Shown here: positions 1 to 64,000 of the stretch, piece by piece
Numbering within the stretch: position 1 is the stretch's first letter
How the letters are laid out: every line of letters starts with the position of its first letter
DNA from: a virus
Length of the DNA stretch: 64,000 bases
Strand: one strand, 5' to 3'
IMG/VR virus record: IMGVR_UViG_3300021403_000005
Translations under genes and position numbers: made by a program
Notes under the pieces: generated by a model
Told to the model about the DNA's origin: nothing
What the model saw: only the letters and a program-made list of their open reading frames with translations
Databases searched by the model: none

Positions 1-170
1 CGTAGTGTAGACTAGCAAAGTTGAGCGAAGCAGGCCCAGCCTAGCTTAGAAAGTCTAGTATAGTTGAGCGAAGCTTAGCAATGCAGGCAGAGCTAAGCGC
101 AGCCGAGTGCAGCCAAGCGAAGTTTAGTGCAGCACAGTCGAGTGCGGCGAAGCCGAGCGTAGCCTAGCCA
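1..170. repeat. Degenerate 5-nt periodic tract (AG about every 5 nt; (G/A)CTNN on the minus strand), truncated by the window edge
   Basis: cgtag tgtag actag caaag ttgag cgaag ... agcta agcgc agccg agtgc agcca agcga agttt agtgc agcac agtcg agtgc ggcga agccg agcgt agcct agcca, with a few phase slips. Confidence 0.85.
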
Positions 171-604
171 GATTCCTTCATTGGAACTCTGTCTAAGTCA
201 GGTGGGAGGCCGACCTTTGGTTCGATTTCGTTATGTCGAACTACTTGGGCGACCTCCCGCTTGTACTGCTCCCAGTTCCTACCGGCGGCTTCGACTAAAA
301 CTCTCTCTGCGCATGTTGCTAACGTATGCGCGCGGCTGTAATTCATCCCTAAAACGGACCTAAAAGCCTTTTCTGTTCTTTCGTGCCAAAGAATAAATTT
401 TCGTAAACCAACAGGAACATCGCGATCTTCATAGTACGTTCTTCCATTCCTGTTACTACCACCAGTCAATGGTATCGTATGGGAGTAATCAACTCTGAAT
501 GGCTTCGCCAGAAACTCCTTAATCTCTGGCGTGGCCAACAAGCGTCGAGTTTCTCGTTGGGTAACGAGGGAGTGGACGTACTTGTGGCGATGCCCGACGC
601 TCAA
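164..604 (-). CDS. Hypothetical protein with an HExxE...AH motif, last visible gene of the late operon
   Basis: 3' part of ORF 164..856. The probable TTG start overlaps the upstream TGA (TTGA at 604-601), giving MSVGHRHK...ILWHERTEKAF...RAHTLAT. Confidence 0.55.
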   Translation of the reverse strand: MSVGHRHKYVHSLVTQRETRRLLATPEIKEFLAKPFRVDYSHTIPLTGGSNRNGRTYYEDRDVPVGLRKFILWHERTEKAFRSVLGMNYSRAHTLATCAERVLVEAAGRNWEQYKREVAQVVRHNEIEPKVGLPPDLDRVPMKESG

Positions 605-1206
605 TGTGGATTGACGAAGGTAAGCCTCGCCATCCTTACCGCATGAGTGCCCCAAGAATCGGCCACAGTAATGGTGCCATCGCCATTGACACCGACCACT
701 GGTGCCACATGGCGGCCTCCTGGCCATACCGCAGCGGTTCCAGCAGCGGGGCTGGTATGGGGGAATCTGAGCCATTCCCTGGCCAGCCATAGATTCATGC
801 CGTGGAATATCCGCGCAGCACTGCCAAAGAAATGCTCCTGTGCCCAACAGCCGCAAGGGCCGCCTTGACGCGCTGCGCTACGGCACGAGGAATCGAGGTT
901 GGCAAAGCGACTGATGCGAGTCTGGTTCATCTTCCGAAACGGCCAGCCTTTTGGCGGCACATCTACGAGGTTTGGCCAAGACCATGCAGGGCGATGGTAC
1001 TTCTCGCGATTCTCGGTCCAGCCCCATTGCGGCTTTCCGGTATCCATGTCCTGATTGCGACTAGCACGGAGCATATGGATAAGCCCCAATCCAAGCCCGC
1101 GAGCTACCGGGTTTTGCTGGCCTTGGTGATGCCTGTAGTGGTGGGCGTCCGCTTGAGTAGTGAGAGCAACAAGTAAGGCAGCGATGAGAAAGATGCCGCT
1201 TTTCAT
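601..1206 (-). CDS. Secreted protein with a CHAP/NlpC-P60-like C-terminal domain (possible cell-wall amidase)
   Basis: GAGGA RBS before ATG 1206; signal peptide MKSGIFLIAALLVALTTQADA; Cys (GPCGCWA) and His (GRHVAPV) spaced as in CHAP domains. Confidence 0.6.
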   Translation of the reverse strand: MKSGIFLIAALLVALTTQADAHHYRHHQGQQNPVARGLGLGLIHMLRASRNQDMDTGKPQWGWTENREKYHRPAWSWPNLVDVPPKGWPFRKMNQTRISRFANLDSSCRSAARQGGPCGCWAQEHFFGSAARIFHGMNLWLAREWLRFPHTSPAAGTAAVWPGGRHVAPVVGVNGDGTITVADSWGTHAVRMARLTFVNPH

Positions 1207-1262
1207 CGTAAAATCCTCAAGTTGTTGGGGATGGCGGGAGGATACCCGATGACGCTTATATG

Positions 1263-1469
1263 TCAACGTCCGGCTTCGTTATTGGCATCCTTTCGACCTT
1301 GAGCGATGCCATCTGCTCTAGCGGCATGGGCACTTGCCGCAAGTAATTCACTCAAGCGGCTATTAAGATCGACATGCACGGATTGAAGCTTGCGATTATT
1401 CAGATAGGAAACGAGGACCGCTCCTATAGCAGCAAGGGCTGTGATAACTTCTGATGCCTCTTGAATCAT
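1263..1469 (-). CDS. Small membrane protein in the lysis cassette
   Basis: One N-terminal hydrophobic helix followed by a helical tail; collinear with neighbours. Confidence 0.6.
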   Translation of the reverse strand: MIQEASEVITALAAIGAVLVSYLNNRKLQSVHVDLNSRLSELLAASAHAARADGIAQGRKDANNEAGR

Positions 1470-1477
1470 GGCGTAGC

Positions 1478-1813
1478 CTAATGCTTTGTCTGAAACCCAC
1501 CACCGACTGCGGACCCGCCACCCGATCCCGGCCCCGAAATCGGCGCAGCCCGGCGCAACGCATCAAGCTGGCCGCTAATCTTATCCAATGAGACTTCCAG
1601 CCCTTTTACTTCTACGTCTTGTGCAGCATTGTGGAGCAAGATCGCGGCTACATCTGAAGCTGCCTTATCGTAGGTGGTGAACTTGAATGTGCTAACGGCA
1701 TAGAATCCGCCAGCCATAAAAACAACAGTAATAAAGGGAATTAAAAGGACATTAACGATTGTCCCGGCGTTCCAAACTGGCGCCACAGCGAGTTTTTTTC
1801 TCTTAGTGGCCAT
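1478..1813 (-). CDS. Membrane-anchored coiled-coil protein (lysis cassette; spanin or holin accessory candidate)
   Basis: Basic N-terminus, TM segment IVNVLLIPFITVVFMAGGFYAV, then a heptad-like region. Confidence 0.6.
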   Translation of the reverse strand: MATKRKKLAVAPVWNAGTIVNVLLIPFITVVFMAGGFYAVSTFKFTTYDKAASDVAAILLHNAAQDVEVKGLEVSLDKISGQLDALRRAAPISGPGSGGGSAVGGGFQTKH

Positions 1814-1819
1814 CGCATC

Positions 1820-2128
1820 TTAACTGCGCCCAGTTACACCCACACTGCCATCTGGCTTATAGTAATCAACCCCCGGATTCGCAGCAGCCCACTGCTCGAA
1901 ATTCGTAATCGCCAGATTAGCAATCTCCTGGGCCTTAAGTCGCTGTTCAAAGGCGCCAGCGAGAGAGGCCAGTACCGGGTGCAACGCCAGGAATGCCTTG
2001 AGAACGTCAGGCTCCGCACCCAGTAACGTGCTGGCCAAGCTTACCCATTGGACAGCAGTAAAGCCGCCAAGGATGGCCACAAGAGACTGGCCACCCACTA
2101 GAGCCATTATCATCGACAGCAGGATCAT
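1820..2128 (-). CDS. Hydrophobic hypothetical protein
   Basis: ORF track; its start shares base 2128 with the stop of the upstream gene (TAATG). Confidence 0.6.
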   Translation of the reverse strand: MILLSMIMALVGGQSLVAILGGFTAVQWVSLASTLLGAEPDVLKAFLALHPVLASLAGAFEQRLKAQEIANLAITNFEQWAAANPGVDYYKPDGSVGVTGRS

Positions 2129-2502
2129 TAGGCAGCCGGTAGTGTCAGACCAGCAAGAATGCCACCGATGGCGCTGTTCGATGTGGCATTGTTAAGCTCG
2201 GCCTTGGCTGCGATGATCGCTTGGATATAAGCGGTCGGATTCGAGGCCAGAGCAACGGCGCCATTCACCTCGTTAAGCACGCCCGGAGGCACGTTGGGCA
2301 GAGAGGCGATCAGCGCCGCATAGGTTGCAGCATTGACCGGATTGCTCTGCATTTGCTCCAACAGCGTATTAAGGCTGGCATTGGTATTCGTATTGCCCTG
2401 CATATGCTGTCCGAGGGCATTGAGAATCGGAATGCCGATGCTGGGCGCCGAAGTGAGAAGCCCTGAGAGGCCGGAAAGAGCAGCGAAGATATTTTCACCC
2501 AT
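2128..2502 (-). CDS. Hypothetical protein
   Basis: AATAGGAG RBS 8 nt before ATG 2502 (MGENIFAALSG); the longer ORF call overlaps the holin and is unlikely. Confidence 0.65.
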   Translation of the reverse strand: MGENIFAALSGLSGLLTSAPSIGIPILNALGQHMQGNTNTNASLNTLLEQMQSNPVNAATYAALIASLPNVPPGVLNEVNGAVALASNPTAYIQAIIAAKAELNNATSNSAIGGILAGLTLPAA

Positions 2503-2513
2503 AGTGGTAGCTC

Positions 2514-2750
2514 CTATTTTGCAGGAAGAGAGGATGGGGTTACGGTGGGAGTAAACCAAGTCTTTATGACCCAAGTGACGATGTTGGTCACAACGCCAAT
2601 GGTGACCACAATATCGACTTGCTGTTCTGGCGTGATATTGAGCTTGCCCCCAGTAAGAAACGTCACGAGCATGGCAGCGCCAGAAATCGCCTGAGTCCAA
2701 TTAATCTTGGACATCCAGGCCGTTTTGATTTGTACGTTAATCGTATCCAT
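2514..2750 (-). CDS. Putative holin
   Basis: 78 aa with two hydrophobic segments, adjacent to the endolysin. Confidence 0.6.
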   Translation of the reverse strand: MDTINVQIKTAWMSKINWTQAISGAAMLVTFLTGGKLNITPEQQVDIVVTIGVVTNIVTWVIKTWFTPTVTPSSLPAK

Positions 2751-2761
2751 GAGCTACCCCT

Positions 2762-2908
2762 TTATTGCCCAGTCACGGAGGATGCTACACCAAAGATTGC
2801 GACAAATATAGTGTGTAGAGCCATGTAGCCCGCTACCCCTAGTCCCAAGACTAAAGTACCGGCCACTCCAAACCACACGATCTCGGCTAAATCATCAAAC
2901 CAATGCAT
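2762..2908 (-). CDS. Unlisted 48-aa membrane peptide (holin or antiholin candidate)
   Basis: Hand translation: MHWFDDLAEIVWFGVAGTLVLGLGVAGYMALHTIFVAIFGVASSVTGQ. It fills the gap between endolysin and holin and overlaps the endolysin stop. Confidence 0.55.
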   Translation of the reverse strand: MHWFDDLAEIVWFGVAGTLVLGLGVAGYMALHTIFVAIFGVASSVTGQ

Positions 2909-3464
2909 TTGCGAATCCGCTTCCTATTTCCGAGTCTAGTCCGGCTATGGCTCGCGCTAATTCCACGCAACCCAACTGGGTATCGAAAGTACCGGGGGAC
3001 CATACCCCATCAGCAACGTATTTACCGCCTTGGTAAATCGAGGTGCCTGACCAGACATAGCCAGAAGGGCGTCCATGGTTGCGTGGGCCGAACCCGTTCC
3101 ATAGCTCCCATTCGTAGCAGGCCATGGGCCAAGTCCAGGTTGCGACCTTGGTAATTTCATCAAGAGTCAAAGCATCGGCGGCGCCAACCTCCCAAGAGGC
3201 AAAAGGCCCGCGTCCTTTCGGTACATGGATGGTCGGGTGACTAAGCGGGTCGCCATTACCAAGGTAAGAATTAAAAGATGGATTTTCCCGCTCAAACACC
3301 GGCATAACCCACAGCGCCGGTACACCGCAAAGCTTCTGCATTGCCAGGAATCGCTCACGATTAACTAAAAGGGTCTTGGCAACCGCAACAGCCTCACTGG
3401 ATCGCGTTGGTTGAGCATTAGCTAAATCGGCCATATATTCGGATTTTAGCTGATCGAAGTTCAT
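2895..3464 (-). CDS. Endolysin, lysozyme-family protein (COG5526-like)
   Basis: Motifs RE..F.SYLGNGDPL...T.HVPKGRGPF.SWE..A.DAL, E.WNGFG, S.YVWSGT..Y..GKYVADG and D.QLGC. Confidence 0.8.
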   Translation of the reverse strand: MNFDQLKSEYMADLANAQPTRSSEAVAVAKTLLVNRERFLAMQKLCGVPALWVMPVFERENPSFNSYLGNGDPLSHPTIHVPKGRGPFASWEVGAADALTLDEITKVATWTWPMACYEWELWNGFGPRNHGRPSGYVWSGTSIYQGGKYVADGVWSPGTFDTQLGCVELARAIAGLDSEIGSGFANALV

Positions 3465-6400
3465 TGCACACCGTAGTATTTCTGAGCCAAGGCTCGAATG
3501 GTTTGATCGTCCCGTGTGTTCTTGCTGGCCTTCGCATAGTATTTCTTGAAGTCGACAGGCTGCATGTTCTCCAGCGTATTGATCTGGTCCGAGGCCGGAA
3601 GCCGCGAGAACATATACACCATCCCACCTCCAGGTTGGAGCTTTCGGATCGTTGCACTCTTTACACCTAAATCGGCCAGTTTCTTGGCCGCAGCAGAGGT
3701 AGCCGCTGTATCTTTGCGCTGCATGGCACCGAGATATTCGGTCCTCGCGTCGGCCCGTTGCTGAGCGTTCTCGGACTCGGCAAACGGCTTTTCTACCGGC
3801 GCCACATGGCGGCTATAGAGATTAACAATATGGTTCTCAATGTTTGAGCGACTTGCATAAGCAGGCGCCGGGCCAAAGCCAAGCATTGGCATATATACAT
3901 CGGGATCGGTGATCTGCTTCATAATGTCGGTTGGGCCATAAGGTTTACCGGACAGTTGCAAAGACCGCCTTGCTCCCACGATGGACATGGGATTCAGGTC
4001 CTCGTTGAGAATCGACTTGCCCATCTGCCAAGCGCGCTGAAACGCTGGCGCATTCTCATCATAAATCTGGTAGCCAAAGTAGTCGCGGTTAGCCAGCATC
4101 TCAGCAACCGGGGCGTACATCATCTTGTGATAGGCAGTTTGCAGCAATCCATACAGCGGGGATTGCTGATCCTCGATATTCTTCTCCACCATCGGGATTT
4201 CTCGGGTGTAGAATGGATTGGACATGCGACGCGGCGAGCCATCGGTATTCAGCCCACCCATGCGCGGAAAGATGTAGTCCATTGCCTCCTGTGGCCAATC
4301 ATCGCTGAATGCCTTGTTCAATAGCGCATTGGCAATCATCGAAGTCATCGCGTAGAAAAACAGATTCGTGGATTTGGTCGTGGTGTCGCGAATAAGCTGC
4401 CGTGTAGGCGTTGGCGCCGACATAAGACGCCGAGCGGCGGGTTCCAAAGCACCTCCGACAAACTCTCTGGCAAAGCCTAGATTCCAGCCCAGCGATAGAA
4501 AAGACCCAATCGCGGCATCTTTCAGCGTCCTATTCCAGAATAAGCTGCCATAGAACATCTCACCAAAGCGGTTGTCGATCTGCCTGCCTATGGCGCGTAA
4601 TGCGACCTGACGATTGGCTTGGTCATCCAGCAGGTCAGGGCGGCGCCGAAACAACGCAGCAGATTCCCTGGCCAAGGCAGCGGCCTTAAGATTGGGAATC
4701 CATTGCTCGAATATCCAACCCGTGAGTTTTTCAACGCCAAGCCGCATTCCCGGTAGAACCGATTTAAGATACTGATTATTGTTCCAGGCGTCGCTGAAGT
4801 CCCTCTTAGCCCTAATCCGCATCTGTTCCGATAGCTGAAGGCTCATGCCAGCTTCGTTGGCTATCTTGGTGATGCCTTTCTGGAGATTGTTTTGGTCATC
4901 GCCCGGCGTTTTCCAGGCTTCTTTCCAGGTTTTACCGACAAATGGCGTTCCAATCGGGAGAGCCATTGCTGTATCTGTAATCGACTGCGCAAGCGCCTCT
5001 GGTATGGCAGCAAATCGTCTGCCGATGCTTTGTTCACCTCGCCCAACTGCTTCATTCCAAGCCCTCGATAGGTTGTTGGATAGCGAAATACCCATGACGT
5101 GTATCGGATGGAACAAGCTCAAGCCAAGCTTGATCGGTACCCACGCATTCTTAAGGCTCATCCATTTCTGGAACAGTGTTCCAGGCAAGCCCTCGTTGGC
5201 CCATAGCCCCTTGGCCACGACAGCATTTTCCCACATTGGTTGGGCATCGGGGGCAATCATCCAGGACTTGCCATTCGGCGCCACGATCTCTTGCCACGGA
5301 TGCGGATCATTGCGCATCGGATTCATAATCGGCCCCGGCGCATTATCCTTCGGCACCGCTACGCCTTGCGAATAAAGCTCGCGCAGGAGGTTTGTTTTGT
5401 TCACCATGTCAGCGCTAGACATAAGGCGCATAGTGACGAGTTCTTCAGGATTGTTGGACTTAAGCTCCAGCCCGCGATCCAAGCCTTTCTGGATCAAATC
5501 GTAGTAACGGCCTTTGCTGAACCAGTTAGACCCCATCACTTCCGGTGACGTGTCGGCGTAGTTCTTAAATACATTCCTGGCTACTACGGGGTCTTTCCAG
5601 ATGTGCGGAAAGTAATTGGTGATAAAGTCGTAAGGTGAACCTGCTGCGGCTTCGTTACGGTTGGCAATATCGAGGTATTTCTTGTAAGCTTCAGCCCGTT
5701 CCTGCATCCACGGGTACTTGTCGGTTAAATCCTGTGGCAGCTTGCCTTCTTCATAGCTGGTCATAAACCGTGTGGCATCTTCAGCGGGAACCTTATTCCA
5801 CCGATAGTAGGAATCCTCGGCGCGGCTAATGATGGCATCGCGCATCTGAGCGACGCCGGATTTGAACTTGGCAAAGATCGGGTCAATCTGGAGTGCCTTG
5901 TCGCTGGTCAACTCCGGCATGAAGTTCTGCGTCCAGCTTTTGGCCACCACTCCTTTCGCTGTCACATCAGGCGGCAGATTGGCCAACCAGCTTTCATGCA
6001 GCGCCGCATCCCGAATATCGTTGGCTTGCTTGAAGAGATCGTTGCGCTGATCGACTATGGATTTAGCCGCCGCTTGACCTTGCGGTGTGGATTGATCGGG
6101 CAACACCATCGCATGGGCTTGCTGCTCAAGCGTTTCGGCCTGTTGGCTAGCAGCTTGCAGCTTGGCTTGGGCAGCTTGTTGTGGTGGAGTGAGTTCCCGG
6201 CCTGACGTATCGGCACGCGGCCCTCCTAAGCCCCCTGCTATAAGTCCATGCGCCAGTGCCGGGACTATCGTGCCCACGCTGCCCTGGGCATAGGCTTGCT
6301 GGAGACTGTCCGTAACCGGCTTACCCTGCACCATGTTGCGGGTAGCCTGCTCGGCTACCGAAATCGGGGCTTGGACACCAAGGGCTTGGAACACGAGATT

Positions 6401-7042
6401 CTTAAGCGGCGCCTCAAAAGCTTTAAGCGGGAACGCAGCCCAGGCAGCACCGGAGAACGCCCCCGAAATCTCCGCCTCATGCATGGCCCGTTCCCAGGCC
6501 CCGTTCGGATCGTGGGGGTCCTTTCTAAGTTCCTCGGCAAAGACCGGCCCCAAGGTTTGGGCAGCAGCACCTATGGCCATGCCCGTAGCGCCTCCCACGA
6601 GGCCGCCAGCAGGCCCAGCAGCGGCAGTGCCTAATCCAGCCCCAGCCATACCAGTAGCCATGGAAGGGGCTGCGGACCCCAACATATAGCCAAGCTTGGG
6701 GGCTAGCCTGCCCCAAGGCTCGGCAACGTCTTTCCAGGCCAACGGATCAGCGGCGGGAGAGGTGGGTTTGTTGGGGTCAGGAGTGGTGCCAGAGACAGCT
6801 TGGCCGGTCTGTTTAAGGCCGGTCAGCCCAGCCCCTATACCTTGGTATGTAGCCTCTAATACCCCTGGCATAGGATTCTCAGGTTGCTCAGGAGGCTTAA
6901 CGGGAGGTCCCCAGTTAGGGTCAGGTGCAGGCTCAGCTTGGGCCGTAGATATGGCTGGCCCCCAAAGAGAGTCATTCTGTGGGGGCGGGATCGGAGGGGG
7001 CGGAGATGGGGCTACAACAGGTCCCCAGTCGGTATCAGCCAT
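3461..7042 (-). CDS. Large internal virion (DNA ejection) protein, possible LPD38-like C-terminus
   Basis: 1193 aa; Pro-rich N-terminus, Gly/Ala-rich hydrophobic segment, helical body; last ejection-gene position before lysis; EMLANRDYFGYQIYD resembles LPD38. Confidence 0.65.
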   Translation of the reverse strand: MADTDWGPVVAPSPPPPIPPPQNDSLWGPAISTAQAEPAPDPNWGPPVKPPEQPENPMPGVLEATYQGIGAGLTGLKQTGQAVSGTTPDPNKPTSPAADPLAWKDVAEPWGRLAPKLGYMLGSAAPSMATGMAGAGLGTAAAGPAGGLVGGATGMAIGAAAQTLGPVFAEELRKDPHDPNGAWERAMHEAEISGAFSGAAWAAFPLKAFEAPLKNLVFQALGVQAPISVAEQATRNMVQGKPVTDSLQQAYAQGSVGTIVPALAHGLIAGGLGGPRADTSGRELTPPQQAAQAKLQAASQQAETLEQQAHAMVLPDQSTPQGQAAAKSIVDQRNDLFKQANDIRDAALHESWLANLPPDVTAKGVVAKSWTQNFMPELTSDKALQIDPIFAKFKSGVAQMRDAIISRAEDSYYRWNKVPAEDATRFMTSYEEGKLPQDLTDKYPWMQERAEAYKKYLDIANRNEAAAGSPYDFITNYFPHIWKDPVVARNVFKNYADTSPEVMGSNWFSKGRYYDLIQKGLDRGLELKSNNPEELVTMRLMSSADMVNKTNLLRELYSQGVAVPKDNAPGPIMNPMRNDPHPWQEIVAPNGKSWMIAPDAQPMWENAVVAKGLWANEGLPGTLFQKWMSLKNAWVPIKLGLSLFHPIHVMGISLSNNLSRAWNEAVGRGEQSIGRRFAAIPEALAQSITDTAMALPIGTPFVGKTWKEAWKTPGDDQNNLQKGITKIANEAGMSLQLSEQMRIRAKRDFSDAWNNNQYLKSVLPGMRLGVEKLTGWIFEQWIPNLKAAALARESAALFRRRPDLLDDQANRQVALRAIGRQIDNRFGEMFYGSLFWNRTLKDAAIGSFLSLGWNLGFAREFVGGALEPAARRLMSAPTPTRQLIRDTTTKSTNLFFYAMTSMIANALLNKAFSDDWPQEAMDYIFPRMGGLNTDGSPRRMSNPFYTREIPMVEKNIEDQQSPLYGLLQTAYHKMMYAPVAEMLANRDYFGYQIYDENAPAFQRAWQMGKSILNEDLNPMSIVGARRSLQLSGKPYGPTDIMKQITDPDVYMPMLGFGPAPAYASRSNIENHIVNLYSRHVAPVEKPFAESENAQQRADARTEYLGAMQRKDTAATSAAAKKLADLGVKSATIRKLQPGGGMVYMFSRLPASDQINTLENMQPVDFKKYYAKASKNTRDDQTIRALAQKYYGVQ

Positions 7043-10000
7043 TACGGACCCAGATATTGTCTAACGCCGTTCGGTGTCTGGTAATATTCTCCATGAACCG
7101 GCTTCTGGCCATCCTGTAACGGAAGCGGCTTGGTGGGCGAGGATTGCGTAGGTGTAGGTGCTGCACCCGCTCCCTGTGGTGCATTAGCCGGGGCTAGCGG
7201 CGGCAAGCCAGCTTGTAGCCGGTACTTGTTGGTGGTCCCGATAGGATCGGCTTGGTAAGCCGCAGCATCGTTCTTGGCCGCAGCGGCAGCCTGTGAGGCA
7301 ATGCTATTAGGCGTCTCAATCCCAGCATTGCGGCCAGCAAGTCTACCTACTGCTATCGGCTGGTGCGTGTCGGGATCGAGAATCTGGCCATGCTTCGGAT
7401 CGAAGATGCCAACATGGTATTGCCCATCAGCGCCGATGTAGTTAGTGGCCGAGAACTTGCCTTGCTCAAGTCGCGCCCGCTCAACATCGAGCTTGCTGGC
7501 TTCAAGAGCCTGCCTGCGCGAGTCCTCCATCATCTTCTCACCAAGATCGCGGCCCTTCTCGGCCGCTGACATGGTAGAATCCCATTGCTTGTCGAAGTTC
7601 TGTTCGGTGGCCGCTATGCCTTGGCCAATACCACGAATACCAAGCCTGTCGCCTGGAGGTGCAGCGAGGATATTGGCGCCCATACGGAACAGCGCATCGG
7701 ATCGCGTAGCCGGGTCCTGGAACTTGGATATGATGCCAGGATTCTGCGGCACGCTGCTCTGGTAGTTACGCAGATTGAGAACGTCCTGATCTCGTGTTCC
7801 TAGGCCAGTACGCGCCAAGCCAGGGTCTTGTGGAGCAGGAGGCGTTGTTACAGGTGGCCGCACTCGCGGCATCGTTGGTGGCGCCGTTCCAACAGTCGGC
7901 TGTGCAGCCGGAGGCGCCGGAACATCCGGTGTTGGATAAGCGCCCTTGGGCGCCCCAGCTTCAGCAGGTGCCGGAGTCGCGGGAGCGGCAGCAGCCGGAG
8001 CTAGTTGAGCCGGTTGCATAAGTCCAGGATGGGCTTTGATAAAGGCCAAACCAGGGCTGTCGCTCACTCCAACATAGTCAGGACTCGCCACATCAGGCAG
8101 TGTGTCATCAGCGCCGCCTTCATCGAAGTGCTGAATGCCACCCCCGCGCTTTTGGCCGAATGCCTGACGAATCTTTTGGTTGTTGGCCAATTCCATCATC
8201 TGGCCCATCTGCTCCAGATAATTACTGCCCTGTTCTGGATTAGGTGTTTGGGCGGGTAGCAATCTTGGCGGCATCATCAGTGTGCCAAAGTTCGGCTTGC
8301 CGGGCTGGATCATCGGATTACCGTTGGCATCGCGCTGCAACGGCACGCGGCCTCTCACGCGATTCAATGCATAAGGATTCGATGAATAGCCATAAGCATC
8401 CGGGGTTGGGCCGCCATCATCAAAGTGCAATCGCCCACCGGCTGCTTGAGCGCGTGGCGCGGTCTGCATTTGATGCATCGTTTGGAGGTAATCGTCTTGT
8501 GCAGTAGCCGCTTCGCCAGGATCGGCGGCGCCAGCCATGCCCATCACACCTTGCGGAATGATCGGATAAGGCGAGCCACCAGTATCGTAACCACGGACAG
8601 CGCCACCGCGCTTGGCCAGCGCCAGGAACGGCAGAATATCCGCGATGCTTGCGGCTCCCGCATCGGTTGCTGCCGCAGCGCCAACGTCAGCCGCTCCGGC
8701 CGCAGCATCAATACCAAGGCCAACATCGGCCGCTGCTCCAACATCGCTAGCTATGCCAATTCCTGCATCGGCAGCAGCGCCACTTGCGCTTAGGGCCGGA
8801 TCAATGCCTGCGCTAGCCAGTGAATAAGCTGGAGCATCGGCTGTTACTGAGGCAGCCGTTCCGCTGTAGTCGCTGGCATCAAGGCCCGGCAGCGGGTTTG
8901 CGGCACTTCCGCCATAAGCATCGGTAAGCGATGTGCCACCACCGTAGCTCGGGCTTGGCACGAGGGCGTTCTGGGCGGTCGTATAAAGATTGCCCAGCCC
9001 CTTGAAAGCTGAGCCAAGCTGAGCCGCAGTAGCGGCGCCAGTAAGCGGATTCGATTGGGTATTACTATTGGCAGCTTGTGGGATTTGGATATTCGGTTGC
9101 GGCATCGCCTTGATCTGCGAGCCAGGAACCTGAATAGACTGCCCCGGAGAACTGCCGCCGCCAGTAATGTTAACTGCATTAGCATCCCACGGCATATCGT
9201 CGGGGCTGCCGGATTGGCTGCCAATGCCAGGATCGCTGCCACCAATCGCGTAGTGGCCAATATGACCACCTACAGCGTAAGGATTAATGCGGCCACCAGT
9301 AGCACCTGTTCCTGTCTGACCAGCCCCAACGGTATTATTAGCAAAGCCCGTAACTGATCCTGGCGCTTGCGCTGCATTTGATCCAAGCGCATTGCCAAGA
9401 CCGCCAGCAATCAAGCCGCCACCAACGATAGCTTGTGGCCATGTCAGGCCAGGAGGCGTGATTGTCTCGCCGGTTTGACCGATCTGGGTCTGATAACCAC
9501 CCATGCCACCCAATGCAGGTAAGCCGATACCAGCCAAGAACTGCGCTTGTTGATACGGAAACGCCAACTGCTGAAGGTACTGCTGATACTGCGCTGTATC
9601 TTGGGCCTGTTGGGTCTGCTGTTGCAACCCACCCGCTTGAATCTGCGCTCCGGCGCCCTGAAGCCCGAATTGCTGTTGCTGTTGCGCAGCGCCAAGCCCC
9701 TGCGCATAGTTCTGCGCGTTCAAGCCAGCCAGCGTTTGATTGGCCGCTAGGCCCTGTTGATAGGCCAGTTGCGATTGACCAACCGCAACACGATCAGCGC
9801 CCACACCCCCTGCTGCTTGATTAAGCTGTCCGGTAACCTGTTGTTGCTGTGCGGCATTAACCTGCTCAATATTGCCCATCGTCGCATTGATAACCTGCGA
9901 CTGATAGGGATTCATGTACTGCTGAATCTGGCCGCTGGTTAATGGCTGAGAGCCGACCGCTTGAGTCTGCGCAATACCAGCCTGCTCAGTAGGATTTACG

Positions 10001-10164
10001 CCAGCGACAAGCTCTCCAGTATAAGGTTGATAGGGCGTGTTGGCGACGTTGGACGCCTGATTGTAGATGTTTTGAAAGCCCTGAAGCCCAGTCGGTGTAT
10101 AGGCGACGTTCTGATTGGTCTGTTGCTGGACCTGAGTGGGCGCCCCGCCCTTCCCTGTACCCAT
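7042..10164 (-). CDS. DNA transfer (pilot/ejection) protein
   Basis: 1040 aa; Q/A/G-rich N-terminus MGTGKGGAPTQVQQQ..YMNPYQSQVI typical of podovirus pilot proteins; repeated GG..[FY]xxGG motifs. Confidence 0.7.
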   Translation of the reverse strand: MGTGKGGAPTQVQQQTNQNVAYTPTGLQGFQNIYNQASNVANTPYQPYTGELVAGVNPTEQAGIAQTQAVGSQPLTSGQIQQYMNPYQSQVINATMGNIEQVNAAQQQQVTGQLNQAAGGVGADRVAVGQSQLAYQQGLAANQTLAGLNAQNYAQGLGAAQQQQQFGLQGAGAQIQAGGLQQQTQQAQDTAQYQQYLQQLAFPYQQAQFLAGIGLPALGGMGGYQTQIGQTGETITPPGLTWPQAIVGGGLIAGGLGNALGSNAAQAPGSVTGFANNTVGAGQTGTGATGGRINPYAVGGHIGHYAIGGSDPGIGSQSGSPDDMPWDANAVNITGGGSSPGQSIQVPGSQIKAMPQPNIQIPQAANSNTQSNPLTGAATAAQLGSAFKGLGNLYTTAQNALVPSPSYGGGTSLTDAYGGSAANPLPGLDASDYSGTAASVTADAPAYSLASAGIDPALSASGAAADAGIGIASDVGAAADVGLGIDAAAGAADVGAAAATDAGAASIADILPFLALAKRGGAVRGYDTGGSPYPIIPQGVMGMAGAADPGEAATAQDDYLQTMHQMQTAPRAQAAGGRLHFDDGGPTPDAYGYSSNPYALNRVRGRVPLQRDANGNPMIQPGKPNFGTLMMPPRLLPAQTPNPEQGSNYLEQMGQMMELANNQKIRQAFGQKRGGGIQHFDEGGADDTLPDVASPDYVGVSDSPGLAFIKAHPGLMQPAQLAPAAAAPATPAPAEAGAPKGAYPTPDVPAPPAAQPTVGTAPPTMPRVRPPVTTPPAPQDPGLARTGLGTRDQDVLNLRNYQSSVPQNPGIISKFQDPATRSDALFRMGANILAAPPGDRLGIRGIGQGIAATEQNFDKQWDSTMSAAEKGRDLGEKMMEDSRRQALEASKLDVERARLEQGKFSATNYIGADGQYHVGIFDPKHGQILDPDTHQPIAVGRLAGRNAGIETPNSIASQAAAAAKNDAAAYQADPIGTTNKYRLQAGLPPLAPANAPQGAGAAPTPTQSSPTKPLPLQDGQKPVHGEYYQTPNGVRQYLGP

Positions 10165-10671
10165 CTAGTGATTCCTGCCGTTCAATTTTGGAGGCATTGC
10201 ATTATACAAGAAGAAGCTGCCAGCCTCAGGTAAATGCCGTCTATAGAGACGTATTTTGGCCGCTGTTCTGACGTTGGATACTATCCCAATACTCAGCGGG
10301 ACATTAACACGATCCGCAAGATTGCGCGCGTAACCTATCAGGGTCTTAGCGTGGTTGGATTTGCGATGGTCTGGATGGACGAAGTTAGCGTATTCCTCAA
10401 GCATTATATCTTCGGAATACCAGTAGGAACTTAGGACCAGAAGTATAAAACCCTCTAGCTCTCCAACCGGACCAATAACACCCATAAACCCGCGTAGCCC
10501 ACCGTCAGTAGGATCAATCCGGTCGTAATCAAGAATGCGATCAAGTAAGTAATCAATCTTGCGCTCCGAGCGCTGAAACATCGCATTCTCGTCGTACAGC
10601 AGATCAAATAGCTTCCAAACCCCATCCCTATCTTCCGGTCCAGCGCGGCGTACAATCGAGGCGCAACTCAT
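10165..10671 (-). CDS. GNAT-family acetyltransferase within the ejection module
   Basis: VRRA.P.D, FILL, E...FVHPDHRKSNHAKTLI (variant of the acetyl-CoA-binding motif A). Confidence 0.75.
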   Translation of the reverse strand: MSCASIVRRAGPEDRDGVWKLFDLLYDENAMFQRSERKIDYLLDRILDYDRIDPTDGGLRGFMGVIGPVGELEGFILLVLSSYWYSEDIMLEEYANFVHPDHRKSNHAKTLIGYARNLADRVNVPLSIGIVSNVRTAAKIRLYRRHLPEAGSFFLYNAMPPKLNGRNH

Positions 10672-13600
10672 CTCTTCTTAGGTCCAGGGAGCTTCTTGAG
10701 GTCTTGAATAAGCTTCTTGCGAACATGTAATACCATGTGGTCGAGAATCTCGTGGCCATGTTTCATATCGCCATGCCCAATTCGCAATACCACCTCGGGT
10801 GGAATTACGGTTTCTCCGCCTGCGGCGACGATAGGTACGGTATTGTGATTGTCCTCATGAACGCCGCCAGCGGCCATGATCCCAGGAGTGCCACGCAGGT
10901 TTAACCTAGGCATCCGTAGGCTGCTCTGAGCGGCGCGACCATAGTTAACCTTGGGTGTGGGGAGCGCCTTGTCGGCTGAACCGTAAGGCCCCATGCTGAA
11001 CATCTTATTGATGATGGCTGACCCAGCCATCGAGTTACCTTGTCCAACCCCAGAAACTACATCTGCGGGCAGTATGTAGGAGCCGCCCTTGACCCCCATA
11101 TTGATCTTGTCGGTTCGGCCAGGAATCGAGGAATGAATCATGCCGACATGCGGGGTCTTGATATTACCAACTCCAGGCATTCCTCCACCTGGAGGGTGGC
11201 CAATGCTGGATCGATAGAATCGTTGGCTAAACTCGTTCAGCTTAGGCTTGATCCCAGGTGCGCTTGGGGCGCCGCCAGGACCGTAACGCCGAAGGGTTTG
11301 GGTAGCCGTATCTGCCTTGGACATGGTGCCTATCCTACCACCTTCTTGCCTAGAAGGATTCTGGTTTTCATCGAGTTGATAGAGAGCGCTTCCGGCGCCA
11401 GCCGTACCCATGACGCCCGCCAGCGGCCAGGGGTTGTGGAGATGTTCTGGCGCGAACTTAGCTTTAGGGCTACGAAGCGTACCTTTCGTATTCAAGAAAA
11501 TGTACTGAGATTGATCTGGTCCACCTGTTTCAGCTTGGTAAAATGGGCTATCACTACCATTATCTCGGATATGATGAACCACAAGGAGGTCGTGGCCGCG
11601 TTCTTTGGCCATACGGATCGCGCGGTCCATCGTTTGGCCAGTATAATGGCCTGCGGTACTGACCTTTCTCCAATCTAACTGTGCTGGATTATCAGCCTTG
11701 CTAATGTAAGTACCACCAAGAGGGCCTGAGTAACCCTTGGCAATCTCAGGGTGGTCAGCGGCAAACCATCCCGGTTCATAGCCCTTATAATTTGGGTCCG
11801 GCAGTTCGCCAGGATAGCCTCCCTTCGGAGAAGAGATGCCAGTCTTGTAGAGAGGAATCTTAAGATTCCAGTTGTTCTGTTTAGCCCACTCTTTGGGATT
11901 GCTAACATGAGTAATGTTGGGAAGTTCTACCTCTGGACTGGGATCAACGTGTTCTGGTTCATATTCTGACCACTTCGGAATTGGCTCGATAGCATTCTTC
12001 ACGAATTGATCTTTTTGAGACTGAGAGTATCCAGTAGCGCCACCACCTTCAGGTGGCTTGGGTTTTACATCCTCACCTTTCTTATAAAGCTCTATAAGAT
12101 TGTCACTAATCTGCTTTTGGGCAGCATTAAAGTCGTCTCCATTAGAAACATGCGGTTCCATATTCTCCAGGACGCTCATTACGTTCTTATAGAACAATTT
12201 TTGATCTGACAGATAATGAGTTGGTGCTGCCGCCTTGTAGGTATCGGTATGGGTCGCAAGGTACTTGCCTTCAGTATCGGGTAGTTTGTCAAACGGAGAG
12301 CTACCTGTGAGTTTCTTTAGAAGCTCGATATTGGAACCAATAGGCTGCTGAGCAGCGTCCGGGAGGCTACGGTAAAGCTGCTCAGCAGTATGTGGATTTA
12401 TCTCATCGGCTACGTGCCATAGCTCCGCAGCAGCATGGAGTGGTGTTTGAGCATTCTCCCATAGACTTTTGGCGGCCTGCTTAGCGTCCCATTTACTTAA
12501 GGTGCCAGCAGCAATCTTATCGAGATATTGTTGACCACCCCACAGCTTGGCTGTCGCCTTAGCTTGCATCTCCGCCAGAATCGTTTGATTGGGAGTCTTA
12601 ACGGGCGGAGGCTCAGGTATCGGAAAATGGTCATCTTCCTGAGCATGAGCGTTGTCGCCGGACTGCCACCACTCGTTGCCCGGCTCATCAGGCTTCCACT
12701 CTTCACCCGGCTCAGGACCGCGCCATGGCTCCAGAGTATGCAGCGCCTCCTTAGTGTTTAAGCCAAGAATATCGCGCTGCACCTGTTGAGGTAGGTGAGA
12801 GAATATGCTGTTGGACATGGCGGGACCGTTATCGCCATAGATAACTTCTATCTGCTTGAGATATTGATTAATTGGCTGCGCGTTCCAACCATGCTTTTCA
12901 ATAACCGCATCAGCTATCTGCTTAGCAATCTGAGTAGGATCATTCTCCTTTGGAAGAATCTGGTTAACCACGCTGTCGCGGCGAGCAACGAGAGTGTTAT
13001 AAAGCTTGGTGGCTTCACCGATATTCGATGGGCCGTACTGGTTAACGAGGTCCCCAATTTGCTCGTTGGAAATAGCTCCAATGCGCCCGGCAGACTCCAT
13101 CATCTTGCCCTTAGGCATTCCACCAAACACTGCGGCAGAACTAGCATTCTTATTGGGGTCTGCCATAGTCTGAAGCTCGGTGACTTCAGGCCCGAAGGCA
13201 CCGGGATTCTTGAGAGCGCCCTGCGCGCGGTAACGCAGCGCACCACCCATGTCTATGCGATTGGCGCCTGCGGTCTTATCGACAATGATGTTATCGTTAT
13301 TTAGCCCCACTACATCCCAATTAGCGAGCCACGCATCGACAGGAAAGTGAGACTGAAGATCGTATATGTTATTATATTCACTAGGATGGTAATCAGGTAG
13401 TAAATTACCTTCAATCTGCTTACTTGCTATCGCGGGCTTACCGTTAAGCTGCGTGAGATAAATCTCTGGCGTTGGCACTCCGGCAGCCTTGTAAAGCTCA
13501 GCGGCAAGCTTCTCATTCTTGGCGTGTTCAAGCGTTGGCGGTGTCTTGATGTAGTAGCGGTCGCCGCTGTCCAAGTCCTCGTACCAGCCGCCAGGATTGC

Positions 13601-14633
13601 TACCCTCCTGCTTGCCAACCTTGGTAAAGTTCTTAACGAGATTAGGATCGAGATCAAAGAACTTGGCCGCCGCTTTCGCCGCTGGCGCTGCTTCCCTTGC
13701 AGCCATCCCCTCTCCCGGCATTGGGAGCATGAACATAGCTGATGTAGCGAAAGCAGCCTGTTCCTCAGGAGTCATCTCGCCGATGCGAGATACATCACCA
13801 ATCCCAGCCATGTCGGCAATGCGTTGCGCCGAGCGTTTCGGATCGGCAACATCCGGATACGGGTTAACCGGCTGGATTGTCTCTCCTGGCTTGGGAACGG
13901 CTTGATTGCCAAGATCGACTGGCGCCGCAGGCTGGTACTGCGCTGGTGCTGCTGGTGCTGGAATCGGTCCAACCTGCGGCACGCCCTGCTGTTTGGGTAC
14001 GGGCCGATCACCGAGATCAACTGGTGGCGCAGGAATGGTTATACGTGGAACGCCATTCGGGCTTGGTAGCGCCCCCCACGCCTTCGATTCATCCTCATCG
14101 TCGGTGCCACCTTCGGCGTATTTCTTAATAGCGCCGCCCCGTCGATTAGAGACCAGTGGATATGATTGATCCTGATGTAGTCTTACATCCAATTCATCTG
14201 CTGTAGGACCACTAGACTTGGGCGGATTTGCGCGAAGAATAGCTAGCGCGGCGGCTGTATTTGATAATCCGAAATCAGTAGCATCAGCTTCAGCGTGTGG
14301 CGCTGGTGGTAATTCTTGAAGTTGTCGATAAGGTGTTAGTGGATGCTGCAACATCCTACCGAATTCTGGTGGTCCCATCTGAAACGTATTCTCGAAGGCT
14401 CTCTGCCAAAGCGGCTTAACTCGATCATCTTCAACATTAGTCGAGGGACGGAAATCGGATGTATCCATTCCGCCTCCGTCAGCACGCTTGGCTCTGCCGC
14501 CGTATTTCTTGCCGTACTCACGGGCAGTGCGATATGCAGCAGCGATGGCTTGTTTTTGAGGATGCCCAGCGTGCATCATCTCGCGAATGTTAGTGGAAAT
14601 TGCCTGACGCGAGCCTGACTTAATTAAGGGCAT
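10668..14633 (-). CDS. Polyvalent internal virion protein with a PI3/4K-HipA-like kinase domain and an ART-PolyVal-like ADP-ribosyltransferase domain
   Basis: Kinase: GSNPGG, YYIK, NEKLA, DAWLANWDVVGLNNDNI, RIDMGG. ART-like: LYKTG, GWFAAD.PEIAKGYS, RGHDLLVV, QYIFL, LRSPKAKF. N- and C-termini match this phage type (MPLIKSGSRQAISTNIREM; GRTD..ILPADVVSGVGQGNSMAG). Confidence 0.7.
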   Translation of the reverse strand: MPLIKSGSRQAISTNIREMMHAGHPQKQAIAAAYRTAREYGKKYGGRAKRADGGGMDTSDFRPSTNVEDDRVKPLWQRAFENTFQMGPPEFGRMLQHPLTPYRQLQELPPAPHAEADATDFGLSNTAAALAILRANPPKSSGPTADELDVRLHQDQSYPLVSNRRGGAIKKYAEGGTDDEDESKAWGALPSPNGVPRITIPAPPVDLGDRPVPKQQGVPQVGPIPAPAAPAQYQPAAPVDLGNQAVPKPGETIQPVNPYPDVADPKRSAQRIADMAGIGDVSRIGEMTPEEQAAFATSAMFMLPMPGEGMAAREAAPAAKAAAKFFDLDPNLVKNFTKVGKQEGSNPGGWYEDLDSGDRYYIKTPPTLEHAKNEKLAAELYKAAGVPTPEIYLTQLNGKPAIASKQIEGNLLPDYHPSEYNNIYDLQSHFPVDAWLANWDVVGLNNDNIIVDKTAGANRIDMGGALRYRAQGALKNPGAFGPEVTELQTMADPNKNASSAAVFGGMPKGKMMESAGRIGAISNEQIGDLVNQYGPSNIGEATKLYNTLVARRDSVVNQILPKENDPTQIAKQIADAVIEKHGWNAQPINQYLKQIEVIYGDNGPAMSNSIFSHLPQQVQRDILGLNTKEALHTLEPWRGPEPGEEWKPDEPGNEWWQSGDNAHAQEDDHFPIPEPPPVKTPNQTILAEMQAKATAKLWGGQQYLDKIAAGTLSKWDAKQAAKSLWENAQTPLHAAAELWHVADEINPHTAEQLYRSLPDAAQQPIGSNIELLKKLTGSSPFDKLPDTEGKYLATHTDTYKAAAPTHYLSDQKLFYKNVMSVLENMEPHVSNGDDFNAAQKQISDNLIELYKKGEDVKPKPPEGGGATGYSQSQKDQFVKNAIEPIPKWSEYEPEHVDPSPEVELPNITHVSNPKEWAKQNNWNLKIPLYKTGISSPKGGYPGELPDPNYKGYEPGWFAADHPEIAKGYSGPLGGTYISKADNPAQLDWRKVSTAGHYTGQTMDRAIRMAKERGHDLLVVHHIRDNGSDSPFYQAETGGPDQSQYIFLNTKGTLRSPKAKFAPEHLHNPWPLAGVMGTAGAGSALYQLDENQNPSRQEGGRIGTMSKADTATQTLRRYGPGGAPSAPGIKPKLNEFSQRFYRSSIGHPPGGGMPGVGNIKTPHVGMIHSSIPGRTDKINMGVKGGSYILPADVVSGVGQGNSMAGSAIINKMFSMGPYGSADKALPTPKVNYGRAAQSSLRMPRLNLRGTPGIMAAGGVHEDNHNTVPIVAAGGETVIPPEVVLRIGHGDMKHGHEILDHMVLHVRKKLIQDLKKLPGPKKR

Positions 14634-14640
14634 CGCTCAC

Positions 14641-14865
14641 CTACGGGTATAAAGCGATGTGGTAGAGATGCCCGGAACTGGTAGTGACCGTTAAAAATGC
14701 TGATGCCTCTGAGCTAGTAAACGTAATGCTCCCAACAGAGGATGGCGCCGTTGTTGAGACTCCAGTAGCCTGCGGAAACGTAACAGAAATCTGCTGCGTT
14801 AGCGTTTGAATCGCTGTCACGCCGTTTTGGAGAGCAGCGAGAATGTCTGCAAGGCTGGTAGCCAT
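14641..14865 (-). CDS. Small structural protein
   Basis: 74 aa; helical N-terminus, S/T-rich, ends with HIALYP. Confidence 0.65.
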   Translation of the reverse strand: MATSLADILAALQNGVTAIQTLTQQISVTFPQATGVSTTAPSSVGSITFTSSEASAFLTVTTSSGHLYHIALYP

Positions 14866-14874
14866 TAGGCGGCC

Positions 14875-14903
14875 TTGACTGCGTTAGGCCGCCATCGCAT
14901 ACT
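14875..14903 (+). promoter_or_regulatory. Sigma70-type promoter for the inverted HNH gene, probably giving a leaderless mRNA
   Basis: TTGACT (14875-80), 17-nt spacer, CATACT (14898-903); ATG 6 nt later at 14910 with no SD sequence. Confidence 0.6.
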
Positions 14904-14909
14904 TCTAGT

Positions 14910-15461
14910 ATGAGAGAGTCGTGGCGGCGTGTAATTCTGAATAGAGAGATTCTGCCTTATGAAGTCTCCAATCAAGGCCAAGTAAGACGGCTGCCTGGAC
15001 CAGACGGCGGCGGTCACACATGGCCACTTATGATAATGAGCCAACATACGCACCGTGCTGGGTACAAGCAGCTTGGACTGAGGTGGGTAAGTCAGCACGG
15101 TAGGAAATCCAAGGTCATCGTAGTTCACAAACTTGTCGCGTTTGCCTTTCTTGAGCCGCCTCCCGGTCAATATGGACGCGGGAAGATAGCCATTAACCAT
15201 AAAAACTCTATAAAGTCCGATAACAGAGCCGAGAATCTTGAGTGGGTTACATATCAACAGAACAGCAATCACGCTATGATTAATGGTCGAATGTCTGTTG
15301 GAGAAAGCAATCCGAATAGCCGATTTACTAATGACGATGTTCTTGAAATCAGACGTAGATTCGATGCGGGAGAAAGCATGAGGTCCCTGGCACGATCTTT
15401 TAATAGCAGCCGATGCCCTATTATGATGATTTGCAAAAGGTTGACTTGGAAACATCTTTAA
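14910..15461 (+). CDS. NUMOD4-HNH homing endonuclease with C-terminal HTH, antisense to the late operon
   Basis: YEVSNQGQVR (NUMOD4), VHKLVAFAF, INHKNSIKSDNRAENLEWVT (HNH), GESNPNSRFTNDDVLEIR. Confidence 0.9.
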   Translation: MRESWRRVILNREILPYEVSNQGQVRRLPGPDGGGHTWPLMIMSQHTHRAGYKQLGLRWVSQHGRKSKVIVVHKLVAFAFLEPPPGQYGRGKIAINHKNSIKSDNRAENLEWVTYQQNSNHAMINGRMSVGESNPNSRFTNDDVLEIRRRFDAGESMRSLARSFNSSRCPIMMICKRLTWKHL

Positions 15462-16354
15462 CCTGCGCGCACAAGCGTTATCCCGCCAACGTAGCCAGGG
15501 GGCAATACTGGGGCCGGTGTAGGAGATGAACTGCCTGCTGTGATATTAGTAACGGCAGTCCCAGTGAAGCCAGTACCGGCGCCGCCGCCAGTAGCGGCCG
15601 TATTCGGTCCTCCCTGTAAACCACTCTGATTCAAAGTGTGAGAATGCCCAGGGTCGGTAATGGGAACTGGCGGCATATTTTGGCTAGTGAGCGCAACACT
15701 CTGCGAGCCGCCCGCAGCGAATAGCGTTGTTCCATCAATACCTCCAGTCGAGGTAATACGACCTGTACCTTGACTAAGATTAAATCGAGTTCGCCCCCGT
15801 GAATCTGGGAGCGTCGTGCCAATAAGATTAGCCAGTGCTGGATAGGTAGCCGAACTAAAAGTCGTACCGTCGCAATTCAGGTAAGGGTTAATCGAGCATC
15901 CAGTTACCCAAGCCGGAACAGACGATCCGGCATATTCCCAGTACGTTCCAATCCGACCAAAATTGCGAAACTTGACGTTCGTACCATCAACAAGAATATC
16001 AAAGGGTTCATACGGGGGGCACGCTATAGTCTGTCCTACACCAGCCCCCACAGTAAGCTGAACGATAAACTGGGATGATCCAGTACAGAGATTCTGAACG
16101 GTATAAAAACCACTGACACCAACTGGAAACTCAATAATGCAACTTCCTGTTAGTGTGCTTTGAAGAGTAAGAAAGACGTTCTGAGACTGGGCGGTGCTAA
16201 GAACCGTGACGCCGTTATTAAGGGTAAGCGTGGTAAAGCCACCGAGAGCCGCATCTAGGATGCTCATATTGCCATTTACAGGCACGTCCCAAGTGCCCAC
16301 AAAGGAGCTATTCGCCGGAAGCGTCAGGGCCTTATTGGTGGTAAAGGTAACCAT
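15458..16354 (-). CDS. Tail fibre or tail-collar domain protein
   Basis: Collar motif P..YLNCDG..FS.ATYPALA.LIG..LPDSRGR, FAAGGSQSVALT..NMP, DPGHSH. Confidence 0.8.
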   Translation of the reverse strand: MVTFTTNKALTLPANSSFVGTWDVPVNGNMSILDAALGGFTTLTLNNGVTVLSTAQSQNVFLTLQSTLTGSCIIEFPVGVSGFYTVQNLCTGSSQFIVQLTVGAGVGQTIACPPYEPFDILVDGTNVKFRNFGRIGTYWEYAGSSVPAWVTGCSINPYLNCDGTTFSSATYPALANLIGTTLPDSRGRTRFNLSQGTGRITSTGGIDGTTLFAAGGSQSVALTSQNMPPVPITDPGHSHTLNQSGLQGGPNTAATGGGAGTGFTGTAVTNITAGSSSPTPAPVLPPGYVGGITLVRAG

Positions 16355-16357
16355 TGC

Positions 16358-18400
16358 TTAGCGCCTTCCTGACACCGCGTACCGGAATCGAATGCGGCCC
16401 AATCGCCAAAACGCCTGATTATTACTCTGGACCTGGACCGACATTAATCGGGCACGCAGCCGCAGATTAATGTATTCTGTAGCCTGAGTCACGGTATAAG
16501 GCCCGTACTGCCGAGGTGTATCGCCGGGATAGTCAGCGCTATAGAAAGTCACATTCACACTGGCGGTATCGGTGCCGTAAGTCCCCCAGATGAAGTCCGG
16601 CAGAATCCAGTCCACGAAGGCCAAATCCTGCCCCTCGGTCAGCGCCCACCAGCCGCTTCTAAAGCTTGGCAGAGTTACGCCGGTAATCTGTACTCCGGTT
16701 TCGTGCTGATAGAGATAACCATTATTATCACAGCCAATAGGCATTCCCAGCGGGGAAATATCTATCCAGGCTGTACGAGCAAGAGAACCGAAATCCCACT
16801 CAAACTCATTGCCCTCGATGTGAACCTTCACATAGGAATCGTTCTCTCCGGCACTCATTGCCGATGGATAGAACCAAGTGACCTCGCTAAAGGCCGAATT
16901 GATCGCACAGCAAACCTTTGTTTGGTTAGCGGCGCTGATGTTCTGGAAGATCGCGTCCCACACCGAACATGGAATCGGCACAACACCATTGGGGCCAACA
17001 GTGTAGAAGTTATTAGTTCCGCACCAATAGGGATTACCAGCCATGATTGCGCAGGCATGAGGGCCTATCCAACCGCAACCGGCGCCAACGCGAGTGAAGT
17101 TAAAGATGACCGTGCCACCTACATACTGCATGATCCAAACATCAACATCAGTCGAGATCAGTCCGTAGGTGGGAGCTTGTAATCCGCCGATGATCTTGGA
17201 CCCAGTAGGCAGATGAAAGCTGCCAGCGGCGGTAGCCGACGTGACTGCCCAGTTGGTATAGTCGGCGCTATCGCTCCAGCGCACAATCAGTTGGTCCTGA
17301 ACGCCAGTCGATTGAACAGACCCATAGCAAACGAGAATCTGTTGCGGTTGGGAGATGAATATTCCATTATTGAAGAATGGTGCTTGCGGAACGACCTGAG
17401 CATTAAATGGCCCACCATCAACGGACCACGCATAAACCGCTCCGCCATAGGGGCACGCCAAAAGAATCTCGCCCCAATTATCCAGTGTCCAGTCGGTAGC
17501 CGTAATCGGAGTACCAGCCGTAGGACCCGTACCAGTGCTGCCAGTGCCAAACCCACCAATGCCAAACGGTCCCGTTCCAAACCCACCACCCTGTACCTGA
17601 GGACCCGGCGTGATGTAGTAAACTGCTTGTACGTTACCGCCATTCATAGTCGATGCAGCGGTAGTGGTTGCTGGATTGGCAGCAGTAATGGTGAAGGTAG
17701 TCGAATCGAGGATGCTGTTGATATAGTAGCGTCCCTGAATCGTTAAACCGCCGACAGATGTTGGTGCAATAAACTGCTCATACAACCCCACAATGGAAAC
17801 GTAATTGTTGTTAGGGATGGCGCCAACAACAACGCCGGAGTTAGCTGAGGTGGTAAAAGTAAGAAGCAGTCCGCTGCTGGTTATAGTCGTTGTAGCAGCG
17901 ACGCTGGATATGATGGTATATTGTCCGCTGCTCGGCACAGTAGCAATCGGATAGGCGCCATTGATGAAGAGATTGCCGATAGCAACTGGGGTGTTGAAGT
18001 ACACCGTATCGTAAATGGATGCCGTGAGGTTCTCATCGGTAACCGTGACCACGAAATTGGCACCACTTCCCGTAGAGCTTGAGATGGAAAAGTTAGGCGC
18101 AAATGTAGAGATGAAAGTCTGCGGTGTAATGTCTCTGATAGAGCCGTTCTTGATAACGACAAGATTCTTGGTGGCTGCCACTGCCAACCAATCATTGAAA
18201 TTGGAATCGACCCAGGCATGAAGCTCTCGAATCGTAGAGCCTATTGCAGTGTTATTGAATAACTGCCAGCCGCCATAGGTCTGAATTAAGCCTTCTTTGT
18301 AGCGGATAAGCTGAGATTGAGAGACACCAGCAGAGTTCAATGTGGCCGTTTGTTGAGTATCTACCCCCGGCTTTAACTGCACAGCCCCCATTGGTGCCAT
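16358..18400 (-). CDS. Tail nozzle / DNA-stabilisation protein (P22 gp10-like)
   Basis: 680 aa beta-rich; TDWTLDNWGEILLA, IVRWSD..DYTNW, AGSFHL..GSKI, FWRLGRIRF; position between adaptor and collar genes. Confidence 0.7.
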   Translation of the reverse strand: MAPMGAVQLKPGVDTQQTATLNSAGVSQSQLIRYKEGLIQTYGGWQLFNNTAIGSTIRELHAWVDSNFNDWLAVAATKNLVVIKNGSIRDITPQTFISTFAPNFSISSSTGSGANFVVTVTDENLTASIYDTVYFNTPVAIGNLFINGAYPIATVPSSGQYTIISSVAATTTITSSGLLLTFTTSANSGVVVGAIPNNNYVSIVGLYEQFIAPTSVGGLTIQGRYYINSILDSTTFTITAANPATTTAASTMNGGNVQAVYYITPGPQVQGGGFGTGPFGIGGFGTGSTGTGPTAGTPITATDWTLDNWGEILLACPYGGAVYAWSVDGGPFNAQVVPQAPFFNNGIFISQPQQILVCYGSVQSTGVQDQLIVRWSDSADYTNWAVTSATAAGSFHLPTGSKIIGGLQAPTYGLISTDVDVWIMQYVGGTVIFNFTRVGAGCGWIGPHACAIMAGNPYWCGTNNFYTVGPNGVVPIPCSVWDAIFQNISAANQTKVCCAINSAFSEVTWFYPSAMSAGENDSYVKVHIEGNEFEWDFGSLARTAWIDISPLGMPIGCDNNGYLYQHETGVQITGVTLPSFRSGWWALTEGQDLAFVDWILPDFIWGTYGTDTASVNVTFYSADYPGDTPRQYGPYTVTQATEYINLRLRARLMSVQVQSNNQAFWRLGRIRFRYAVSGRR

Positions 18401-18402
18401 GA

Positions 18403-19116
18403 TTACACCCTGGGCGGCTGAACAAGAGGATCGGGAATCTGGTTAGTCCAAGCTTGGCTCTGGTACTTCTTGCGAAGCTCCTCGACGTTAGCCGACTGAA
18501 TCAACTTACCATATTGAGCTTCCCACGATTGAGCCATTTGCGGATTATCTGATTGGGCACCAAAGTCCCGCATATAACCAGCCGCAAAGACCATGCTCGC
18601 AGCCACGAATAAGTCAGGCAACATCTGCGTCAGAATAGTGGATGAATTACCAGACGAAAGTGGAGTTGGACGTTGTGTTCCAATGATGATACACTGGTAT
18701 GAAGAATTCGGAGTCGGCCCTACAAGAATCTGCGCATTCGTTGCCATAGCAAAAAACTCAGGAACGCCTTGTCCAACAGAGTTAGACGGACAAGTTACAT
18801 CCAGAAAGTCTCGGCTGACATTCACCAACGATACACGATTGCCTAATGGCGACAGGGCGCTCGCTGGTGTGGTTATCAATACTTGCTCAACAACCAAAAA
18901 TGTCCCGATTGAAGTAGGTAGGATGAATGACTTGCTGTTGGTGGTAAGAGAGCCGGTAGTATCCACTACGCGAGTGGCCAAGAGATCGAGTTCTCTGTAC
19001 AGTCGTTGTTCAGCGTAATCAATCATGCCGGGTTCCATAGTCTGGAAATTCGGATCGGCGCTGCTGATAGCAGTAATGTTGGCAATCTGACTGGTATAAC
19101 TCGTATAATTTATCAT
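18403..19116 (-). CDS. Head-tail adaptor
   Basis: IDYAEQRLYREL, VGPTP.SSY, RP.PLSSGN.ST.LT...PDLFVAASMVFA..YMRD. Confidence 0.7.
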   Translation of the reverse strand: MINYTSYTSQIANITAISSADPNFQTMEPGMIDYAEQRLYRELDLLATRVVDTTGSLTTNSKSFILPTSIGTFLVVEQVLITTPASALSPLGNRVSLVNVSRDFLDVTCPSNSVGQGVPEFFAMATNAQILVGPTPNSSYQCIIIGTQRPTPLSSGNSSTILTQMLPDLFVAASMVFAAGYMRDFGAQSDNPQMAQSWEAQYGKLIQSANVEELRKKYQSQAWTNQIPDPLVQPPRV

Positions 19117-19886
19117 CTGGTTTCGCCCACGTTGAAGATAACCTGAGCTACCGAGATAGCGGTGCCAGTGCCATAGAAAGCAGCGCGATGAAAGCCGAAC
19201 TTTCCTCCCGTAGTAGCGCCGCTGATGGCTTCGCCAATAGCGCCAGCGGTGTTACCTGAAGCAATCGTATTCCAGGCGCCCCACGCGGGAGAGCCAGTCA
19301 CGGAGCCTTGAATCGCGTAAGCTGTTGATCCAAACGTACCACCCATCGGGGCGTTGATAGTAAAGCTCGTTACGGTGTGAGTAATGACTGGAGACTGGAG
19401 ACTCGATGGAGCATTCAGTACAGTCTGGTTGCCTGTCCAATTAATGCCCACGTAATTATTGAAGCTAGAATTAGACACAGATATGGTGGCACAAAGAAAC
19501 GGCGGCTTGTATGGATTACCATCGAAAGCAGCATTTATGTTGCCGTTCTGTGTCATGTTGCCGATACGATTGCCTTCGGTTTGGTTAAACCAGTTGGCGC
19601 CAACGCCAATGGCCGAAAGTGGATTATCATCGCCAACGTAGTATTCTGGGCGCGCGTTCTGGATAGGAACGGGATCGGGAGGGATCAGGATTGTGCGTTG
19701 GCCATTTTGTTGGTACTGGTCTTGGCATGGCTCACAAACTAAAAGCCTGAGATTCTGAAGCCGAGGGCCGCGCCAGTCGTACTGCCAACGCAGTTGGTCA
19801 TGGTTATAAATCGCACCACATCGGTCGCAGGTCGCTCTCGCGCGAGGACGGGTTGCATCTACATCATATCGTCCGTGGGGCCTCAT
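19113..19886 (-). CDS. Structural protein with an N-terminal CxxC...CxxC knuckle
   Basis: ATGA overlap with the upstream stop at 19883-86; ATCDRCG...LLVCEPCQD...PPDPVPIQNARP. Confidence 0.65.
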   Translation of the reverse strand: MRPHGRYDVDATRPRARATCDRCGAIYNHDQLRWQYDWRGPRLQNLRLLVCEPCQDQYQQNGQRTILIPPDPVPIQNARPEYYVGDDNPLSAIGVGANWFNQTEGNRIGNMTQNGNINAAFDGNPYKPPFLCATISVSNSSFNNYVGINWTGNQTVLNAPSSLQSPVITHTVTSFTINAPMGGTFGSTAYAIQGSVTGSPAWGAWNTIASGNTAGAIGEAISGATTGGKFGFHRAAFYGTGTAISVAQVIFNVGETR

Positions 19887-20578
19887 TGCTGCCAATACCC
19901 ACCGATTCCCGGACTGATATACATTGGGACGTTTTCCGTGTCTTGGGTTGTGGCAATCTGGAAGGCCCGTTGATACCGAATGAACATCTTGTCCTCTAGT
20001 TGAGGTGCATAGGTCTCAGCTAGCTTCCACGCTAAACCCGCACAGTAAGCTTCGTAGAATCTATAAGGTATTTCCACATTGTACCCATTTTGCACATCGG
20101 CATCCTGAGTCTGCCTTACGGTATAGAGATTGGCTACATATGGTCCATTACCGTCAGGAACGGGATAGAACGTCACTGTCTGAGAGATGAGACGGTCGTA
20201 CCAGAATACATTGGGTGGAGCTTGCGTGGTCTTGACGGCGTAGGAGGCATATTCTGTGCGGCTGATCGGGTAGATGTAATGATCCACACCGCCCCAGTTT
20301 ACATAGCAATCCAGGATCATCACCGTGGGCGCCGGGACCGCATAAGTCGCGATTCCTTGGGTAAGTGGTAGAGATTGTAAGTTTACCTGCCACAACATAG
20401 GAGTTGAGTTCGACCACTCAGAGAGAATAAAGTTTAACGCCATACGAGCGTTCAGCATGTGCGTCTGAGTTAGCTCCGATGGGCGCACTTGGATGCGCCC
20501 AAAGGCAGCCAAGACAAACTCAGCGCCAGTAGGTGAGAACTGGAATTGCCCACTCGTTTGTTGTGCGGGGGTAAACAT
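19883..20578 (-). CDS. Head completion / adaptor-type protein
   Basis: TAATG coupling at 20578; ARMALNFILSEWSN, ISRTEY, YPVPD, IPYRFYEAYCAGLAWKLA. Confidence 0.7.
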   Translation of the reverse strand: MFTPAQQTSGQFQFSPTGAEFVLAAFGRIQVRPSELTQTHMLNARMALNFILSEWSNSTPMLWQVNLQSLPLTQGIATYAVPAPTVMILDCYVNWGGVDHYIYPISRTEYASYAVKTTQAPPNVFWYDRLISQTVTFYPVPDGNGPYVANLYTVRQTQDADVQNGYNVEIPYRFYEAYCAGLAWKLAETYAPQLEDKMFIRYQRAFQIATTQDTENVPMYISPGIGGYWQQ

Positions 20579-20880
20579 TATGGCTCCAATATTCTTATAA
20601 GGCCGGTTTGTTCTATGTTCGTACTGCCAGTTACCGACAGAACCCAAGTAGCGATTCCTAGCGCCGCAGAGGTACTGGACCAAGTGCCGGTGAAAAAGCT
20701 GTTTACCTGACTTAGCGACACCGTATCGGCCTGCGTTGCCGCTGACGTATTCGTATAGGTTACGGTGATATATCCCGAGCTAGGCACCGTAAGATTACCA
20801 TTGGAATCCAGGTACTCCACGACAAATTGCGCCGAGTTGTTCTGGCTGATGTTTACTGGGCCAAACTGCACTTGCGTCAC
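20578..20880 (-). CDS. Ig-like small structural protein
   Basis: 100 aa, beta-rich, S/T-rich, coupled to neighbours. Confidence 0.6.
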   Translation of the reverse strand: MTQVQFGPVNISQNNSAQFVVEYLDSNGNLTVPSSGYITVTYTNTSAATQADTVSLSQVNSFFTGTWSSTSAALGIATWVLSVTGSTNIEQTGLIRILEP

Positions 20881-20883
20881 GGA

Positions 20884-21234
20884 TCAGTCCTTTATCGACA
20901 CATTGCCGCCAGCTATGGCTGGGACTTCGTAGATCGACACATTGGCCCCCTGGAGCGATGGTGGTGTTGGTTCTGGAGTATATACCTGTACGCCGAATTC
21001 GGCGCTATCGTTCGTTTCCACCGACCTCGCACTCATCGTTCCGGTAATATTAGGTTTTGGCAATAATCGCGTTGGCGCCTCAAAGAAGTGCTGAAGCGAC
21101 GAATGGAGGATTCTAAATCGAACTGGTTCAGACCATGGTTGGTGCCATGCGCTCTCAAACTGAGGTATAACCTTGATAAATGCTGGAGGCGCCTCTGTTT
21201 TGCCCTGATATTGGAACGACAATGCGATGGTCAT
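20884..21234 (-). CDS. WSEPVR-motif protein, short paralog of 24386..25306
   Basis: FQYQGKTE...WHQPWSEPVR...PTRLLPKP..TG...VETND.AEF...GGNVS. Confidence 0.7.
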   Translation of the reverse strand: MTIALSFQYQGKTEAPPAFIKVIPQFESAWHQPWSEPVRFRILHSSLQHFFEAPTRLLPKPNITGTMSARSVETNDSAEFGVQVYTPEPTPPSLQGANVSIYEVPAIAGGNVSIKD

Positions 21235-21260
21235 GCATCATCTTATATAGCTAACTTGGC

Positions 21261-21539
21261 TCATTTTCGGTTTTCCTTTGGCCACCCATTGCAATTAGCG
21301 TCCTCGACTCTGTGAACCATATCCTGGTCAGCTTGAGAAATGTCTGCATCCACCTCTGGAATTACTATCGTACAGCCAGCCGGGCCTCGCCAAGAGCAAC
21401 CATAAAGTACCCCATGAGGCAGGCGAACACCCAAAGTATAGCAAGTCCTTTGAGCTTGCTTTAAAGGCTGGATTATCACACCTGCCAAACTTGGATGGTC
21501 ATAAATAGCTGGTGGCGGATAGTCGTAGAGCCAGATCAT
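21261..21539 (-). CDS. Small Cys-containing hypothetical protein
   Basis: DYPPPAIYDHP, YGCSW, GCTIVIP, EDANCNGWP. Confidence 0.5.
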   Translation of the reverse strand: MIWLYDYPPPAIYDHPSLAGVIIQPLKQAQRTCYTLGVRLPHGVLYGCSWRGPAGCTIVIPEVDADISQADQDMVHRVEDANCNGWPKENRK

Positions 21540-21618
21540 TTCGAGTCTCTAAAAGCCCTCTCCACATCACTCTGCATTGTGACGGTCTTGCCGATGTTGG
21601 CGAGGATGGATTGCTCGG

Positions 21619-22338
21619 TCATAGGGTGGCTATAACGGCGCTAAGGGTTGCTCCCCAAATCGGCGCGAGCCTAGCATGTCCCGCTGTCGTCGGGTGGATT
21701 TGGTCGCTATTGTAATACGTAGCGTTGGTGGTGTTTGCGATATTGCCCATGATCGAGTCCGAGGCGAAGTCAAATATGCCGTCGATGCCGTTTGCTGCGG
21801 CCCAGCCCGACGCGGTGATTGTTGAGTTGTAGGCCACGCGGTTGGCATCCACCATTGGACCGCCAGCATCGGTGCGCGGCAGGACGGTGCCGATGATGAC
21901 TTTGTTCCATCCTGCGGTTTTTCGAGCAGCACAGAAAGCAACCACATCGGCAACAAACTGCGCCACCGTGCCGTCGATACACCCGTCGTTCGATCCCGGA
22001 AAGACCGAATAGACATATCGGCGCTGTGGGATTGGAGAACTGCCGCCGCCAGCAACTGCGCTACCAGATGCCGTGACCATCGGGTCGCCGTAGGTCGTCG
22101 CCATAGCTGTCATGCTAGGCGAGCCGCCATCTAGCTTTGATCCAGAAATCCCAAGGTTCTTCGCAATGACAGGAACACTACTGACGGTCGCATAATATTG
22201 GGGCCACGACTGGCTAAATGCCGCTCCGCAATCTCCAACAGCATTCACGCTCAAATATTGATAGGGGTAACATGTTCCTACGCTATCACATCCAGTGATG
22301 CTGTCGCCGCCAATGCCAAGAATGACGAGCTTGCTCAT
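21619..22338 (-). CDS. SGNH/GDSL-family esterase in the tail module
   Basis: Block I GDSIT, block II NLGISG, block III GSND, block V DQIHPTTAGH. Confidence 0.85.
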   Translation of the reverse strand: MSKLVILGIGGDSITGCDSVGTCYPYQYLSVNAVGDCGAAFSQSWPQYYATVSSVPVIAKNLGISGSKLDGGSPSMTAMATTYGDPMVTASGSAVAGGGSSPIPQRRYVYSVFPGSNDGCIDGTVAQFVADVVAFCAARKTAGWNKVIIGTVLPRTDAGGPMVDANRVAYNSTITASGWAAANGIDGIFDFASDSIMGNIANTTNATYYNSDQIHPTTAGHARLAPIWGATLSAVIATL

Positions 22339-23108
22339 ACAGCACCGAACGTGTGAAGCAGCGTGTGAAGCGCATTGAAAAGCGTCGTTTCTTGCGACGA
22401 TGTAAGCGCGCCGATAGCGAAGGCCGCCAAAATCTGGCTGTTGCCACCCGTACCGTGGCCGAAGTAGATGCTTGAATTAACCAACGCTCTCGAAACGGTT
22501 GTTGGGCTTGCGAGCGTCGTATTGTTGCGTTTGACCGTGTAGAGATTCGAGGCGGTGCGATTTACGGAATACCAGCCAGAGCTATCGGCCCCCGGCGGGT
22601 TGCCAATCTCGGTGCCGTCGTTCATTTGCGTGTAGATGTTGTTGTTTGAATAGAACGGCCAGCACTCAATGTCGGTGTCACTGTGATCGACCCATAGCGT
22701 TGCATTGATTTGCGTGGTAGACAAATTCCATGCACCGATAGTGGCAGCGTTCTGTGTGTAGTGTCCCCCTGCGGTGGACGGATTGAAATTGGAATTTATG
22801 TCATTAACTGTCGGTGCCGCAAATCCGCTCCACCCTCGATAGGCCGTGAAGGTAGGAAGGCTGCCATCTACTATTGGCGTAAAGGTTCCGGAGGTTATTT
22901 CCGTCAAAGACGTTCCACTATCGGGCGCGGCGGTCACAACGATAGCGTCAGAGTCCGACCAGGTATTATCTGGAACCAGCGAATTGATGAACGTCGCGTA
23001 AGCCGTCTGGTCCGAACTAGACGGCAGCATCGCCAGACGATTGAAAAACTGCTGCACTTGCGGAGTGTTGCCTGAAACTCCCGCTCTAAATCCAAAGCCA
23101 ACCCTCAT
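22335..23108 (-). CDS. Tail-associated beta-sandwich (lectin/LamG-like) protein
   Basis: GGAG RBS and ATGA overlap at 23105-08; PTFTAYRGWSG, NSNFNPS, YTQNAATIGAW. Confidence 0.6.
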   Translation of the reverse strand: MRVGFGFRAGVSGNTPQVQQFFNRLAMLPSSSDQTAYATFINSLVPDNTWSDSDAIVVTAAPDSGTSLTEITSGTFTPIVDGSLPTFTAYRGWSGFAAPTVNDINSNFNPSTAGGHYTQNAATIGAWNLSTTQINATLWVDHSDTDIECWPFYSNNNIYTQMNDGTEIGNPPGADSSGWYSVNRTASNLYTVKRNNTTLASPTTVSRALVNSSIYFGHGTGGNSQILAAFAIGALTSSQETTLFNALHTLLHTFGAV

Positions 23109-24385
23109 GCGAGTTCTCCGATGAGAACCCACACATCCTTCGCGCGTTGATAGATCGTTGCGCCGCTGTATTGCCCAGCGATATTGACCTTCCCGCTCGC
23201 AGATAACAGGGTCACCCCTCCAGCGGCGACGACCGTGGTAGTACCGGCCCCGAGTTGCGTGATGTCGATGCGCGTATTGATCGGAAATGGTGTCGTCGCA
23301 TTTGCGGGGATGGTTAAATTGTTGGCGCCAGCGGCGTTCATTTCAATGACGTTGCCGGCGTCGGAAAACACAAGCTGATATGACGCCGTTTGAGTATTTA
23401 TTGTGGGTCCGCCACCTGCTCCATTATAGGACGAACTGCCATCTATTGAGCCGGCCGTGTCACCGGGCAGCGTTGTAGGATCAATCCCTAATCCAACAGC
23501 GCCATTGGTAAACGCAAACTGCGGACCCGTCGCAGTGCCAGAAACAATTGTTGGGACCAGAATTCCCAAGCTGGCGTCATCGCCAGAATAGAATCCCACC
23601 GAGTATGCCTGCGCCCCGGACAACGTATAGTTTCCGGAGATGAGAGACTGACTTTGTGCAAGCCCTTGAATAGCTCCGGCGCAATTTCCCGAAATGGTAA
23701 TATTGGCCCCGGCGTTAAAGCCGTCTTGAAAATATCCAAACACGTCGTTCTGAAAATGAAACTTGCCGGCAATAGCCGTCGAAGAAATATCAACCGGAGT
23801 GCCAAGGTCGGTCGGGTCGGCAAGAATTACGATGTTATATTGCTGGACATACACGTTCCCGCCAGCAGAGCCAGTAAGGCCGGTGCCGTCAAAATCGACG
23901 CCCCCCATCCACCATTGCGTTCCCGTACCCTCCGTGTACCAAGAGGCGCATTCGCTGAAATTGAATAGTCCGTCGTTGGGGCCAGATGCTATTGTTGTTG
24001 AAGCTGTCCCGGCGCCCTTAATAAAGATATTGCCGCCGCCGACCATCGCCTTGGCGCCAAAGCCGACATAAGTACCCGCTGCCACATTAATCGTAATAAG
24101 AAATCCGGCGATATCTATTGTCAAGGCAATAACGCTGACCGCGTGCTGCAACGTCGCCCACGGCGCTCCTATCGACCCATTATTGCTGTCGCTGCCGGTA
24201 GAGCCGTTGACGAAGAGGGAGAGGTTGCCGGTGAGGACGGTGCGGATAGGAGGAACAATAGATGACTGAATCTGCGCAAATGTATATTGAACATCGGTTG
24301 TACCGCTTTGGACGCCAATGGCGGTATCGGTTAAGGCTGGCGCTGTTCCAGCGGCGATGTTCTTAAATTCTTTGACAGCAACCAT
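23105..24385 (-). CDS. Tail fibre / receptor-binding protein
   Basis: LFVNGSTGSDSNNG..GAPWATLQHAV (beta-helix entry), C-terminal QTASYQLVFSDAGNVIEMN...SGATIYQRAKDVWVLIGEL. Confidence 0.75.
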   Translation of the reverse strand: MVAVKEFKNIAAGTAPALTDTAIGVQSGTTDVQYTFAQIQSSIVPPIRTVLTGNLSLFVNGSTGSDSNNGSIGAPWATLQHAVSVIALTIDIAGFLITINVAAGTYVGFGAKAMVGGGNIFIKGAGTASTTIASGPNDGLFNFSECASWYTEGTGTQWWMGGVDFDGTGLTGSAGGNVYVQQYNIVILADPTDLGTPVDISSTAIAGKFHFQNDVFGYFQDGFNAGANITISGNCAGAIQGLAQSQSLISGNYTLSGAQAYSVGFYSGDDASLGILVPTIVSGTATGPQFAFTNGAVGLGIDPTTLPGDTAGSIDGSSSYNGAGGGPTINTQTASYQLVFSDAGNVIEMNAAGANNLTIPANATTPFPINTRIDITQLGAGTTTVVAAGGVTLLSASGKVNIAGQYSGATIYQRAKDVWVLIGELA

Positions 24386-25306
24386 CTATGTCTCCTGCAC
24401 ATAGTAAGTAGTGCCATCTTCAGCGACGTAATAGGTAACTCCATCCTCCGCGACGTAAGCATTCAGTGGGGTCACCGGCGGAGGTGGCACAGGAATGCTC
24501 GGCATTTGTACGAGTGAGATGTTACCACCTCGTACGGCAGGAATCTGTACCATGGATACTCGCGCGGAGACTGGTTTACCGTAAAGAACAATGCTGAATT
24601 CAGCAATGTCCTTGTTGCTTTCTACTGCATTCAGAATCCCCGTTACTTGCGGTGTGGGCAGCAATCGTGGCGGCTGCGCTAGCGCTTGCTGATAGCGCGC
24701 TTGGAGGCCAGCTAATGATCGCGTTGGTTCACTAAACCAATTATACCAGCCCTCCAATTCCACCCTTGGTGATGGCTCAACCGGAGTCGCAAGCGAGATA
24801 AATTGTTGAAGCTGGGCGCCTAGTCCTAGCTTCTGTCGAACTGGCTCCGTGAGCCAATTATAGTAGGCGAAGCTAACGATAGGCGGTTGTGCAGGCCACG
24901 CTAGGTGCGGCTCAGTGCCAATCGGGAAATGTGGCTTGATTCTTACTGGCTCAGACCATGGATAAATCCATGGCGCCGCATTCGTTGATCCAGGTTCTAT
25001 TTTCGCAAAAAACCCAGATGCGTAGGATTGCTGTAAAGCTTCCAGCAATCTCGGTCTGACGCGAACCGGCTCGGACCAAGCCTGATGCCATGGACTTTCG
25101 TAGGTCTTACCGGGTTCGATATTGGGGGTGAGGACTGGACTAAAGAGACCGGACGCAATGAGAGCAACCGCGAGAGCCGGAAGAATCTTCTGCCTTACAG
25201 GCTCAGACCAAGGTTGATGCCAGGGGCTTTCATAGGTCTTGCCCGGCTCAATAGCGTTAGAGAACCCCTCAGTCTTGGCTTGATACTGGAAGTTAATAGG
25301 CAACAT
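24386..25306 (-). CDS. WSEPVR-repeat structural protein
   Basis: Five W..[PAW]W?[ST]EP[VT]R units plus a C-terminal YVAEDG.TY tandem repeat. Confidence 0.7.
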   Translation of the reverse strand: MLPINFQYQAKTEGFSNAIEPGKTYESPWHQPWSEPVRQKILPALAVALIASGLFSPVLTPNIEPGKTYESPWHQAWSEPVRVRPRLLEALQQSYASGFFAKIEPGSTNAAPWIYPWSEPVRIKPHFPIGTEPHLAWPAQPPIVSFAYYNWLTEPVRQKLGLGAQLQQFISLATPVEPSPRVELEGWYNWFSEPTRSLAGLQARYQQALAQPPRLLPTPQVTGILNAVESNKDIAEFSIVLYGKPVSARVSMVQIPAVRGGNISLVQMPSIPVPPPPVTPLNAYVAEDGVTYYVAEDGTTYYVQET

Positions 25307-26081
25307 AGCCTATCTTCCTCGGAGAGAAATCTGGAAATTCTTGAACCACAGGAGGAAGCCCAGAATAAGTAATGACTATGACCCCCTGAATCCCAACCCC
25401 AGCGGTGCCGCCCGTAAGACAGCCCCCTCCGCCACCACCGTAATTACCACCCGCTCCACCAGTTCCAATCGCGACCCCCCCACCACCGCCTCCAGAGCCA
25501 GCAGTTACCCATTCCGTTCCTGGGGACCCGGCACCTCCGGTTCCAGTTGTCCCGCCTGCGCCTCCGGCGCCGCCAAAACCAGCATCGCCAGAACCGCCGT
25601 TACCACCAAGAGCAGCCCCTCCCGTAGCTCCGCTATTGCCAGCGCCATTCGGCCCACCAGCGCCACCCCCGCCGCCGCCATCGGTGCCAAGGCTCCCACC
25701 ACTCCCTCCTGCAAAAGCAAAAGAAGAACCTGGATTGGTAATGCTGCCACCGACACCACCAACACTATTAGAGGAAGTGCCCCCGGCCTGAAGGCCGGGA
25801 CCAGTTCCTCTTGCACCACAAATACTTGCCGCCACCCCCGCCGAACCAAGCGCAGTACCAGTGGTGCCTGTAGAGGTCCCTACAACATAAGTTATACTTA
25901 GCCCTGGAGTCAGAGAACTTACGTTCGTAGCTTTCGCGTAAGAACCGGCGCCGCCGCCAACGCCAGAGGTAAGGCCGCTAGAACCGGCGCCGACGCATTC
26001 AATGATGTTGTTGCTGCTGTTCCAATCCGATGGAACAACCCAGGTATTAATCCCGACACTTGTGAGAATAACCTTGACCAT
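25293..26081 (-). CDS. Glycine-rich tail fibre-like protein
   Basis: WVVPSDW..IIECVGAG..GGGAGSY, long Gly runs, GIQGVIVITY. Confidence 0.75.
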   Translation of the reverse strand: MVKVILTSVGINTWVVPSDWNSSNNIIECVGAGSSGLTSGVGGGAGSYAKATNVSSLTPGLSITYVVGTSTGTTGTALGSAGVAASICGARGTGPGLQAGGTSSNSVGGVGGSITNPGSSFAFAGGSGGSLGTDGGGGGGAGGPNGAGNSGATGGAALGGNGGSGDAGFGGAGGAGGTTGTGGAGSPGTEWVTAGSGGGGGGVAIGTGGAGGNYGGGGGGCLTGGTAGVGIQGVIVITYSGLPPVVQEFPDFSPRKIGYVAY

Positions 26082-26083
26082 GA

Positions 26084-26395
26084 TTATACATGCTCATAGG
26101 TCCGGGCGCGCTCTAAAGCATTCTTAATGCCGCGCTCTGTTTGCTCAAGCCACTTCTCAAATGGACGGCATGGTAAATTGCAGCAGCGCTGACAAATGCG
26201 CTGCATACAGTTGCGACAGAATCCTATGTCGTTAGGTCCAGGTCTTACAGGCGTATGAACTATGGAATTGCAGTGAAAGCACGAATAGGTATCGCGCTCT
26301 GTTAATCCAGCCTGAATTTCCTCGCAGTGCAGCCCAAAGCTGATACGTTGCGGTTCGGGAGATATAATCGTTGCGTAGCCCCCAGCGCGCAGCAT
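26084..26395 (-). CDS. Cys-rich zinc-binding protein
   Basis: CFHC...CRNC...CQRC...C pattern followed by PFEKWLE. Confidence 0.65.
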   Translation of the reverse strand: MLRAGGYATIISPEPQRISFGLHCEEIQAGLTERDTYSCFHCNSIVHTPVRPGPNDIGFCRNCMQRICQRCCNLPCRPFEKWLEQTERGIKNALERARTYEHV

Positions 26396-26397
26396 TA

Positions 26398-26958
26398 TTA
26401 GAGTTCACTAACCAGAACAGTTCCAGTTGCGGTGCCAGTATAGGCAGCCGAGCGAGCGTTCAGTGCTACGCCATTGAAGCCTGTGCCGGACGAGTTGGCC
26501 GGAACCACAAGCTCGGAACCAGGAGCCGCAACCCAGCGATAAGAAGCGCGTTGGTTAACACCAACATACCAGACTTCCTGTTTCGGCACACCCATGCCGC
26601 CAGCAGCCACAGAGGACCCCGCTGATGCGTTCATCACCACAAGAGAGCCGAAACCAGCATCGGCTTGATCGAGCATGTAGGAGCTTGAGACGCTGGATAC
26701 GGCACCAAGCCACACCCCAGTCGTGCTGGCCGTAACGCGAGCGCAATCCCACTCGATAAAATTGTCAGCAGGAGTACCATTGGTGCCGATAAGAATATCG
26801 TAGATTTTGCTGCGTTTGAGAGCTTGCGGGTTGGCTACGGTCTGAACGCTGCCTCCCGTAGAGGCAATCACCGCCAGCAGCGGAGTGTAGGTGGTGGACA
26901 GGGTGACCTGAGCTATTCCTGCCGGAATCGTTGAATTGGTAACGCCGTATTGCGCCAT
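26398..26958 (-). CDS. Ser/Thr-rich beta-sandwich structural (decoration-like) protein
   Basis: 186 aa; YDILIGTNGTPADN, VNQRASYRWVAAPGSELVVPA; few charged residues. Confidence 0.65.
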   Translation of the reverse strand: MAQYGVTNSTIPAGIAQVTLSTTYTPLLAVIASTGGSVQTVANPQALKRSKIYDILIGTNGTPADNFIEWDCARVTASTTGVWLGAVSSVSSSYMLDQADAGFGSLVVMNASAGSSVAAGGMGVPKQEVWYVGVNQRASYRWVAAPGSELVVPANSSGTGFNGVALNARSAAYTGTATGTVLVSEL

Positions 26959-26969
26959 GGCTTGGGTTC

Positions 26970-27902
26970 CTATCCTTGGCTGCCCGGTAGGTTATGACTT
27001 TGTGCCCCACCGAAGATCGAAATAACGTAGTCGTTGTCCTCAAGGGCGCCCTCAAGGTAGGTAACCTGTTGCGCTGTACTATCGCGTTGCTGCCGCAGCG
27101 ACATGATGCGATCCTGAATCTCTTTCTTGCGAGCCAGAAGCTTGCGACCCAACATCGTCACCTCCGAATAACCATAGAGCGCCGGAGGCTGCATAATGTC
27201 GGATTCGTAGGGTGCGGTGATCTTAACGCCGCGCTTCTGTGCTTCCGTGAAGAAATAATAGGCACCAGGGCGCTGGAGGATGTACTCATCGCGTGAGGCC
27301 ATGTCGATGCCGTACAGCGCGATCTCTTTCGCACCCTGCATCATCGCAAAGGCCATCATCCAAGAAAAAGACGAGGTGAAGAAATATGGACCGAATTCCT
27401 TTACTGCTTCCTTCATCGGAAACGGAATCGCGTTGGGAACAAACTCTTGGCTCTGCATGTAGATCGGAAAGGTTTGCTTATTGAGCCATTCCAGATAGGG
27501 GGCGCCGTAATGAGCGTTCTCGGGCCACATCATGTTGGCGTGAATCTCGAACCAAGCATCAATGCGCTCTAGCCCAACCATGTTGCCAGGAGAACAAGCC
27601 CAGATTTTCCAAGAGTGGTCTTTGAAGGGAGCCAACAGTCGCGAGCTTGGCGCTGTACCAATAAGAGCGACTTTAAGAGGAAGCGGTTCGGCAGCGGGAA
27701 CTACATTGATGACTTGAGGCAATTCAGGACCGCCTCCCGTAGCAGTAACAAAGCGCCACGGCGGCTCACCCGGCTCCTTAATCGGCTCGTGGGCTTCCGT
27801 GACCTTCATGGGAATCGGGAACAGCGGCGTGGGTTGCCCGGCCACATGCCCGTTGCCATTAAGCTGGTCGTTCGTGGTGGGCGTAAGCTTAGGCTGCATC
27901 AT
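26970..27902 (-). CDS. Sialyltransferase-fold protein (CstII/GT42-, GT29- or Maf/DUF115-like); candidate CMP-nonulosonate transferase
   Basis: KVALIGTAPS and WKIWACS parallel CstII KKVIIAGNGPS and FDVFRCN; FTSSFSWMMAFAMMQGAKEIALYGIDM parallels CstII ITSGVYMCAVAIALGYKEIYLSGIDF (CstII motifs recalled from memory). Confidence 0.7.
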   Translation of the reverse strand: MMQPKLTPTTNDQLNGNGHVAGQPTPLFPIPMKVTEAHEPIKEPGEPPWRFVTATGGGPELPQVINVVPAAEPLPLKVALIGTAPSSRLLAPFKDHSWKIWACSPGNMVGLERIDAWFEIHANMMWPENAHYGAPYLEWLNKQTFPIYMQSQEFVPNAIPFPMKEAVKEFGPYFFTSSFSWMMAFAMMQGAKEIALYGIDMASRDEYILQRPGAYYFFTEAQKRGVKITAPYESDIMQPPALYGYSEVTMLGRKLLARKKEIQDRIMSLRQQRDSTAQQVTYLEGALEDNDYVISIFGGAQSHNLPGSQG

Positions 27903-28282
27903 GACCCCGTTATCTGCGCGCTAAGAAGCTGTACCGTCTGTCCTGCCGTAATGAGCGTAGAATTCAGCCCATTGGACAAGATTATGTCCGCTCCTGATAA
28001 AGGAATTCCTACAGTAAGTCCACTAATCATGACGTTACCGGCACCGTCTTTTATTACTCCGGCCGTGGCCGACCCAGTATTAGCAGCCGAAGGATCAAGC
28101 AACGTCCCAATAAAGGTCAGCACTCCGGCATTAGCCGTTCCACATGGATTGGCCAATGCAATAGTGGATAGTATCGTACCACCAGCTAACAACTGAAGAG
28201 TGCCATTGCCCGCATCGTCAATGGCCGTGATAACTCCATTCAAGCGATCTGTAATGGCGGTTTGACTATAGTTTACGGGCAT
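27899..28282 (-). CDS. Small structural protein
   Basis: RLNGVITAID..G.GTLQL...ILSTIAL..P, ATAGVIKDG.G...ISGLTVG; ATGA coupling to the transferase gene. Confidence 0.65.
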   Translation of the reverse strand: MPVNYSQTAITDRLNGVITAIDDAGNGTLQLLAGGTILSTIALANPCGTANAGVLTFIGTLLDPSAANTGSATAGVIKDGAGNVMISGLTVGIPLSGADIILSNGLNSTLITAGQTVQLLSAQITGS

Positions 28283-28289
28283 AACAACG

Positions 28290-28730
28290 CTAGCCTCCTT
28301 CTCCTTGAAGGATCGTTAGCGTGGTTACGTTGCTGCTACTGTTGGTGCTGGAAAGGCGCAGTGCTGCGGGTGGCGGCGAAAAGACCCCAGAAATCCCATC
28401 AGGGAAAATGTTGCTGGATGTAAAGTGAAGCGCGGGGGCGCCAGCCGTGCTGCTGCCTATAACACCCGTGTAGGGATAGCTGCTGATACCAGACCAAATA
28501 CCTATCGAGGATGGCAGGCCAGTAACAACACCAGTGGGCGGATAGGTAGTCGAGTAGGCAGAAAGCATAATGTCATCCAGACTATACTGGATGGTATAAT
28601 CCCCGGTCGCGAGGCTGGAGCTTGTCGTGAGCCGCCACAGAACAGGCTTGCCACCACGCCAATCAAGCGCAATCGGCTTGGAAGTTACCGCACCGGAGGA
28701 AGCTGAGACTGTGACGAAAGCGTAGGGCAT
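28290..28730 (-). CDS. Ser/Thr-rich structural protein
   Basis: 146 aa; 43 Ser+Thr by hand count (about 29%). Confidence 0.65.
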   Translation of the reverse strand: MPYAFVTVSASSGAVTSKPIALDWRGGKPVLWRLTTSSSLATGDYTIQYSLDDIMLSAYSTTYPPTGVVTGLPSSIGIWSGISSYPYTGVIGSSTAGAPALHFTSSNIFPDGISGVFSPPPAALRLSSTNSSSNVTTLTILQGEGG

Positions 28731-28939
28731 TGGCTATTTTCCTGGGCGGTATTTCGCAAATGTAATCGCCAACCTTGCCCTTCGTCCTAAAGTTCCGGGC
28801 GCATCGCGGTGCTTATGCGCAAACTCCATTGTCGATTCGCCTGCCCGATGAGCGGCCTGCCGTAAGGCGCCTTTATGTTTTACGGCTGTGGCCATCCATC
28901 CTCCGGTCCTGCCGCCGGATGCATAACCATCAGGACCGT

Positions 28940-29242
28940 CTATTTTCCCGAGTGCGGAGGCGGATTGCCACCTGCCACAACAGCCTTGACGTGGGCGCTG
29001 GAGAACGGGCTGTGGTCGCTGCCAGTCTTGGACGAACTCAGGTGCGTATGCGTGCCAGCGGCACCGCCACGGGCAAACTTGTCCACCCGGCCACCTGACT
29101 TACGGCCAGGAACAGCACCACCAGCCTTCTTCTGAATCGCGCCCGGCTTGTCCTTCTTTTCCTTGGCTTCCTTCTCAACATTAGGATTACCATAGGCGTC
29201 CATAACCTTACCGCCGTGCGCTCTTTTATGACGTGCTGCCAT
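28940..29242 (-). CDS. Small basic internal head protein with GG motifs
   Basis: AGGA RBS before ATG 29242; K/R-rich; GGRVDKFARGGAA. Confidence 0.7.
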   Translation of the reverse strand: MAARHKRAHGGKVMDAYGNPNVEKEAKEKKDKPGAIQKKAGGAVPGRKSGGRVDKFARGGAAGTHTHLSSSKTGSDHSPFSSAHVKAVVAGGNPPPHSGK

Positions 29243-29256
29243 TGTCCTGTCCTTCA

Positions 29257-30306
29257 TTACACCGAGCTAAATTGCGCGGCTCCAAAGAGATTGTAGTTGT
29301 TGGTCGGGCTGATATTGTTGAAGCCACTGTAAGATGACAGTGCCGCATCGGCAACACCGATCATCGGATTCTGGATCATCAGGATTCGCATCCCACCCGA
29401 GGTGCTAGAGGCCACCGACGAGACATAAGTGCCGCGAACGTCACCATTAGTTGAGGTAGCCGTTGGCAGCGATGAGCCGTACACATGAGCACCGCTGCTC
29501 AACGTAACCAATGCAGCCGAACTCGTGGCGCCAGTCCAGATGGTGACGTAGCCAGGATGCTGAAGCAGGAACGGGAATCCATAAGTATCCGCCGTGCCGA
29601 CCACGACATTGGTGCTGGCCAGGGTCCCTGTGGAGTTAACCGGCGTAATGGACGTGATGTATTTATAGGCTTTCTTGCTGATAACGGGAACGCCGCCGGT
29701 AGCGCCAGCAGTAGTCGAGCCACCCGTTGTACCGGCAACCGTTTCCGTAACCTTGAACCCGTAAACATCCCGCCCGGCAATCGACCAGTTGATGCCACCA
29801 TCGTTCTGGGACGAGCCAGCAATGGAAATACAGCGGCCACAGACCGAAGCCGGATTCCAAATCTGGATGGAGTTGGCGCTGCCAAATGAGATACCAGCCG
29901 CCGTAGAGCCGCCACATGGCGTATCAATACAAAGCAGCGTGCCGGTGATGAGCTTGCCAGTCTCAGGGGCGATAATGCACGATACCGCCGTAACAGTCAC
30001 CCCACTGGCCGTCAGTGTCAGCGCGGTTCCGTTCGTTGGGACCTGCGTGGTAGCGATGTTGTTGGACGAGATCGTGCCGGGGATATAATCAACGATAGCC
30101 GTCTGACCCCAGAACCCGAAGGTCGGCTGCGTTGCCGACTGCCCAGGCTGGTAACCATAGCCGTACTGCGCTCGCGGGTCGAGCATCCCCGAACCAAGAT
30201 CGTTCAGGGAAGGACCGCGATGCTCGTTGTATTCACCCTGGCCGCCGCTAGCACTTACGGTGATGCCGTAAGTAATAGCCGGACCTGCCATTGCATCAAT
30301 AGTCAT
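29257..30306 (-). CDS. Ser/Thr/Gly-rich structural protein downstream of the capsid gene
   Basis: 349 aa; GRDVYGFKVTETVAG, KKAYKYITSI, VGTADTYGFPF, TSTNGDVRGTY. Confidence 0.7.
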   Translation of the reverse strand: MTIDAMAGPAITYGITVSASGGQGEYNEHRGPSLNDLGSGMLDPRAQYGYGYQPGQSATQPTFGFWGQTAIVDYIPGTISSNNIATTQVPTNGTALTLTASGVTVTAVSCIIAPETGKLITGTLLCIDTPCGGSTAAGISFGSANSIQIWNPASVCGRCISIAGSSQNDGGINWSIAGRDVYGFKVTETVAGTTGGSTTAGATGGVPVISKKAYKYITSITPVNSTGTLASTNVVVGTADTYGFPFLLQHPGYVTIWTGATSSAALVTLSSGAHVYGSSLPTATSTNGDVRGTYVSSVASSTSGGMRILMIQNPMIGVADAALSSYSGFNNISPTNNYNLFGAAQFSSV

Positions 30307-30318
30307 CTGTCAGGTCCC

Positions 30319-31233
30319 TTACTGCGTGGGGAACGTCCCATAGACCGAACGCCAGTCGTAGTAAGTGGGCACATAGCGCTGGTAGCCCTTGACCAAGAGG
30401 TTGTCCGTGGTGAACTCCACCGACATATCCATCTCGAAGGCTTTACGGTTGAAGAAGATAAGCCCATCGTGATTGGTGAGGATGAACCACGCATAGGAAG
30501 AGGTCAGGTAATCCCAGACCATAAAGCCTTCCTTGAGCGAGTCGTTCATGCCCAGAATCGCGTTGATATCGTTCTGTGCCGTGCCGGGACGAAGCTCGGA
30601 GCGGAACAGGCGTAACGCAATCGGCTCAAGATTCGGAGGCACAAGTACCTTGCGGCCACGCGCATGAATCTTCAGGCCCGCGTTGTCCTTCCAAGTGGAG
30701 CGGATGGTAATGAGAGCGTTCAGGAGTGAAGTCTCATTAAGGTCCACGTCCGGCGATGGCTGGTTGGCAATCGTCGCTTGGTCGATGGGATGAGCAGTAC
30801 TGAACAGAGAAACACCGTCGCCCTGCACCGCCGTATTGAAGGTCGTGCCCGTATTGAACACGTTCGCAGCATAGATTTCTTCGGTTTCCTTGAAGGATTC
30901 CATCAGACCATCGTTCGATGGTCCGAACTCTGCCTTGTAAAGGTTGTCGTCAATCGCCTTGCGAGTGATCGCGTAGCCAAGGCCAATCTCGAAATGCTCG
31001 GCGTTATAGACGAAGCGCTGACCCGCCGAGTTGTCGAAGGAGGTAGGCGCACCTTCCTGCTTCAACATCGCAAAGCCGAGGTAGCGAACCGCAGCACGCC
31101 GTTCGAGCGCCATGCTGGAATCGGTCTGCCGGAAAATCTTCGGCCATTGGCGTTCTATCATACTGTACTTGCCCGAGATGCCCCAAAGGCCCGGCAGCAA
31201 CAAATCGCGTATCTGACTTAACGCGACTGGCAT
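30319..31233 (-). CDS. Major capsid protein
   Basis: 304 aa; LLLPGLWGI.G.Y, KQEGAPTSFD, YAITRKAIDDNLY, SFKETEEI.AANVFN, GDGVSLFSTAHP, VPPNLE..A.RLF.SELRPGTAQNDINA; AAAGGA RBS. Confidence 0.85.
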   Translation of the reverse strand: MPVALSQIRDLLLPGLWGISGKYSMIERQWPKIFRQTDSSMALERRAAVRYLGFAMLKQEGAPTSFDNSAGQRFVYNAEHFEIGLGYAITRKAIDDNLYKAEFGPSNDGLMESFKETEEIYAANVFNTGTTFNTAVQGDGVSLFSTAHPIDQATIANQPSPDVDLNETSLLNALITIRSTWKDNAGLKIHARGRKVLVPPNLEPIALRLFRSELRPGTAQNDINAILGMNDSLKEGFMVWDYLTSSYAWFILTNHDGLIFFNRKAFEMDMSVEFTTDNLLVKGYQRYVPTYYDWRSVYGTFPTQ

Positions 31234-31271
31234 GGTAGTAATCCTTTGAAATTGCTTGTCAATTTTTCAAG

Positions 31272-31300
31272 TTGACAAGACACGTAGTTGACCATATATC
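31272..31300 (+). promoter_or_regulatory. Candidate sigma70 promoter for the inverted HNH gene
   Basis: TTGACA (31272-77), 17-nt spacer, TATATC; the -35 box is one arm of the 8-bp inverted repeat cttgtcaa/ttgacaag (31255-31279). Confidence 0.45.
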
Positions 31301-31343
31301 TTCCCATGTTTTTGGGTAGCAACCAAATCACAGGAGAGATACG

Positions 31344-32102
31344 GTGGACGAGACGACTGAAGAATGGCTTCCGATCCCCGGCTACGAAGGACAATACGAA
31401 GTATCGAATCAGTTTCGTGTAAGGCGCCTTGCGAGGATGGCGGAACACGGCATGGAGGGATTCAAGAGAGTCCTTGCTGCAAGATTGCTCTCGGTCTCGA
31501 ACAACAACGGCTACTTGGTGGTTTATCTCTGTCGGCCTGGACACCGAAAGAGAGCCAAAAAGTTCTATATTGAAGCCGCCGTTGAAAAGCTTTTTCCGGG
31601 CACCCTTCCAAAGATTCAAGATATTAGTGAGCCGGGAGAGGAATGGCGCCCTATTAGCGGATACGAGGGCCTGTACGAGGTTAGTAGTATTGGTCGAATC
31701 AAGAGCGTGGGATGGTACGTTAACAGAGGCGCCAAAAGACGCTACGCGAGGCCCCGCATCAGGATCGTTGGCATCGGGTCCAACGGCTACCCCAAAGTGG
31801 AACTTGCGATTAAGGGGAGAATCAGGACGGTTTCCATCCACCGACTTGTCGCGACAGCTTTCATTCCCAACCCCCTCAATCTTCCTATCGTCCATCACAA
31901 GGATGAAGATAGAACGAACAATCGAGTTGAGAATCTGGAGTGGGCTACGGCAGAGAAAAACATTGGCGATTGGTTTGACAGAAGGCGCGTCGTGATAACG
32001 CCCCACACCATCGAACGAATAGCCTTGGCCCACGCTTCCGGCAAAACCCCAGCCGAAATCCTGTCCTCTCTCCCGAGAAGAAGAAAGCCGCTGAAGAAAT
32101 GA
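31344..32102 (+). CDS. Tandem NUMOD4 plus HNH homing endonuclease, antisense to the late operon
   Basis: Two EEW.PI.GYEG.YEVS repeats; IHRLVATAFIPNPLNLPIVHHKDEDRTNNRVENLEW; CAGGAGA RBS with GTG start. Confidence 0.9.
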   Translation: MDETTEEWLPIPGYEGQYEVSNQFRVRRLARMAEHGMEGFKRVLAARLLSVSNNNGYLVVYLCRPGHRKRAKKFYIEAAVEKLFPGTLPKIQDISEPGEEWRPISGYEGLYEVSSIGRIKSVGWYVNRGAKRRYARPRIRIVGIGSNGYPKVELAIKGRIRTVSIHRLVATAFIPNPLNLPIVHHKDEDRTNNRVENLEWATAEKNIGDWFDRRRVVITPHTIERIALAHASGKTPAEILSSLPRRRKPLKK

Positions 32103-32132
32103 CGGAATAATAAAGAACACTTGCGATCCTTA

Positions 32133-32777
32133 CTAAGTAGAAGCCGCGTTGAGAGAGTTGCGCGCCCACAGATTGGGACGAACAACGAGAATATTCGCAC
32201 CCTCGGAACCGCTCGACGTGCCATTGACGCCCGGAGGCGCGAAGTTGGCGTAAACGTCAACGACGCGGAACGGAGAGGTGGCCGACTGAATCGTGGGCGC
32301 CACCGAAGAAGCGAGACACTGACCGGATTGGCCAGTCGTGGTGTTGCCCGCAACGGACGAGGCAATCGCGATGCCCCATCCAATATTCGATGAACCGATC
32401 AGAGTCGCGGTCGTAGTTGAGACTTGGGCGATAAAGAGTTGCTGGGGATTGTCGATGACGTAGGCATTGCATGGTGAACTGGAACCGACCGAGGCCGGGA
32501 AGTAGCTGTTCCAGACGGTGCGGCCAACCGATCCGTTGTAGTATTCGCAACCAACGAATACTCCAGCAATGACATAGCCACTCGAAGCGACTAGCGGCGA
32601 GATGGTGTTCGGGTTGGTGCCGAAGGCTTGCGCCGAACTCAGCAAAACCACGTCGCCAGTGTAGTAGGAATTGGTATCGCTCGATGCGATGAAGTAGCGG
32701 CTCATGCCCCCGGTCGGGGCAGTCCCCTCTTGCTGGCCAAAGGGCCGGAAACCGAAAGGACTGAATGTGTTAGACAA
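32133..32777 (-). CDS. Capsid-associated structural (cement/decoration) protein
   Basis: SNTFSPFGFRP, YYTGDVV, GVFVGCEYY..GRTVW..YFP, YVIDNPQQLF; AGGAGG RBS with TTG start. Confidence 0.75.
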   Translation of the reverse strand: MSNTFSPFGFRPFGQQEGTAPTGGMSRYFIASSDTNSYYTGDVVLLSSAQAFGTNPNTISPLVASSGYVIAGVFVGCEYYNGSVGRTVWNSYFPASVGSSSPCNAYVIDNPQQLFIAQVSTTTATLIGSSNIGWGIAIASSVAGNTTTGQSGQCLASSVAPTIQSATSPFRVVDVYANFAPPGVNGTSSGSEGANILVVRPNLWARNSLNAAST

Positions 32778-33261
32778 TGTTGCCTCCTGTTGCGGCGTCT
32801 CTAGCTTTCACAGCCTGACCTAAGCAGGCGAATGTCTCACGATAGATTGTTTCACCGTCCCTAAAAACTTGGACGTGAAAACTCTTGCGTTTTCGACTGA
32901 TATTTTTGATACCCAGCGTACTGTTAGACCAGCCGCCAGAGTTCACCATATTGCCGCTACGAGAAACCTCCCGTAGATTAATAAGGCGATTATCGTCTTT
33001 GTCTCGATTGATGTGATCTAGTTCGATTGGCCATTCGCCATAAACGTAAAACCACGCGAGACGATGAGCCAAGAATCGAGAACCGCAAGCGCGAATCACC
33101 CTATAACCTGTAGCCAACACAGTACCGGCCACAGACCCGATAGGACTTTGATGGAAGCTAGTAAGACGAATAAACTCGCCGGTTTCCGCATCGTAACACA
33201 AATAGGAGCGCAGAGCCTCTTGGCTCAATGCCCTCTCCTTATCTACGTTTCGATTGGCCAT
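32770..33261 (-). CDS. HNH-AP2 homing endonuclease
   Basis: LRSYLCYDAETGEF, LAHRLAWFYVYGEWP.ELDHINRDKDDNRLINLREVS..N, AP2-like C-terminus; GGAG RBS before ATG 33261. Confidence 0.9.
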   Translation of the reverse strand: MANRNVDKERALSQEALRSYLCYDAETGEFIRLTSFHQSPIGSVAGTVLATGYRVIRACGSRFLAHRLAWFYVYGEWPIELDHINRDKDDNRLINLREVSRSGNMVNSGGWSNSTLGIKNISRKRKSFHVQVFRDGETIYRETFACLGQAVKARDAATGGNIV

Positions 33262-33282
33262 GTATGGCTCCATCGACTGTTG

Positions 33283-33331
33283 CTACGAGCGTCGCAGCTT
33301 GAGTCAGGTGAACCATCACGGCGCGTGACGG
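33283..33331 (-). promoter_or_regulatory. Two-hairpin leader upstream of the HNH/decoration/capsid genes
   Basis: Minus strand ccgtcac-gcgcc-gtgatgg and gctgcga-cgc-tcgtagc stems (each with one G-U pair), just 5' of the RBS. Confidence 0.35.
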
Positions 33332-33370
33332 GTAGGATTTACCAAGGAATTACATAATTAATATTTTACG

Positions 33371-33682
33371 TCAAGATACATCGCCGCTGAATATAGCATT
33401 GCCGTCAGTGACTAGAATAATATGCATTCTCGCATACTGTCCCGACGTGCCTGTGGCGCCAGTAACATTGTTAGCGGTAGCGCCGCTAAGCGCAGTAACG
33501 CCGACCGCGCCGGTCCCGTATTGAACAACATAGACTTGGGTTCCGGCAGGGCAGATTGGAGATATTTGAATAATAACCGAGGAACTCAAAGTACTTGTAA
33601 GTACTACGTTATTATTGCGGCCATCCAATACCAATGCCGTAGTAGTGTTGATTGTTACATTCGGATATGACTTGAGCGCCAT
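33371..33682 (-). CDS. Small Ser/Thr-rich structural protein
   Basis: 103 aa; CPAGTQVYVVQYGTGAVGV..GATGTSGQYA resembles the C-terminus of the 23105 fibre. Confidence 0.65.
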   Translation of the reverse strand: MALKSYPNVTINTTTALVLDGRNNNVVLTSTLSSSVIIQISPICPAGTQVYVVQYGTGAVGVTALSGATANNVTGATGTSGQYARMHIILVTDGNAIFSGDVS

Positions 33683-33684
33683 GG

Positions 33685-34266
33685 CTATGCTTTCTTGTCG
33701 CCGGGAATAAACGCCCCATCCAGGGTTTTAGTGATTCGATTGGTGGCCAGCGCGGAACTGTGGCGGGCATCAAGCGAGATCGGCAAGTCGCCACTGCGCA
33801 TCGCCGCTTCCTTGATCTGAACCTGCTCGATAGCCCTGAGCTTATCTTCACGGATGGACTTAACGCTCAATTCGGCTGGCCGCATCATCAGTACCAAACC
33901 ATCCGCCTTAATCTCTCCAGGAGCGCCCTTCGGCATGAACATGCCGTCAAACTGGCCAGAAAAGTCGTCCTGGTGAACCGGCGTCCAGCCTTTCCGCTCA
34001 AATTCAGCGCGATGCTGCGGCACCGGCTGACCATAAACACTGTCCGTAACCCACAAAGCCGCCATGCCTTCCGGGATTAATTCGGAGGCAATATGCAGGC
34101 GATCAGGGGTGTCTTGGGCATTGGGATCAATCTCTTCCCAATTCGGCTTAGCCCGCATCTTGTACTTGGGCGTCGCAGTCTCGCCACGAAGCGCCTCGCG
34201 CTCGACAACGACCTTACGTGGACGGCCAGGACGGCGTTTCTGAGGGGTGGCTACTGTTTCGGTCAT
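33685..34266 (-). CDS. Head-module hypothetical protein
   Basis: LHI..ELIPEGM...W....VYGQP..QHRAEFERKGWTPV, I..DGLVLMMRP. Confidence 0.7.
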   Translation of the reverse strand: MTETVATPQKRRPGRPRKVVVEREALRGETATPKYKMRAKPNWEEIDPNAQDTPDRLHIASELIPEGMAALWVTDSVYGQPVPQHRAEFERKGWTPVHQDDFSGQFDGMFMPKGAPGEIKADGLVLMMRPAELSVKSIREDKLRAIEQVQIKEAAMRSGDLPISLDARHSSALATNRITKTLDGAFIPGDKKA

Positions 34267-35270
34267 CGTCCGTCTCCATAAGTGCCATTGGCCTTCATCG
34301 TATTGATCTTCTCAAGTTGTTTGGCATATTCAGCCTCGGTCACACCTGAGATTCTGGCAAACTCGCGCTGCTCAGCGGTAAGCTTGACCTGACCGTTCTT
34401 ACGCGGCGCCGAACCGCCCGGTACTTCCCGGCTGACTGGTGCGCTCACGATTGAAGTCCTTTGCTGTTGCTGCGGTGGCTCATCGTCCTCTTCCACCTTC
34501 GAAGCCTCGCGCATCCCAAGATGCACCTCCATGGATTCGTAGTATTCCGGTGAGAAAGCCTTGTGGCCCTCGTCAATCACGTCCCAATGGAGCGCCTGAA
34601 TCTTACTATTCTTGCGCTGGTCGGTGAGATATTCGGGGTGCTTCCGTAGCCAGTTCTTGGCGGTATCCGGCAGGCCAGAACGATCAAGCTGGTCGCCCTG
34701 TTGCTGGGGTTGCTCAGTCTTGACCGGAGCTTCCTTAAGGGCCTTAGCCTTTTCTTCAAGCTCTAGTTTACCGTCCTGAAGAATCTTCGCATTAGCTGCC
34801 GCCTCAGCGAGGCGCCCGTAGGCATCGGTCTGAAGATCGGCATCGCCTGCCTGAATCGCAGTCTTAATATCGCCCTTGGCGCGCTCGATCTCGGCTTGGG
34901 CAGCCGCAAGACCGCTAGTGATGGCATCGTATTGGTTCTGCGTGGCAGCGTTTTGGAACTTGAGAGCCTCGGCCTTACTCGCCTGAGCCTCACGAACAGC
35001 CGCCTCGCGATCCCTAGCAGCTTGGTCGGCACGCTGCCGTTCGGCCTCTTCAGAGCGCCTTAAATCCTCGATCTGCTTCTTTAGAAGCTTGGTAGCCTCA
35101 TCTTCGGACGCCTGCTTAGGGGGAGGAGTCTGGTCATCTTCAGCCTCGAATGGCCCAGGTGCTTCCTTGGACTCGAAACCTTTGTCCTCGGTTTGTTCTC
35201 CAGCCGGAGTAGTCTTTTCGACAGGAGGCTGCTTGGCAAGCTGTGCAGTAGCAGAACGGGATTTGGCCAT
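34263..35270 (-). CDS. Capsid scaffolding protein
   Basis: 335 aa; acidic coiled coil, AKNWLRKHPEY, C-terminal VKLT.EQREFARISGVTEAEYAKQ. Confidence 0.75.
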   Translation of the reverse strand: MAKSRSATAQLAKQPPVEKTTPAGEQTEDKGFESKEAPGPFEAEDDQTPPPKQASEDEATKLLKKQIEDLRRSEEAERQRADQAARDREAAVREAQASKAEALKFQNAATQNQYDAITSGLAAAQAEIERAKGDIKTAIQAGDADLQTDAYGRLAEAAANAKILQDGKLELEEKAKALKEAPVKTEQPQQQGDQLDRSGLPDTAKNWLRKHPEYLTDQRKNSKIQALHWDVIDEGHKAFSPEYYESMEVHLGMREASKVEEDDEPPQQQQRTSIVSAPVSREVPGGSAPRKNGQVKLTAEQREFARISGVTEAEYAKQLEKINTMKANGTYGDGR

Positions 35271-35280
35271 CTGATTGGTC

Positions 35281-35700
35281 CTACAGGGTATCTATGAGAT
35301 TTGGGTCTTGTACGCGCATCATGAAGCTAGAGTCCCTCACAATACGGCATGGGTAATCCTTAATAGTCACACTCCAACCATCTCCCACTTTATACACACC
35401 CCAGTCCCCAATATCGAGCTTGGATGCTCCCCAAGTATATTCCTCGTCATCCTTAAAGGCATCCGGGCCACACTTAAGTATAAGCCCACATTTACCCTGC
35501 CACACATCTTCACCAACATTATCATCCGGGCGAAAAATGCCACCGGCTGTCTTTTCATAACGAATATGGGTAGCCACAAGAACCCGGTTAAGGAGAATCT
35601 CGACTTCGGAAAGGTCGCCCAGGAAATCTAGAATAGCGCTTTTGGAATCACGCGAACTGGAAACCGCCTTAATTGCCCTATGAGGAATGACTACACCCAT
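35281..35700 (-). CDS. groES: GroES-like co-chaperonin
   Basis: LLNRVLV...EKTAGGIFRPD (mobile loop), G.ILKCGP, IGDWGVY. Confidence 0.75.
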   Translation of the reverse strand: MGVVIPHRAIKAVSSSRDSKSAILDFLGDLSEVEILLNRVLVATHIRYEKTAGGIFRPDDNVGEDVWQGKCGLILKCGPDAFKDDEEYTWGASKLDIGDWGVYKVGDGWSVTIKDYPCRIVRDSSFMMRVQDPNLIDTL

Positions 35701-35891
35701 TACTCTTCCCTTTGATCTGCGATGGCTTCAGCTATCTTGAGAGCATCGTTTAAGCCATCCAAATACCCAACCTGATACTTGTAGGCCACGTAATCGACAC
35801 AGAATCCACGAAGGACAGATTCGCTGCGATCTGCCATCGCGGTCTTAATGTCCCTCTCCAATAAAGAATGGAAGTGAGTCTTGTTGGCCAT
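35700..35891 (-). CDS. Small hypothetical protein
   Basis: DYVAYKYQVGYLDGL..AL..A; coupled to neighbours. Confidence 0.65.
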   Translation of the reverse strand: MANKTHFHSLLERDIKTAMADRSESVLRGFCVDYVAYKYQVGYLDGLNDALKIAEAIADQREE

Positions 35892-36449
35892 TTAGCTCCC
35901 AGGGAGAGGCTTGCCGCCATATTTTCTTGATTTCTGTAGTCGCCCCTCGCCGCTGAAAGAGCCAGCAGACATACCGACTTTTCCACCGCGTTTATAAACC
36001 GGGCCGCCAAGCTTACGCATCGGCATACCGCCTGGAGGCGGCCCACCCATGCCCGGAGGGCCACCCATCCCAGGGGGCGGCATACCAGGAGGCGGAGCGC
36101 CCATACCGGGCGGAGGCATCGGTGGCGGTCCACCAGCACCCGGAGGTGGCATAGGCGGTCCACCAGGAGCACCACCAACCGCATGGCCACCGTGAGGTGC
36201 AACCATGATATTGATGTGCGTACCCTTTTTACCCTTAGCCGCACCCCCGCGAGCGAACTTATCCACCCTGCCTCCAGCCTTATGGCCAGGAGCTTTCATC
36301 TCATCGTGCTTCTTCAGCATCTTCTTAATCAGATGCCGATCTTCCTTTTCGTCACCATGAGCAGCGCCACCACGCTTGAAATGCTTCATCTCATGGGCGC
36401 GTTTACGCCCAGCGTGGACTTCTTTGTGGGCTTCATAGGGATGGGCCAT
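35892..36449 (-). CDS. Basic, Pro/Gly-rich internal head protein with GG motifs
   Basis: HFKRGG, GGRVDKFARGGAA, KGTHINIMV, polyproline tract, AGSFSGEGRLQK. Confidence 0.7.
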   Translation of the reverse strand: MAHPYEAHKEVHAGRKRAHEMKHFKRGGAAHGDEKEDRHLIKKMLKKHDEMKAPGHKAGGRVDKFARGGAAKGKKGTHINIMVAPHGGHAVGGAPGGPPMPPPGAGGPPPMPPPGMGAPPPGMPPPGMGGPPGMGGPPPGGMPMRKLGGPVYKRGGKVGMSAGSFSGEGRLQKSRKYGGKPLPGS

Positions 36450-36451
36450 GA

Positions 36452-36778
36452 TTATTTCTTGCCTCCGTAGCGATGGCCAGATGGCCCCGCATCAAAATGG
36501 GGATAGGGAACTCCGCCCATACCGCGAACCCAACTATTATCTGCGGCGTCATTATCGTAACCAGGGCCGTGGCGGTCGATTGGCGCCTGTGGCGCCTGCA
36601 TCTTGCGGCTCATCTCATCAATGTTCGGTGCATCAACGAGGCCACCAGCCTTGGTTCCACCACTCGATTCCTGTGGCAATCCATCCTGGCGAACCCCACC
36701 AGCTTTCTGGTCGCCACCACCATAGCGCGTCTTGGCAACGGAACGGCCCCAGTTCTCAGTCGATTTATGTTCAGCCAT
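36452..36778 (-). CDS. Small Gly-rich head-module protein
   Basis: Directly after the portal gene; RYGG and KAGG motifs. Confidence 0.6.
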   Translation of the reverse strand: MAEHKSTENWGRSVAKTRYGGGDQKAGGVRQDGLPQESSGGTKAGGLVDAPNIDEMSRKMQAPQAPIDRHGPGYDNDAADNSWVRGMGGVPYPHFDAGPSGHRYGGKK

Positions 36779-36780
36779 GA

Positions 36781-39288
36781 TTACTTGTCCTTCTTCGCTG
36801 GTTTAGCGGATTTCTGAACTTTTGCCAATGCTCTAGCCTGTTCAAGCTTAGCCTGATGCATCTCACGGATATGTTGCATCTTGGTTTCGTGCTCCTCGCG
36901 GGCGCGAGCCATCTCGGCATCATGCTCGGCGCGGGCATTCCTGATGTTATCGGCGCTCTCGATACGACCGCCCTGTAATTCGTGGGCTTGCTGAGCAGCA
37001 CTTGTTTGTATGTCTTGCTGGTTCTGTGCATGTTGGTGAAGCAACTCCTGAGCTTTGGAGGCGGCATCCATATGCATACCGTGGACAGTCTCGGCCTGCT
37101 TTAAGCCCATCTGATGCTGGGCCATTGCAGCATCGCGCTGCGCATCATGCGCGTGGATGATGCTTTCCTGCTGGAGCTTGATCTTCTGAAGCTCGATCTT
37201 GGCTTGCTCAACCTTCTCCCGCGAGGCCCGATCAGCCGCCTTATCGGCAATGGATTGCTGCTGCGTTTGCGCCTTAAGCTGCGTTTCTTGCAGTTGAATC
37301 TGGTTTTGCTGGCCTTCCGTCTGTGCCTTGGCCTGGATGGCTACCATACGTGGGTCAGGTGGCGGCGGGGTCGGTGTCTCGTTAAACAAGCCCTCTGGAT
37401 CAATATCCACAATCCGCATGATGCGGCGATCCACATTCATTGCATTGTAAAGCTGCGGGGATGCCTGTTGCAGCGTCTTGATCGCCATAGCCTTAGCAAT
37501 GCGATGCAGTGAAGTCGGGTTGTTCGGATCGGCTACCGGAACAAGCTCATACTTGTTCAGAGCTTCAATAAACTGTTCTTTCTTCCATTCGACAGTGGGG
37601 CGTCGGTTATGACGCCAGAAGGCTTCTGGGTCCTCTTTGAAGCGTTCTTTGAGAAGCTTGAACTCTTCCGCTTGCGCCGCGTGTAGGCGCTTATGCGCAG
37701 AGTCCATAACCTTAGAAGCCTGTTCGATGAGAGCGAGGGTGGTGCCGACCGGAGCATCTTGCTTGCCTTCGCCAACTTGGATGTTGGCTGTAGAAGCAAG
37801 TCTCCTGCCAACATCCTCAACATGCGTGGCAAAAGCACTGAACGACTGCCCGACTTCCTTGTATGGAAGCGGCATGATGGCATCGCGGATATTCTGCTGA
37901 GCGCCAATATCCAAGCCAACACCGCCGCCAGGAGGCACACGAAACTGATTGGTATTCTGTCGTCCCGCGCCCTTGGCATAGAGAAAGCCAGGAAAGTTGG
38001 CGAACATCCCAGCGTCAACCATCTCGCGCCAAACGGCCGTCAATGTGTTCGTAGTGTTACCAAGGAGATGAATATAGCCAAGCCCATAAAAACCAAGGCC
38101 GCGTATAAGAGGAAACTGGACAAAATATTGCTTAGACAAGCACTGATCGTCATCCTCTTCCCAGTTTCTTCGTATATCGAGAATCTTGCGGCTCTCCTTC
38201 TCAATAGTAACGCGATAGGGAAGCGGCAGTCCTTTGCCCTTAAATTCTTTCGGTGCGTAGTCATCGAGGTCTAGCTCGCAGTAGGTCTCGTAAACCTCAT
38301 AGTCCCGGTCCTCGGGACGCATGTTCGTAGAACGAACACCAGCGACTTCTTCCTTTTTCTTATCAAGCGTAGTTGGGTTTGGCGTGCCAGGAAGGCCAAG
38401 GTCTATATCGCGATAGGCGCCGAGAATCTGCATCCGGCGCAGAATGGATTGCCGCATGTGAATGCGGTGGGTAACACGACCACAATTCTTAATATCGGTC
38501 GCCGCATTGGAGATAATCAAATCTTCCGCATCAATGCTCTCCGATACGGGGCGGCGCCGAAGCGGACAGTTGTAAACTTTCTTGAAGCCATCGCCTCCAA
38601 AGCCAACATAGAACAGCATTCGGTCAGTATCGGGAACGTATTCCGTAGCAATGCCGGTGAGATAGAAGTTCATATCCTTCTCAAGGGCATTGGCTAATTC
38701 ATCAGTGGCGGCGATCTCTTCTTGCGGTGGGTCCTGTATATTAGGAGGTGGCGTAGTCGAATCGTTACGGACTTTGACTGGCCCAGAAGCAGGCAACAGT
38801 TCGGCTCTCGCTGTAGCCTGAAATGATACAGTAGCCTCTAGCAGTAGGGGGTGCCGGATGGTGGACATACCCTCCAATGGGGCTGAGCTACTTCCGGCAT
38901 CGGATCGTGGCTTCTCAAGCTTAAGTCCTAAGAGCGAGATACCCAACGTGCGGGTTTCGATCCACTCCTTGCGCGATTCCTCGTCGCGCATGATGCCTTC
39001 AAGAAGATTGGTGGCAAGACTATCGAGTTCGGAATCCTGCATTTCCTTGGCCAGATTGCGGCCAAAGCCTTTATCTTCTGGGGCGTCGTCTTTGATCCTG
39101 TCGGTATTGAAGTCGATGGTAACGGAACCATCGGGATGCTCGATCTTGAGAACACCATCCTCGACAGACTTGGTATCGACTTTCACATCCTCTTTGGGTC
39201 CCTTAGCAGAACCAACAATAGATAAAGGAGCGGGCGGGATTAACCGTGGGTAAGGATCGCTTAGGCGCCTGCTATTAGATAGAGCCAC
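36781..39288 (-). CDS. Portal protein
   Basis: 835 aa after terL; HPLLLEATVSFQATARAELLPASGPVK, DRMLFY..FGGDGFKK, GLGFYGLGYIHLLG, APVGTTLALIEQ, long Q-rich helical barrel. Confidence 0.9.
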   Translation of the reverse strand: MALSNSRRLSDPYPRLIPPAPLSIVGSAKGPKEDVKVDTKSVEDGVLKIEHPDGSVTIDFNTDRIKDDAPEDKGFGRNLAKEMQDSELDSLATNLLEGIMRDEESRKEWIETRTLGISLLGLKLEKPRSDAGSSSAPLEGMSTIRHPLLLEATVSFQATARAELLPASGPVKVRNDSTTPPPNIQDPPQEEIAATDELANALEKDMNFYLTGIATEYVPDTDRMLFYVGFGGDGFKKVYNCPLRRRPVSESIDAEDLIISNAATDIKNCGRVTHRIHMRQSILRRMQILGAYRDIDLGLPGTPNPTTLDKKKEEVAGVRSTNMRPEDRDYEVYETYCELDLDDYAPKEFKGKGLPLPYRVTIEKESRKILDIRRNWEEDDDQCLSKQYFVQFPLIRGLGFYGLGYIHLLGNTTNTLTAVWREMVDAGMFANFPGFLYAKGAGRQNTNQFRVPPGGGVGLDIGAQQNIRDAIMPLPYKEVGQSFSAFATHVEDVGRRLASTANIQVGEGKQDAPVGTTLALIEQASKVMDSAHKRLHAAQAEEFKLLKERFKEDPEAFWRHNRRPTVEWKKEQFIEALNKYELVPVADPNNPTSLHRIAKAMAIKTLQQASPQLYNAMNVDRRIMRIVDIDPEGLFNETPTPPPPDPRMVAIQAKAQTEGQQNQIQLQETQLKAQTQQQSIADKAADRASREKVEQAKIELQKIKLQQESIIHAHDAQRDAAMAQHQMGLKQAETVHGMHMDAASKAQELLHQHAQNQQDIQTSAAQQAHELQGGRIESADNIRNARAEHDAEMARAREEHETKMQHIREMHQAKLEQARALAKVQKSAKPAKKDK

Positions 39289-39295
39289 TTATTCC

Positions 39296-40924
39296 TCAGA
39301 AGGGATAGAGGGCGGCTGTTGCCGATGGAGAACTATAAGCTAGTTCGTCCGCAGAAGCCATTGACTGTTCCTCACGGCGCAAAGCAAAACCCGACTCTCG
39401 CAAGTAACGAAGCGCTTGCGATGTGGAATCCACCAAGTCGTCCCGCGCACCTTTCGGGAAAAGCGCACACTGATCTATGACCATATCGGCCCAACTCTTG
39501 TCCGGGGCGTAGATCATCTCATCGGCAAAGAGATGCTGGATGGCGTGGACCCTGGCCACCTTGTCGCCGTACTTGGTGGGGTCCAGAAGTTCCACCCCCA
39601 GCTTGCCAGTGCCACGTAGCAATCGGTGAAGTTCATGCCCAATCGAGAGGCCGCTGGCCTTTGATTCCACCAAGAGCCTATCGACCGGGAATCTGGCCTC
39701 AACCGTGGTCACCGTACTGATCGTGCATGTCTGTATAACCTTTTGAACTAACTCGTAAAATTGCAACCGTTCCTGCCAAGCATAGATCAGCATAACCTTG
39801 GGATTCCCGGCCACATCGCGAAACACCCCCCAGATGGTCAGGGCTGAGGCGTCGTTTTCCTGCTTGATGGTGTAGGCGGTATCCAGGGAGGCGAGGATGT
39901 ACTCGAATCCAGGGTACTTCCCCTTTTCCCACATCTGCCAGAAATGGCGCTTAATAATTGAGCCACCACGCGGTTCCGGGGTCTGCTGGTACTGTCCGGC
40001 CCAGGCGTGAGGCCCTTTGTCGCGCTCCAGGCCCTTGCAGATTTCCTGGGTGAATCGCTCGGGCCAAGCTAGCTCGTAATCCGTAATTCGAGGGTCCTCC
40101 CAGAATACATCCTTGTCTTGCACATCTTTCACATCATCCCCAACAAATGTCTTAATACTACCATCAGGCGCATAGGCATTAACATACACCTTGGGAATGT
40201 ACTCCATGGGAATCCAGAGGTGGGTGTAGCCCATCTCCCGGCTGAGTGCGATTCCGCTAACATCGTCCTCGTGGGTGCGCTGCTGGATGACAGCGATGAT
40301 GCTCTCTTGGGGATTGTTCAGGCGGTCGGGCATGATTTCTGTAAACCACATCTTGGTGGTTTCTCGAACTAGCTCCGATTCCACATCAAATGGGTTATTC
40401 GGGTCGTCAATGATGATAATGTCGGCCCGTTCCCCCGTACCGATGCCGCCGACCGAGGTAGCCAGCTTCCAGCCGGTCTTGTCGTTAGCGAACTTGATCT
40501 TGGTGAATTGCTCATTGGAAATACCAAAGCGGTTGCCCCACATGCGCCTGTAGCGCTCGCTCACCACGATATTGCGGCAACGCATATTATCGCGTTCCGT
40601 CAAATGGTTAGAGTAGGCGGCGCACATGAATCGCGTCCACGGCTTGTTCTGCGGCCCCCATATCCAGGCAGGCCAGAACACGTCAGTCAGCAGCGACTTG
40701 GTAAAACCCGGCGGCACATTAATAAGGAGGCGCTTGATGTGCCCCTCGGACGCTGCCTGAAGGTGATCGGCAATGGCTTCAATGGCCCAGCCCCGAATAA
40801 ATGGGATCGCTGGCTCAACCACCGGCCACACGTACTCGGCAAAGTCGATGAGGCTACCTTCATACTTGCGATTGACCAGAAGCTTGTCGATTTGCCGGTA
40901 GGCGGTCTTGACCAGTTCGCTCAT
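39296..40924 (-). CDS. terL: Terminase large subunit
   Basis: LLINVPPGFTKS (Walker A region), IIIIDD (Walker B), YILASLDTA, VESKASG, GARDDLVDSTSQAL (RNase H-like nuclease). Confidence 0.95.
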   Translation of the reverse strand: MSELVKTAYRQIDKLLVNRKYEGSLIDFAEYVWPVVEPAIPFIRGWAIEAIADHLQAASEGHIKRLLINVPPGFTKSLLTDVFWPAWIWGPQNKPWTRFMCAAYSNHLTERDNMRCRNIVVSERYRRMWGNRFGISNEQFTKIKFANDKTGWKLATSVGGIGTGERADIIIIDDPNNPFDVESELVRETTKMWFTEIMPDRLNNPQESIIAVIQQRTHEDDVSGIALSREMGYTHLWIPMEYIPKVYVNAYAPDGSIKTFVGDDVKDVQDKDVFWEDPRITDYELAWPERFTQEICKGLERDKGPHAWAGQYQQTPEPRGGSIIKRHFWQMWEKGKYPGFEYILASLDTAYTIKQENDASALTIWGVFRDVAGNPKVMLIYAWQERLQFYELVQKVIQTCTISTVTTVEARFPVDRLLVESKASGLSIGHELHRLLRGTGKLGVELLDPTKYGDKVARVHAIQHLFADEMIYAPDKSWADMVIDQCALFPKGARDDLVDSTSQALRYLRESGFALRREEQSMASADELAYSSPSATAALYPF

Positions 40925-40994
40925 TAAAAATCCAGCGGTGGAAAACTCGACAACAATGATTGTCGCTTTCCGGGGCAGCTTATACCGAATCACA

Positions 40995-41351
40995 ATGGAA
41001 GAGAATGCTAAGACCTCACACACCGTCATCTACAATCGGCTTTGGAATATCCAACCGGGCGAACAGATTATCTATTTCGTGGGATTCTTGGATGCCGAAC
41101 GCGATCCGCAACCTTCAGAGAGTCCGCTCAATAAGATCGCCAATCTCGCCTACCAGCTTATGCTGGAAGGTCGCGTGAGGCTTACGCAGCGACGCATCAT
41201 GGCGCCAGTCGTTCATGGCGGCATGGTCGATTGGCATCGTGGGGTCGGACAGGGCTTTGAATATATCGCTACGGGGACCACACCCAGGAAAGAAGCGATG
41301 AAAGTACCCGAAAGAACTCTCTACAACCCCCTCAGCAAGGTACTCAAATGA
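40995..41351 (+). CDS. Phage hypothetical protein, first gene of the plus-strand block
   Basis: PGEQIIYFVGFL...ANLAYQL..EGRVRLTQRR...FEYIA; ATGA coupling to the next gene. Confidence 0.6.
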   Translation: MEENAKTSHTVIYNRLWNIQPGEQIIYFVGFLDAERDPQPSESPLNKIANLAYQLMLEGRVRLTQRRIMAPVVHGGMVDWHRGVGQGFEYIATGTTPRKEAMKVPERTLYNPLSKVLK

Positions 41352-41569
41352 ACCGAAGCGATCTCGATGATTTGGAAGAGAAGATCATGGACGAATTCGC
41401 CAAGCGGCGCGCTCTCGGTGGATTCGATGCTAATGCCGCTACTATTCTGCTCTTGATTCGATGGGTTTACGAACTCACACGACACCTTAAGGATAAAGAG
41501 CCAAAATCCAAGGAAGCCGAAGTCGATCTTGCGGGAGCCAGAGTCGAACTACGCCCGAAGAAAAAATGA
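41348..41569 (+). CDS. Small hypothetical protein
   Basis: ATGA overlaps at both ends. Confidence 0.6.
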   Translation: MNRSDLDDLEEKIMDEFAKRRALGGFDANAATILLLIRWVYELTRHLKDKEPKSKEAEVDLAGARVELRPKKK

Positions 41570-42084
41570 CCCCTCCGTTAAGTACGTTCAATCTGGTCTT
41601 GATGCCATATCAGCAGCGCCTCCTGCGTCAGCAACACGTTGATTGGCTCAATGATAAAGAACTCATGAAGTATTCCGAGCAGCGCCATCGTAAGCATACG
41701 ATGGAGACGCAGCGCGAATACCTTTGGACCTTTCCTAAGACCTCGCACATCTGGCTCATTGAATTTGGCCCACCGCCAGTCCCGGAACTGCGAGCCATCG
41801 GCACCATCACAGCCTACATAGACCAGCCCAACAAAGTTGCCAATATGGGCATCTTGCTTGGGGAAGAGAAGGGCTATGGCCATGGTTTGGCAGCATGGTC
41901 AGCGGTGATGGAGTTTCTATTCGCAGATGGAATCCGCAAGGTTGAGGCTGGATGTATGGCCGTTAATGAGCCGATGCGGTTGCTTGCCACCAAAGCCAAG
42001 ATGAATGTCGAAGGGGTTATTCCTGAGCATTATCTATTCGAAGGTAAGCCCTGCGATCTCATTAACTATGGGAAAACCAAGTGA
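41566..42084 (+). CDS. RimJ/RimL-type GNAT N-acetyltransferase (PseH-like role)
   Basis: HVDWLND.E.MKYSEQRH, IGTITA, MGILLGE.KGYG.G..AW, RKVEAG.MA.NEPM. Confidence 0.8.
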   Translation: MTPPLSTFNLVLMPYQQRLLRQQHVDWLNDKELMKYSEQRHRKHTMETQREYLWTFPKTSHIWLIEFGPPPVPELRAIGTITAYIDQPNKVANMGILLGEEKGYGHGLAAWSAVMEFLFADGIRKVEAGCMAVNEPMRLLATKAKMNVEGVIPEHYLFEGKPCDLINYGKTK

Positions 42085-42653
42085 AGGTTCTGCTGCTTTC
42101 GCCCTACCCAGAGCGCCTTGCAGATATTTTGCGAGATGATGATGTTGTTCCTCTCGTCTCCAAAATTCACTGGCCAAACGTCGATTTCGTTATCTCCTAT
42201 GGACACCGCGAGATCATAAGAGAGCCGTACTTATCCGAATACAAAGGACGGATAATAAACATCCACCTCAGCCTATTACCATGGAATCGCGGCGCCGATC
42301 CGAATTTCTGGGCGTGGTTTGATAATACTCCACATGGCGTCTCCATCCATCACATAGATGATGGTATAGATTCTGGACCGATCATCTTTAACGGCACAGT
42401 TGATATGACCCTCGATCCAATCGGAACACTGGAGTCATCATACGGCATCTTGCAGAACCACGCCGTATATCTCTTTGGTATTCTCTGGGAAAACTTTAAG
42501 TACAAAGGTAAGCTGCCCCGAGGCCGCCCTAATGAGGGGGGCACCTACCATAGGTCCAAAGACAAAGAGCAATGGATGGCGCGATTCCCGCTCGGCTGGA
42601 AAACTCCTGTCGCAGATGTAATGGCACTCGGAAGAAAAGCCAATGGCCGCTAG
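42081..42653 (+). CDS. Sugar N-formyltransferase (Formyl_trans_N only)
   Basis: VISYGHREII, IINIHLSLLPWNRGADPNFW, GVSIHHIDDGIDSGPII; 190 aa with no tRNA-binding C-terminal domain. Confidence 0.85.
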   Translation: MKVLLLSPYPERLADILRDDDVVPLVSKIHWPNVDFVISYGHREIIREPYLSEYKGRIINIHLSLLPWNRGADPNFWAWFDNTPHGVSIHHIDDGIDSGPIIFNGTVDMTLDPIGTLESSYGILQNHAVYLFGILWENFKYKGKLPRGRPNEGGTYHRSKDKEQWMARFPLGWKTPVADVMALGRKANGR

Positions 42654-43329
42654 CCAAACCGAGAGATTCCTGCATGGCGCTGGCGATGATTACTACATGC
42701 GCAATCGCAATGATTTCGGCCAAAAGGAAAAGGACCCGGTTCTCTCGATACTAAAAGCCACCGAAATTAAGCCTACATCCATACTGGAAATAGGCTGCGC
42801 TAATGGCTGGCGCCTCATGAAGCTCAAGGGACTCTACAACTGTCATGTACGAGGCATTGATCCCTCGACTATGGCTATCCAAGAAGGATCGAAGGATTTA
42901 GGTGGCGATCTACAGGTGGGGGTCGCCCAACACATACCATTTGATGCCAACAGCTTCGATCTGGTGATATTCGGCTACTTTATGTTTCTCTGTGAACCAA
43001 ATTCTTGGTTCCAGATCATGGCTGAGGCCAATCGTGTTCTAGCAGATAAAGGGCACATCGCCCATTACGATTACATCAGCGCCCGACCTTTGGTTTGGGA
43101 ATACGCCCCAGCCAAAGCGTCCATTCGCGAAAAGGAATGCCGAGCCTGGGTCTATGACCACGCCAAAATGTGGCTCAGTCACCCCGGCTACTTTGCCGTC
43201 GCAGAAGGCACCGGACCTTGTGAATTAGGTAAAACCGTTGCCTGCCAAGTTATGGTCACATTGTTACAGAAAGACATGACTCGTTCGTTTCATAAACCAG
43301 ACGGCACGATACCTGAGTTTACACAATGA
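42643..43329 (+). CDS. Class I SAM methyltransferase (nonulosonate-cluster type)
   Basis: F..GAGDDYY.RN, ILEIGCANGWRL, GIDPS, FDLVIFG. Confidence 0.85.
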   Translation: MAASQTERFLHGAGDDYYMRNRNDFGQKEKDPVLSILKATEIKPTSILEIGCANGWRLMKLKGLYNCHVRGIDPSTMAIQEGSKDLGGDLQVGVAQHIPFDANSFDLVIFGYFMFLCEPNSWFQIMAEANRVLADKGHIAHYDYISARPLVWEYAPAKASIREKECRAWVYDHAKMWLSHPGYFAVAEGTGPCELGKTVACQVMVTLLQKDMTRSFHKPDGTIPEFTQ

Positions 43330-44279
43330 CCAAGACATTCGGGATTCTCGGCCACGGTTCTATTGGAAAGCGCCATGCACAGAATCTCGTGCGGCTTGGT
43401 CACAAGGTCCTAACCTTTGATCCAAGCAATCCTATCCCCAAGTCGGCGCCACCATTCATAGCAATGCACGATGAACAAGACTTAATTAACAATGCCGATG
43501 CTATTCTCATATGCAGCCCCACGGCACTGCATTATGAGCATCTCGTTAAAGGCCTCTTTGCCAGGAAACCGATCTTCGTTGAAAAGCCCATAGGAGATAC
43601 CGAGAAGTGTCACTTCTTGGGATCGGTCATGGGACGCGATCCATTTATGGTTGGCTACAATCTGCGCTTCCATTCCTGCGTTAAGAAAGCCAAGGAGTGG
43701 CTCGACAACGGTATTCTTGGCCAGATTCAATGGGCGAGCTTCGTGGTGGGGCAGAAGAACGACAAGCTCGACTACCTCCGCGACGGTGTAATCCTCAACT
43801 GGTCGCATGAGATTGATCTGGCGCTGTACCTACTGGGTCCAGCGAAGGTGTTACAGGCTTCCGCTCGTGTCACAGGTTCCGGTGAGGATATAGCCGACAT
43901 TTGGCTACAACATGACAGCGGCGCTCGATCATCCATCCACTTGGACTATGTAACCAAGCCTGAGATTCGTGAGGCTTGGATTGTCGGCGCCAATAACAGG
44001 ATTGGTATGGACCTTGTTGGGCGCAATGCCTCGCTAGGTGAATACGTCCATCGCGGAGACGACAGCTTCGATCAGAACTATGTAGAGGAAATACGGGCTT
44101 TTATTGACCGCATAGATGGCAAGGAGACAATCGGATGCAACGCAAAAGAAGGGTTGGCCGCCCTAGAAATATGCCTCCAAGCGCGCCGCCTAGCCGGACT
44201 ATCGAGCGAGACGTTCGCCCACTCGATTCCTTGGACGCCGCCTTCGGAATCTACACCGACCCCGAAATCCAACTCCTGA
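43326..44279 (+). CDS. Gfo/Idh/MocA NAD-dependent oxidoreductase
   Basis: GILGHGSIGKRH, ICSPTALH, IFVEKP, VGYNLRFH, SHEIDLALYLLG. Confidence 0.9.
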   Translation: MTKTFGILGHGSIGKRHAQNLVRLGHKVLTFDPSNPIPKSAPPFIAMHDEQDLINNADAILICSPTALHYEHLVKGLFARKPIFVEKPIGDTEKCHFLGSVMGRDPFMVGYNLRFHSCVKKAKEWLDNGILGQIQWASFVVGQKNDKLDYLRDGVILNWSHEIDLALYLLGPAKVLQASARVTGSGEDIADIWLQHDSGARSSIHLDYVTKPEIREAWIVGANNRIGMDLVGRNASLGEYVHRGDDSFDQNYVEEIRAFIDRIDGKETIGCNAKEGLAALEICLQARRLAGLSSETFAHSIPWTPPSESTPTPKSNS

Positions 44280-44430
44280 TTAAGTCACACGCCAAGAATA
44301 TCATTGGCTTCAGCTATGGCGGTCCTACAGGAGAGATGACGATAGAAACACACAATGCGATTCTACGCGAGGCTAATCGCATCCTCTTCCTGTGCAAGAG
44401 TATGCAGCTAACTACCAAACGAACACGGTC

Positions 44431-44595
44431 ATGAAAGCCTCTAAATACTCCGTCCAATATACCGATCACGGTACAAAGCAGGAACACTGCTCGATCTGCA
44501 AACATTACGTCTCGCCTGTGATCTGCGCTGTGGTTGAGGGCCGCATCAAGGCTGGCGGCTGGTGCAAGAAATTCGAGAGGAAAAACGAAGAATGA
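44431..44595 (+). CDS. HiPIP-like [4Fe-4S] protein lacking a Tat signal
   Basis: KASKYSVQY...HCSICKHY...CAVVEGRI..GGWCKKF; four Cys in HiPIP spacing; ATGA overlaps at both ends. Confidence 0.7.
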   Translation: MKASKYSVQYTDHGTKQEHCSICKHYVSPVICAVVEGRIKAGGWCKKFERKNEE

Positions 44596-46631
44596 AGGTC
44601 TTAGCGATTGCGCAGGCTCGGATGGGTTCAACGCGCGTGCCCGGCAAGGTTATGCGGAGGATGGGAGAGTATAACCTTCCAGTCTTACATTGGGTGTACG
44701 ACGCCCTTATCCAAGCTGAAGGCATCGACCAAGCCGTTATAGCTACCTCTACTTTGTCAGAGGATAATATTATTGCGGGGTACTGTAGAGATACCGCGAT
44801 TCCATTCTTTCGTGGCAGTGCGCTGGATGTGCTGGACCGATTCTATCAATGTGCGCTTCGTTATGATGCTGATATAGTCTTGAGATTAACCTGCGACTGC
44901 CCATTCCTTGACCCTCAAGTTATTGGCGAAGTCATCAAGCTTAGGAACATAACCAATGCCGATTACACCTCAAACATTGATCCCCCAAGCTACCCCGATG
45001 GACTCGATGTTGAATGCTTCACCTTCAAGGCTTTGGAAGCCGCTTGGGAAGAAGCGACTCGACCAACAGACCGAGATTGCGTTACTCAGTTTATCGTTCG
45101 TAATCGCCATCGCTTTAGCGCTGCTAATCTACGGTGTCCTCTGCCTGGGCTAGATAAGGAGCGCTGGGTTCTCGATACCGAAGCTGACTGGAACTTCTGC
45201 AAAGCAGTAGCGGAGCATATCCGCTGTGGTGGTCAACCCTATCTTAAAATACTCAACATCCTCGATGAACATCCCGAGATTCGTAAACTCAACCCAGGAA
45301 TCCGCAATGAGCGATTCTTTGAAGCAATCAACACAGAGCGATTACCCCCACGAACATTTGAGCGGACTGCGGGAGTATTCAAGCGAGCCATCAAGACTAT
45401 ACCATTTGGGGCGCAGACATTCTCGAAGTCTCACCTTCAGTTTCCGCGCGATCATAGTCCTCTTTATTGCAGCCATGCTGATGGGGCTAGGCTCTTTGAT
45501 GTTGACGGAAACGATTACGTTGACTTGGTTAACGCTGTGCTGCCTGTTGTACTTGGCTACCGTGATCCTGATGTGGATGACGCAATTCGACTGCAACTGG
45601 ACCGAGGAATTTCCTTCAGTCTCGCGACTGAGCTTGAAGCGGAGCTATCGGAAACCCTCTGCCGACTTATACCGTGCGCACAAGCGGTCAAACTCGGCAA
45701 ATCAGGAACGGACGTTACCACTGCTGCCATTCGTCTAGCGCGAGCCTATACAGGCAAGAGCCACGTTCTGTTGTCCGGCTATCATGGCTGGGCAGATTGG
45801 TCTATGGCGGCGAGTCAGCGCGACGCTGGGATTCCGTTGGCCACCAAGCTTCTATCACACAAATTCGAGTACGGTAACTACAACGACGAAGAACTGAATC
45901 GCTGGATTGGCGATGCCGCTGCGATCATTGTCGAACCGGACAGCAATCCAGAATACCTAAAGTTCCTGCGTGAAGCCTGCGACGAACACAATGTCGTTCT
46001 GATCTTCGATGAAATCATTACCGGCTTCCGTTATCACATCGGTGGCGCCCAAGCGTACTGGAACGTAACACCAGATTTAGCCACCTTCGGCAAGGCGATG
46101 GCTAATGGGATGCCGATTTCGGCCCTCGTCGGCAAGCGTGACATAATGGCTCGCATGTCACCACCGAACAACATCTTCTATTCCGGCACGATGTTCGGTG
46201 AAACCCTCTCTATTTCTGCCGCAATAGCTACAATCAAGAAAATGGAAAAAGAGGATGTTATTGGCTACCTCTATCACGTTGGGGCAGAGATTCATTCTGA
46301 AGTTGCCCCAAGCATTGCTTTCCATGGCCTTCAAGACGTTATCAAACTAGACGGCCACTGGACACGCAAAATCATCAATATCCACGACCACAGGAACGCC
46401 ACTAAGGAAGAAATCAAGGCTCTGTTCATGCAGGAGATGATCCAGGGGGGCGTGCTAGTCATTGCCTCGCACAATGTCTCCTACGCTATTAAACAGAACG
46501 AGGTTAAGCGCATCCTCACTGCTTACAATCGAGCTTTGACCACGATCAATCAGGCTTTGGAGAACAACAACATCTCCGACTACATAGATGCTCCGCTCAT
46601 CGGTGTGGCGCCGCTGCGGACCACAGCATGA
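44592..46631 (+). CDS. SpsF/PseF-like cytidylyltransferase fused to a class III (GSA-aminomutase-like) PLP aminotransferase
   Basis: N-terminal QARMGSTRVPGKV, FRGS.LDVLDRFY, RLTCDCPFLDP, LDTEADW; C-terminal DVDGNDYVD, LIFDEIITGFR, ATFGKAMANG.PISA. Confidence 0.9.
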   Translation: MKVLAIAQARMGSTRVPGKVMRRMGEYNLPVLHWVYDALIQAEGIDQAVIATSTLSEDNIIAGYCRDTAIPFFRGSALDVLDRFYQCALRYDADIVLRLTCDCPFLDPQVIGEVIKLRNITNADYTSNIDPPSYPDGLDVECFTFKALEAAWEEATRPTDRDCVTQFIVRNRHRFSAANLRCPLPGLDKERWVLDTEADWNFCKAVAEHIRCGGQPYLKILNILDEHPEIRKLNPGIRNERFFEAINTERLPPRTFERTAGVFKRAIKTIPFGAQTFSKSHLQFPRDHSPLYCSHADGARLFDVDGNDYVDLVNAVLPVVLGYRDPDVDDAIRLQLDRGISFSLATELEAELSETLCRLIPCAQAVKLGKSGTDVTTAAIRLARAYTGKSHVLLSGYHGWADWSMAASQRDAGIPLATKLLSHKFEYGNYNDEELNRWIGDAAAIIVEPDSNPEYLKFLREACDEHNVVLIFDEIITGFRYHIGGAQAYWNVTPDLATFGKAMANGMPISALVGKRDIMARMSPPNNIFYSGTMFGETLSISAAIATIKKMEKEDVIGYLYHVGAEIHSEVAPSIAFHGLQDVIKLDGHWTRKIINIHDHRNATKEEIKALFMQEMIQGGVLVIASHNVSYAIKQNEVKRILTAYNRALTTINQALENNNISDYIDAPLIGVAPLRTTA

Positions 46632-47569
46632 AGAAAGTCTTAATTTCGGGTGGCACAGGTTCGTTTGGCAATGCGTTCGCACGACGCATTATAGCCCATA
46701 ACCCTGAGCGCGTGGTGATCTATTCGCGCGATGAGCAGAAGCAGGAAGAAATGGCACGGCGATTCCCGCAGCGATTCTTTCGATTCTTCCTAGGAGATGT
46801 GCGCGACCAGGACCGCCTCGAATACGCTATGCACGACATTGATACGGTTATCCATGCAGCAGCACTAAAGATTGTGCCTGCTTTGGAGTATAACCCCACC
46901 GAATGTGTTGCGACCAATATCGGTGGTGCCCAGAATGTCGTTAGAGCCGCCATCAACAGCGGAGTTAAACGAGTCATCGCCCTGTCCACGGATAAGGCGG
47001 TCCACCCGATCAACCTTTACGGGGCATCGAAGCTGGCGGCGGAGAAAATCTTCATTGCCGCCAATGCTCTCGCTGCGGGCGCAACTGCTTTCAGCGTTGT
47101 ACGTTACGGTAATGTCGTGGGTAGCCGTGGGAGCGTTGTTCCTTATTTTAAGTCTCTTGCCGCCGCCGGGAAGCCACTGACAGTTACCGATACGCGCATG
47201 ACGCGGTTCTGGATCACGCTGGATCAAGCGGTCGATCTGGTCCGGCTTGCTCACACCAAGATGACCGGGCGAGAGATTTACATCCCGAAGATTCCGTCCG
47301 TAAAGATCATGGACTTGGCGCTGGCCATATCTCCGGCATGGGAAGTCACCGGCATCAGGCCAGGAGAGAAGCTGCATGAGTGTCTCCTGACCAGGGATGA
47401 GGCGCGCGATACGCTCGATATGGGCGATTACTACATTATCACCCATCCTGGATGGCAAGGTCAGATCGGCTCTGGAATCCCAGTCACGCCTGACTTTACC
47501 TACACCTCTGACACCAATCATCAATGGCTCAGTATAGAACAACTCAAGGAATCGCTCAATGAAGCCTGA
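46628..47569 (+). CDS. pseB: UDP-GlcNAc 4,6-dehydratase (inverting), PseB
   Basis: GGTGSFG, YSRDEQKQ, GDVRD, HAAALKIVP..EYNP.E, LSTDKAVHPINLYGASK, VRYGNVVGSRGSVVP, TRFWITL, GIRPGEKLHE. Confidence 0.92.
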   Translation: MKKVLISGGTGSFGNAFARRIIAHNPERVVIYSRDEQKQEEMARRFPQRFFRFFLGDVRDQDRLEYAMHDIDTVIHAAALKIVPALEYNPTECVATNIGGAQNVVRAAINSGVKRVIALSTDKAVHPINLYGASKLAAEKIFIAANALAAGATAFSVVRYGNVVGSRGSVVPYFKSLAAAGKPLTVTDTRMTRFWITLDQAVDLVRLAHTKMTGREIYIPKIPSVKIMDLALAISPAWEVTGIRPGEKLHECLLTRDEARDTLDMGDYYIITHPGWQGQIGSGIPVTPDFTYTSDTNHQWLSIEQLKESLNEA

Positions 47570-47738
47570 GAACATCATAAACGAAATCACTCAGGTTCGA
47601 TCACGCAATAATTTTCTCTGGATGAGTCTCCTTACATTAGCCATGAAGGCCAAGCCTAAAGAAGCCAAGAAAATCTTACAGGCTATCAACGAAAACGATA
47701 AGGAGATTTCCGGGTGGCTAGAAAAGCTCCAACACTAA
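47559..47738 (+). CDS. Unlisted 59-aa helical protein between pseB and pseC
   Basis: Hand translation: MKPENIINEITQVRSRNNFLWMSLLTLAMKAKPKEAKKILQAINENDKEISGWLEKLQH; AAGGA RBS; overlaps both neighbours. Confidence 0.65.
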   Translation: MKPENIINEITQVRSRNNFLWMSLLTLAMKAKPKEAKKILQAINENDKEISGWLEKLQH

Positions 47739-48829
47739 AGCGGCTACCTAAATTCTTCACGGTAGGATCACAGGAGAGAAGGAATGTGCAACGCGCGCTT
47801 GGGCGGCAGCTATCTGGCTATGTTGGCGGTATCCATAATGCTGGTTACTGGGTTGACCGCCTCTCCGTCGAGTGGACCAACACGTTTCGATGCCGATACG
47901 CTATACCCTGCAATTCAGCTACCTCGGGTTTGTTGGCTTGTTGCATGGCAGCTTCTATTGGCCCCGGAGATGAAGTTTGGGCATCCTCGTACACTATGTC
48001 CGCGTCTGGGGCCTGTGCCAAAGTATTGGGTGCCAGTGTTAAATTCATCGACATAGACTTGGTACGCTATTCTCTCAATAGCCCTACCTCTTGGACAACA
48101 AAGCCAAAAGCGATCATCGTTACCAACCTATTCGGGCACCCCGCCTACTTAGCGCAGATACGCAGAACATGCGACGATAATGGCATCGTCATGATCGAGG
48201 ATAACGCTCAATCACCCTTCGCAATGGAGAACGGTAAATATGCAGGGACCATCGGACACTACGGCGTCTTTAGCTTCAACGTCCACAAGCACATCCAATC
48301 TGGAGAGGGAGGAGTGGTTACGACAAACGATGCAGAAAGTGCTGAGAGAGTTAGAAACGCAGTTAATCATGGAGAACTGGCTGCCAAAAACCCCTCCATC
48401 GGACTCAACCTGCGAATGACGGAGCCAATAGCTGCGATTGCCTCGGCGCAGCTACATAGGGCGCACGACATTATCGAGAATCGGCGCCATCTGGCAGATG
48501 AACTTACCGACGCTGCGAATCAATCGGCCTACCTGATTCCTCCGGTGGAATCGAAGGGCTGCAAGCATGTCTATTACATTTGGGCGTGCAGGGTATTGGA
48601 TGGCAAGCGGGAAGCGTTCGTGACCTTTCTCAACAAGCACTGCTTTCCGGTACGTGCTGGCTATTCCATACCTTTGCATAGGTTATTCAAAACCAACGAT
48701 CAGTGTCCACTGACCGAACGCATGGAGGACAGGGAACTGGTCAGCTTCGAGATTTGCATGTGGCGCCCGAATACCAGCGAAGTATCCAAGATGAAGCGCA
48801 TCATCAAGATAGCAGGAGAAAGCCTATGA
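47714..48829 (+). CDS. pseC: DegT/DnrJ/EryC1/StrS sugar aminotransferase (PseC role)
   Basis: CNSATSGL, IEDNAQSP, FSFNVHKHIQSGEGGVV (PLP Lys), GLNLRMTEPIAA, HVYY. Confidence 0.85.
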   Translation: MARKAPTLKRLPKFFTVGSQERRNVQRALGRQLSGYVGGIHNAGYWVDRLSVEWTNTFRCRYAIPCNSATSGLLACCMAASIGPGDEVWASSYTMSASGACAKVLGASVKFIDIDLVRYSLNSPTSWTTKPKAIIVTNLFGHPAYLAQIRRTCDDNGIVMIEDNAQSPFAMENGKYAGTIGHYGVFSFNVHKHIQSGEGGVVTTNDAESAERVRNAVNHGELAAKNPSIGLNLRMTEPIAAIASAQLHRAHDIIENRRHLADELTDAANQSAYLIPPVESKGCKHVYYIWACRVLDGKREAFVTFLNKHCFPVRAGYSIPLHRLFKTNDQCPLTERMEDRELVSFEICMWRPNTSEVSKMKRIIKIAGESL

Positions 48830-49215
48830 GTGCCATTAAGCAAAGATTCGTAACCTCAGCCCTTCCCGGCTTCTGCGTTGCAGAATTTATCCCCGGAGAC
48901 GCTGAAAGAGGGCCAGAAATATTCCTAGAACCTATTGTTACATGGGTAACGGAAATCGAAGAAACTGAAAAGTATGCCACAAGTAAAGATTATTTCCTGA
49001 TGGCAACTTATCCGGTCTGCTACGGGATGCTCACTGATAGCACGGTATCTTATGTAATATATAGCCCAGATGGCAAATACTGCTTTTCTGGGGATTGTAC
49101 TGTTAATTCTAAAGAAGAAGCCATCCTAGTCTTTATAGAGAGAGAAAAGATAAAACAGGAAATACAGCAACGGCTGCGAGATAAGCAATTGTTGAAAGGA
49201 TATAAGAAATCATGA
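48826..49215 (+). CDS. AT-rich hypothetical protein
   Basis: AGGAG RBS and ATGA overlap with the pseC stop. Confidence 0.6.
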   Translation: MSAIKQRFVTSALPGFCVAEFIPGDAERGPEIFLEPIVTWVTEIEETEKYATSKDYFLMATYPVCYGMLTDSTVSYVIYSPDGKYCFSGDCTVNSKEEAILVFIEREKIKQEIQQRLRDKQLLKGYKKS

Positions 49216-49544
49216 AAATCGCAATAAAAAAACGCAACCAAAGGATCAAGCCCGCACAAAAGAAGGCAAGCGACGACAAGGTTGCCAAGTACATTGTTAA
49301 GCTTCTAAGTAGAATCGAAAGTCTTGAAAAGGAATTAGGGCAATGCAAAGAGCAGCTTAATCAAAACTGGTATCACCGAGAGAAAAGAGAACAGCGGTTA
49401 GCAAAACTTTTGACTCCAGACCAAAAAGAAGCTGCCAGAATATCTGGCATTTCTCAGTATGAATATGCCGTGCGGTTTATGGAAATTCAATACGCCAAGA
49501 CTGCCACCAATATATTAACGGGTAATCTTGATGATGATCGCTAA
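49212..49544 (+). CDS. Coiled-coil hypothetical protein
   Basis: ATGA overlap; LTPDQKEAARISGISQYEYA resembles the C-terminus of the scaffold protein. Confidence 0.6.
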   Translation: MKIAIKKRNQRIKPAQKKASDDKVAKYIVKLLSRIESLEKELGQCKEQLNQNWYHREKREQRLAKLLTPDQKEAARISGISQYEYAVRFMEIQYAKTATNILTGNLDDDR

Positions 49545-50535
49545 GACCGAGATCGCTCAGTGTGCCTTCCCTTATATTGTTTGTGAAATATCAGGCAATC
49601 ACGGTGGTAGCCTAGAACGCGCCAAACAGCTTATCAAAGAAGCCAAGAAAGCTGGAGCGGCTGCGGTCAAGACGCAATGCTACAACGCTGATACATTGAC
49701 GTTGAACTGCAACAAGCTGGACTTCATCGTACAGGGCGGTCTATGGCAGGGCAAGACGCTATACGAACTTTATCAATCCGCTTGTACTCCACCGGAATGG
49801 CACAAGGAGCTATACAGTGTCGCCCATGACGAAGGCATTACGATCTTTTCTTCGGTGTTCGACCGCAGTGGGATCGACCTACTCCAATCTCTCGGCTGTC
49901 CGGCATATAAGATTGCGAGCTTTGAAGTGGCCGACCTACATCTTATCGAGTACGCAGCTAAGACAGATAAACCAATCATCATCTCGACGGGCCTCGCCAA
50001 CAACCAAGAAATAAGAGAAGCGCGCGAGGCGGCTGGTCCCAACTCCGCGTTCCTGCATTGCACCAGCGAGTATCCAGCCGATACCGACAATGCCGATATG
50101 TGGCGCGTCCATAGGATATACGAACTGCTCCACAAAGAGTGCCCTGTAGGGCTGTCCGATCATAGCAGCGGGCATCTGTTGCCGATCATGGCGACCGCGA
50201 TGGGGGCGGCGATCATTGAGAAGCACCTCAAACTGCGATTGGCGCCCCCAAGCGAGGACGATGCGTTTAGCCTGACACCGGCCGAGTTTGCGGGCATGGT
50301 CACGGCCGTCAAGCAAGCCTGGAGCGCGGGGCTGGAGCATGAGCAGCCTGCGAATCCATCACGGCAATTCCGCAGAAGCCTTTATGTTATCGAGGACATA
50401 CGAGAAGGCGAGCAGTTCACCGAACTGAACATACGCTCGATCCGGCCGGGCTTTGGAATGCCGCCGAAGAACTATTCCAAGATGCTGGGGAAAAGAGCCA
50501 AAAAAGATTATAAGCGCGGCGACCCCTTATGGTAG
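49531..50535 (+). CDS. pseI: NeuB-family nonulosonate synthase with SAF domain, PseI
   Basis: EISGNHGGS, VKTQCY..DT, LYELY, IFSSVFD, YKIASFE, IIISTG, LHCTSEYP, VGLSDHS, IIEKH, FRRSLY, RSIRPGFG. Confidence 0.9.
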   Translation: MMIAKTEIAQCAFPYIVCEISGNHGGSLERAKQLIKEAKKAGAAAVKTQCYNADTLTLNCNKLDFIVQGGLWQGKTLYELYQSACTPPEWHKELYSVAHDEGITIFSSVFDRSGIDLLQSLGCPAYKIASFEVADLHLIEYAAKTDKPIIISTGLANNQEIREAREAAGPNSAFLHCTSEYPADTDNADMWRVHRIYELLHKECPVGLSDHSSGHLLPIMATAMGAAIIEKHLKLRLAPPSEDDAFSLTPAEFAGMVTAVKQAWSAGLEHEQPANPSRQFRRSLYVIEDIREGEQFTELNIRSIRPGFGMPPKNYSKMLGKRAKKDYKRGDPLW

Positions 50536-50542
50536 GGAAGCA

Positions 50543-50638
50543 CGTGGGCGAGTGAAACGGATACCCGGTCAGTGACCGGGGGATCATTTCAGTCTCATAA
50601 ACTGAAGATAGTGGGTTCGACTCCCATGCCCGCAACCA
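50543..50638 (+). tRNA. tRNA with CAT anticodon (Met or Ile2), encoded CCA, and a 17-nt hairpin inserted in the D-loop
   Basis: Acceptor CGTGGGC/GCCCGCA, discriminator A, CCA; D-stem GTGA/TCAT; anticodon arm TCAGT-CTCATAA-ACTGA; T-arm GTGGG-TTCGACT-CCCAT; 96 nt total. Confidence 0.8.
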
Positions 50639-50656
50639 ACCATCAGGAGCTACAGC

Positions 50657-50923
50657 ATGAGTTACCAAGGCCAGACAGCAGAGAGAAATCCTACGCCTGC
50701 CAGCCTTACAGAAGGCGGTGTGAACATGAACTCTCGCCTTCGCGAGATTCGTGATCGCATTAGCAAGATTGCCGATAACATCCACGGAATGAGCCTCAAA
50801 GCTGCCGGTGAGGGAAAAGCAGAAGCGCCACCGACAAATAGCTTACGTCGCAATCTCGATGTAGGATTCAACTACATCGACCAGATTGAAGCTGAACTCC
50901 ATCGGCTTGAACTCAACCTCTAA
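50657..50923 (+). CDS. Small hypothetical protein
   Basis: AGGAG RBS before ATG 50657 (an alternative start at 50726 is possible). Confidence 0.5.
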   Translation: MSYQGQTAERNPTPASLTEGGVNMNSRLREIRDRISKIADNIHGMSLKAAGEGKAEAPPTNSLRRNLDVGFNYIDQIEAELHRLELNL

Positions 50924-50941
50924 AAGCGATACAATCTTTCT

Positions 50942-51062
50942 GCCTGAGGGGTCCGCCATCCCAAGCCCCGAGGGTTTTTCTCCGTGTTGTACTGACCCCC
51001 GCCGAATCTTAAGGCCGTTTCTCCCGGCCTGCCCTCCCCCGGCGGGGGTCGCCTTTTCAGGC
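50942..51062 (+). other. GC-rich nested stem-loop (terminator or structured RNA) ending the sugar operon
   Basis: gcctga/tcaggc encloses gacccccgccg/cggcgggggtc (11 bp), which encloses aggccg/cggcct. Confidence 0.5.
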
Positions 51063-51131
51063 TTGACTTCCCCACATAGCAATAATAGATAATTCCTACT
51101 TGGGAATACACCCAATACAAAGGAATATCTT

Positions 51132-51908
51132 ATGGCTAAGGCCAAAAACGGACGAACACTGGTTACCTTCCTTCTGGATCGCACTGGTTCAATGGAATCG
51201 GTCAAGAAGGCTACGATTGAAGGTTTCAACGGCTATGTTGAAACGCTTCAGAAAGAGAAAGCAGCCGATATCGAGTTCACGCTCATTACCTTCGACACCC
51301 AGAGCATGGACAAGATTTGCGTCTGCAAGCCAATCAAAGGCGCTCCGAAGCTGGACGAGAAGAACTATCAGCCTCGTTCAGGCACCAACTTGATCGACTG
51401 TGCCTACGACACCATCAAGGCGGTTGAAGGCCAGGAGAAGGCCAAGGGCGCCAAGATTGTGATCTGCTTCCAGACCGATGGTGAGGAGAATTCCTCGCAC
51501 AAGCATACATCTGAGGAGCTTAAGACCCTGATCGAGGAAAAGACCAAGCTGGGTTGGCAGTTCAACTTCATGGGCTGCGGAATCGACGCCTATGCTCAAT
51601 CGGCTCGGATGGGAATGACCTACGCCCAGACCACATCCTATAGCCCGGATGCAGCATCGACAGATGCTTCCTTCCGTGCCAACGCCATGAATACCTCTCT
51701 TTATGCCGCAGGAGCCAGAGACAATACCTCCTATACCAACGTGCAAAGAGCGGCTTCTGGTGATAAGTTCTATCATTACCAGAATGGTCTTGTTGGCAAT
51801 TTTGGCCTTACCGGGACTCCCGTTAAAGGTCCAATTCCAACACAGGGGCCGCTAGACCTAAATGACGCCAGCAAGCCAAAAGATTCGTCTCTCGACCTCA
51901 ATGGCTAA
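51132..51908 (+). CDS. vWA-domain protein
   Basis: MIDAS residues LLDRTGSM, T.LIDC, QTDGEENSS; WQFNFMG. Confidence 0.88.
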   Translation: MAKAKNGRTLVTFLLDRTGSMESVKKATIEGFNGYVETLQKEKAADIEFTLITFDTQSMDKICVCKPIKGAPKLDEKNYQPRSGTNLIDCAYDTIKAVEGQEKAKGAKIVICFQTDGEENSSHKHTSEELKTLIEEKTKLGWQFNFMGCGIDAYAQSARMGMTYAQTTSYSPDAASTDASFRANAMNTSLYAAGARDNTSYTNVQRAASGDKFYHYQNGLVGNFGLTGTPVKGPIPTQGPLDLNDASKPKDSSLDLNG

Positions 51909-52152
51909 CCGTGCCTACAATACCAACTTCGGGACCTCGGTGAGCAACGCGCTTGCCGAGGCCCGGCTTACCCAATCCGAGGTAGCAACCAGTGCCAGAA
52001 TCTCGCAACCGTACTTCAATCAAATGCTTACAGGACTTAAAAAGCCATCTCCCGAGTGGGTGGACATTATCGCCTCAACGCTCAACTTTTCCAAGGAAAA
52101 GCGCCGAGAACTCCATGTCGCGGCGGCCAAGGATTATGGATTCAAGCTATGA
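51901..52152 (+). CDS. XRE-family HTH regulator
   Basis: LTQSEVATSARISQPYFNQMLTGLKKPS. Confidence 0.85.
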   Translation: MANRAYNTNFGTSVSNALAEARLTQSEVATSARISQPYFNQMLTGLKKPSPEWVDIIASTLNFSKEKRRELHVAAAKDYGFKL

Positions 52153-52448
52153 CTAAACGCATTATGTTTATCCTATTGATTGTTATCTTGTCTTATACGA
52201 TTGGGCCAATTCTGATTGGCCTTATAGGTGCAATAATTGCTACAATAGGTTCGTGTCAGGTGGATGAGGGTAGCGTTCACCCATGTATTCTGTTGGGTAT
52301 GAACTTAGGCGGTTTGCTATACAGGGTGGGATTAATGCCATGGCTGGCGCTCATAACGATTCCTACCGGCGAAATAGCACTCGGGGTATGGGGCATCATG
52401 GCTAGCCTTATTTGGATTGTAACATGGAAGAAAAAGCAAACAAACTAG
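52149..52448 (+). CDS. AT-rich membrane protein with a periplasmic Cys pair
   Basis: TM - GSCQVDEGSVHPC - TM; ATGA overlap. Confidence 0.65.
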   Translation: MTKRIMFILLIVILSYTIGPILIGLIGAIIATIGSCQVDEGSVHPCILLGMNLGGLLYRVGLMPWLALITIPTGEIALGVWGIMASLIWIVTWKKKQTN

Positions 52449-52882
52449 AACGCATCATCCGCCCGATTGTCGAAGGCCAGATTCGCGGGTTCCTCAAGGA
52501 ACATCCGGTGATCGTGAACGCAGTTGACTGGTATAAGCCGCGCCGGGACAAGGCGACGACCTTTACCAATTCACTAGCCAAACGTATTGTTCGGGACCTG
52601 ACGTGTGGAACGCAAGCTGCACGTCTGAGAGCGGCGCTCTTGGAATGTAGTGCTGAGGCGCCGTCTAAGTCGCCCCTGGAATTCCTGGCTGGCGGCGACG
52701 GGAGGCTTGGCACGTCACTTGAACCTCCTGGCGGGGTGTCTGGTAACGCGACTGGACACCCCACTAATCCAAGACTTGGCGGCTACACCGCTCAAGAATA
52801 CGCTGCGAAAGCTTTCCCAAAAGATCAATGGCCAAAGCTTTTTCAATCCGCTCACCCTCTACAGGCGATCACTGATGGGTAG
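52412..52882 (+). CDS. Hypothetical protein
   Basis: ORF track; LERIIRPIVEGQIRGFLKEHP...NSLAKRIVRDL. Confidence 0.55.
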   Translation: MDCNMEEKANKLERIIRPIVEGQIRGFLKEHPVIVNAVDWYKPRRDKATTFTNSLAKRIVRDLTCGTQAARLRAALLECSAEAPSKSPLEFLAGGDGRLGTSLEPPGGVSGNATGHPTNPRLGGYTAQEYAAKAFPKDQWPKLFQSAHPLQAITDG

Positions 52883-53036
52883 GCCAGCATTCTATTGTTG
52901 CAAAACTCTCCTGGGAGGCACCCCGGACGTGAATCGCCTCACGATCCTACAGACCTGTGGTTCGATACCCTGGACGAAGATTCCAGAACCCCGGTTGCAC
53001 TCCTCTGGTACAACGTAGCTAGGACACTGAGCTTCC

Positions 53037-53237
53037 TCAGACTCGATCTGAAGGAACTATCTCCTTGAGTCCGTGGAGGTTTTGTAGTATTTTGATCTCT
53101 GCTTGAAGCTCCTCAATTTCATCCACAGCAAGACGTAGCCAAAAGCAGGTAGGACACAAAAATCGCTCCGCACACCCCACCTGCCCACAAGGAACCCTCT
53201 CCCTCAACTTCTTCACTACATCCATGCCTACATTCAT
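53037..53237 (-). CDS. Small Cys-containing hypothetical protein
   Basis: CGQVGC...CPTC...AVDEIEELQ. Confidence 0.55.
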   Translation of the reverse strand: MNVGMDVVKKLRERVPCGQVGCAERFLCPTCFWLRLAVDEIEELQAEIKILQNLHGLKEIVPSDRV

Positions 53238-53240
53238 CTT

Positions 53241-53483
53241 TCACCCAATTTTCTTTGTAGATTTTTTAGCCCGGTAGGCTCTCATATAGACCCGCTGGTA
53301 AGCTGTCTTGTCAAAGGTCTTGAGAACCGGCTTAACGATGACAGGTCCCTCAGTGGCCTCCCTTACCCTATTGTCCACGATTCTGGCCTTTAGCTCCTCA
53401 CAGGCTTCTAGAACCAGGGGGTGTCTAGGAAACGTCCGAAGGAGCCTGTCTACAATCTGCATCGCTTCAGTGTTAGATTTCAT
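53241..53483 (-). CDS. Small basic hypothetical protein
   Basis: FDKTAYQRVYMRAYRAKK; TTGACA 31-36 nt upstream within an actctaac/gttagagt inverted-repeat region. Confidence 0.6.
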   Translation of the reverse strand: MKSNTEAMQIVDRLLRTFPRHPLVLEACEELKARIVDNRVREATEGPVIVKPVLKTFDKTAYQRVYMRAYRAKKSTKKIG

Positions 53484-53791
53484 ACTCTAACAGTTAGACT
53501 GCGTTAGAGTCCTTGTCAATCTGCTTTTCTATATTTTTTTGACCGTAAGCCTGGATACACAGGGTAAAAATCGTCAGCACCATCGCGCAAATCCGCTCCT
53601 ACGCGTCTAGTACGGCTCCCCTTTAGGGTACAAAGCATGAACGTTCTCGATCTGTACTCGATTCGTTCCTAGCTGCTTAGCTAGAATATAGCTCGGACTT
53701 GTCAATGACTTAGCTTAAGTAAGCTAACCAATGTGATGTTGAGCTTGGCAATGGTGGCTACTCAAGACTAGGGCGCGCAAGGACAAACAGC

Positions 53792-53953
53792 CTATTCTGA
53801 CTCTATCGAGTCAGCCGATATTAAACCCGATAATCCAAGAGCCAAGGCGTAAGCCTTGACCCAATCCTCGTCCAAGTAGGACGATTGATCCATAGATTCC
53901 AGCAGCTTGAATAAGCTGCGGTAGTCGATGTATTGCACCGGCTTATAATCCAT
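53792..53953 (-). CDS. Unlisted 53-aa hypothetical protein
   Basis: Hand translation: MDYKPVQYIDYRSLFKLLESMDQSSYLDEDWVKAYALALGLSGLISADSIESE; start overlaps the end of 53943..54128. Confidence 0.4.
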   Translation of the reverse strand: MDYKPVQYIDYRSLFKLLESMDQSSYLDEDWVKAYALALGLSGLISADSIESE

Positions 53954-54128
53954 CGGTAGACCTTGAAACGATTGGATAACGCTGCTTGAACTCCATGACT
54001 ATGGAGTTGACTCGACGTTGGGTTTGGCGGTGGCAGTTGATGATGGCGCGCTCGTATTCAGTGAGCGGCCCTGGCGGATATGGAATCGGCTGCATCCATG
54101 ATGGCAGGTCTGGATACTCAAACGCCAT
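53943..54128 (-). CDS. Small hypothetical protein
   Basis: AGGAG RBS 9 nt before ATG. Confidence 0.55.
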   Translation of the reverse strand: MAFEYPDLPSWMQPIPYPPGPLTEYERAIINCHRQTQRRVNSIVMEFKQRYPIVSRSTDGL

Positions 54129-54241
54129 GCGCGCGATCTCCTATCTTCCAACCCTCTTTCCCCTTGCCAGAACAAACCACGAAAACCGCTGCGGCACAAG
54201 GAAAACCTTAAGGAAAGGATCACTCTATCAATCTACGTCTA

Positions 54242-54293
54242 TCTTAAAGAAAGACCCTACGCTTCGCTCACTTTGTGAGGTCTTTCTTTAAGA
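54242..54293 (+). promoter_or_regulatory. Long intergenic hairpin H1
   Basis: Perfect 15-bp tcttaaagaaagacc/ggtctttctttaaga with an asymmetric bulge and an inner tcac-ttt-gtga stem. Confidence 0.7.
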
Positions 54294-54324
54294 CAGACTT
54301 CGATGCCAACACCGGAGAAACCCA

Positions 54325-54759
54325 ATGACCGCAATCAAGTCCGACGATCTTGCCAAGCTCGCTACGCTGCTCTCGAAGCTCGTTGCGAATACAGCGCCGA
54401 AGGCTGCGAAGCAGCCGGTGAAAGCCACGCCGCAATTCAAGCGTTCCATCGACGGTGGCTTGACCGAACGCCAAATCAAGAACGATAGCGCCGTTATTCG
54501 AGCTTTCAAGAAGCTCGGATTGACTGTGAAGCCGCGAATTGACGTGATGACCTACAACATGTGGCTCAAGCAGGGACGCAAGGTTCGTCCCGGTCAAAAG
54601 GCGAAAGCCTTTGTAAAGGGCGTAGGATCGCTGTTCACAGTCGATCAGACCGATACCTACAGTGTGCCGAAAAGCGAACTGGCGGCGCTCGCTGCGTCTG
54701 TGGCACACATTCCGGCGAACAACGTCGCTCTTGATGCCGAATACGGTCCTGTTGCGTAA
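54325..54759 (+). CDS. ArdC-N-like ssDNA-binding mini-protein, paralog 1
   Basis: ND.A...AF..LG...KPR.DVMTYNMWLKQGRKVRPGQKA...LFTVDQT. Confidence 0.55.
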   Translation: MTAIKSDDLAKLATLLSKLVANTAPKAAKQPVKATPQFKRSIDGGLTERQIKNDSAVIRAFKKLGLTVKPRIDVMTYNMWLKQGRKVRPGQKAKAFVKGVGSLFTVDQTDTYSVPKSELAALAASVAHIPANNVALDAEYGPVA

Positions 54760-54773
54760 ATACCACACCGAAC

Positions 54774-54814
54774 GTCCTTTCCTGCCTCTCTCTTGTGAGA
54801 GGCAGGATAAGGAC
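54774..54814 (+). promoter_or_regulatory. Long intergenic hairpin H2
   Basis: gtcctt/aaggac plus tcctgcctctc/gagaggcagga with a one-base bulge; loop tcttgt. Confidence 0.65.
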
Positions 54815-54833
54815 ACACCCACGGAGAACTGCG

Positions 54834-55094
54834 ATGGTCGTGAATAAGCGCAATCACAAGCCAACGTCGAATGACGTGTATATCGGCCGCCCAAGCAAAT
54901 GGGGCAATCCGTTCGTGATCGGCAAGGATGGCTCGCGTGATGACGTGATTCGCAAGTATGCGAGCTATTTAGCTGGTCAGCCCAAGTTGCTGGCCGCAAT
55001 TCCAGAATTGAAGGGCAAAACGCTCGTTTGCTTCTGCAAGCCCTTGGCTTGCCACGGCGACGTTTTAGCCGCGCTATGTGAGGCAATCCCATGA
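54834..55094 (+). CDS. DUF4326-family protein
   Basis: DVYIGRPSKWGNPF.IG.DGSRDDVIRKY, LKGKTLVCFCKP.ACHGDVL. Confidence 0.9.
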   Translation: MVVNKRNHKPTSNDVYIGRPSKWGNPFVIGKDGSRDDVIRKYASYLAGQPKLLAAIPELKGKTLVCFCKPLACHGDVLAALCEAIP

Positions 55095-55229
55095 GTGAAC
55101 TCGCATCAGCCATAGCTGGCTACGTTGCTGGTGGCGCCGTCACTTTCGTCGCCATCAGCATCATCATCCTTTGGATGATGTTTTGCTAGTGAAATCAGCG
55201 GCTTCGCCCGCAATTCACAGGAGAAAATC

Positions 55230-55454
55230 ATGGATGCGGTTGAATTAACTGCTGATCCAGATCGTGTTGCCAATACGATGGATACCGGCATCTACGTTCG
55301 CGCTAAAAGCGTCGCTGGCGTATGGGCTAGCTTCGACATTGCCGAACTCGATGCCCCAAGCCTCTTGGCTTGGTTGCGATCTCGCGGCGGCGAGAATCCG
55401 TGGGCGGAAAACTGCGTCGCCACGCTTCTCGGCCATGACAACCCTATAGCCTAA
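55230..55454 (+). CDS. Small hypothetical protein
   Basis: CAGGAGA RBS; DIAELDAPSLLAWLRSRGGENPWAE. Confidence 0.7.
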   Translation: MDAVELTADPDRVANTMDTGIYVRAKSVAGVWASFDIAELDAPSLLAWLRSRGGENPWAENCVATLLGHDNPIA

Positions 55455-55468
55455 AACACCGCCAAACC

Positions 55469-55512
55469 CCTCCTATTCTTGTTCTGTTCTCTTCGAGAAC
55501 AAGAATAGGAGG
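55469..55512 (+). promoter_or_regulatory. Long intergenic hairpin H3
   Basis: Perfect 17-bp cctcctattcttgttct/agaacaagaataggagg; centre contains TTCTCTTCGAGAA. Confidence 0.7.
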
Positions 55513-55552
55513 AAGCTGTAGTAGTGCCCTCTCAACACGGAGAAAAACGACC

Positions 55553-55819
55553 ATGAGCCACGAAGATATTATCGAGTTGATGATCGAAGAACTCGAACCA
55601 ATGTACGACGCTCTTGAGAACTGTCGTCGCGTCGATGCGTTGATTGAGTACGACGAGGAAATGATTATCCTCGAATATGCCATAAATCCACCGGATATGT
55701 ATGCTGAACCCGATGTGGATGAGGAAAATCCTTGGGTTGGGCGCTATATCCCAAGTCGTAGACAAATCGAATTGGAGCGCGAAGCTGATCGCATCCTAGG
55801 CTTGAAGAAAGCCGCGTAA
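55553..55819 (+). CDS. Small acidic hypothetical protein
   Basis: CACGGAGAA RBS. Confidence 0.65.
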   Translation: MSHEDIIELMIEELEPMYDALENCRRVDALIEYDEEMIILEYAINPPDMYAEPDVDEENPWVGRYIPSRRQIELEREADRILGLKKAA

Positions 55820-55921
55820 TTCATCGGGGGAGAGCAAGTAGGCTGCTGCGGAATAACGCGTATTCGTATGCACCCCAGTTGTCCGATGCCCCCACCTATA
55901 CCATAAATCACGGAGAAAATC

Positions 55922-56119
55922 ATGAGCGCGAGAACTGCCGCAAGGCGTCGTAGGCAAGCTGTCGGAGGCTATCGCCACCTTGCCAAGATTGGTCGCGGTA
56001 ACAATAACCGGCCGATTTACCACAAGAAAAGCGAGTCCAAACTGACGCAGCACGAGCAAAGGCTGCGCGAGCGCCAGAAGGCCATGCAGATGCGTATGGC
56101 ATTCCGTAAGAAGCGATAA
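55922..56119 (+). CDS. Small basic hypothetical protein
   Basis: CACGGAGAA RBS; R/K-rich. Confidence 0.6.
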   Translation: MSARTAARRRRQAVGGYRHLAKIGRGNNNRPIYHKKSESKLTQHEQRLRERQKAMQMRMAFRKKR

Positions 56120-56162
56120 ACATCAAACCGCTGGCTAAATATAAGCTGGCAGGAGGGATTGC

Positions 56163-56360
56163 ATGAGAAACTATGTTCTCGAAGCTATCCGTGGATTTCT
56201 GCGTGATCCGCCGGATGGTGATTATCAGCGTGGTTATTTAGCTGCGCTGGTTACGGTTTACATCGAATCGGAAGATGTTGCTGCCATCCCGCCGGAAGTG
56301 CAGCAGGCCCAAGATTTGCTTGGGCTACCAGCATATTGGACCGATGCCGACCCAATGTAA
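56163..56360 (+). CDS. Small hypothetical protein
   Basis: AGGAGG RBS; GFL.DPPD.DYQRGYLAAL. Confidence 0.7.
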   Translation: MRNYVLEAIRGFLRDPPDGDYQRGYLAALVTVYIESEDVAAIPPEVQQAQDLLGLPAYWTDADPM

Positions 56361-56582
56361 ATCAATTCACCGCACCCGTCGGCGGCTCGCCTATGTCTGT
56401 GGGCGAGTCGCCTAATGGAGGGATTAATGGCAACAGCCAAAGAAATAGTTGCGGTAGCAACATCAGATGCAAGTTTTGATGGTCGAACCTACAGCGCCTT
56501 ATCGCGAATGGACAGAGAGCGTTATTGTGCGCGAGCTAGGCTCGGACTCGAAATCATCGACACAATGCGCGCCAAAAGCGGC

Positions 56583-57143
56583 TTAGTTAACAGCGCCAGT
56601 GGGCGGTTCTCCAATATCAAAATCGCTGTCAGCGATTCGCTCCATCTGCTCCTGAGCTATCGTTTTAGGCTCAGGCGCTTCAATGCCAAATGCTTTAGCA
56701 AGAGCTAACGCTACATCAGCGCCAGCCTCTTGCCCTACTCGTTCGAGAATATCAGAGATATTCTCCATTTGCTCGATTTCACTTGGTTCATTAACAATGC
56801 GATCTTTCAATAATCCAACTAATTTAGCTTGGGCAGTTGCAGCATTAACAATGCTGTCAGGCTTGCCATCGCTCTTGGCTATATCGAGCGCGTATTGGTA
56901 ATCGCTGAGAATCTTCTCGATGGTAATATCGGATTTCTTCTGCATGGCGACGCGAATCTCCTCGATTCTCTTGGGCACCTCAGGATATAGATTCAATAGC
57001 TGCCAGCCCATAGTCTTGGCTACATTCGGACGCAACCGTGTGCCATCTGGATCGTACACAGCCTCATAGGCTTGGCGCCGATTGCCAGTCTTGATGAACT
57101 CATAACAGAAACGCTCGTGGCGTATGTTGCGCAAACGGGGCAT
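56583..57143 (-). CDS. terS: Terminase small subunit
   Basis: RHERFCYEFIKTGNRRQAYEAVY (HTH), PEV..RIEEIR, ITIEKIL.DY..A...A......A..AQAKLVGL. Confidence 0.8.
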   Translation of the reverse strand: MPRLRNIRHERFCYEFIKTGNRRQAYEAVYDPDGTRLRPNVAKTMGWQLLNLYPEVPKRIEEIRVAMQKKSDITIEKILSDYQYALDIAKSDGKPDSIVNAATAQAKLVGLLKDRIVNEPSEIEQMENISDILERVGQEAGADVALALAKAFGIEAPEPKTIAQEQMERIADSDFDIGEPPTGAVN

Positions 57144-57179
57144 CTTGTTGATACAATAGCACAAACAACGGAGAGATCA

Positions 57180-57488
57180 ATGAGTGAAACTAAAGTTAAG
57201 TGGAAACGCATTTCTAACTGCCTGCAAGCTGATGGTGATGGTTTTACCATCAGTTACAAGGAGGACGATGAAAACTCTGAGTTCGGTAAGATCGCTACGC
57301 AGCTTGGTGTTAAAAACCCATTCCGTGGCGATACGCCTCAAGAAACCGCGCTCATCAAGGATGGCAACTATTACATCCTCAACGGCGATTGGCGCAAGGA
57401 ATACGAGCCTTTAATCCCTCAAGGATTTGAGGCTTGTAAGGCGCTCTTTGATGAGAATCAGCACGCCAGATCGTCCTGGTCCAACTAG
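57180..57488 (+). CDS. Hypothetical protein
   Basis: GGAGAG RBS; ETALIKDGNYYILNGDWRKEYE.LIPQGFEAC..LF. Confidence 0.7.
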   Translation: MSETKVKWKRISNCLQADGDGFTISYKEDDENSEFGKIATQLGVKNPFRGDTPQETALIKDGNYYILNGDWRKEYEPLIPQGFEACKALFDENQHARSSWSN

Positions 57489-57590
57489 ATTCCTAAAGCC
57501 GCTGGAAAACTGATCTTGTCTGTCCGTCCTCTTCGAGGACAGACAAGATCAAGAGCCTCGACAACCCCCACCACAACGCGGAGCAGGACC

Positions 57591-57965
57591 ATGACGGAAA
57601 TCCAACAGTTGATCGCCGCCCTCTCTCAGATGGGCATTGGCAAGCCTCAGAAGGCCAAGAGTGGCCGCAAAGTGAAGGCCAAGGGTCGCGGTCGCCAGAA
57701 GCTCACCGACGCCGAGAAGGCCGTCTTTATGGCAAAGAACGATGCTGCCTGCGTCGAGACTTTCACAGCAGCGGGCTATAAGGACGTGAGGCCGCGAGAA
57801 ACCGTTTTAACTTACGATAAATGGGTTCTCCAGGGCCGTTTGGTCAAAAAGGGTGAAAAGTCCTTACGGGTTGGACCTTTTAACCTCTTCCACATCGACC
57901 AAACCTCGGCTATCCCGCCAAGCGCTGCTGCGGCTTCGGCGCCAACCACCGAGACTGTGCAGTAA
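57591..57965 (+). CDS. ArdC-N-like ssDNA-binding mini-protein, paralog 2
   Basis: ND.A...TF...G..DVRPRETVLTYDKWVLQGRLVKKGEKS...LFHIDQT. Confidence 0.55.
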   Translation: MTEIQQLIAALSQMGIGKPQKAKSGRKVKAKGRGRQKLTDAEKAVFMAKNDAACVETFTAAGYKDVRPRETVLTYDKWVLQGRLVKKGEKSLRVGPFNLFHIDQTSAIPPSAAAASAPTTETVQ

Positions 57966-57988
57966 TTATACCGCACTGTAGCGACAAT

Positions 57989-58020
57989 GCCCAGGAGATT
58001 AAACCCTCCTGGGCTTTTTA
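57989..58020 (+). terminator. Rho-independent terminator
   Basis: gcccaggag-attaaacc-ctcctgggc followed by a T run. Confidence 0.8.
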
Positions 58021-58048
58021 TTAGTTAATTTAACCACGGAGAACTGCA

Positions 58049-58327
58049 ATGGGACTATTTATGCACGATGACGGAAGGCCATCGCCATTCCGTCGCGATA
58101 TTGAGCGCCTCGTGAATAATGGCGCTATCTTCACTGGTCTTAGTGAGGACGAAAAGCAGCAAGCGATTGTGGAAATCGACAGGCTGCTGGCGCGCGAGAT
58201 CACCATCGGAATCGCAACCTGGGGCGATTGGTGGACCTCGAAAGCGGAAGCTGACCGTAAACTGGCGCTAATGGCTATCAAAAGCGAGGCTATAAAAGCT
58301 TTCGATGAGCTTGGCTACAAGCACTAA
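58049..58327 (+). CDS. Hypothetical protein
   Basis: CACGGAGAA RBS. Confidence 0.65.
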   Translation: MGLFMHDDGRPSPFRRDIERLVNNGAIFTGLSEDEKQQAIVEIDRLLAREITIGIATWGDWWTSKAEADRKLALMAIKSEAIKAFDELGYKH

Positions 58328-58336
58328 GGGGGCATC

Positions 58337-58591
58337 ATGCGCAGAATACGCAGGGGTCTTAAGCGCCTATGGCGTATGAGTGATCCCTATTATGCAGCTA
58401 AGGATGATGGGTTGGTGGGATGGGCACCAGAAAGACGCTTAACTCCCGCCGAAGCTCATTCAATGGCACAGCGGACCGTTGAGTACCCAGACGAATTCAA
58501 TCGGCCCCATTATCAGAACGACCCATCATACGATTGGGTTGCTGAGACGAGACGAGCGAAAATGGAGAAAGCAAATGGCAAAACTGCTTAG
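58337..58591 (+). CDS. Hypothetical protein
   Basis: AAGGGG RBS; ORF track. Confidence 0.5.
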   Translation: MRRIRRGLKRLWRMSDPYYAAKDDGLVGWAPERRLTPAEAHSMAQRTVEYPDEFNRPHYQNDPSYDWVAETRRAKMEKANGKTA

Positions 58592-58889
58592 TACACCGTA
58601 TCCAGGTGATTGGGATTGGCATGAAGGCGACGACTTTAACGCCTATCATGAGAAAACCACCAAGATGCTCGACGCTATCGAGCAGAAAATCTATTTCCCG
58701 GTGGGCGATGGTAAAGCAATTTACGCTGTTGTGAGTGTTTCGCCGCCGGTTCTGCAATGGGTCCCATTCGGTGACAAGTATCAGATTGATTATGCTCACA
58801 TTCGCGGGCTGCGCGCAAGAGACATTCAGGAAGTGCTCGACCGAGATAGATATTACCGAGAATCCGCATTGGAAAGGCGGCGAAGCTAA
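58575..58889 (+). CDS. Hypothetical protein
   Basis: GGAG RBS before ATG 58575; IYFPVGDGKAIYAVVS.SPPVLQWVPFGDKY. Confidence 0.7.
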   Translation: MAKLLSTPYPGDWDWHEGDDFNAYHEKTTKMLDAIEQKIYFPVGDGKAIYAVVSVSPPVLQWVPFGDKYQIDYAHIRGLRARDIQEVLDRDRYYRESALERRRS

Positions 58890-58904
58890 ATAATGCCGCT
58901 CCAC

Positions 58905-58947
58905 CATCCCCTTCTTCTTCCTTCTCTTCGAGAAGAAGAAGGGGATG
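58905..58947 (+). promoter_or_regulatory. Long intergenic hairpin H4
   Basis: Perfect 16-bp catccccttcttcttc/gaagaagaaggggatg; centre contains TTCTCTTCGAGAA. Confidence 0.7.
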
Positions 58948-58986
58948 TAGTGCCCCGCTTCGCTCCCCGCATTTTGGAGTGACCGG

Positions 58987-59256
58987 ATGCCAAAGAAAAT
59001 TACCGACAAGAGCCACAGTGTAAGGGCGACAGAATTTCTCACCGCAGATGAAATCAAAAAGGCGATCAAGCTATACAGAATCGCCAACGGCTCATTTCAT
59101 CAGCGCTGCATGGACGAAATTATAAAGCCTGTGATTACGAGGATCAACAAGGCTTTAGGACAAGAAAGCGATCCTCGTTGGCTCGCCTATGCAGTCGAGT
59201 TCTTCTGCATGAAGGGCGGCAATAAAATCAACACGGAGAAAGACCATGAGAAATAA
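58987..59256 (+). CDS. Hypothetical protein
   Basis: GGAG RBS; IIKPVITRINKALGQESDPRWLAYAVE. Confidence 0.7.
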   Translation: MPKKITDKSHSVRATEFLTADEIKKAIKLYRIANGSFHQRCMDEIIKPVITRINKALGQESDPRWLAYAVEFFCMKGGNKINTEKDHEK

Positions 59257-59794
59257 TGAGCCTCGTTACGATCCCAATGACTTCGATCAGCAAGTCGCTG
59301 AGGCAGTCTCGCGAACTCTGCAAAAGGCACACATAGATTTTATCGCCCAAACGGGCAACCGCTCCAAAGCACGAGCGATGCAGATGGTAAGCACCGGATG
59401 CGTTGCTGCAATCCAAGCCTTGGCGCTGATCTGTGGCGGCTGCTCTGATTGCGATGAAACTGGGCATCACAATGATCGTAATCCCACTCCGGATCAGATG
59501 GTGGAGGTCGGCCGCAGACACATGAATCCCACATCGTTACTGTTTGCAGCCATTCTGGTCAACAAGATTTGCCCCGAAGGACCAGACGCGAACGGTGCTG
59601 TTGCCTGTGAAATCAGCCCCACAGTGATTGCTGATGCGCTCGATACCACCGAGCGGCTTATCGGTAAGCGTCCTGACGAATTTCTCGACCCGAATATGTG
59701 CAAGCAGGTTCGGGAGTGTATCGAGGAGGGCGGTGTTCCCCTTGCGAAGCTGTTGGAGTCTCGCAAGGCGAGTCCGTCGAAAACCCTGAACTAA
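59246..59794 (+). CDS. Hypothetical protein
   Basis: CACGGAGAA RBS; ORF track. Confidence 0.65.
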   Translation: MRNNEPRYDPNDFDQQVAEAVSRTLQKAHIDFIAQTGNRSKARAMQMVSTGCVAAIQALALICGGCSDCDETGHHNDRNPTPDQMVEVGRRHMNPTSLLFAAILVNKICPEGPDANGAVACEISPTVIADALDTTERLIGKRPDEFLDPNMCKQVRECIEEGGVPLAKLLESRKASPSKTLN

Positions 59795-59885
59795 GAGTTT
59801 TTGGCCTGCTACGGCGTCAGCCCCCCCCAACCCCGACGCCGTAGTGGGGCGAAAATGCCAGAGTTCACAAACACGGAGAAAGTTA

Positions 59886-61361
59886 ATGGCTGAACCGAAA
59901 GTTAACTGGGACAAGCTGGATGTTGGTATTCAGCACGAAGGCCGCGCTATTACGCTGCCCGGTGATCCCGGCAATATGCCGCTTGAGAAAGCGGTGGAGG
60001 CTCTCCAGCGCAAGATCGCTGACGAGAATCAAGCGTTCCAGATTCACGAAATCATCGAGGGTTATCCATTGGATGCTGCGGTGGCTTTCGTGAAGGCTAT
60101 GGCCAAACTCTATGGCTGGGCGTCGCCGGTTGCTACGCCAAGCTTCTTTGGTCCTCGGCCGCCACAGATGATTTCGGTCAAGACCGGGCCGAATGACGAG
60201 GATGTGATCCAGTGCCCTCTCGGTGGCTTTAGGATTCCCGGCGTCGATCAGATGATTCATACTCTGATTGATCGGGGACCAAAAGGCAAGCTGATCTTCA
60301 TCGTCCGCGCTGAGATCAAAAAGAAAGATCGCCATATCCTACTTGAACTCGCCAACGAAGCTCGGCGTTTCGTTCGTGAGGAAAGCATCTACAAGGGTAA
60401 GGCGATTCGGCTGAGTGTCGATGACTGTGGCGATATTGACTTCGGCAACCCGCCGAGCTTCTTGGCTGGACTGGAGGATACCACGGAAGCCTCGCTGATC
60501 TTCGATGCTGAGATTCAGGCTCAGATCGACACCAGCGTACTGGTTCCGCTCAAGTATCCCGAAGAGTGCAGAAAGAACAAGGTGCCGTTTAAGCGCGGTA
60601 TCTTGCTCGAAGGCCCCTATGGCACCGGCAAATCGTTGACGGCCCGCATGGTAGCCAATGTGGCACAGCAGAACGGTGTGACGTTTGTGCTGCTCGATAA
60701 GGTCCAGGGCCTTCAGGCTGGACTGGAGTTCGCGATTCAATACTCCCCGGCGGTCGTGTTTGCCGAGGATATCGACCGGGTGGCCTCCGAGCGTAACGAA
60801 GCGACCAACGATCTCATCAATATCATTGATGGTGTCGTGAGCAAGACCGCCAAGGTCATGACGATCCTGACGACCAATTTCGTAGAAAAGCTCAATCCGG
60901 TAATTCTGCGGCCCGGTCGTTTGGATGCAGTGATTTCACTGCGAGCGCCGACACAAGACGCCGTGGAGAAACTGCTGCGAATGTATGCCGGTAAGTTGTT
61001 GGTGTCCGATACCGATATAAAGGCGGCCTCCAAGGAACTCGCCGGTCAAATTCCTGCCTCAATTCGCGAATGTGTTGAGCGGGCAAAGTTGGGCATGATT
61101 GGACGTGAGGACACGAAATTGTCCGATAGCGATCTGGTCACAGCGGCCAAGACGATGAAGAATCATTTGGCCCTGCTCAATAAGGATAACAAGAAGCAGA
61201 GCAATGCCGAGAAACTTGCTGAGAGCCTCCATGCGGTTGTCAGCAATGATCACGGCAACGACGAGAAGCTTGATGGAATCGAAGGACTGATTCGCCAGAA
61301 TGCATCGCTATGCGATGATATGGACGATGACGTGAAGCGGATCAAGCGCAGCGTTTGCTAA
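59886..61361 (+). CDS. AAA+ ATPase (classic clade) with an N-terminal extension
   Basis: Walker A GPYGTGKS, Walker B VFAEDID, sensor TTN, second region of homology ILRPGRLD. Confidence 0.92.
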   Translation: MAEPKVNWDKLDVGIQHEGRAITLPGDPGNMPLEKAVEALQRKIADENQAFQIHEIIEGYPLDAAVAFVKAMAKLYGWASPVATPSFFGPRPPQMISVKTGPNDEDVIQCPLGGFRIPGVDQMIHTLIDRGPKGKLIFIVRAEIKKKDRHILLELANEARRFVREESIYKGKAIRLSVDDCGDIDFGNPPSFLAGLEDTTEASLIFDAEIQAQIDTSVLVPLKYPEECRKNKVPFKRGILLEGPYGTGKSLTARMVANVAQQNGVTFVLLDKVQGLQAGLEFAIQYSPAVVFAEDIDRVASERNEATNDLINIIDGVVSKTAKVMTILTTNFVEKLNPVILRPGRLDAVISLRAPTQDAVEKLLRMYAGKLLVSDTDIKAASKELAGQIPASIRECVERAKLGMIGREDTKLSDSDLVTAAKTMKNHLALLNKDNKKQSNAEKLAESLHAVVSNDHGNDEKLDGIEGLIRQNASLCDDMDDDVKRIKRSVC

Positions 61362-61454
61362 CTGCTCCGTGTGGCACTGAGTTCCTGGTCGTTCTCAGTG
61401 CCGTCCCTAGCGCCCTGATCCATTCGGGATTGGGGCGCGTTAGGGGCTTAAATC

Positions 61455-61868
61455 TTGGAGACACTGATGCATATTATTGACGAGAAGATTGTCGTCAATG
61501 CGAAAAAGTCGGTGATTTTGCATATCACCGATGGCGACATATCAAAGGCCAAGAAAAAGAAACCTGACTCCTGCGCCGCCGCGATAGCTTGTCGGCGCCA
61601 AATGCATGTTGCTGAGGCGCGGGTTCATCTTGGACGAACCTACCTACGTAACAACGGTAAGTGGGTGCGCTATCTTACTTCGGATGCGCTCCGCAGTGAA
61701 CTGATTGCCTTCGATAAAGGTGGCAAATTTGAACCGGGAGATTATCCCATCTATCGGATTCAGCCATCCAAAGCGACAGGCAAGCAGCAAGGAAGCCGAA
61801 AATACAAGAAACGCTCGCATATTTACCATCGGGTTATCGGAGTTCGTCCCTCTAGCATGGTGGCTTAA
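61455..61868 (+). CDS. Hypothetical protein
   Basis: CAAAIACRR...EARVHLGRTY...WVRY; ORF track. Confidence 0.65.
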   Translation: METLMHIIDEKIVVNAKKSVILHITDGDISKAKKKKPDSCAAAIACRRQMHVAEARVHLGRTYLRNNGKWVRYLTSDALRSELIAFDKGGKFEPGDYPIYRIQPSKATGKQQGSRKYKKRSHIYHRVIGVRPSSMVA

Positions 61869-61919
61869 CTTATTGCCCGGCGCCAATGCCGGGCGTTTGA
61901 TAATTTTCAGGGGAGCCGC

Positions 61920-62381
61920 ATGAAATTAGATACCCTCAATGGAATCTTTGAACACGGGCGCGATTCAGCCAAGGAAATGTTCAACGCTCAAGGTTACGTG
62001 GCGCCGATGTGGATCGCGATAGCCAAGGATGGCACTGTCTTACCTATTGTAGCACAGATGCCGGATGAGAAGGATGATTTGATCGAAGCAATCAAAATAA
62101 TCTTTGAGAATAAGCAGATTGTACGCTATGTTTCGATCTTGGAGGCGTGGATGGTTAAAGCTCCAGAGATTCCGCAGAGCCACAAGCTTGGTGCCTCATT
62201 ATCATCGCATCCTGACCGCGAGGAAGTGATATTCATCACAGCCGAGGATAAAAAAACCTCCAGAACTGGAGTATATCACATTCTTCGCCCTGAACACGGT
62301 AAACCGAAGCTATCGGAATTCAGGGATTATTCCGATGGCGAAAGCGAAGGAAGATTCAGTAACCTATTAACACGGGGTTAA
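61920..62381 (+). CDS. Hypothetical protein
   Basis: GGAG RBS; RYVSILEAW, LSSHPDREEVI. Confidence 0.7.
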   Translation: MKLDTLNGIFEHGRDSAKEMFNAQGYVAPMWIAIAKDGTVLPIVAQMPDEKDDLIEAIKIIFENKQIVRYVSILEAWMVKAPEIPQSHKLGASLSSHPDREEVIFITAEDKKTSRTGVYHILRPEHGKPKLSEFRDYSDGESEGRFSNLLTRG

Positions 62382-62395
62382 TCGGGAGAAATGCG

Positions 62396-62848
62396 ATGCT
62401 TTTGGAGATTGCAATGTGGACGCTAATCACGGTGACGAATGGCGGCAAAGTCAATGAGTCTCAGCACGCCACCAAGGAGTCCTGCGAACAAGCACGGAGC
62501 ATCGCCTTAACCGGCATGACCGTTGAGGAAAACAAGGCCGCCGATCAAGTCTATGCGGACTACCTCAAAAAATACGAAGAGGATCATCCATGGCGCGACC
62601 CGAAAGATGACAACGAGCGCCAGATTCTTAAGAGTGGCGGCAGCGGCTCGGTAAGTTGGGGCGGCCCATATCAGCTTTCTTACGATAGCGCGACCGGGAA
62701 GGTCCGAGAATACCCCAGCGGCGGAATGTCAATGTCGTACAACTCCAACGAAGGAGAGACAGTCGATTACGTCCGAGGGGGTTGGGTACGCAAGAGCCGC
62801 ACCGATATAAAGTCCGCGAAATGCGTGCCACCAGCATCTGGCGGATAA
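62396..62848 (+). CDS. Hypothetical protein
   Basis: GGAGA RBS; MWTLI...F..KE.CE.A-like start, IKSAKCV end. Confidence 0.6.
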   Translation: MLLEIAMWTLITVTNGGKVNESQHATKESCEQARSIALTGMTVEENKAADQVYADYLKKYEEDHPWRDPKDDNERQILKSGGSGSVSWGGPYQLSYDSATGKVREYPSGGMSMSYNSNEGETVDYVRGGWVRKSRTDIKSAKCVPPASGG

Positions 62849-62864
62849 CAGGACGATAACAGCC

Positions 62865-63032
62865 ATGACGCGCTATATCGTGGAGGTTTGGGAAACTCGC
62901 GCTTATTGGGTTCCGGTTGACGCACTGAACGAGGATGAGGCGCAGGAAATCGCTACGGAAATTTATGCTGAGAAGTCGACGCGGGATGAATTTGTCAGCG
63001 TTGAGTATCGCGAAATCACAAAGGCCGACTAA
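62865..63032 (+). CDS. Unlisted 55-aa protein (DpnD/PcfM-like pattern)
   Basis: Hand translation: MTRYIVEVWETRAYWVPVDALNEDEAQEIATEIYAEK...; AGGA RBS. Confidence 0.5.
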   Translation: MTRYIVEVWETRAYWVPVDALNEDEAQEIATEIYAEKSTRDEFVSVEYREITKAD

Positions 63033-63214
63033 CCGCCGAACAGACTGGAACTTAAAATGACCGAGATATATTCGCGCTATTGGTACAGCCCTTACCAATC
63101 AAGGCGCGTTCGCTTCCGTGTGTGGCCCGGCGAAAGCCAATGGACGGAAATCCGCATGTGCTTTGCGCGCTGCGAGGTTTAGCCGGTTAACCGTCCAATG
63201 CAGGAGGAATTACG

Positions 63215-63382
63215 ATGATCGACTCGACAAAGATTGAGGTTCTGAGCAAAGAGGTCAGGCAATGCGCCGTCGAGCTTGAGGAGGCCGCCAAGATATTGAA
63301 GCCCTACGGTCTGCCATCGCTTGCCAGCATCTATCAGAAGGCTGCGGAACGCGCCCGCCAAACGCTAGAAACCGTGCGTTAA
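63215..63382 (+). CDS. Unlisted 55-aa helical protein
   Basis: AGGAGG RBS; MIDSTKIEVLSKEVRQCAVELEEAAKILK... Confidence 0.55.
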   Translation: MIDSTKIEVLSKEVRQCAVELEEAAKILKPYGLPSLASIYQKAAERARQTLETVR

Positions 63383-63682
63383 TCAGTAGGGAGAGGAAAC
63401 ATGGGTGTTTGGAGCTTGATCTATGGTTCAACCAACCGCTGGGTGCTTACCCCGGATGCCGCAACGACGCCAGCAATCATTATTTTGCACTGGCGGGTTA
63501 TTCAGTAGATAGCAGGAAAACCATGAGCAAAGACGAATGGATTAGGTTTACAGTCCGAACGCTCGATGCGGTTCGCCTTATGATGAAAAGTCGAGACCGG
63601 ATGCCACATGAGGAAGCAATCTACACTGCCGTTCGGCAATGCATTGAGGAATGCCCCCCGACCGGAAAAATGGCGCTATAAT

Positions 63683-63886
63683 ATGGACAAATATCAGCTT
63701 GCCGTCCTAGCCGATGACTACGAAACCAAGCGCCTGATCTTCGAGGCCCATTCCCTGGCCAACACGCCGAGCGACCCTGATGAACGCCGTAAGGGAATGA
63801 TCTCCTACCACATAGCAGAGGCCGAAATGATCGAGGCCGCCACTCGTCTCTGGCAGGCGAAATATGGACTCACGGTTAATCCCTGA
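63683..63886 (+). CDS. Small hypothetical protein
   Basis: MDKYQLAVLADDYETKRLIFEA...; 3' part of ORF 63608..63886. Confidence 0.55.
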   Translation: MDKYQLAVLADDYETKRLIFEAHSLANTPSDPDERRKGMISYHIAEAEMIEAATRLWQAKYGLTVNP

Positions 63887-64000
63887 ACAGCAGGCAGAAT
63901 CATGAGCGATGATATTAAGCCCTATGAATCCGACGCCGAAGTTGACGCCGATATGATCGACGGCCTTAATCGTGTAATCGACCGGCAGGACGCCAAGATC

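Follow-up and report, generated by a model that had tools for sequence, protein, structure and literature searches.

Introduction

Does a nonulosonate operon of about 9 kb, lying between the large and small terminase genes of a tailed soil phage, represent DNA newly captured from a bacterium, or a pathway that has become part of the virus? The locus is found in IMG/VR virus record IMGVR_UViG_3300021403_000005, of which a stretch of 64,000 nucleotides (hereafter the window) was analyzed. Phage auxiliary metabolic genes are usually regarded as recent, host-derived, and transient, and the bacterial CMP-pseudaminic acid (CMP-Pse) pathway, as found in Campylobacter and Helicobacter, comprises PseB, PseC, PseH, PseG, PseI, and PseF.

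Enzymes acting on pseudaminic acid have been encountered in viruses before. The Acinetobacter baumannii prophage protein EpaA, in which a CTP_transf_3 domain is paired with an oxidoreductase, tailors Pse, and the EpaAB system consists of two tailoring genes in temperate prophages that depend on the host psaA-F genes, share 98-100% DNA identity between prophages, and were recently acquired (PMC12053666). A report on the Pacific Ocean Virome assigned pseI to the viral auxiliary metabolic genes (cited in PMC6359870); the gene described there likewise encodes a pseudaminic acid synthase in viral sequence, but as cited it is a single gene family in reads, presented without operon, phylogeny, genomic position, or transferase.

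The operon of the window resembles EpaA/EpaB in that Pse enzymes are carried by a phage and in that its cytidylyltransferase fusion and oxidoreductase parallel the CTP_transf_3-oxidoreductase pair, but it encodes a near-complete pathway that was already present in the ancestor of a deeply divergent phage clade. With high confidence, we interpret it as an old, selected, lineage-wide auxiliary module and not as a fresh capture.

Results and discussion

Organization of the locus

Pfam searches placed the sugar genes on the + strand at 41566-50535, as a sequence-only reading had proposed, and the same reading was borne out for the six interleaved small ORFs, the divergent orientation of the operon relative to terL (- strand), and its position between terL and terS (Table 1). 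Coupling is tight: ATGA overlaps occur at eight starts (41348, 41566, 43326, 44431, 44592, 46628, 48826, and 49212), a GTGA overlap at one (42081), and the other overlaps in the operon span 11-25 nt. The 542-aa terL gene of L160, a relative with 90% nucleotide identity, is 99% identical to terL of the window, and judging by its gene call the true terL start is probably 40924.

Table 1. Features of the window discussed in the text.
Feature	Coordinates	Strand	Evidence or remark
Sialyltransferase-fold (GT42-like) protein	26970-27902	-	among head genes; Foldseek
terL, large terminase	39296-41029	-	phrog_38, E 8.8e-82
Small phage ORF, 118 aa	40995-41351	+	+ strand block starts here
Small phage ORF, 73 aa	41348-41569	+	
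GNAT N-acetyltransferase	41566-42084	+	PF13302, E 8e-10
Formyltransferase-like enzyme, Formyl_trans_N	42081-42653	+	PF00551, E 5e-15
SAM-dependent methyltransferase	42643-43329	+	PF13649/PF08241
Gfo/Idh/MocA oxidoreductase	43326-44279	+	PF22725/PF01408
Cys-rich small ORF, 54 aa	44431-44595	+	ATGA-coupled to fusion gene
CTP_transf_3 + class-III aminotransferase (Aminotran_3) fusion, 679 aa	44592-46631	+	PF02348 + PF00202
PseB, UDP-GlcNAc 4,6-dehydratase (inverting), Polysacc_synt_2	46628-47569	+	TIGR03589
Small phage ORF, 59 aa, between PseB and PseC	47559-47738	+	
PseC-like DegT aminotransferase	47714-48829	+	PF01041, E 1e-51
701-bp insertion with ORFs 48826-49215 and 49212-49544	48830-49530	+	specific to window
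PseI, pseudaminic acid synthase, NeuB + SAF	49528-50535	+	TIGR03586
tRNA-like element, anticodon CAT, 17-nt D-loop hairpin	50543-50638	+	
terS, small terminase	56583-57164	-	phrog_51, E 1.1e-10

None of the six small ORFs matched a PHROG family. The 118-aa ORF, which had no match in family searches, is kept in L160, L161, and L162 with a dN/dS of 0.03, the 73-aa ORF occupies the same position in L001-L004, L078, L160, and L173 (dN/dS 0 at dS 0.30), and the Cys-rich ORF has a 55-aa counterpart at the same position in L160 and L161 (dN/dS 0.06). The 59-aa ORF is present in most relatives carrying the cassette and in none of the bacterial loci examined, and its closest Atlas clusters are viral. 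The two remaining ORFs belong to the 701-bp insertion, which holds the GC minimum and is missing in L160, where PseC and PseI overlap directly; neither has a homologue in any relative.

The same reading had seen no transposase or att-like repeat. Repeats flanking the block did not exceed short imperfect matches at chance level, and no integrase or transposase match was obtained among the neighbors scanned, which took in part of the small ORFs. Its proposal that the operon ends in a tRNA was not sustained, since neither ARAGORN nor Rfam at the gathering threshold calls a tRNA in the window. The element downstream of PseI is only tRNA-like: it scores 27.4 bits in the Rfam tRNA clan against a gathering score of 47, is called tRNA-Met by ARAGORN only if thresholds are relaxed or the hairpin is deleted in silico, and was not found in L160 or the other relatives.

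Enzymes and predicted product

Two enzymes exceed their NCBIfam equivalog cut-offs, namely PseB (TIGR03589, 433.2 bits against 407.75) and PseI (TIGR03586, 401.2 bits against 340.25). The PseC-like protein scores 142.7 bits with TIGR03588 (cut-off 423.5) in a near tie with LegC (139.6 bits, also below cut-off). The GNAT protein, of PseH-like size and present in all cassette relatives, does not match the NCBIfam PseH equivalog model and is regarded as a candidate for the PseH role. In the fusion protein, the cytidylyltransferase domain matches CTP_transf_3 with E 5e-21, the best NCBIfam matches are KdsB-type and below cut-off, and no PseF equivalog is among the matches listed; the fusion is 48-69% identical among phage relatives and about 44% identical to full-length bacterial homologues. 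Among the tailoring candidates, the formyltransferase is restricted to L160, L078, L170, and L173 among the relatives, the methyltransferase matches the Pse-associated methylase TIGR03587 weakly (23 bits, below cut-off), and the oxidoreductase is 87% identical in L160 and 36-52% identical in other cassette relatives. Pfam and NCBIfam revealed no PseG candidate among the operon genes, and the PseG model TIGR03590 gave matches in 7 of 14 control genomes but none in G001 and G002, two complete relatives.

From these assignments, UDP-GlcNAc would be converted to a pseudaminic-acid-type nonulosonate by PseB, the PseC-like aminotransferase, the GNAT protein, and PseI, and the cytidylyltransferase domain may then provide CMP activation. 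Tailoring could be carried out by the oxidoreductase, the class-III aminotransferase, the formyltransferase, and the methyltransferase, with the PseG hydrolase step presumably supplied by the host or by an unrecognized enzyme. The product is probably of the CMP-Pse type. Because PseG is missing, the PseH and PseF roles lack equivalog matches, and the PseC-like protein scores close to LegC, the pathway may depend on the host.

The operon shares with the bacterial CMP-Pse pathway the PseB and PseI equivalogs, a DegT aminotransferase, a GNAT protein, and a CTP_transf_3 domain, but lacks PseG, has a different gene order, and is interleaved with phage-only small ORFs. The closest arrangement is a bacterial cluster variant consisting of PseB, PseC, an aldo/keto reductase, a cytidylyltransferase/aminotransferase fusion, optionally GNAT, and PseI, whose aldo/keto reductase is replaced in the phage operon by the Gfo/Idh/MocA oxidoreductase. 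The same fusion (675 aa) occurs in clusters of alphaproteobacterial, Legionellales, and Francisellaceae MAGs.

Assembly integrity and distribution of the cassette

That all enzymes are of bacterial type, and that the fusion is known from bacterial Pse clusters, would fit recent uptake from a bacterial host or a chimeric assembly of phage and bacterial DNA. A chimera is contradicted by two run assemblies, in each of which a single contig (48 kb in one, 75 kb in the other) bridges both junctions and shows no differences over 38501-58400; since the record may itself derive from these samples, X1 and X2, the two contigs do not count as evidence independent of the window. Coverage in 30 of 30 bins was obtained with a soil RNA library belonging to a third study. 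Moreover, at least 14 independent contigs of metagenomic phages have this cassette in identical layout between terS and terL, and at least three of them are complete genomes with direct terminal repeats (G001, G002, and G005).

Across different metagenomes the order recurs as portal and terL on the leftward strand, then rightward GNAT-(MT)-(FMT)-GFO-55aa-fusion-PseB-59aa-PseC-PseI, and, farther on, leftward terS (contigs L003, L004, L001, L078, L160-L163, L165, L166, L168, L170-L173, and L175). The module belongs to a clade of tailed phages of roughly 65-77 kb with SU10-type portal and adaptor proteins. In cassette relatives the terS homologues lie 12-18 kb beyond terL, whereas in the operon-less L006, L007, L008, L012, and L076 terS is directly upstream of terL. 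PseI was absent throughout five operon-less relatives, four of which have a completeness of 90% or more. The description of the pathway as unusual for a phage holds for deposited genomes (three weak PseI matches in 50,697 records) but not for metagenomic phages, in which the cassette is common.

Phylogeny, selection, and composition

The TerL tree unites 14 operon phages in a single clade (SH-aLRT 97). Its sisters L006 and L012 have no operon, and the next sampled relatives with sufficient sequence upstream show terS beside terL without an operon. All 14 clade members with enough upstream sequence carry the operon, and its history on this tree takes two state changes in total, the second being L173, outside the clade. 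PseI and PseB each fall into virus-only clades, of 17 rows (SH-aLRT 98; to the exclusion of all 132 closest bacterial species representatives) and 19 rows (SH-aLRT 95), respectively; all trees were quick searches with SH-aLRT support only and midpoint rooting, and bacteria were sampled at one genome per species. Among about 185,000 species genomes no near-identical bacterial locus was found, PseI reaching at most 50% and PseB at most 58% identity; for the fusion, the best bacterial identity is 45%. Relative to L160, dN/dS of the enzymes is 0.02-0.17 (TerL, 0.018). The operon is not anomalous in tetranucleotide composition (z = -0.2 to -0.6 relative to the remaining window), and its GC content (0.50-0.51) compares with about 0.53 across the window. 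The low bacterial identity, the virus-only clades, and the ameliorated composition argue against fresh capture, which, together with a chimera, we regard as extremely improbable.

Inheritance has not been strictly vertical, as seen from the placement of L173, the disagreement of PseB with TerL, and the mosaic of dS along the operon (0.12 to 1.58 between genes). The block might accordingly be seen as chiefly a mobile cassette hopping between unrelated phages, with repeated transfer in place of ancestry. Consistent with this, L173 (and, judging by truncated TerL matches, also L172 and L175) carries it beside a distant terL of 30-47% identity, two PseB allele types are discordant with TerL, with no Mantel correlation between PseB and TerL divergence, and unrelated viral contigs encode PseI with the transferase family described below 2.7-5 kb away. 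Against it stand the presence of the cassette at the same site in every sampled member of the well-supported TerL clade, the co-divergence with TerL of PseI (Mantel r 0.50, p 0.006), PseC (0.40, p 0.03), and the fusion (0.38, p 0.047), and borders devoid of recombinase or repeats. We therefore consider predominant mobility improbable.

Lineage-wide inheritance, selection, and long reshuffling indicate that the operon is settled in the phage and was not recently taken from a host, and our confidence in its long residence and domestication is very high. The earlier view of a long-resident, selected pathway of about 9 kb is thereby supported by gene trees, bacterial identity, dN/dS, junctions, and composition. 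We propose that a + strand block with the cassette came to stand between terS and terL in the common ancestor of the clade (the two genes adjoin each other in the closest relatives lacking the operon) and was afterwards passed down with the phage backbone, ameliorating to phage composition under purifying selection. Remodeling within the phage gene pool would have included gain and loss of the accessory formyl- and methyltransferases, shuffling of the two PseB allele types, and addition of the phage-only small ORFs and the 701-bp two-gene insert, and at least one further phage lineage has apparently received the cassette as well. The nearly complete nonulosonate pathway of 9 kb resembles a core gene set of its lineage in its behavior, with a fixed site splitting terS and terL, virus-only clades, purifying selection, and remodeling inside the phage pool as its core-like traits, and it offers a dated, testable case in which a virus has made a biosynthetic pathway its own.

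Possible use of the sugar

A gene among the head genes may indicate the destination of the sugar. The structure model of its product (pLDDT 76), in which the C-terminus forms a long helix and the N-terminus is disordered, retrieved only CMP-sialic-acid transferases among the top 16 Foldseek matches (Cst-II, Cst-I, and the P. multocida sialyltransferase), with probability 1.00, E 1e-5 to 5e-4, and modest TM values of 0.35-0.49. Its sequence has no match in Pfam or PHROGs, and a PDB profile search gave nothing below E 0.1. A homologue is present in five of five operon phages and in none of five operon-less relatives. We consider the protein a candidate nonulosonate transferase on the basis of its predicted fold, and since its gene strictly co-occurs with the operon, glycosylation is the likely use of the sugar, possibly glycosylation of the virion.

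The transferase would move the sugar onto an acceptor, most plausibly a virion protein; virion glycosylation is a use to which we give slightly less than an even chance. Somewhat more tentatively still, a whole, deeply diverged lineage of soil and freshwater tailed phages may long have made a tailored pseudaminic-acid derivative (amino, formyl, or methyl) and decorated its own virions with it through a previously unclassified sialyltransferase-fold enzyme encoded in its head module. To our knowledge, heritable virion glycosylation of this kind has not been described for tailed phages.

A long-resident operon could instead serve to place the sugar on the host, with flagellin, LPS, or capsule of the infected cell remodeled by the phage, for instance as a barrier to superinfection or a means of altering receptors or motility. 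In favor of this, the operon is set apart from the structural genes and belongs to a + strand block of its own that also contains regulator-like genes (HTH at 51862-52152); the missing PseG would be in keeping with a host that has its own Pse synthesis; and the top bacterial PseI matches are from Caulobacteraceae. There are also precedents, as ocean-virome pseI has been read as a host-motility auxiliary gene in the account given in PMC6359870, and prophage EpaA/EpaB alter Pse of the host capsule (PMC12053666). However, the sole transferase candidate is encoded within the head module, a position it retains in each of the five complete operon phages, the genes scanned show no integrase or lysogeny module, and relatives have direct terminal repeats. 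We regard use on the host as rather unlikely and virion glycosylation as the preferred reading.

Maf flagellin nonulosonate transferases are related to GT42 sialyltransferases. The predicted fold of the head-module protein is closest to the CMP-sialic-acid transferases of GT42, such as Cst-I and Cst-II of C. jejuni, but it has no sequence-level match in Pfam, PHROGs, or PDB and is encoded among phage head genes, with putative donor and acceptor. Together, the operon and this gene make a sialic-acid-like coating of phage or host by tailed phages testable, and the divergent PseB, PseI, tailoring, and transferase enzymes constitute a resource for glycoengineering.

Phage genome and organization of the operon

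The phage is uncultured and has a genome of approximately 75 kb, of which the window forms a part: the window protein P0121 occurs on contigs as long as 75,130 nt, and in a soil-run assembly 38501-58400 is contained in a contig of 74,959 nt. Below about 41 kb, the minus strand carries the structural module. The pseudaminic-acid-type (Pse) operon lies on the plus strand, divergent from terL, in the order two small ORFs, GNAT, formyltransferase-like protein, methyltransferase, Gfo/Idh/MocA oxidoreductase, a 54-aa Cys-rich ORF, a 679-aa fusion of a CTP_transf_3 cytidylyltransferase and a class-III aminotransferase, PseB, a 59-aa ORF, DegT aminotransferase, two small ORFs, and PseI. Neighboring genes are joined by a 4-nt [A/G]TGA overlap at nine operon junctions and by overlaps of 11-25 nt at the remaining ones. 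With terS located, the block is seen to separate terS from terL, in agreement with the sequence-only reading, whose other observations on the operon were also borne out, with the exception of a terminal tRNA. A scan for sigma-70 promoters and terminators gave counts not above those in shuffled sequence, and it is therefore not used to define where the operon begins or ends.

Features of the window referred to in the text
Feature	Position (nt)	Strand	Match or remark
Esterase-like protein	21619-22338	-	tail-gene region
Candidate transferase	26970-27902		310 aa, head module
SU10-type portal	36781-39288	-	
SU10-type adaptors and tail-collar protein		-	structural module
terL	39296-41029	-	phrog_38, E 9e-82
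Small ORF	40995	+	
73-aa ORF	41348	+	
Pse operon	41566-50535	+	
54-aa ORF	44431-44595	+	Cys-rich
Fusion	44592-46631	+	679 aa
Insert	48830-49530		701 bp
tRNA-like element	50543-50638		anticodon CAT
258-aa protein	51132-51908	+	phrog_7371 (unknown function)
281-aa ORF	54268-55113	-	probably spurious
ORF within 281-aa ORF	54325-54759	+	
ORF within 281-aa ORF	54795-55094	+	
terS	56583-57164	-	phrog_51, E 1e-10

Recurrence of the layout in other phages

The operon is a real part of the phage genome, since its layout recurs in at least 14 contigs, in complete relatives, and in run assemblies bridging both junctions. The arrangement of portal, terL, divergent cassette, and terS 12-18 kb away is shared by 14 or more distinct contigs that derive from different metagenomes (IMG/VR, JGI, and one NCBI MAG); five relatives are rated 100% complete, three of them with direct terminal repeats. 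As regards the junctions, for which the sequence-only reading had proposed a coverage check against chimeric assembly, 38501-58400 was present in one contig, without difference, in each of two soil runs (Logan assemblies), which may be the source samples of the window. In a soil RNA-seq run from a separate study (X3), every bin of the same interval, operon included, was covered at ≥99% identity, which is suggestive of in situ activity; because of possible DNA carry-over into the library, this run cannot show transcription. A further run (X4) yielded only fragments of a variant at 95-99%, and bins without coverage there are uninformative. Among 50,697 deposited phage records, 41000-51000 had no megablast match, and PseI gave by tblastn only three weak matches (27-30% identity).

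Evolutionary history of the operon

In a TerL tree of 80 relatives, 14 operon-bearing phages formed one clade (SH-aLRT 97), within which TerL identity falls to about 60-70% and every member with enough upstream sequence carries the cassette. It is missing from contigs L006 and L012, the next branches whose upstream sequence is long enough. Operon-less relatives encode a TerS homolog directly upstream of terL, which was missed by tblastn and found by a profile made from TerS sequences of the clade, and a search for PseI in five operon-less genomes, four of them ≥90% complete, found none. In the simplest history, the cassette was inserted once between terS and terL, before the clade diversified, and was never lost afterwards. 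In contig L173 the cassette adjoins a distant terL of a second lineage, and therefore phage-to-phage transfer also occurred; contigs L172 and L175 probably belong to this second cassette-bearing lineage as well.

The gene trees that had been proposed to distinguish a phage-only clade from nesting among hosts gave virus-only groups for both proteins. PseI, analyzed as phage sequences together with the 132 closest from about 185,000 species genomes, formed a group of 17 (SH-aLRT 98) with a Rhodospirillales MAG as sister, and PseB a group of 19 (SH-aLRT 95). Among bacteria, the closest PseI (in Phenylobacterium and other Caulobacteraceae) reaches 50% identity, the closest PseB 58%, and the closest fusion 45%. 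In metagenomes, >120 PseI proteins share 54-97% identity with that of the window; two were examined, and each comes from a phage contig that has this layout too.

Purifying selection, the third check proposed from the sequence, was evident against the closest relative, L160 (~90% nucleotide identity): dN/dS was 0.02-0.17 for the enzymes and 0.018 for TerL, and three small ORFs are constrained too (0-0.06). By tetranucleotide usage, the operon does not stand out from the genome (z -0.2 to -0.6), and no flanking repeats were found around it. The lineage-wide position, virus-only clades, purifying selection, and typical composition together support the reading of the operon as domesticated in the phage, which we regard as very likely.

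Within the operon, dS against L160 ranged from 0.12 (formyltransferase) to 1.58 (methyltransferase), with terL, GNAT, formyltransferase, and PseB at 0.12-0.35 and methyltransferase, Gfo, and fusion at 0.64-1.58; the high-dS stretch corresponds to 42643-46631 of the window and 3607-7555 of L160. This range indicates that the operon is a mosaic, formed by recombination with other phages of the pool. For PseI, PseC, and the fusion, divergence between pairs of phages follows that of TerL (Mantel r 0.38-0.50, p 0.006-0.05). Two PseB allele types exist among cassette phages, one sharing about 60-65% identity with the PseB of the window and the other about 43-49%, and this split does not track TerL. 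The formyltransferase and methyltransferase are accessory among relatives.

Our search of the literature on pathways for pseudaminic or nonulosonic acid in phages yielded only two relevant sources: single pseI genes have been listed as viral AMGs (PMC6359870), and prophages are known to carry two Pse-tailoring genes (PMC12053666). The operon chemistry corresponds to the Pse pathway established in bacteria, in a cluster variant that is likewise known; what is added here is its evolutionary status as a lineage-wide module in a fixed position, with virus-only gene clades, purifying selection, and turnover within the phage pool.

Small ORFs, insert, and tRNA-like element

Two small ORFs are kept across phages: one of 59 aa, between PseB and PseC, and one of 55 aa (the 54-aa ORF in the window), ahead of the fusion. 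The insert between PseC and PseI, found in this phage only, has the lowest GC of the operon (0.47) and holds two ORFs of 129 and 110 aa with no family match; in L160, which is without it, PseC and PseI overlap by ATGA, and an additional 83-aa ORF lies ahead of PseB. The small ORFs had no match in PHROGs or Pfam, and tblastn of the 59-aa, 54-aa, and 73-aa ORFs gave none in the bacterial loci examined; an Atlas search with the 59-aa ORF yielded scores <0.9, a lead only.

The tRNA that had been read as the operon end was not confirmed, as ARAGORN and Rfam at the gathering threshold find none in the window. The element at this site has a tRNA-like fold with an encoded CCA end, a C1:A72 mismatch, and a perfect 17-nt hairpin in the D-loop; its only Rfam match is sub-threshold, to the tRNA clan (27 bits), and ARAGORN recognizes it as tRNA-Met only under relaxed thresholds or with the hairpin deleted in silico. 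It is absent from L160 and all other relatives examined, and is not a conserved operon end.

Enzymes and proposed use of the sugar

PseB and PseI exceed the NCBIfam equivalog cut-offs, the DegT aminotransferase is PseC/LegC-like with a score below cut-off, and no operon protein matched the PseG, PseH, or PseF equivalogs. PseG is absent from the operon and from two complete relatives. A small ORF as its replacement was rejected, since at 54-129 aa none of these ORFs is large enough and the pair separating PseC from PseI lacks conservation. The bacterial counterpart cluster has the order PseB-PseC-aldo/keto reductase-fusion-(unknown+GNAT)-PseI. In the alphaproteobacterial MAG L090 (12106-16414), PseB, PseC, aldo/keto reductase, and fusion are followed by a 461-aa protein and PseI; this protein combines a C-terminal GNAT with a 320-aa N-terminus without assignment, which could be a diverged PseG lacking in the phage version.

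The operon enzymes would produce a CMP-activated pseudaminic-acid-type sugar, which the oxidoreductase, aminotransferase domain, formyltransferase, and methyltransferase may tailor; oxidation and then transamination would, we infer, introduce an extra amino group. For the pairing of CTP_transf_3 with an oxidoreductase, prophage EpaA/EpaB offer a precedent; these enzymes turn Pse into its 8-epimer (PMC12053666).

How the sugar is used is inferred. The head-module protein of 310 aa has no sequence match in Pfam, PHROG, or PDB; the top 16 structural matches of its AlphaFold model (pLDDT 76) are the CMP-sialic-acid transferases Cst-II, Cst-I, and P. multocida sialyltransferase. Homologs occur in all five complete operon phages (59-63% identity) and in none of five operon-less relatives, and in unrelated viral contigs they lie 2.7-5 kb from PseI. 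The fold match, co-occurrence with the operon, and proximity to PseI make this protein a candidate transferase linked to the operon. Its position among head genes favors a virion acceptor, a host acceptor being a possible alternative; Pfam recognized no glycosyltransferase in 20 large structural ORFs.

Other genes of the window

Downstream of the operon, the gene of the 258-aa protein begins directly behind a pair of terminator-like hairpins and a promoter-like site, elements whose scan counts did not exceed those of shuffled sequence; the protein is also present in L160, and in L173 it lies inside the cassette region. The 281-aa minus-strand ORF, which is Arg/Cys/Ser-rich, had no PHROGs or Pfam match, and is antisense to two plus-strand ORFs, is probably spurious, since the first of these enclosed ORFs is conserved in many relatives. 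The second matches L173 only. In the tail-gene region, a GDSL/SGNH-like esterase (Pfam 24.6 bits, below cut-off) may be a candidate receptor-polysaccharide deacetylase.

Follow-up and report, generated by a model that had tools for sequence, protein, structure and literature searches.

A soil phage of ~75 kb carries a pseudaminic-acid (Pse) gene operon that adjoins the terminase, in which the PseB, PseC and PseI genes are accompanied by four intact tailoring enzyme genes at 42081-46631 of the 64,000-nucleotide stretch analysed here (the window). These genes appear to be the tailoring half of a variant Pse pathway taken from bacteria by this phage family, and we put at about even the chance that the pathway ends in a third amino group in place of a sugar hydroxyl, which is plausible from the gene content. 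The predicted product is a CMP-5,7,8-triamino nonulosonate decorated with formyl, acetyl and/or methyl groups; a literature search found no description of a triamino nonulosonate.

Gene content of the phage operon

A sequence-only reading had proposed that the core Pse path is supplemented by extra tailoring enzymes, and the four genes are in place with family matches well above chance. The features, all on the + strand, are as follows.

41566..42084, +, GNAT N-acyltransferase (Acetyltransf_3; Pfam PF13302, E 8e-10), the first gene of the operon
42081..42653, +, PseJ-type N-formyltransferase, 190 aa (Formyl_trans_N, E 5e-15)
42643..43329, +, class-I SAM-dependent methyltransferase, 228 aa (Pfam Methyltransf_25/11, E 1e-12)
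43326..44279, +, Gfo/Idh/MocA NAD-dependent oxidoreductase (Gfo), 317 aa (N- and C-terminal domains PF01408 and PF22725, E 1e-9 each)
44431..44595, +, four-Cys ORF, 54 aa (read from sequence)
44592..45350 (boundary approximate), +, SpsF/FlmC-type cytidylyltransferase domain of the fusion (CTP_transf_3, E 5e-21)
45351..46631, +, class-III (HemL-like) PLP aminotransferase domain of the fusion (Aminotran_3, E 1e-43)
46628..47569, +, PseB, UDP-GlcNAc 4,6-dehydratase (inverting), core pathway (TIGR03589, 433 bits; cut-off 408)
47714..48829, +, DegT-family aminotransferase in the PseC position, core pathway (PF01041, E 1e-51)
49528..50535, +, PseI, pseudaminic acid synthase, core pathway (TIGR03586, 401 bits; cut-off 340)

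PseC is the top NCBIfam match of the DegT protein, with a score (143 bits) that falls short of the cut-off. The operon is a coupled chain, with start/stop overlaps at the GNAT/formyltransferase, formyltransferase/methyltransferase, methyltransferase/Gfo and fusion/PseB junctions. The apparent gap at 44280-44591 holds the four-Cys ORF, the stop of which overlaps the ATG of the fusion (ATGA), an arrangement that amounts to translational coupling. A homologue of this ORF in L081 (47% identity, E 5e-9) matches PF01355 weakly (E 0.0016, below cut-off), while the window copy has no Pfam match; the protein is possibly HiPIP-like.

The fusion of a class-III aminotransferase to the cytidylyltransferase, also proposed earlier, is borne out, as CTP_transf_3 (residues 15-165) and Aminotran_3 (residues 298-637) lie in a single frame. 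The earlier gene positions stand except for the start of the fusion, which is most likely ATG 44592 (MKVLAIAQARMGS...). GTG 44562 was set aside, as all relatives begin at the position equivalent to ATG 44592. In the aligned phage and bacterial homologues the PLP lysine K502 and D474 of the aminotransferase domain are invariant, and the cytidylyltransferase loop (R11, S14, T15, R16, G19 and K20) and D103 are conserved. The cytidylyltransferase domain matches PDB 6oew, ‘cytidylyltransferase', over residues 2-232 (E 5e-24). A PseF-type identity is ruled out by the lack of a match to the PseF model TIGR03584, and the domain is of the SpsF/FlmC type. No other cytidylyltransferase was found in five complete relatives, and an SpsF-type enzyme holds the PseF position in the canonical bacterial clusters L115 and L116, which contain neither the aminotransferase nor the oxidoreductase. 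The domain is the phage's only candidate for CMP activation, as a CMP-nonulosonate synthetase.

Formyl, acyl and methyl transfer

The formyltransferase is, by sequence, a full-length homologue of PseJ, the enzyme behind N7-formyl Pse. Residues 2-181 align with residues 2-185 of PDB 6ci2/6ci4, ‘formyltransferase PseJ' (E 3e-36), and the two share the INxH...D catalytic motif. The phage enzyme resembles PseJ (PDB 6ci2, 6ci4, 6ci5 and 6edk) in length (190 versus 192 aa), in aligning end to end, in an N-terminus that is equally short compared with PurN-type enzymes, and in the location of its gene within a Pse operon. It differs in being phage-encoded, in sharing the operon with a GNAT and in being carried by few members of its family. 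As PseJ is credited with the route to Pse5Ac7Fo (PMC11040635), the proposed formyl decoration is strongly supported. The gene is accessory, being found among the relatives only in L084 and L095; in seven relatives a 258-297-aa ORF fills its slot, and the two such ORFs scanned, from L096 and L098, are SAM methyltransferases.

The phage GNAT belongs to a free-standing ‘GNAT2' type. A PseH identity is ruled out, as the PseH model TIGR03585 does not match the protein and its profile fits the bacterial GNAT2 group (99.9%, E 9e-34) better than the PseH-like group (97.2%, E 3e-11). In the PDB, the methyltransferase family profile matches amine N-methyltransferases best, first phosphoethanolamine NMT (E 5e-14) and then MitM and BamL, a weak indication of N-methylation. 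In bacterial clusters L102 and L118 a homologue of this enzyme is encoded between the AKR and SpsF genes.

The oxidoreductase–aminotransferase module

We propose that the nonulosonate backbone is the work of PseB, the PseC-type aminotransferase and PseI, and that this phage uses PseJ to formylate the amine introduced by the PseC-type enzyme, giving an N7-formyl group by known chemistry. Gfo would then oxidize a secondary hydroxyl of the nonulosonate, most likely the C8-OH beside the terminal methyl, to a ketone, which the class-III aminotransferase domain would convert to an amine; we infer both the direction of these reactions and the carbon attacked. The new amine would be capped by the GNAT and/or the SAM methyltransferase, presumptive targets for these two enzymes, and the fused SpsF-type domain would make the CMP-activated sugar, possibly in this order, as the oxidoreductase and aminotransferase pair may act on either free Pse or CMP-Pse.

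The module is conserved. GNAT, Gfo, fusion, PseB and PseC genes are in the same order in 18 of 18 diverged viral loci (fusion identity 49-69%), with Gfo directly upstream of the fusion in each; the methyltransferase gene is present in 17, and PseI is missing in four truncated or divergent loci. In a metagenome protein set, at least 120 clusters share the two-domain architecture of the fusion at 56-93% identity, and many of them come from contigs of 70-77 kb. In Gfo the GxGxxG and E86-K87-P88 motifs and H161/D164 are invariant across 19 phage and bacterial homologues.

The dehydrogenase-plus-transaminase logic suggested from the sequence is supported by comparative genomics. An oxidoreductase (Gfo, AKR or SDR) partners the class-III aminotransferase in 16 of the 17 bacterial loci examined. 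Bacterial Pse clusters also contain the trio of oxidoreductase, SpsF and aminotransferase (AT), encoded by separate genes, by double fusions (SpsF::AT in nine loci, AT::SDR in L117) or, in one case, by a triple fusion, AKR::SpsF::AT (P0142), which aligns along its entire length with the phage fusion at 36% identity. Gfo is again directly upstream of the fusion in L104-L107, L109, L110 and L121; Desulfobacterota clusters read PseB-PseC-Gfo-SpsF::AT-PseG::PseH-PseI, and L109 has the combination of this phage (PseJ-like, GNAT2, Gfo and SpsF::AT). The same arrangement of oxidoreductase, pseF and class-III aminotransferase is present, with no function given, in group I flagellin glycosylation islands of Aeromonas (PMC7874193) and in the LPS cluster of Legionella pneumophila Sg6/Sg12 (PMC3694923). 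The module is widespread; of the proposed steps, the PseJ chemistry is the one already known. Aeromonas subgroup IA, which has the module in an island without pseH, does not fit a simple picture in which an extra amine needs an extra acyltransferase (PMC7874193).

The structures related to the aminotransferase domain include HemL-like enzymes that aminate sugar C-6' (7lld, 9au3 and NeoN), which favours amination. Counting against it, the AKR and SDR partners are usually reductases, so the reverse direction is possible; and where a relative lacks PseJ, ordinary N7 acetylation may occupy its only GNAT, which would leave only methyltransferases for the new amine.

It is possible, although unlikely, that the pair adds no nitrogen to the backbone and yields a diamino isomer, for example by passing through a ketone to the epimer, by exchanging an amine for a hydroxyl or by a 1,2 shift of amino and carbonyl groups in the manner of HemL. 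The typical reductase role of AKR and SDR partners would fit, and the sole tested relative of this module type is an epimerase system: EpaA (CTP_transf_3::Aldo_ket_red) and EpaB (SDR) from Acinetobacter baumannii prophages convert Pse5Ac7Ac to its 8-epimer, as determined by NMR (PMC12053666). Furthermore, among solved structures the aminotransferase domain is closest to aminomutases (GSAM, 5i92, E 2e-63). The domain, however, scores 308 bits against PRK06209 and 235 bits against hemL TIGR00713, both below cut-off and the latter far below it (527 bits). GSAM carries a PGGVNSPVRAF-type motif, in place of which the phage domain reads IPFGAQTFSKSH. Epimerization, moreover, needs no PLP enzyme, and most loci pair one oxidoreductase with the aminotransferase, so that a ketone would form without a second reductase.

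Somewhat more doubtful is action away from the backbone, on an N-acyl side chain (for example 3-hydroxybutyryl to 3-aminobutyryl) or in the making of a small amine attached later, any extra nitrogen then lying in the substituent. A wide range of N-acyl groups occurs on Pse and Leg, as in Pse5Ac7(3RHb) (PMC11040635). Methyl ketones and omega-carbonyls are preferred substrates of class-III aminotransferases, and the GNAT could use various acyl donors. The phage operon, however, contains no acyl-CoA ligase, ACP or hydroxyacyl transferase, and the repeated fusion of aminotransferase and oxidoreductase to the nonulosonate cytidylyltransferase points to the sugar itself as substrate.

It is improbable that Gfo acts on a UDP-hexose, either in C3 oxidation for C3 amination (WbpB/GnnA logic) or in a GH109-like NAD-dependent elimination of UDP that replaces the missing PseG. 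PseG was not found in the five complete phage relatives, and some module-bearing Aeromonas islands lack pseG (PMC7874193). The first NCBIfam match of Gfo is inositol 2-dehydrogenase and the second UDP-GlcNAc 3-dehydrogenase (E 2e-21; 129 bits for the L106 Gfo), with glycoside 3-dehydrogenases among further matches. Against this, a bona fide PseG (225 bits, above cut-off) accompanies Gfo in most bacterial clusters, showing that Gfo is no general PseG substitute; AKR and SDR enzymes occupy its position elsewhere; and, since hexose O3 becomes O6 of the nonulosonate, a 3-amino hexose would prevent closure of the pyranose ring. The phage family also shows no PseH above cut-off and no NeuA-type PseF; these gaps and the lack of PseG count against the proposed amination route, which does not account for them.

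Although the absence of PseG and PseH leaves the phage pathway incomplete, it is very improbable that the tailoring genes are mere passengers or relics in decay, or that the aminotransferase serves unrelated metabolism, with only ordinary Pse being made, as the genes are intact and translationally coupled, their catalytic residues are invariant across the aligned homologues and their order is kept in 18 loci despite the divergence of the fusion.

Comparison with known pathways

With the canonical PseB-PseC-PseH-PseG-PseI-PseF pathway of Campylobacter and Helicobacter, the phage shares PseB, PseI and a DegT enzyme in the PseC position, but it lacks PseG, PseH and a NeuA-type PseF and has four to five extra enzymes. 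Its sole CMP-transferase is of the SpsF/FlmC type, as in Caulobacter; the cytidylyltransferases of the Caulobacter flm and B. subtilis sps pathways are of this type (PMC7591256, PMC7439481). The bacterial Pse clusters (Aeromonas, Legionella and Desulfobacterota, L102-L123) likewise group this gene set around the cytidylyltransferase, their SpsF::AT fusions being 38-42% identical to the phage N-terminal domain, and some have a methyltransferase embedded. They mostly contain PseG and PseH, often fused, whereas the phage has neither and uses the Gfo variant.

Oxidation of a hydroxyl followed by transamination is also the logic of KdnB/KdnA (Kdo8N) and GenB/NeoN, which act on Kdo and aminoglycosides, respectively. 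GenB and NeoN, aminoglycoside C-6' aminotransferases, belong to the HemL-like class-III enzymes, and both turn up among the structures related to the phage domain. KdnB is an iron-dependent ADH and KdnA is not a class-III enzyme, while the partner dehydrogenases of the aminoglycoside enzymes are flavin-dependent. The KdnB/KdnA parallel drawn in the sequence-only reading fits as an oxidize-then-transaminate idea but, with different enzyme families involved, goes no further than analogy, as does the aminoglycoside parallel, and EpaA/EpaB is the closer precedent.

The likeness to EpaA/EpaB is one of shared domain architecture: both systems are phage-borne, with a CTP_transf_3 domain fused to a tailoring domain and an oxidoreductase alongside. 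The EpaA-type combination of AKR and CTP_transf_3 also occurs in most long homologues (22 of 26) of the AKR from bacterial aminotransferase modules. As EpaA/EpaB epimerize Pse at C8, a module of this type would be expected to work at C8 of Pse. EpaA/EpaB, however, comprise two oxidoreductases (SDR and AKR), whereas the phage has one (Gfo) together with a PLP aminotransferase, from which amination, rather than epimerization, is predicted.

The Pse operon and its phage family

The pseudaminic acid (Pse) operon occupies the plus strand at 41.5-50.5 kb of the window and is divergent from the large terminase and portal genes. The gene map and domain matches confirm that the four tailoring genes named by the sequence-only reading are real and lie at the coordinates it gave. 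The start of the gene fusing a CTP_transf_3 cytidylyltransferase to a class-III aminotransferase was corrected to the ATG common to all its homologues.

Genes of the Pse operon and the adjoining terminase
39296-41029, minus strand, large terminase (phrog_38, E 9e-82)
41566-42084, plus strand, GNAT, first gene of the operon
42081-42653, plus strand, formyltransferase, second gene
42643-43329, plus strand, SAM methyltransferase, third gene
43326-44279, plus strand, Gfo/Idh/MocA oxidoreductase, upstream of the fusion
44592 (ATG) to 46631, plus strand, CTP_transf_3::Aminotran_3 fusion
46628-47569, plus strand, PseB (TIGR03589, above cut-off)
47714-48829, plus strand, DegT aminotransferase in the PseC position
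48826-49544, plus strand, two small ORFs (~129 and ~110 aa) between PseC and PseI
49528-50535, plus strand, PseI (TIGR03586, above cut-off)

Most adjacent genes overlap by 4-11 bases, consistent with a single translationally coupled unit. The apparent gap 5' of the fusion is a 54-aa ORF with four cysteines, whose stop overlaps the fusion ATG at 44592. This ORF (44431-44595, plus strand) displays its cysteines as C-x2-C...C...GWC and has a homologue (47% identity) located 3' of PseI, at 15149-15298, in the related viral locus L081. A HiPIP-like identity is at most possible, as the window copy has no Pfam match and the L081 homologue matches HIPIP only weakly (E 0.0016, below cut-off). The two ORFs at 48826-49544 gave no convincing family match and were not found by tblastn across related phages.

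The operon is a fixture of one large uncultured phage family. Homologues of the fusion with the same two Pfam domains form at least 120 protein clusters (56-93% identity), many from 70-77-kb contigs. Eighteen related loci, several from genomes of 73-77 kb, were recovered from IMG/VR; identity to the window fusion is 49-69% across their fusion genes, and the loci share the order terminase (minus strand), then GNAT, a variable slot, methyltransferase, Gfo oxidoreductase, fusion, PseB, PseC and PseI. The GenBank phage collection contained no close relative of the fusion, yielding only hemL/bioA-like matches and one distant SpsF-like match from a marine virus. Completeness was checked for five related phage genomes (G001-G005; loci L084, L085, L087, L096 and L097), all of which were rated 100%.

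Against this fixed order, some positions vary across the family. PseJ, the formyltransferase described below, is an accessory, present among the relatives only in L084 and L095 and at a different position. The slot that it fills in the window, between the GNAT and the methyltransferase, is taken by a 258-297-aa ORF in seven relatives (L082, L092, L093, L094, L096, L097 and L098), which is a SAM methyltransferase in both of the loci scanned (L096 and L098). An additional RmlD-like reductase is found between PseB and PseC in L085-L087 (L085 13157-14029; L086 11463-12452). In L098 an HNH_3 endonuclease (14209-14733) is located between PseC and PseI.

Tailoring enzymes and the cytidylyltransferase-aminotransferase fusion

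The window formyltransferase aligns from end to end with PDB 6ci2, 'formyltransferase PseJ' (phmmer E 3e-36, residues 2-181 on 2-185). The protein has the short (~190 aa) architecture, at 190 aa compared with 192 aa in PseJ, and its motifs INIHLSLLPWNRGADP and IDDGIDSGPII lie opposite the same motifs in PseJ; from general knowledge of PurN-type enzymes we take these to be the Asn-His...Asp catalytic triad of N10-formyl-THF transferases. The predicted substrate is UDP-4-amino-4,6-dideoxy-L-AltNAc. Formylation of this kind is known biology. PseJ is credited with completing the route to Pse5Ac7Fo (PMC11040635). The assignment of the window enzyme as a PseJ-type sugar N-formyltransferase is well supported by sequence. 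The formyl decoration proposed in the sequence-only reading is well supported by this match and its retained catalytic motifs; that interpretation as a whole, a nonulosonate that may bear a third amine and formyl or methyl groups, is partly supported.

The N-terminal domain of the fusion matches PF02348 (E 5e-21) and PDB 6oew (E 5e-24), and the residues of its nucleotide loop (R11, S14, T15, R16, G19 and K20) do not vary across 25 aligned fusions. The NeuA-type PseF profile TIGR03584 (cut-off 205.7 bits) did not match this domain at E<0.1, and in the relatives covered only the first ~60 residues, at 14-34 bits. Homologues carry the JGI product name SpsF; an SpsF-type homologue is the sole cytidylyltransferase in two canonical bacterial Pse clusters (L115 and L116), and the fusion is the only one found in the five complete relatives. 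The domain is thus an SpsF/FlmC-type (COG1861) nonulosonate cytidylyltransferase and is the candidate for CMP-Pse synthesis. In published work, FlmC performs the CMP-Pse step in Caulobacter, and B. subtilis requires SpsF to use legionaminic acid (PMC7591256, PMC7439481).

C-terminally, the fusion is a HemL-like class-III PLP aminotransferase (PF00202, E 1e-43); all 25 aligned sequences retain the Schiff-base lysine K502 (FGKAMANG) and D474 (IFDEIITGFR), which binds the pyridine nitrogen of PLP. Among the solved relatives of this domain are the sugar C-6' aminotransferases GenB and NeoN. Identity as HemL (glutamate-1-semialdehyde 2,1-aminomutase) was rejected, as the protein scores 235 bits against a TIGR00713 cut-off of 527 and occurs in a Pse operon as one half of a fusion with a sugar cytidylyltransferase. 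Genuine hemL-like genes retrieved by a genome search with the fusion match the aminotransferase domain only, at 28-37% identity, and have no sugar-related neighbours. The gene rkpO was likewise discarded as a HemL-like gene, since RkpO is the PseG equivalent (PMC7591256).

The Gfo oxidoreductase contains PF01408 and PF22725, and all 19 aligned sequences share G9, G11 and G14 of the Rossmann GxGxxG motif, E86-K87-P88 (EKP, with the catalytic lysine), and H161 and D164 of the C-terminal domain. The operon genes thus appear to be working genes and not relics. The family profile of the methyltransferase is nearest to amine N-methyltransferases, which hints at an N-methylating enzyme. The phage GNAT did not match the PseH profile TIGR03585 (cut-off 93.1 bits), the relatives scoring 16-21 bits; its profile fits the free-standing GNAT2 group of variant bacterial clusters (E 9e-34) far better than PseH-like domains (E 3e-11), indicating a GNAT2-like protein rather than PseH.

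Bacterial counterparts and the missing steps

Bacteria commonly encode the module of oxidoreductase, SpsF-type cytidylyltransferase and class-III aminotransferase, as in Aeromonas, Legionella and Desulfobacterota. An SpsF-type gene was present in 52 of 301 sampled Desulfobacterota genomes, and 20 loci were fetched and mapped. Two were canonical (PseB-PseC-SpsF-PseG::PseH-PseI), without aminotransferase or oxidoreductase. Seventeen contained a class-III aminotransferase, nine of them as SpsF::aminotransferase fusions of 683-749 aa, and in 16 of the 17 the aminotransferase adjoins, or is fused to, an oxidoreductase: Gfo, an aldo-keto reductase (AKR) or, in fused form, an SDR. A Geobacter cluster has the order pseB-pseC-AKR-methyltransferase-SpsF-aminotransferase-PseG-PseH-PseI, while the bacterial locus L109 combines a PseJ-like protein, GNAT2, Gfo and an SpsF::aminotransferase fusion exactly as in the window phage. 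All three activities are joined in P0142, a 985-aa metagenome protein from ENA (AKR::SpsF::aminotransferase), whose SpsF::aminotransferase part is 36% identical over 674 residues, the whole length of the phage fusion. The same module order was described, with no function given, in ~90 Aeromonas strains (PMC7874193) and in Legionella Sg6 (PMC3694923). This recurrent clustering and fusion, with Gfo, AKR and SDR swapped, argues that the trio is one functional unit whose oxidoreductase is exchangeable between families.

Some Desulfobacterota loci carry further genes of this kind. In L102 (16267-19856) and L122 a second module of SpsF-like protein, Gfo/Idh/MocA oxidoreductase, DegT aminotransferase and GNAT lies beside the first in the Pse cluster, L122 having in addition a second NeuB-type synthase; these second modules may represent a second nonulosonate pathway. 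In the unusual nonulosonate cluster of L117 (9808-15644), an SpsF-like gene precedes a split transketolase-like pair, a 742-aa class-III aminotransferase::SDR fusion and a NeuB-like synthase.

The PseG profile TIGR03590 found no match at E<=0.01 in the five complete relatives and none among the window operon ORFs, and those five genomes contain no PseH above cut-off and no NeuA-type PseF anywhere. The phage pathway alone lacks the N-acetylation and UDP-release steps. Where a relative has no PseJ, its one GNAT may do the work of PseH. The absence of PseG leaves release of the hexose from UDP unexplained and, together with the possible double duty of the GNAT, limits confidence in the pathway. 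The UDP-release step may be supplied by the host. That Gfo itself substitutes for PseG would fit a family devoid of the hydrolase, but is improbable because bacterial clusters carry both genes.

Predicted amination and comparison with EpaA/EpaB

Whether immune systems and phages recognize flagella, capsules and LPS is decided by the nonulosonic acids that these carry; to our knowledge, the chemistry of these sugars is confined to diamino backbones that differ in their N-acyl groups. The module is a widespread variant of the Pse pathway with a predicted amination, and whether the sugar backbone gains a third amine is evenly poised. Literature searches found no paper describing a triamino nonulosonic acid in the library searched, and those on the AKR/aminotransferase/cytidylyltransferase module and the Shewanella flagellin glycan found no reaction assigned to the module. 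If formed, such a product would define a new class of sugar, the triamino nonulosonic acids, of which it would be the first, and would assign a role to a module present in many bacterial Pse clusters. It would also offer a definite hypothesis for glycans still to be solved, among them the 403-Da Pse-like sugar of Aeromonas hydrophila AH-1 (PMC4691044). The new angle is a module fixed in a phage family beside swappable decorating enzymes; the exchangeable PseJ/methyltransferase slot would reflect phages diversifying their sugar decorations, and the retention of tailoring steps without PseG or PseH raises the question of how the pathway is divided between phage and host.

The closest precedent is from Acinetobacter prophages, where EpaA (CTP_transf_3::Aldo_ket_red) and EpaB (SDR) convert Pse5Ac7Ac to its 8-epimer, as determined by NMR (PMC12053666). 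Of 26 long homologues of the aminotransferase's AKR partner, 22 display AKR and CTP_transf_3 domains together, the combination found in EpaA; these fusions and the AKR::SpsF::aminotransferase triple fusion connect the parts of the module. An 8-keto intermediate is the usual route for such an epimerization, although the EpaA/EpaB paper does not state the mechanism. If these enzymes use this intermediate, replacement of the second reductase by an aminotransferase predicts 8-amino-8-deoxy-Pse. General chemistry suggests that C8 suits a class-III enzyme, since oxidation there would yield a methyl ketone, and that a 4-keto group would risk elimination of the anomeric substituent. Action at C8 is established for EpaA/EpaB alone, and by analogy the third amine could be at C8, a tentative placement. 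It is conceivable, if somewhat doubtful, that the phage family makes a CMP-activated 8-amino-8-deoxy Pse derivative (a 5,7,8-triamino nonulosonate), here with N7-formyl and N8-acetyl and/or methyl groups. In domain architecture the phage module resembles EpaA/EpaB, with a CTP_transf_3 domain fused to a tailoring domain, an oxidoreductase (Gfo) encoded directly upstream, and a Pse context.

What the first reader, a model, noticed from the sequence alone, without database searches (positions are those of the whole stretch)
50543..50638. tRNA-CAT with a perfect hairpin inserted in the D-loop and mixed identity elements
Seen: all four arms and CCA are intact, but the D-loop is 28 nt: AACGGATA, then CCCGGTC-AGT-GACCGGG (50564-80), then GGA. 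It has a C1:A72 mismatch (initiator-like) but lacks the three G-C anticodon-stem pairs of initiators, has T11:A24, and G at position 8. Established: bacterial tRNA extra arms normally occur in the variable region, and phage tRNAs can counter host anticodon nucleases or tRNA depletion. Inference: a fifth-arm tRNA that may evade nucleases, act as a decoy, be processed, or be decaying. Its length may cause scanners to miss it.
Basis: partly seen in the sequence, partly recalled or inferred. Interest (0 to 1): 0.62.

Follow-up and report, generated by a model that had tools for sequence, protein, structure and literature searches.

The report
Phage start-type tRNA with fifth arm
A soil phage's only tRNA gene is a real, selected methionine-anticodon tRNA resembling the bacterial start (initiator) tRNA, with an extra hairpin in its D-loop. 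It belongs to a widespread phage tRNA family with stretchable D-loops that standard tRNA finders mostly miss.

Summary
Window 50543-50638 (+) is a complete cloverleaf with anticodon CAT, encoded CCA and a 28-nt D-loop holding a perfect 7-bp hairpin (50564-80). ARAGORN and Rfam's tRNA model find no tRNA in the whole ~75-kb phage. ARAGORN calls tRNA-Met once the hairpin is deleted.

It is not decaying. A homologue in a related phage (L099, 88% identical, 4 nt from a normal tRNA-Ser) keeps every stem, and two hairpin pairs change on both sides. Two more variants with the insert lie in other metagenome contigs.

The gene belongs to a large phage tRNA(CAU) family, GA-GTGA-AACGGATA-[insert]-A-TCAY, with 53 unique sequences from 82 IMG/VR loci; cultured Salmonella and E. 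coli phages carry members too. Inserts are 1-2 nt, 6-8 nt, or 20-26 nt. The five long inserts all fold as hairpins of unrelated sequence, in at least four lineages.

Outside the D arm the tRNA is closest to initiator tRNA-fMet: 42/60 identical, against 29/60 for elongator Met and for Ile2.

Best reading: a working, initiator-derived phage tRNA with a retained fifth arm. Whether the arm stays in the mature RNA, and what it does, is untested. Earlier scan notes describe related oddities, not this one.

The parts
50543..50638 (+). Whole tRNA(CAU) gene, 96 nt, with encoded CCA
   Evidence: Sequence. ARAGORN calls tRNA-Met after the hairpin is removed. Covariance model R1 scores it 115 bits and finds homologues.
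50543..50549 (+). Acceptor stem 5' strand CGTGGGC (C1 unpaired with A72; G2:C71, U3.G70, G4:C69)
   Evidence: In L099 position 3 is C (C3:G70) and position 1 is A, so the 1:72 mismatch is kept as A.A.
50550..50551 (+). G8 A9 connector (G8 instead of the usual U8)
   Evidence: GA occurs at this place in 45 of 53 family members.
50552..50555 (+). D stem 5' strand GTGA
   Evidence: Pairs with 50584-87 and is invariant with it in L099. D-stem cells pair in 100% of 52 family members.
50556..50563 (+). D-loop 5' part AACGGATA (carries the GG expected to meet the T loop)
   Evidence: Identical in L099, L104 and 82 IMG/VR loci, although the search pattern required it.
50564..50580 (+). Extra hairpin (fifth arm): 7 bp CCCGGTC/GACCGGG with loop AGT
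   Evidence: Folds at -12.8 kcal/mol. L099 keeps 6 of the pairs, with U-A to G-C and G-C to C-G double changes. Read variants 50576 C>T and 50577 C>T give G.U pairs. The sequence is unique in the window.
50581..50583 (+). D-loop 3' part GGA; the final A is the likely A21
   Evidence: An A precedes the D-stem 3' strand TCAY (Y = C or T) in nearly all family members of every insert class.
50584..50587 (+). D stem 3' strand TCAT
50589..50605 (+). Anticodon arm TCAGT-CTCATAA-ACTGA; anticodon CAT at 50596-98, with U33 and A37
   Evidence: L099 has A29:U41 changed to G:C and U31:A39 changed to U.G. A read variant with 50589 T>C plus 50605 A>G is compensatory.
50611..50627 (+). T arm GTGGG-TTCGACT-CCCAT
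   Evidence: G49.U65 becomes G:C in L099.
50628..50638 (+). Acceptor 3' strand GCCCGCA, discriminator A73, encoded CCA
   Evidence: Identical in L099.
49528..50535 (+). Upstream gene: NeuB-type synthase, last gene of the pseudaminic-acid operon; its stop codon ends 7 nt before the tRNA
   Evidence: Pfam NeuB 2.9e-66. No promoter-like or terminator-like site between it and the tRNA.
50657..50923 (+). Downstream 88-aa ORF; its AGGAG ribosome-binding site starts 8 nt after the tRNA
   Evidence: It is a called gene in the JGI contig.
51132..51908 (+). 258-aa gene (relatives labelled YegL/VWA) that lies near unusual tRNA(CAU) genes in relatives
   Evidence: phrog_7371 and homologues. Its homologues sit beside the L099 hairpin tRNA, the L208/L209 tRNA and the L001 tRNA array.

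Best explanation
Window 50543-50638 is a genuine tRNA gene kept by selection, and the only tRNA gene of this ~75-kb soil phage. It belongs to a widespread phage tRNA(CAU) family that looks derived from the bacterial initiator tRNA-fMet. In this family the segment of the D-loop between G19 and A21 can grow.

Shown here:
- The cloverleaf and the extra hairpin are conserved through compensatory changes.
- The anticodon CAU, U33, A37, A73 and CCA are kept.
- The insert sits at one fixed site, after AACGGATA and before A-TCAY.
- Inserts at that site come in three size classes. The longest class always folds as a hairpin, although the insert sequences are unrelated.

Inferred:
- The gene is transcribed with the operon around it and cut out by RNase P and 3' processing enzymes.
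- The hairpin stays in the mature RNA as a fifth arm projecting from the elbow side of the D-loop.
- The tRNA is charged with methionine by the host MetRS, which reads CAU and A73.
- It is probably formylated, because the 1x72 mismatch, G2:C71, (C/U)3:G70 and A73 are the formyltransferase determinants.
- It then serves in translation initiation. The bulky arm would be tolerable there, because an initiator enters the P site directly and never passes through EF-Tu and the A site.

Most speculative: the arm, like the shorter A/U-rich expansions, makes the phage's tRNA sterically different from the host's. It could be a shield against a host tRNA-targeting defence, or a handle for a partner.
For: Real gene:
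- ARAGORN calls tRNA-Met once 50564-80 is removed.

Conservation with the insert:
- L099:1699-1795 is 88% identical. It lies 4 nt upstream of a canonical tRNA-Ser.
- 26 of 26 stem pairs hold in both sequences. Three pairs change on both sides, two of them in the hairpin.
- Two further low-depth contigs, from a soil and a lake metagenome, align gap-free across the insert with other flanks. They show G.U-type changes in the hairpin and a compensatory change in the anticodon stem.

Family:
- A pattern scan gave 82 IMG/VR loci with 53 unique CAT tRNAs.
- 97% of stem cells pair and 20 of 26 pairs carry double changes. No shuffle out of 500 reached these values.
- Members fill tRNA-sized gaps in phage tRNA arrays.

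Insert classes:
- Among the 53 unique sequences, 19 have 1-2 nt, 29 have 6-8 nt and 5 have 20-26 nt.
- All five long inserts fold as hairpins that start at the first or second inserted base.
- Outside the insert, the nearest relatives of the long-insert genes are short-loop members, apart from the window/L099 pair. So the long inserts lie in at least four lineages.

Initiator affinity:
- 42 of 60 positions outside the D arm match E. coli metZ, against 29 of 60 for metT and for ileY. For L099 the figures are 43, 27 and 29.
- In the family, G30:C40 occurs in 50 of 53 members and at least two of the three G-C pairs in 41 of 53.
- Position 1:72 is a mismatch or weak pair in all but one parse. A73 occurs in 44 of 53.
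- The L131 array holds an Ile2-like tRNA, an elongator-Met-like tRNA and a family member with all three G-C pairs.

Operon context:
- No promoter-like or terminator-like site adjoins the gene.
Against: - No expression, charging or size data exist.
- Two initiator hallmarks fail in the window gene. Only one of three G-C pairs is present (A29:U41, G30:C40, U31:A39). It has U11:A24 instead of A11:U24.
- G8 replaces U8.
- In one array (L149) a canonical-looking initiator-like tRNA coexists with a family member, so the family's role may not be uniform.
- The phage's closest relative found (L085, whose neighbouring protein is 80% identical) lacks the gene at the syntenic site, so it is dispensable.
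- RNAfold's minimum-energy fold of the 96-mer is not the cloverleaf. It extends the D-arm hairpin into the anticodon stem.
- Compensation in the hairpin rests on two full sequences plus partial read evidence. It would equally be expected if the hairpin were a splicing signal.
- The family alignment was fitted to the model, which favours pairing.
Confidence: 0.55

Rival explanations
1. The 20-nt insert is a mini-intron. The primary transcript carries the hairpin, an unknown endonuclease and ligase remove it, and the mature tRNA has a normal 8-9-nt D-loop.
For: - Removing the insert leaves AACGGATA(A)-TCAT, which is exactly the D arm of the 1-nt class of the family.
- The phages with the other long D-loop inserts also carry tRNAs with 28-nt and 78-nt inserts in the anticodon loop. 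Those tRNAs could not decode unless spliced.
- An earlier scan note (e1-5402340, unchecked) reports a 21-nt hairpin insert at position 34/35 of a phage initiator tRNA.
- Conserved hairpin pairing would also be expected of a splicing signal.
Against: - There is no bulge-helix-bulge geometry: the hairpin lies wholly inside the insert and has no flanking 3-nt bulges.
- The insert is far too short for a group I or group II intron.
- No RtcB or tRNA-splicing endonuclease gene is present in the three IMG/VR records with long inserts, one of which is complete.
- None shows among the precomputed Pfam hits of the window phage's non-structural genes.
- The 6-8-nt A/U-rich class shows a graded, unstructured expansion at the same site. 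That looks like loop growth, not intron gain.
- The D-loop segment after G19 is the part of a tRNA known to vary in length (established knowledge).
Confidence: 0.15
2. It is a tRNA-shaped RNA that no longer decodes. It could be an RNase P / 3'-processing punctuation mark that splits the operon transcript. It could be a decoy for a host tRNA-targeting enzyme, or a Y-RNA-like scaffold.
For: - It is the phage's only tRNA.
- It sits 7 nt after the NeuB stop codon and 18 nt before the next start codon, with no promoter-like or terminator-like site of its own.
- G8, U11:A24 and the weak anticodon stem depart from both initiator and elongator rules.
- Earlier scan notes (e1-5534378, e1-5566419, unchecked) describe tRNA-shaped Y RNAs with side arms in viruses.
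Against: - The anticodon CAU, U33 and A37 are kept between the window and L099, while the flanking loop positions 32 and 38 change.
- CAT occurs in 53 of 55 unique pattern matches. A punctuation mark or scaffold has no need of that.
- No YrlA or Y RNA match appears in the window at E up to 5.
- The 7-bp hairpin is much smaller than a Ro-binding helix.
- Most family members sit inside ordinary tRNA arrays.
Confidence: 0.12
3. It is a working tRNA with the arm retained, but it is an elongator tRNA-Met or a lysidine-modified tRNA-Ile2 that supplies AUG or AUA decoding, not an initiator.
For: - U11:A24 is elongator-like and only one of the three G-C pairs is present.
- Phages often carry tRNA-Ile(CAU) (general knowledge).
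- In L149 a canonical initiator-like tRNA coexists with a family member.
- PVP-SE1 has only two CAT tRNAs, the family member and an elongator-like one.
Against: - A 1x72 mismatch (C.A here, A.A in L099) impairs EF-Tu binding in the known cases (established knowledge).
- Similarity outside the D arm is clearly highest to the initiator: 42 of 60 against 29 of 60.
- Arrays such as L131, L129, L149 and L195 already hold a separate Ile2-like tRNA (GGNCC...GGNCC-ACCA) beside the family member.
- A bulky D-loop arm would have to pass through the A/T and A sites.
Confidence: 0.13
4. It is a decaying pseudogene, or an assembly artefact, hit by a chance palindromic insertion.
For: Scanners reject it. 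The closest relative found lacks it at the same site.
Against: - The sequence is identical in a JGI contig and in two Logan assemblies, though these may include the source sample.
- Divergent copies with the insert occur in other contexts.
- All stem differences from L099 preserve pairing.
- Unrelated hairpins sit at the same site in three other lineages.
- The hairpin is not a repeated element in the window.
Confidence: 0.04

Closest known systems
Bacterial initiator tRNA-fMet (E. coli metZ/W/V, NC_000913.3 2947387-2947463)
   Same: - Anticodon CAU and loop CUCAUAA.
- C1xA72 mismatch, G2:C71, G4:C69 to G6:C67, A73 and CCA.
- Acceptor 3' strand (G/C)CCCGCA-ACCA.
- U27:A43, C28:G42 and G30:C40.
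- 42 of 60 positions outside the D arm are identical.
   Different: - Only one of the three consecutive G-C pairs is present.
- U11:A24 replaces A11:U24.
- G8 A9 replaces U8 G9.
- The D arm is quite different, with a 28-nt loop holding a hairpin.
- The T loop is TTCGACT, not TTCAAAT.
tRNA-Met gt001 of Salmonella phage PVP-SE1 (NC_016071.1 62894-62975) and its copies in Seunavirus and other large cultured phages (4MG, GAP31, Hena1, Mydo)
   Same: - Same family: GTGA-AACGGATA-[insert]-A-TCAY D arm, CAT anticodon and GGTTCGACTCC T arm. R1 scores are 67-72 bits.
- These copies are also mis-annotated or unannotated: tRNA-Ala, tRNA-OTHER or nothing.
   Different: - Their insert is 6 nt and unstructured (TATAGA), giving a 14-nt D-loop.
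- They have U1-A72, U8 and discriminator U73.
- They have three consecutive G/C pairs in the anticodon stem.
- They sit in arrays of about 24 tRNAs, whereas the window gene is the phage's only tRNA.
Class II tRNAs (Leu, Ser, Tyr, Sec) with a long variable arm
   Same: They are tRNAs with a fifth helical arm that is kept in the mature molecule and tolerated by the ribosome.
   Different: Their arm leaves from the variable region (positions 44-48), not from the D-loop, and it serves as a synthetase identity element. No class II tRNA reads AUG.
tRNA-Sec D arm (6-bp stem, 4-nt loop; review PMC7609411)
   Same: It is a remodelled, longer helical D arm that works as a recognition feature (for SelA or PSTK) in a tRNA that still functions. 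The related phage contig G001 has a CAT tRNA with a 6-bp, 3-nt-loop D arm.
   Different: In the window gene the normal 4-bp D stem and a GG-containing loop are kept, and the helix is added inside the loop. The acceptor and T stems have the ordinary 7/5 layout.
Archaeal tRNA genes with non-canonical introns in the D-loop (bulge-helix-bulge, EndA; e.g. PMC3241643)
   Same: It is a short structured insert in the D-loop region of a tRNA gene, and removing it restores a canonical tRNA.
   Different: There is no bulge-helix-bulge motif. The setting is bacterial and phage, with no EndA or RtcB found in related phage records. A graded series of unstructured 6-8-nt inserts occupies the same site.
Phage tRNAs proposed to escape host tRNA nucleases through sequence changes (van den Berg et al. 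2023, PMC10264068)
   Same: It is a phage-encoded copy of a tRNA that host toxins are known to target. VapC cleaves initiator tRNA (Winther and Gerdes 2011, cited there). The copy differs from cellular versions.
   Different: That work concerns anticodon-loop point changes, and it reports that phages mostly avoid encoding tRNA-fMet. Here the difference is a structural addition in the D-loop, and no nuclease is identified.

Membership tests
tRNA (canonical cloverleaf) | 7-bp acceptor stem, 5-bp anticodon stem with a 7-nt loop (U33, purine 37), 5-bp T stem with a TTCRA loop, discriminator base and CCA | tested here: met
   Sequence; ARAGORN after insert removal; pair counts.
tRNA (canonical cloverleaf) | D arm of 3-4 bp with a 7-11-nt loop, and recognition by general tRNA models | tested here: not met
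   The D-loop is 28 nt with an internal 7-bp hairpin. ARAGORN finds 0 genes. RF00005 gives no hit at gathering or at E up to 5.
Bacterial initiator tRNA-fMet | Mismatch at 1:72 (C1xA72) with G2:C71, C3:G70 and A73, the formyltransferase determinants | tested here: met
   The window has C1xA72, G2:C71, U3.G70 (wobble) and A73. L099 has A1xA72, G2:C71, C3:G70 and A73.
Bacterial initiator tRNA-fMet | Three consecutive G-C pairs, 29:41, 30:40 and 31:39 | tested here: not met
   The window has A:U, G:C, U:A and L099 has G:C, G:C, U.G. In the family, all three are present in 9 of 53 members, at least two in 41 of 53, and G30:C40 in 50 of 53.
Bacterial initiator tRNA-fMet | A11:U24 in the D stem | tested here: not met
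   U11:A24 occurs in the window, in L099 and in 51 of 52 aligned family members.
Bacterial initiator tRNA-fMet | Formylation, IF2/IF3-dependent P-site binding and exclusion from EF-Tu | not testable with these tools
   This needs biochemistry.
tRNA-Ile2 (lysidine, anticodon CAU) | TilS recognition and lysidine at position 34, with charging by IleRS | not testable with these tools
   Indirect evidence only: 29 of 60 identity to E. coli ileY against 42 of 60 to metZ. Separate Ile2-like genes coexist with family members in arrays.
Phage AACGGATA-type tRNA(CAU) family (defined here) | G/U8-A9, D stem GTGA/TCAY, D-loop beginning AACGGATA, an insert of variable length ending in A, anticodon CAT, T arm NNNGG-TTCGACT-CCNNN | tested here: met
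   Every feature is present. R1, built from the window and L099, scores 50 other members at 46-77 bits.
Protein-spliced (bulge-helix-bulge) tRNA intron | Two 3-nt bulges flanking a 4-bp helix at the exon-intron junctions, and a splicing endonuclease plus ligase in the system | tested here: not met
   The sequence has no such motif. PF01974 and PF01139 are absent from G045-G047. The window phage was covered only through precomputed Pfam hits of its non-structural genes, and the host is unknown.
YrlA / Y RNA (tRNA-like module plus Ro-binding helix) | Match to the Rfam Y RNA/YrlA models, a long bulged helix replacing the anticodon arm, and a nearby Ro60/Rsr gene | tested here: not met
   No such Rfam hit in the window at E up to 5. 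The anticodon arm is intact. No TROVE-domain gene appears among the Pfam hits seen, but that check was not exhaustive.
Class II tRNA | The extra arm emerges from the variable region between the anticodon and T arms | tested here: not met
   The variable region is 5 nt (AGATA, 50606-10) and the arm lies in the D-loop.

The most novel reading that the evidence does not exclude
Phages have repeatedly turned the D-loop of an initiator-derived tRNA into a docking or shielding arm. The mature tRNA would keep a fifth helix at the elbow and still start translation. It would be invisible or resistant to a host system that targets the cellular initiator tRNA, or be used preferentially by the phage. This would be a natural five-armed bacterial-type tRNA, and a phage-private initiation channel that annotation pipelines miss.
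Probability: 0.2. Interest if true: 0.9.

Novelty: new variant of a known kind. Interest (0 to 1): 0.72.

Why it matters
- Bacterial-type tRNAs are taken to be uniformly canonical. [quoted passage not shown]
- A conserved helix inside the D-loop, arising in several phage lineages, would extend the known range of tRNA shapes.
- It would show how much bulk the initiation pathway tolerates at the tRNA elbow, where RNase P, IF3 and ribosomal elements make contact.
- There is a practical annotation gap. None of the 49 IMG/VR family loci with a 14-16-nt D-loop was called tRNA-Met by ARAGORN.
- The four such members tested are also missed by Rfam's tRNA model.
- In GenBank, cultured-phage copies are labelled tRNA-Met, tRNA-Ala, tRNA-OTHER or nothing. 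Phage tRNA counts and codon-supply analyses are therefore biased.
- The question can be tested at the bench, because moderate-expansion members exist in cultured E. coli and Salmonella phages (4MG, PVP-SE1).

Tried and rejected
- Alternative register (fold B). It uses the second GTGA (50572-75) as the D stem, with a 20-nt insert between the acceptor and D arms flanked by an AGTGA direct repeat. Rfam's weak tRNA-Sec and Tymo hits suggested it. I rejected it because L099 has GTGC there and no repeat, while GTGA(10-13)/TCAT is invariant.
- attP or host tRNA fragment. Rejected: both acceptor strands are present, there is no adjacent integrase, and family members sit in phage tRNA arrays.
- Repeated palindromic element. 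Rejected: the hairpin is unique in the window.
- Terminator or promoter role. No T-run follows the hairpin and no consensus site lies next to it.
- Searches that found nothing:
  - blastn of the 2-kb region and of 13 kb of structural genes against GenBank phages.
  - Exact or degenerate 24-41-nt patterns in IMG/VR.
  - The same kind of patterns in JGI metagenome contigs. That collection evidently lacks even the source contig.
  - The D-loop pattern in 185,579 species genomes, which gave only three non-tRNA chance matches.
  - E. coli genomes.
- Neighbour-based searches that gave no tRNA homologue: relatives of the 258-aa protein, NeuB and the 88-aa ORF, and 77 terminase relatives; also L085, L100-L103 and L205-L207.
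- No RNA holder was listed among public sequencing runs, so expression could not be assessed.
- The rest of the L085 contig (74 kb) could not be searched because it is not held.
- No RtcB or tRNA-splicing endonuclease was found in three long-insert phage records.
- Literature searches for D-loop hairpins or expanded D-loops in phage or bacterial tRNAs found no description.
Full report
**1.

Window 50543-50638 (+) reads as follows:

C-GTGGGC / GA / GTGA / AACGGATA-[CCCGGTC-AGT-GACCGGG]-GGA / TCAT / T / TCAGT-CTCATAA-ACTGA / AGATA / GTGGG-TTCGACT-CCCAT / GCCCGC-A / A / CCA

All four arms, the anticodon CAT (50596-98), U33, A37, A73 and an encoded CCA are present. The D-loop is 28 nt and contains a perfect 7-bp hairpin with a 3-nt loop at 50564-80.

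- ARAGORN finds no tRNA in the window.
- Rfam at its curated thresholds finds none.
- With permissive thresholds only sub-threshold tRNA-Sec (27.4 bits) and Tymo_tRNA-like (25 bits) matches appear. Both begin inside the insert.
- Deleting 50564-80, or slightly more, makes ARAGORN call tRNA-Met(cat).

**2. Setting**

The window is a phage. It has a large terminase at 39296-41029, a portal gene and structural genes on the minus strand. A pseudaminic-acid-type sugar operon on the plus strand ends with NeuB at 49528-50535.

The tRNA starts 8 nt after the NeuB stop codon. It ends 18 nt before an 88-aa ORF with a strong ribosome-binding site. No promoter-like or terminator-like site adjoins it, so it is probably made from the operon transcript and cut out.

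I recovered the remaining ~11 kb of the ~75-kb genome from an identical JGI contig (L083, L095, L097, L098). Neither ARAGORN nor Rfam finds any other tRNA there. This is the phage's only tRNA-like gene.

A GcrA-like gene and two genes with a DnaA C-terminal domain in that part suggest an alphaproteobacterial host. That is an inference.

The 200 bases around the gene are identical in the JGI contig. They are also identical in two Logan soil assemblies. These may include the source sample.

**3. It is conserved, with the insert**

Homologues of the neighbouring 258-aa protein led to a Logan contig, L099. Its protein is 69% identical. L099:1699-1795 is 88% identical to the window gene across its whole length, insert included. 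It lies 4 nt upstream of a canonical tRNA-Ser(TGA).

All 26 stem pairs hold in both sequences:

| Element | Window | L099 |
|---|---|---|
| Hairpin, second pair from the loop | U-A | G-C |
| Hairpin, fourth pair from the loop | G-C | C-G |
| Anticodon stem 29:41 | A:U | G:C |
| Anticodon stem 31:39 | U:A | U.G |
| T stem 49:65 | G.U | G:C |
| Acceptor 3:70 | U.G | C:G |

The 1:72 position stays unpaired (C.A in the window, A.A in L099). CAU, U33 and A37 stay, while loop positions 32 and 38 change.

Laying public contigs on the region showed two more variants that align gap-free across the insert with different flanks:
- A 294-nt soil contig with 12 differences. They include 50589 T>C with 50605 A>G, which is compensatory, and 50576 C>T, which gives G.U in the hairpin.
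- A 191-nt lake-water contig with 6 differences. They include 50577 C>T, which also gives G.U.

These contigs have low depth and I could not read their full sequences.

An alternative register uses the second GTGA as the D stem.

**4. It belongs to a large phage family with an expandable D-loop**

A covariance model built from the two sequences (R1) and pattern scans recovered 82 IMG/VR loci. They hold 53 unique CAT tRNAs. All share G/U8-A9, GTGA, AACGGATA, an insert, A-TCAY and the T arm GGTTCGACTCC. The scan pattern itself required the D-loop and T-arm motifs, so the true family is probably wider.

Across 52 aligned members 97% of stem cells pair. Twenty of 26 pairs show changes on both sides. 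No shuffle out of 500 reached those values, and slid registers drop to 34-53% paired. The alignment is fitted to the model, which favours pairing.

Insert length after AACGGATA falls into three classes:

| Insert | Unique sequences | Character | ARAGORN |
|---|---|---|---|
| 1-2 nt | 19 | Canonical D-loop | tRNA-Met at 21 of 27 loci |
| 6-8 nt | 29 | A/U-rich, e.g. TATAAA, TTTATAAA | Not called Met at any of 49 loci; 3 called tRNA-Ala(ggc) |
| 20-26 nt | 5 | Hairpin (window, L099, L128, L160, L162) | None called correctly |

Rfam's tRNA model at gathering threshold misses all seven expanded members I tested, although its hits on neighbouring tRNAs leave tRNA-sized gaps exactly there.

All five long inserts fold as a hairpin that starts at the first or second inserted base and is followed by 3-5 unpaired bases. 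Energies are -12.8, -11.3, -3.5, -6.9 and -5.7 kcal/mol, and z-scores run from -1.8 to -4.5.

The insert sequences of the window/L099 pair, L128, L160 and L162 are unrelated. Outside the insert, the nearest relatives of L128, L160 and L162 are short-loop members. Hairpin arms at this one site therefore occur in at least four lineages.

Other D-arm remodelling occurs in the same phage group:
- Contig G001 (terminase 64% identical) has, within an array of about 27 tRNAs, a CAT tRNA whose D arm is a 6-bp stem with a 3-nt loop.
- L208/L209 carry an 82-nt tRNA with an initiator-like acceptor stem and a 24-nt D region, right after the homologue of the 258-aa protein.
- Both are missed by ARAGORN, and the G001 gene is also missed by RF00005.

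**5. Which tRNA is it?**

I took E. coli reference genes from the annotated MG1655 record. Outside the D arm, the window gene matches the initiator metZ at 42 of 60 positions. It matches the elongator metT and the Ile2 gene ileY at 29 of 60 each. For L099 the figures are 43, 27 and 29.

The acceptor stem carries the known determinants for formylation: the 1x72 mismatch, G2:C71, (C/U)3:G70 and A73. That these are the determinants is established knowledge, not tested here.

Family-wide:
- G30:C40 is present in 50 of 53 members.
- At least two of the three G-C pairs are present in 41 of 53.
- 1:72 is a mismatch or a weak pair in all but one parse.
- A73 is present in 44 of 53.

In the L131 array an Ile2-like gene, an elongator-Met-like gene and a family member with all three G-C pairs coexist. 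That assigns the family member to the initiator slot.

Counter-evidence:
- The window gene has only one of the three G-C pairs.
- The family has U11:A24, not A11:U24.
- Most members have G8.
- L149 has both a canonical-looking initiator-like gene and a family member.

I therefore call the family initiator-derived. An initiator function is likely but unproven.

Other phages also carry initiator-like tRNAs with a C1xA72 mismatch and a relaxed anticodon stem. Examples are the jumbo-phage contig G002 and Stenotrophomonas phage Philippe.

**6. Cultured phages carry the moderate form**

Blast of a 6-nt-class member against GenBank phages hit 79 records. Among them are the Seunavirus phages PVP-SE1 and 4MG and other phages of roughly 120-150 kb, such as GAP31, KB57, Hena1 and Mydo. 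Lactobacillus and Vibrio phages were also hit; the listing also names Enterococcus and Bacillus phages, which I did not inspect.

In the copies I inspected or saw listed, annotation is inconsistent. The gene is tRNA-Met in PVP-SE1 (82 nt, gt001). It is unannotated in 4MG, tRNA-Ala in Hena1 and Mydo, and tRNA-OTHER in Lactobacillus phage 521B.

**7. How it most likely works**

Shown: it is a tRNA gene under structural selection, with a conserved helix inserted between the GG-bearing part of the D-loop and A21.

Inferred:
- It is co-transcribed with the operon and released by RNase P and 3' processing.
- It is charged by MetRS, which reads CAU and A73.
- It is probably formylated and used at initiation.
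- The arm stays. The site is the length-variable pocket of the D-loop, the family shows a graded unstructured expansion there, and an initiator avoids EF-Tu and the A site. The tolerance argument is my own inference.
- What the arm is for remains open: a steric shield against a host tRNA-targeting system, a handle for a partner, or a tolerated expansion kept folded so that it does no harm. A phage-tRNA escape hypothesis exists for anticodon-loop changes (PMC10264068).

**8. Rivals**

- A mini-intron removed by an unknown mechanism is the most serious rival. Excision would restore the family's canonical D arm. The other long-insert phages also carry tRNAs with 28-nt and 78-nt inserts in the anticodon loop. 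An earlier scan note reports a 21-nt hairpin insert inside a phage initiator anticodon (unchecked). Against it: no bulge-helix-bulge motif, no RtcB or EndA in three long-insert records, and the graded short inserts at the same site.
- A non-decoding tRNA-like RNA (punctuation mark, decoy or Y-RNA-like scaffold) is disfavoured. The anticodon is conserved, there is no Y RNA match, and most members sit in ordinary tRNA arrays.
- Decay or an assembly artefact is essentially excluded.

**9. Novelty**

My literature searches found no description of tRNAs with a helix in the D-loop, or of this phage family. A review of natural non-canonical tRNAs lists none (PMC7609411).

Earlier notes of this scan report related phage oddities: extra variable arms, a mini-intron, and tRNA-shaped Y RNAs. 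None reports this D-loop arm or this family. I rate it a new variant of a known kind. It is interesting because it recurs, is selected, is systematically unannotated, and can be tested in cultured E. coli and Salmonella phages.

Noticed in passing
L094:3004-3079 (-), = IMG/VR 3300043406_000028 positions 69503-69578: In a related 76-kb phage with an array of about 27 tRNAs, a CAT tRNA has a D arm that is a 6-bp stem with a 3-nt loop (CTGGAG-TGG-CTCCAG). ARAGORN and RF00005 both miss it.
   Followed up: partly
L208:2973-3054 and L209:1198-1279: An 82-nt tRNA(CAT) with an initiator-like acceptor (CGCGGGA...TCCCGCA-ACCA, C1xA72, U8 G9, T loop TTCAAAT) has a 24-nt D region. It lies directly after the homologue of the window's 258-aa protein. 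ARAGORN misses it.
   Followed up: partly
window 51132-51908; L099:395-1105; L001:4001-4624; L208:2170-2958: The 258-aa gene (relatives labelled YegL/VWA), usually followed by a small HTH gene, repeatedly lies within about 1 kb of tRNA genes. These are the hairpin tRNA, the L208 tRNA and a 14-tRNA array. In other relatives (L085, L100, L101) it does not. This could be shared genome layout or a functional link.
   Followed up: no
These are the same phages that carry long D-loop hairpins. The inserts are far too short for group I introns.
   Followed up: partly
L164:4134-4218 (-): A second CAT tRNA with C1xA72 has a long variable arm and sits in the same array as a family member that also has C1xA72.
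   Followed up: no
L104:5235-5318 (-) and L106:11736-11819 (-): This family member has an 8-nt insert and an unusual anticodon loop, AUCAUCC, with C at position 37 instead of a purine.
   Followed up: no
GenBank phages: KF550303.1 ~60176-60257 (4MG); MN732867.1 57671-57744 (Hena1); MK504443.1 62544-62603 (521B): The same tRNA family is unannotated, annotated tRNA-Ala, or annotated tRNA-OTHER in different cultured-phage records. In PVP-SE1 it is tRNA-Met.
   Followed up: partly
L085:2451-2816 and L099:1328-1711: A 121-127-aa protein with an N-terminal RRGFLxGLA motif (Tat-signal-like) replaces the tRNA and the 88-aa ORF after NeuB in the relative whose 258-aa-protein homologue is 80% identical (L085). 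In L099 its stop codon lies inside the 5' part of the hairpin tRNA.
   Followed up: no
L098:1130-1594, 1812-2198 and 3467-3850 (rest of the phage genome, outside the window): A GcrA-like gene and two genes with a DnaA C-terminal domain, which hints at an alphaproteobacterial host.
   Followed up: no
L112:1501-1577 (278-kb IMG/VR contig) and MZ326861.1 19183-19258 (Stenotrophomonas phage Philippe): These are canonical-shaped phage tRNAs with the initiator acceptor stem (C1xA72) but with only one or two of the three anticodon-stem G-C pairs. A relaxed anticodon stem seems common in phage initiator-like tRNAs.
   Followed up: partly
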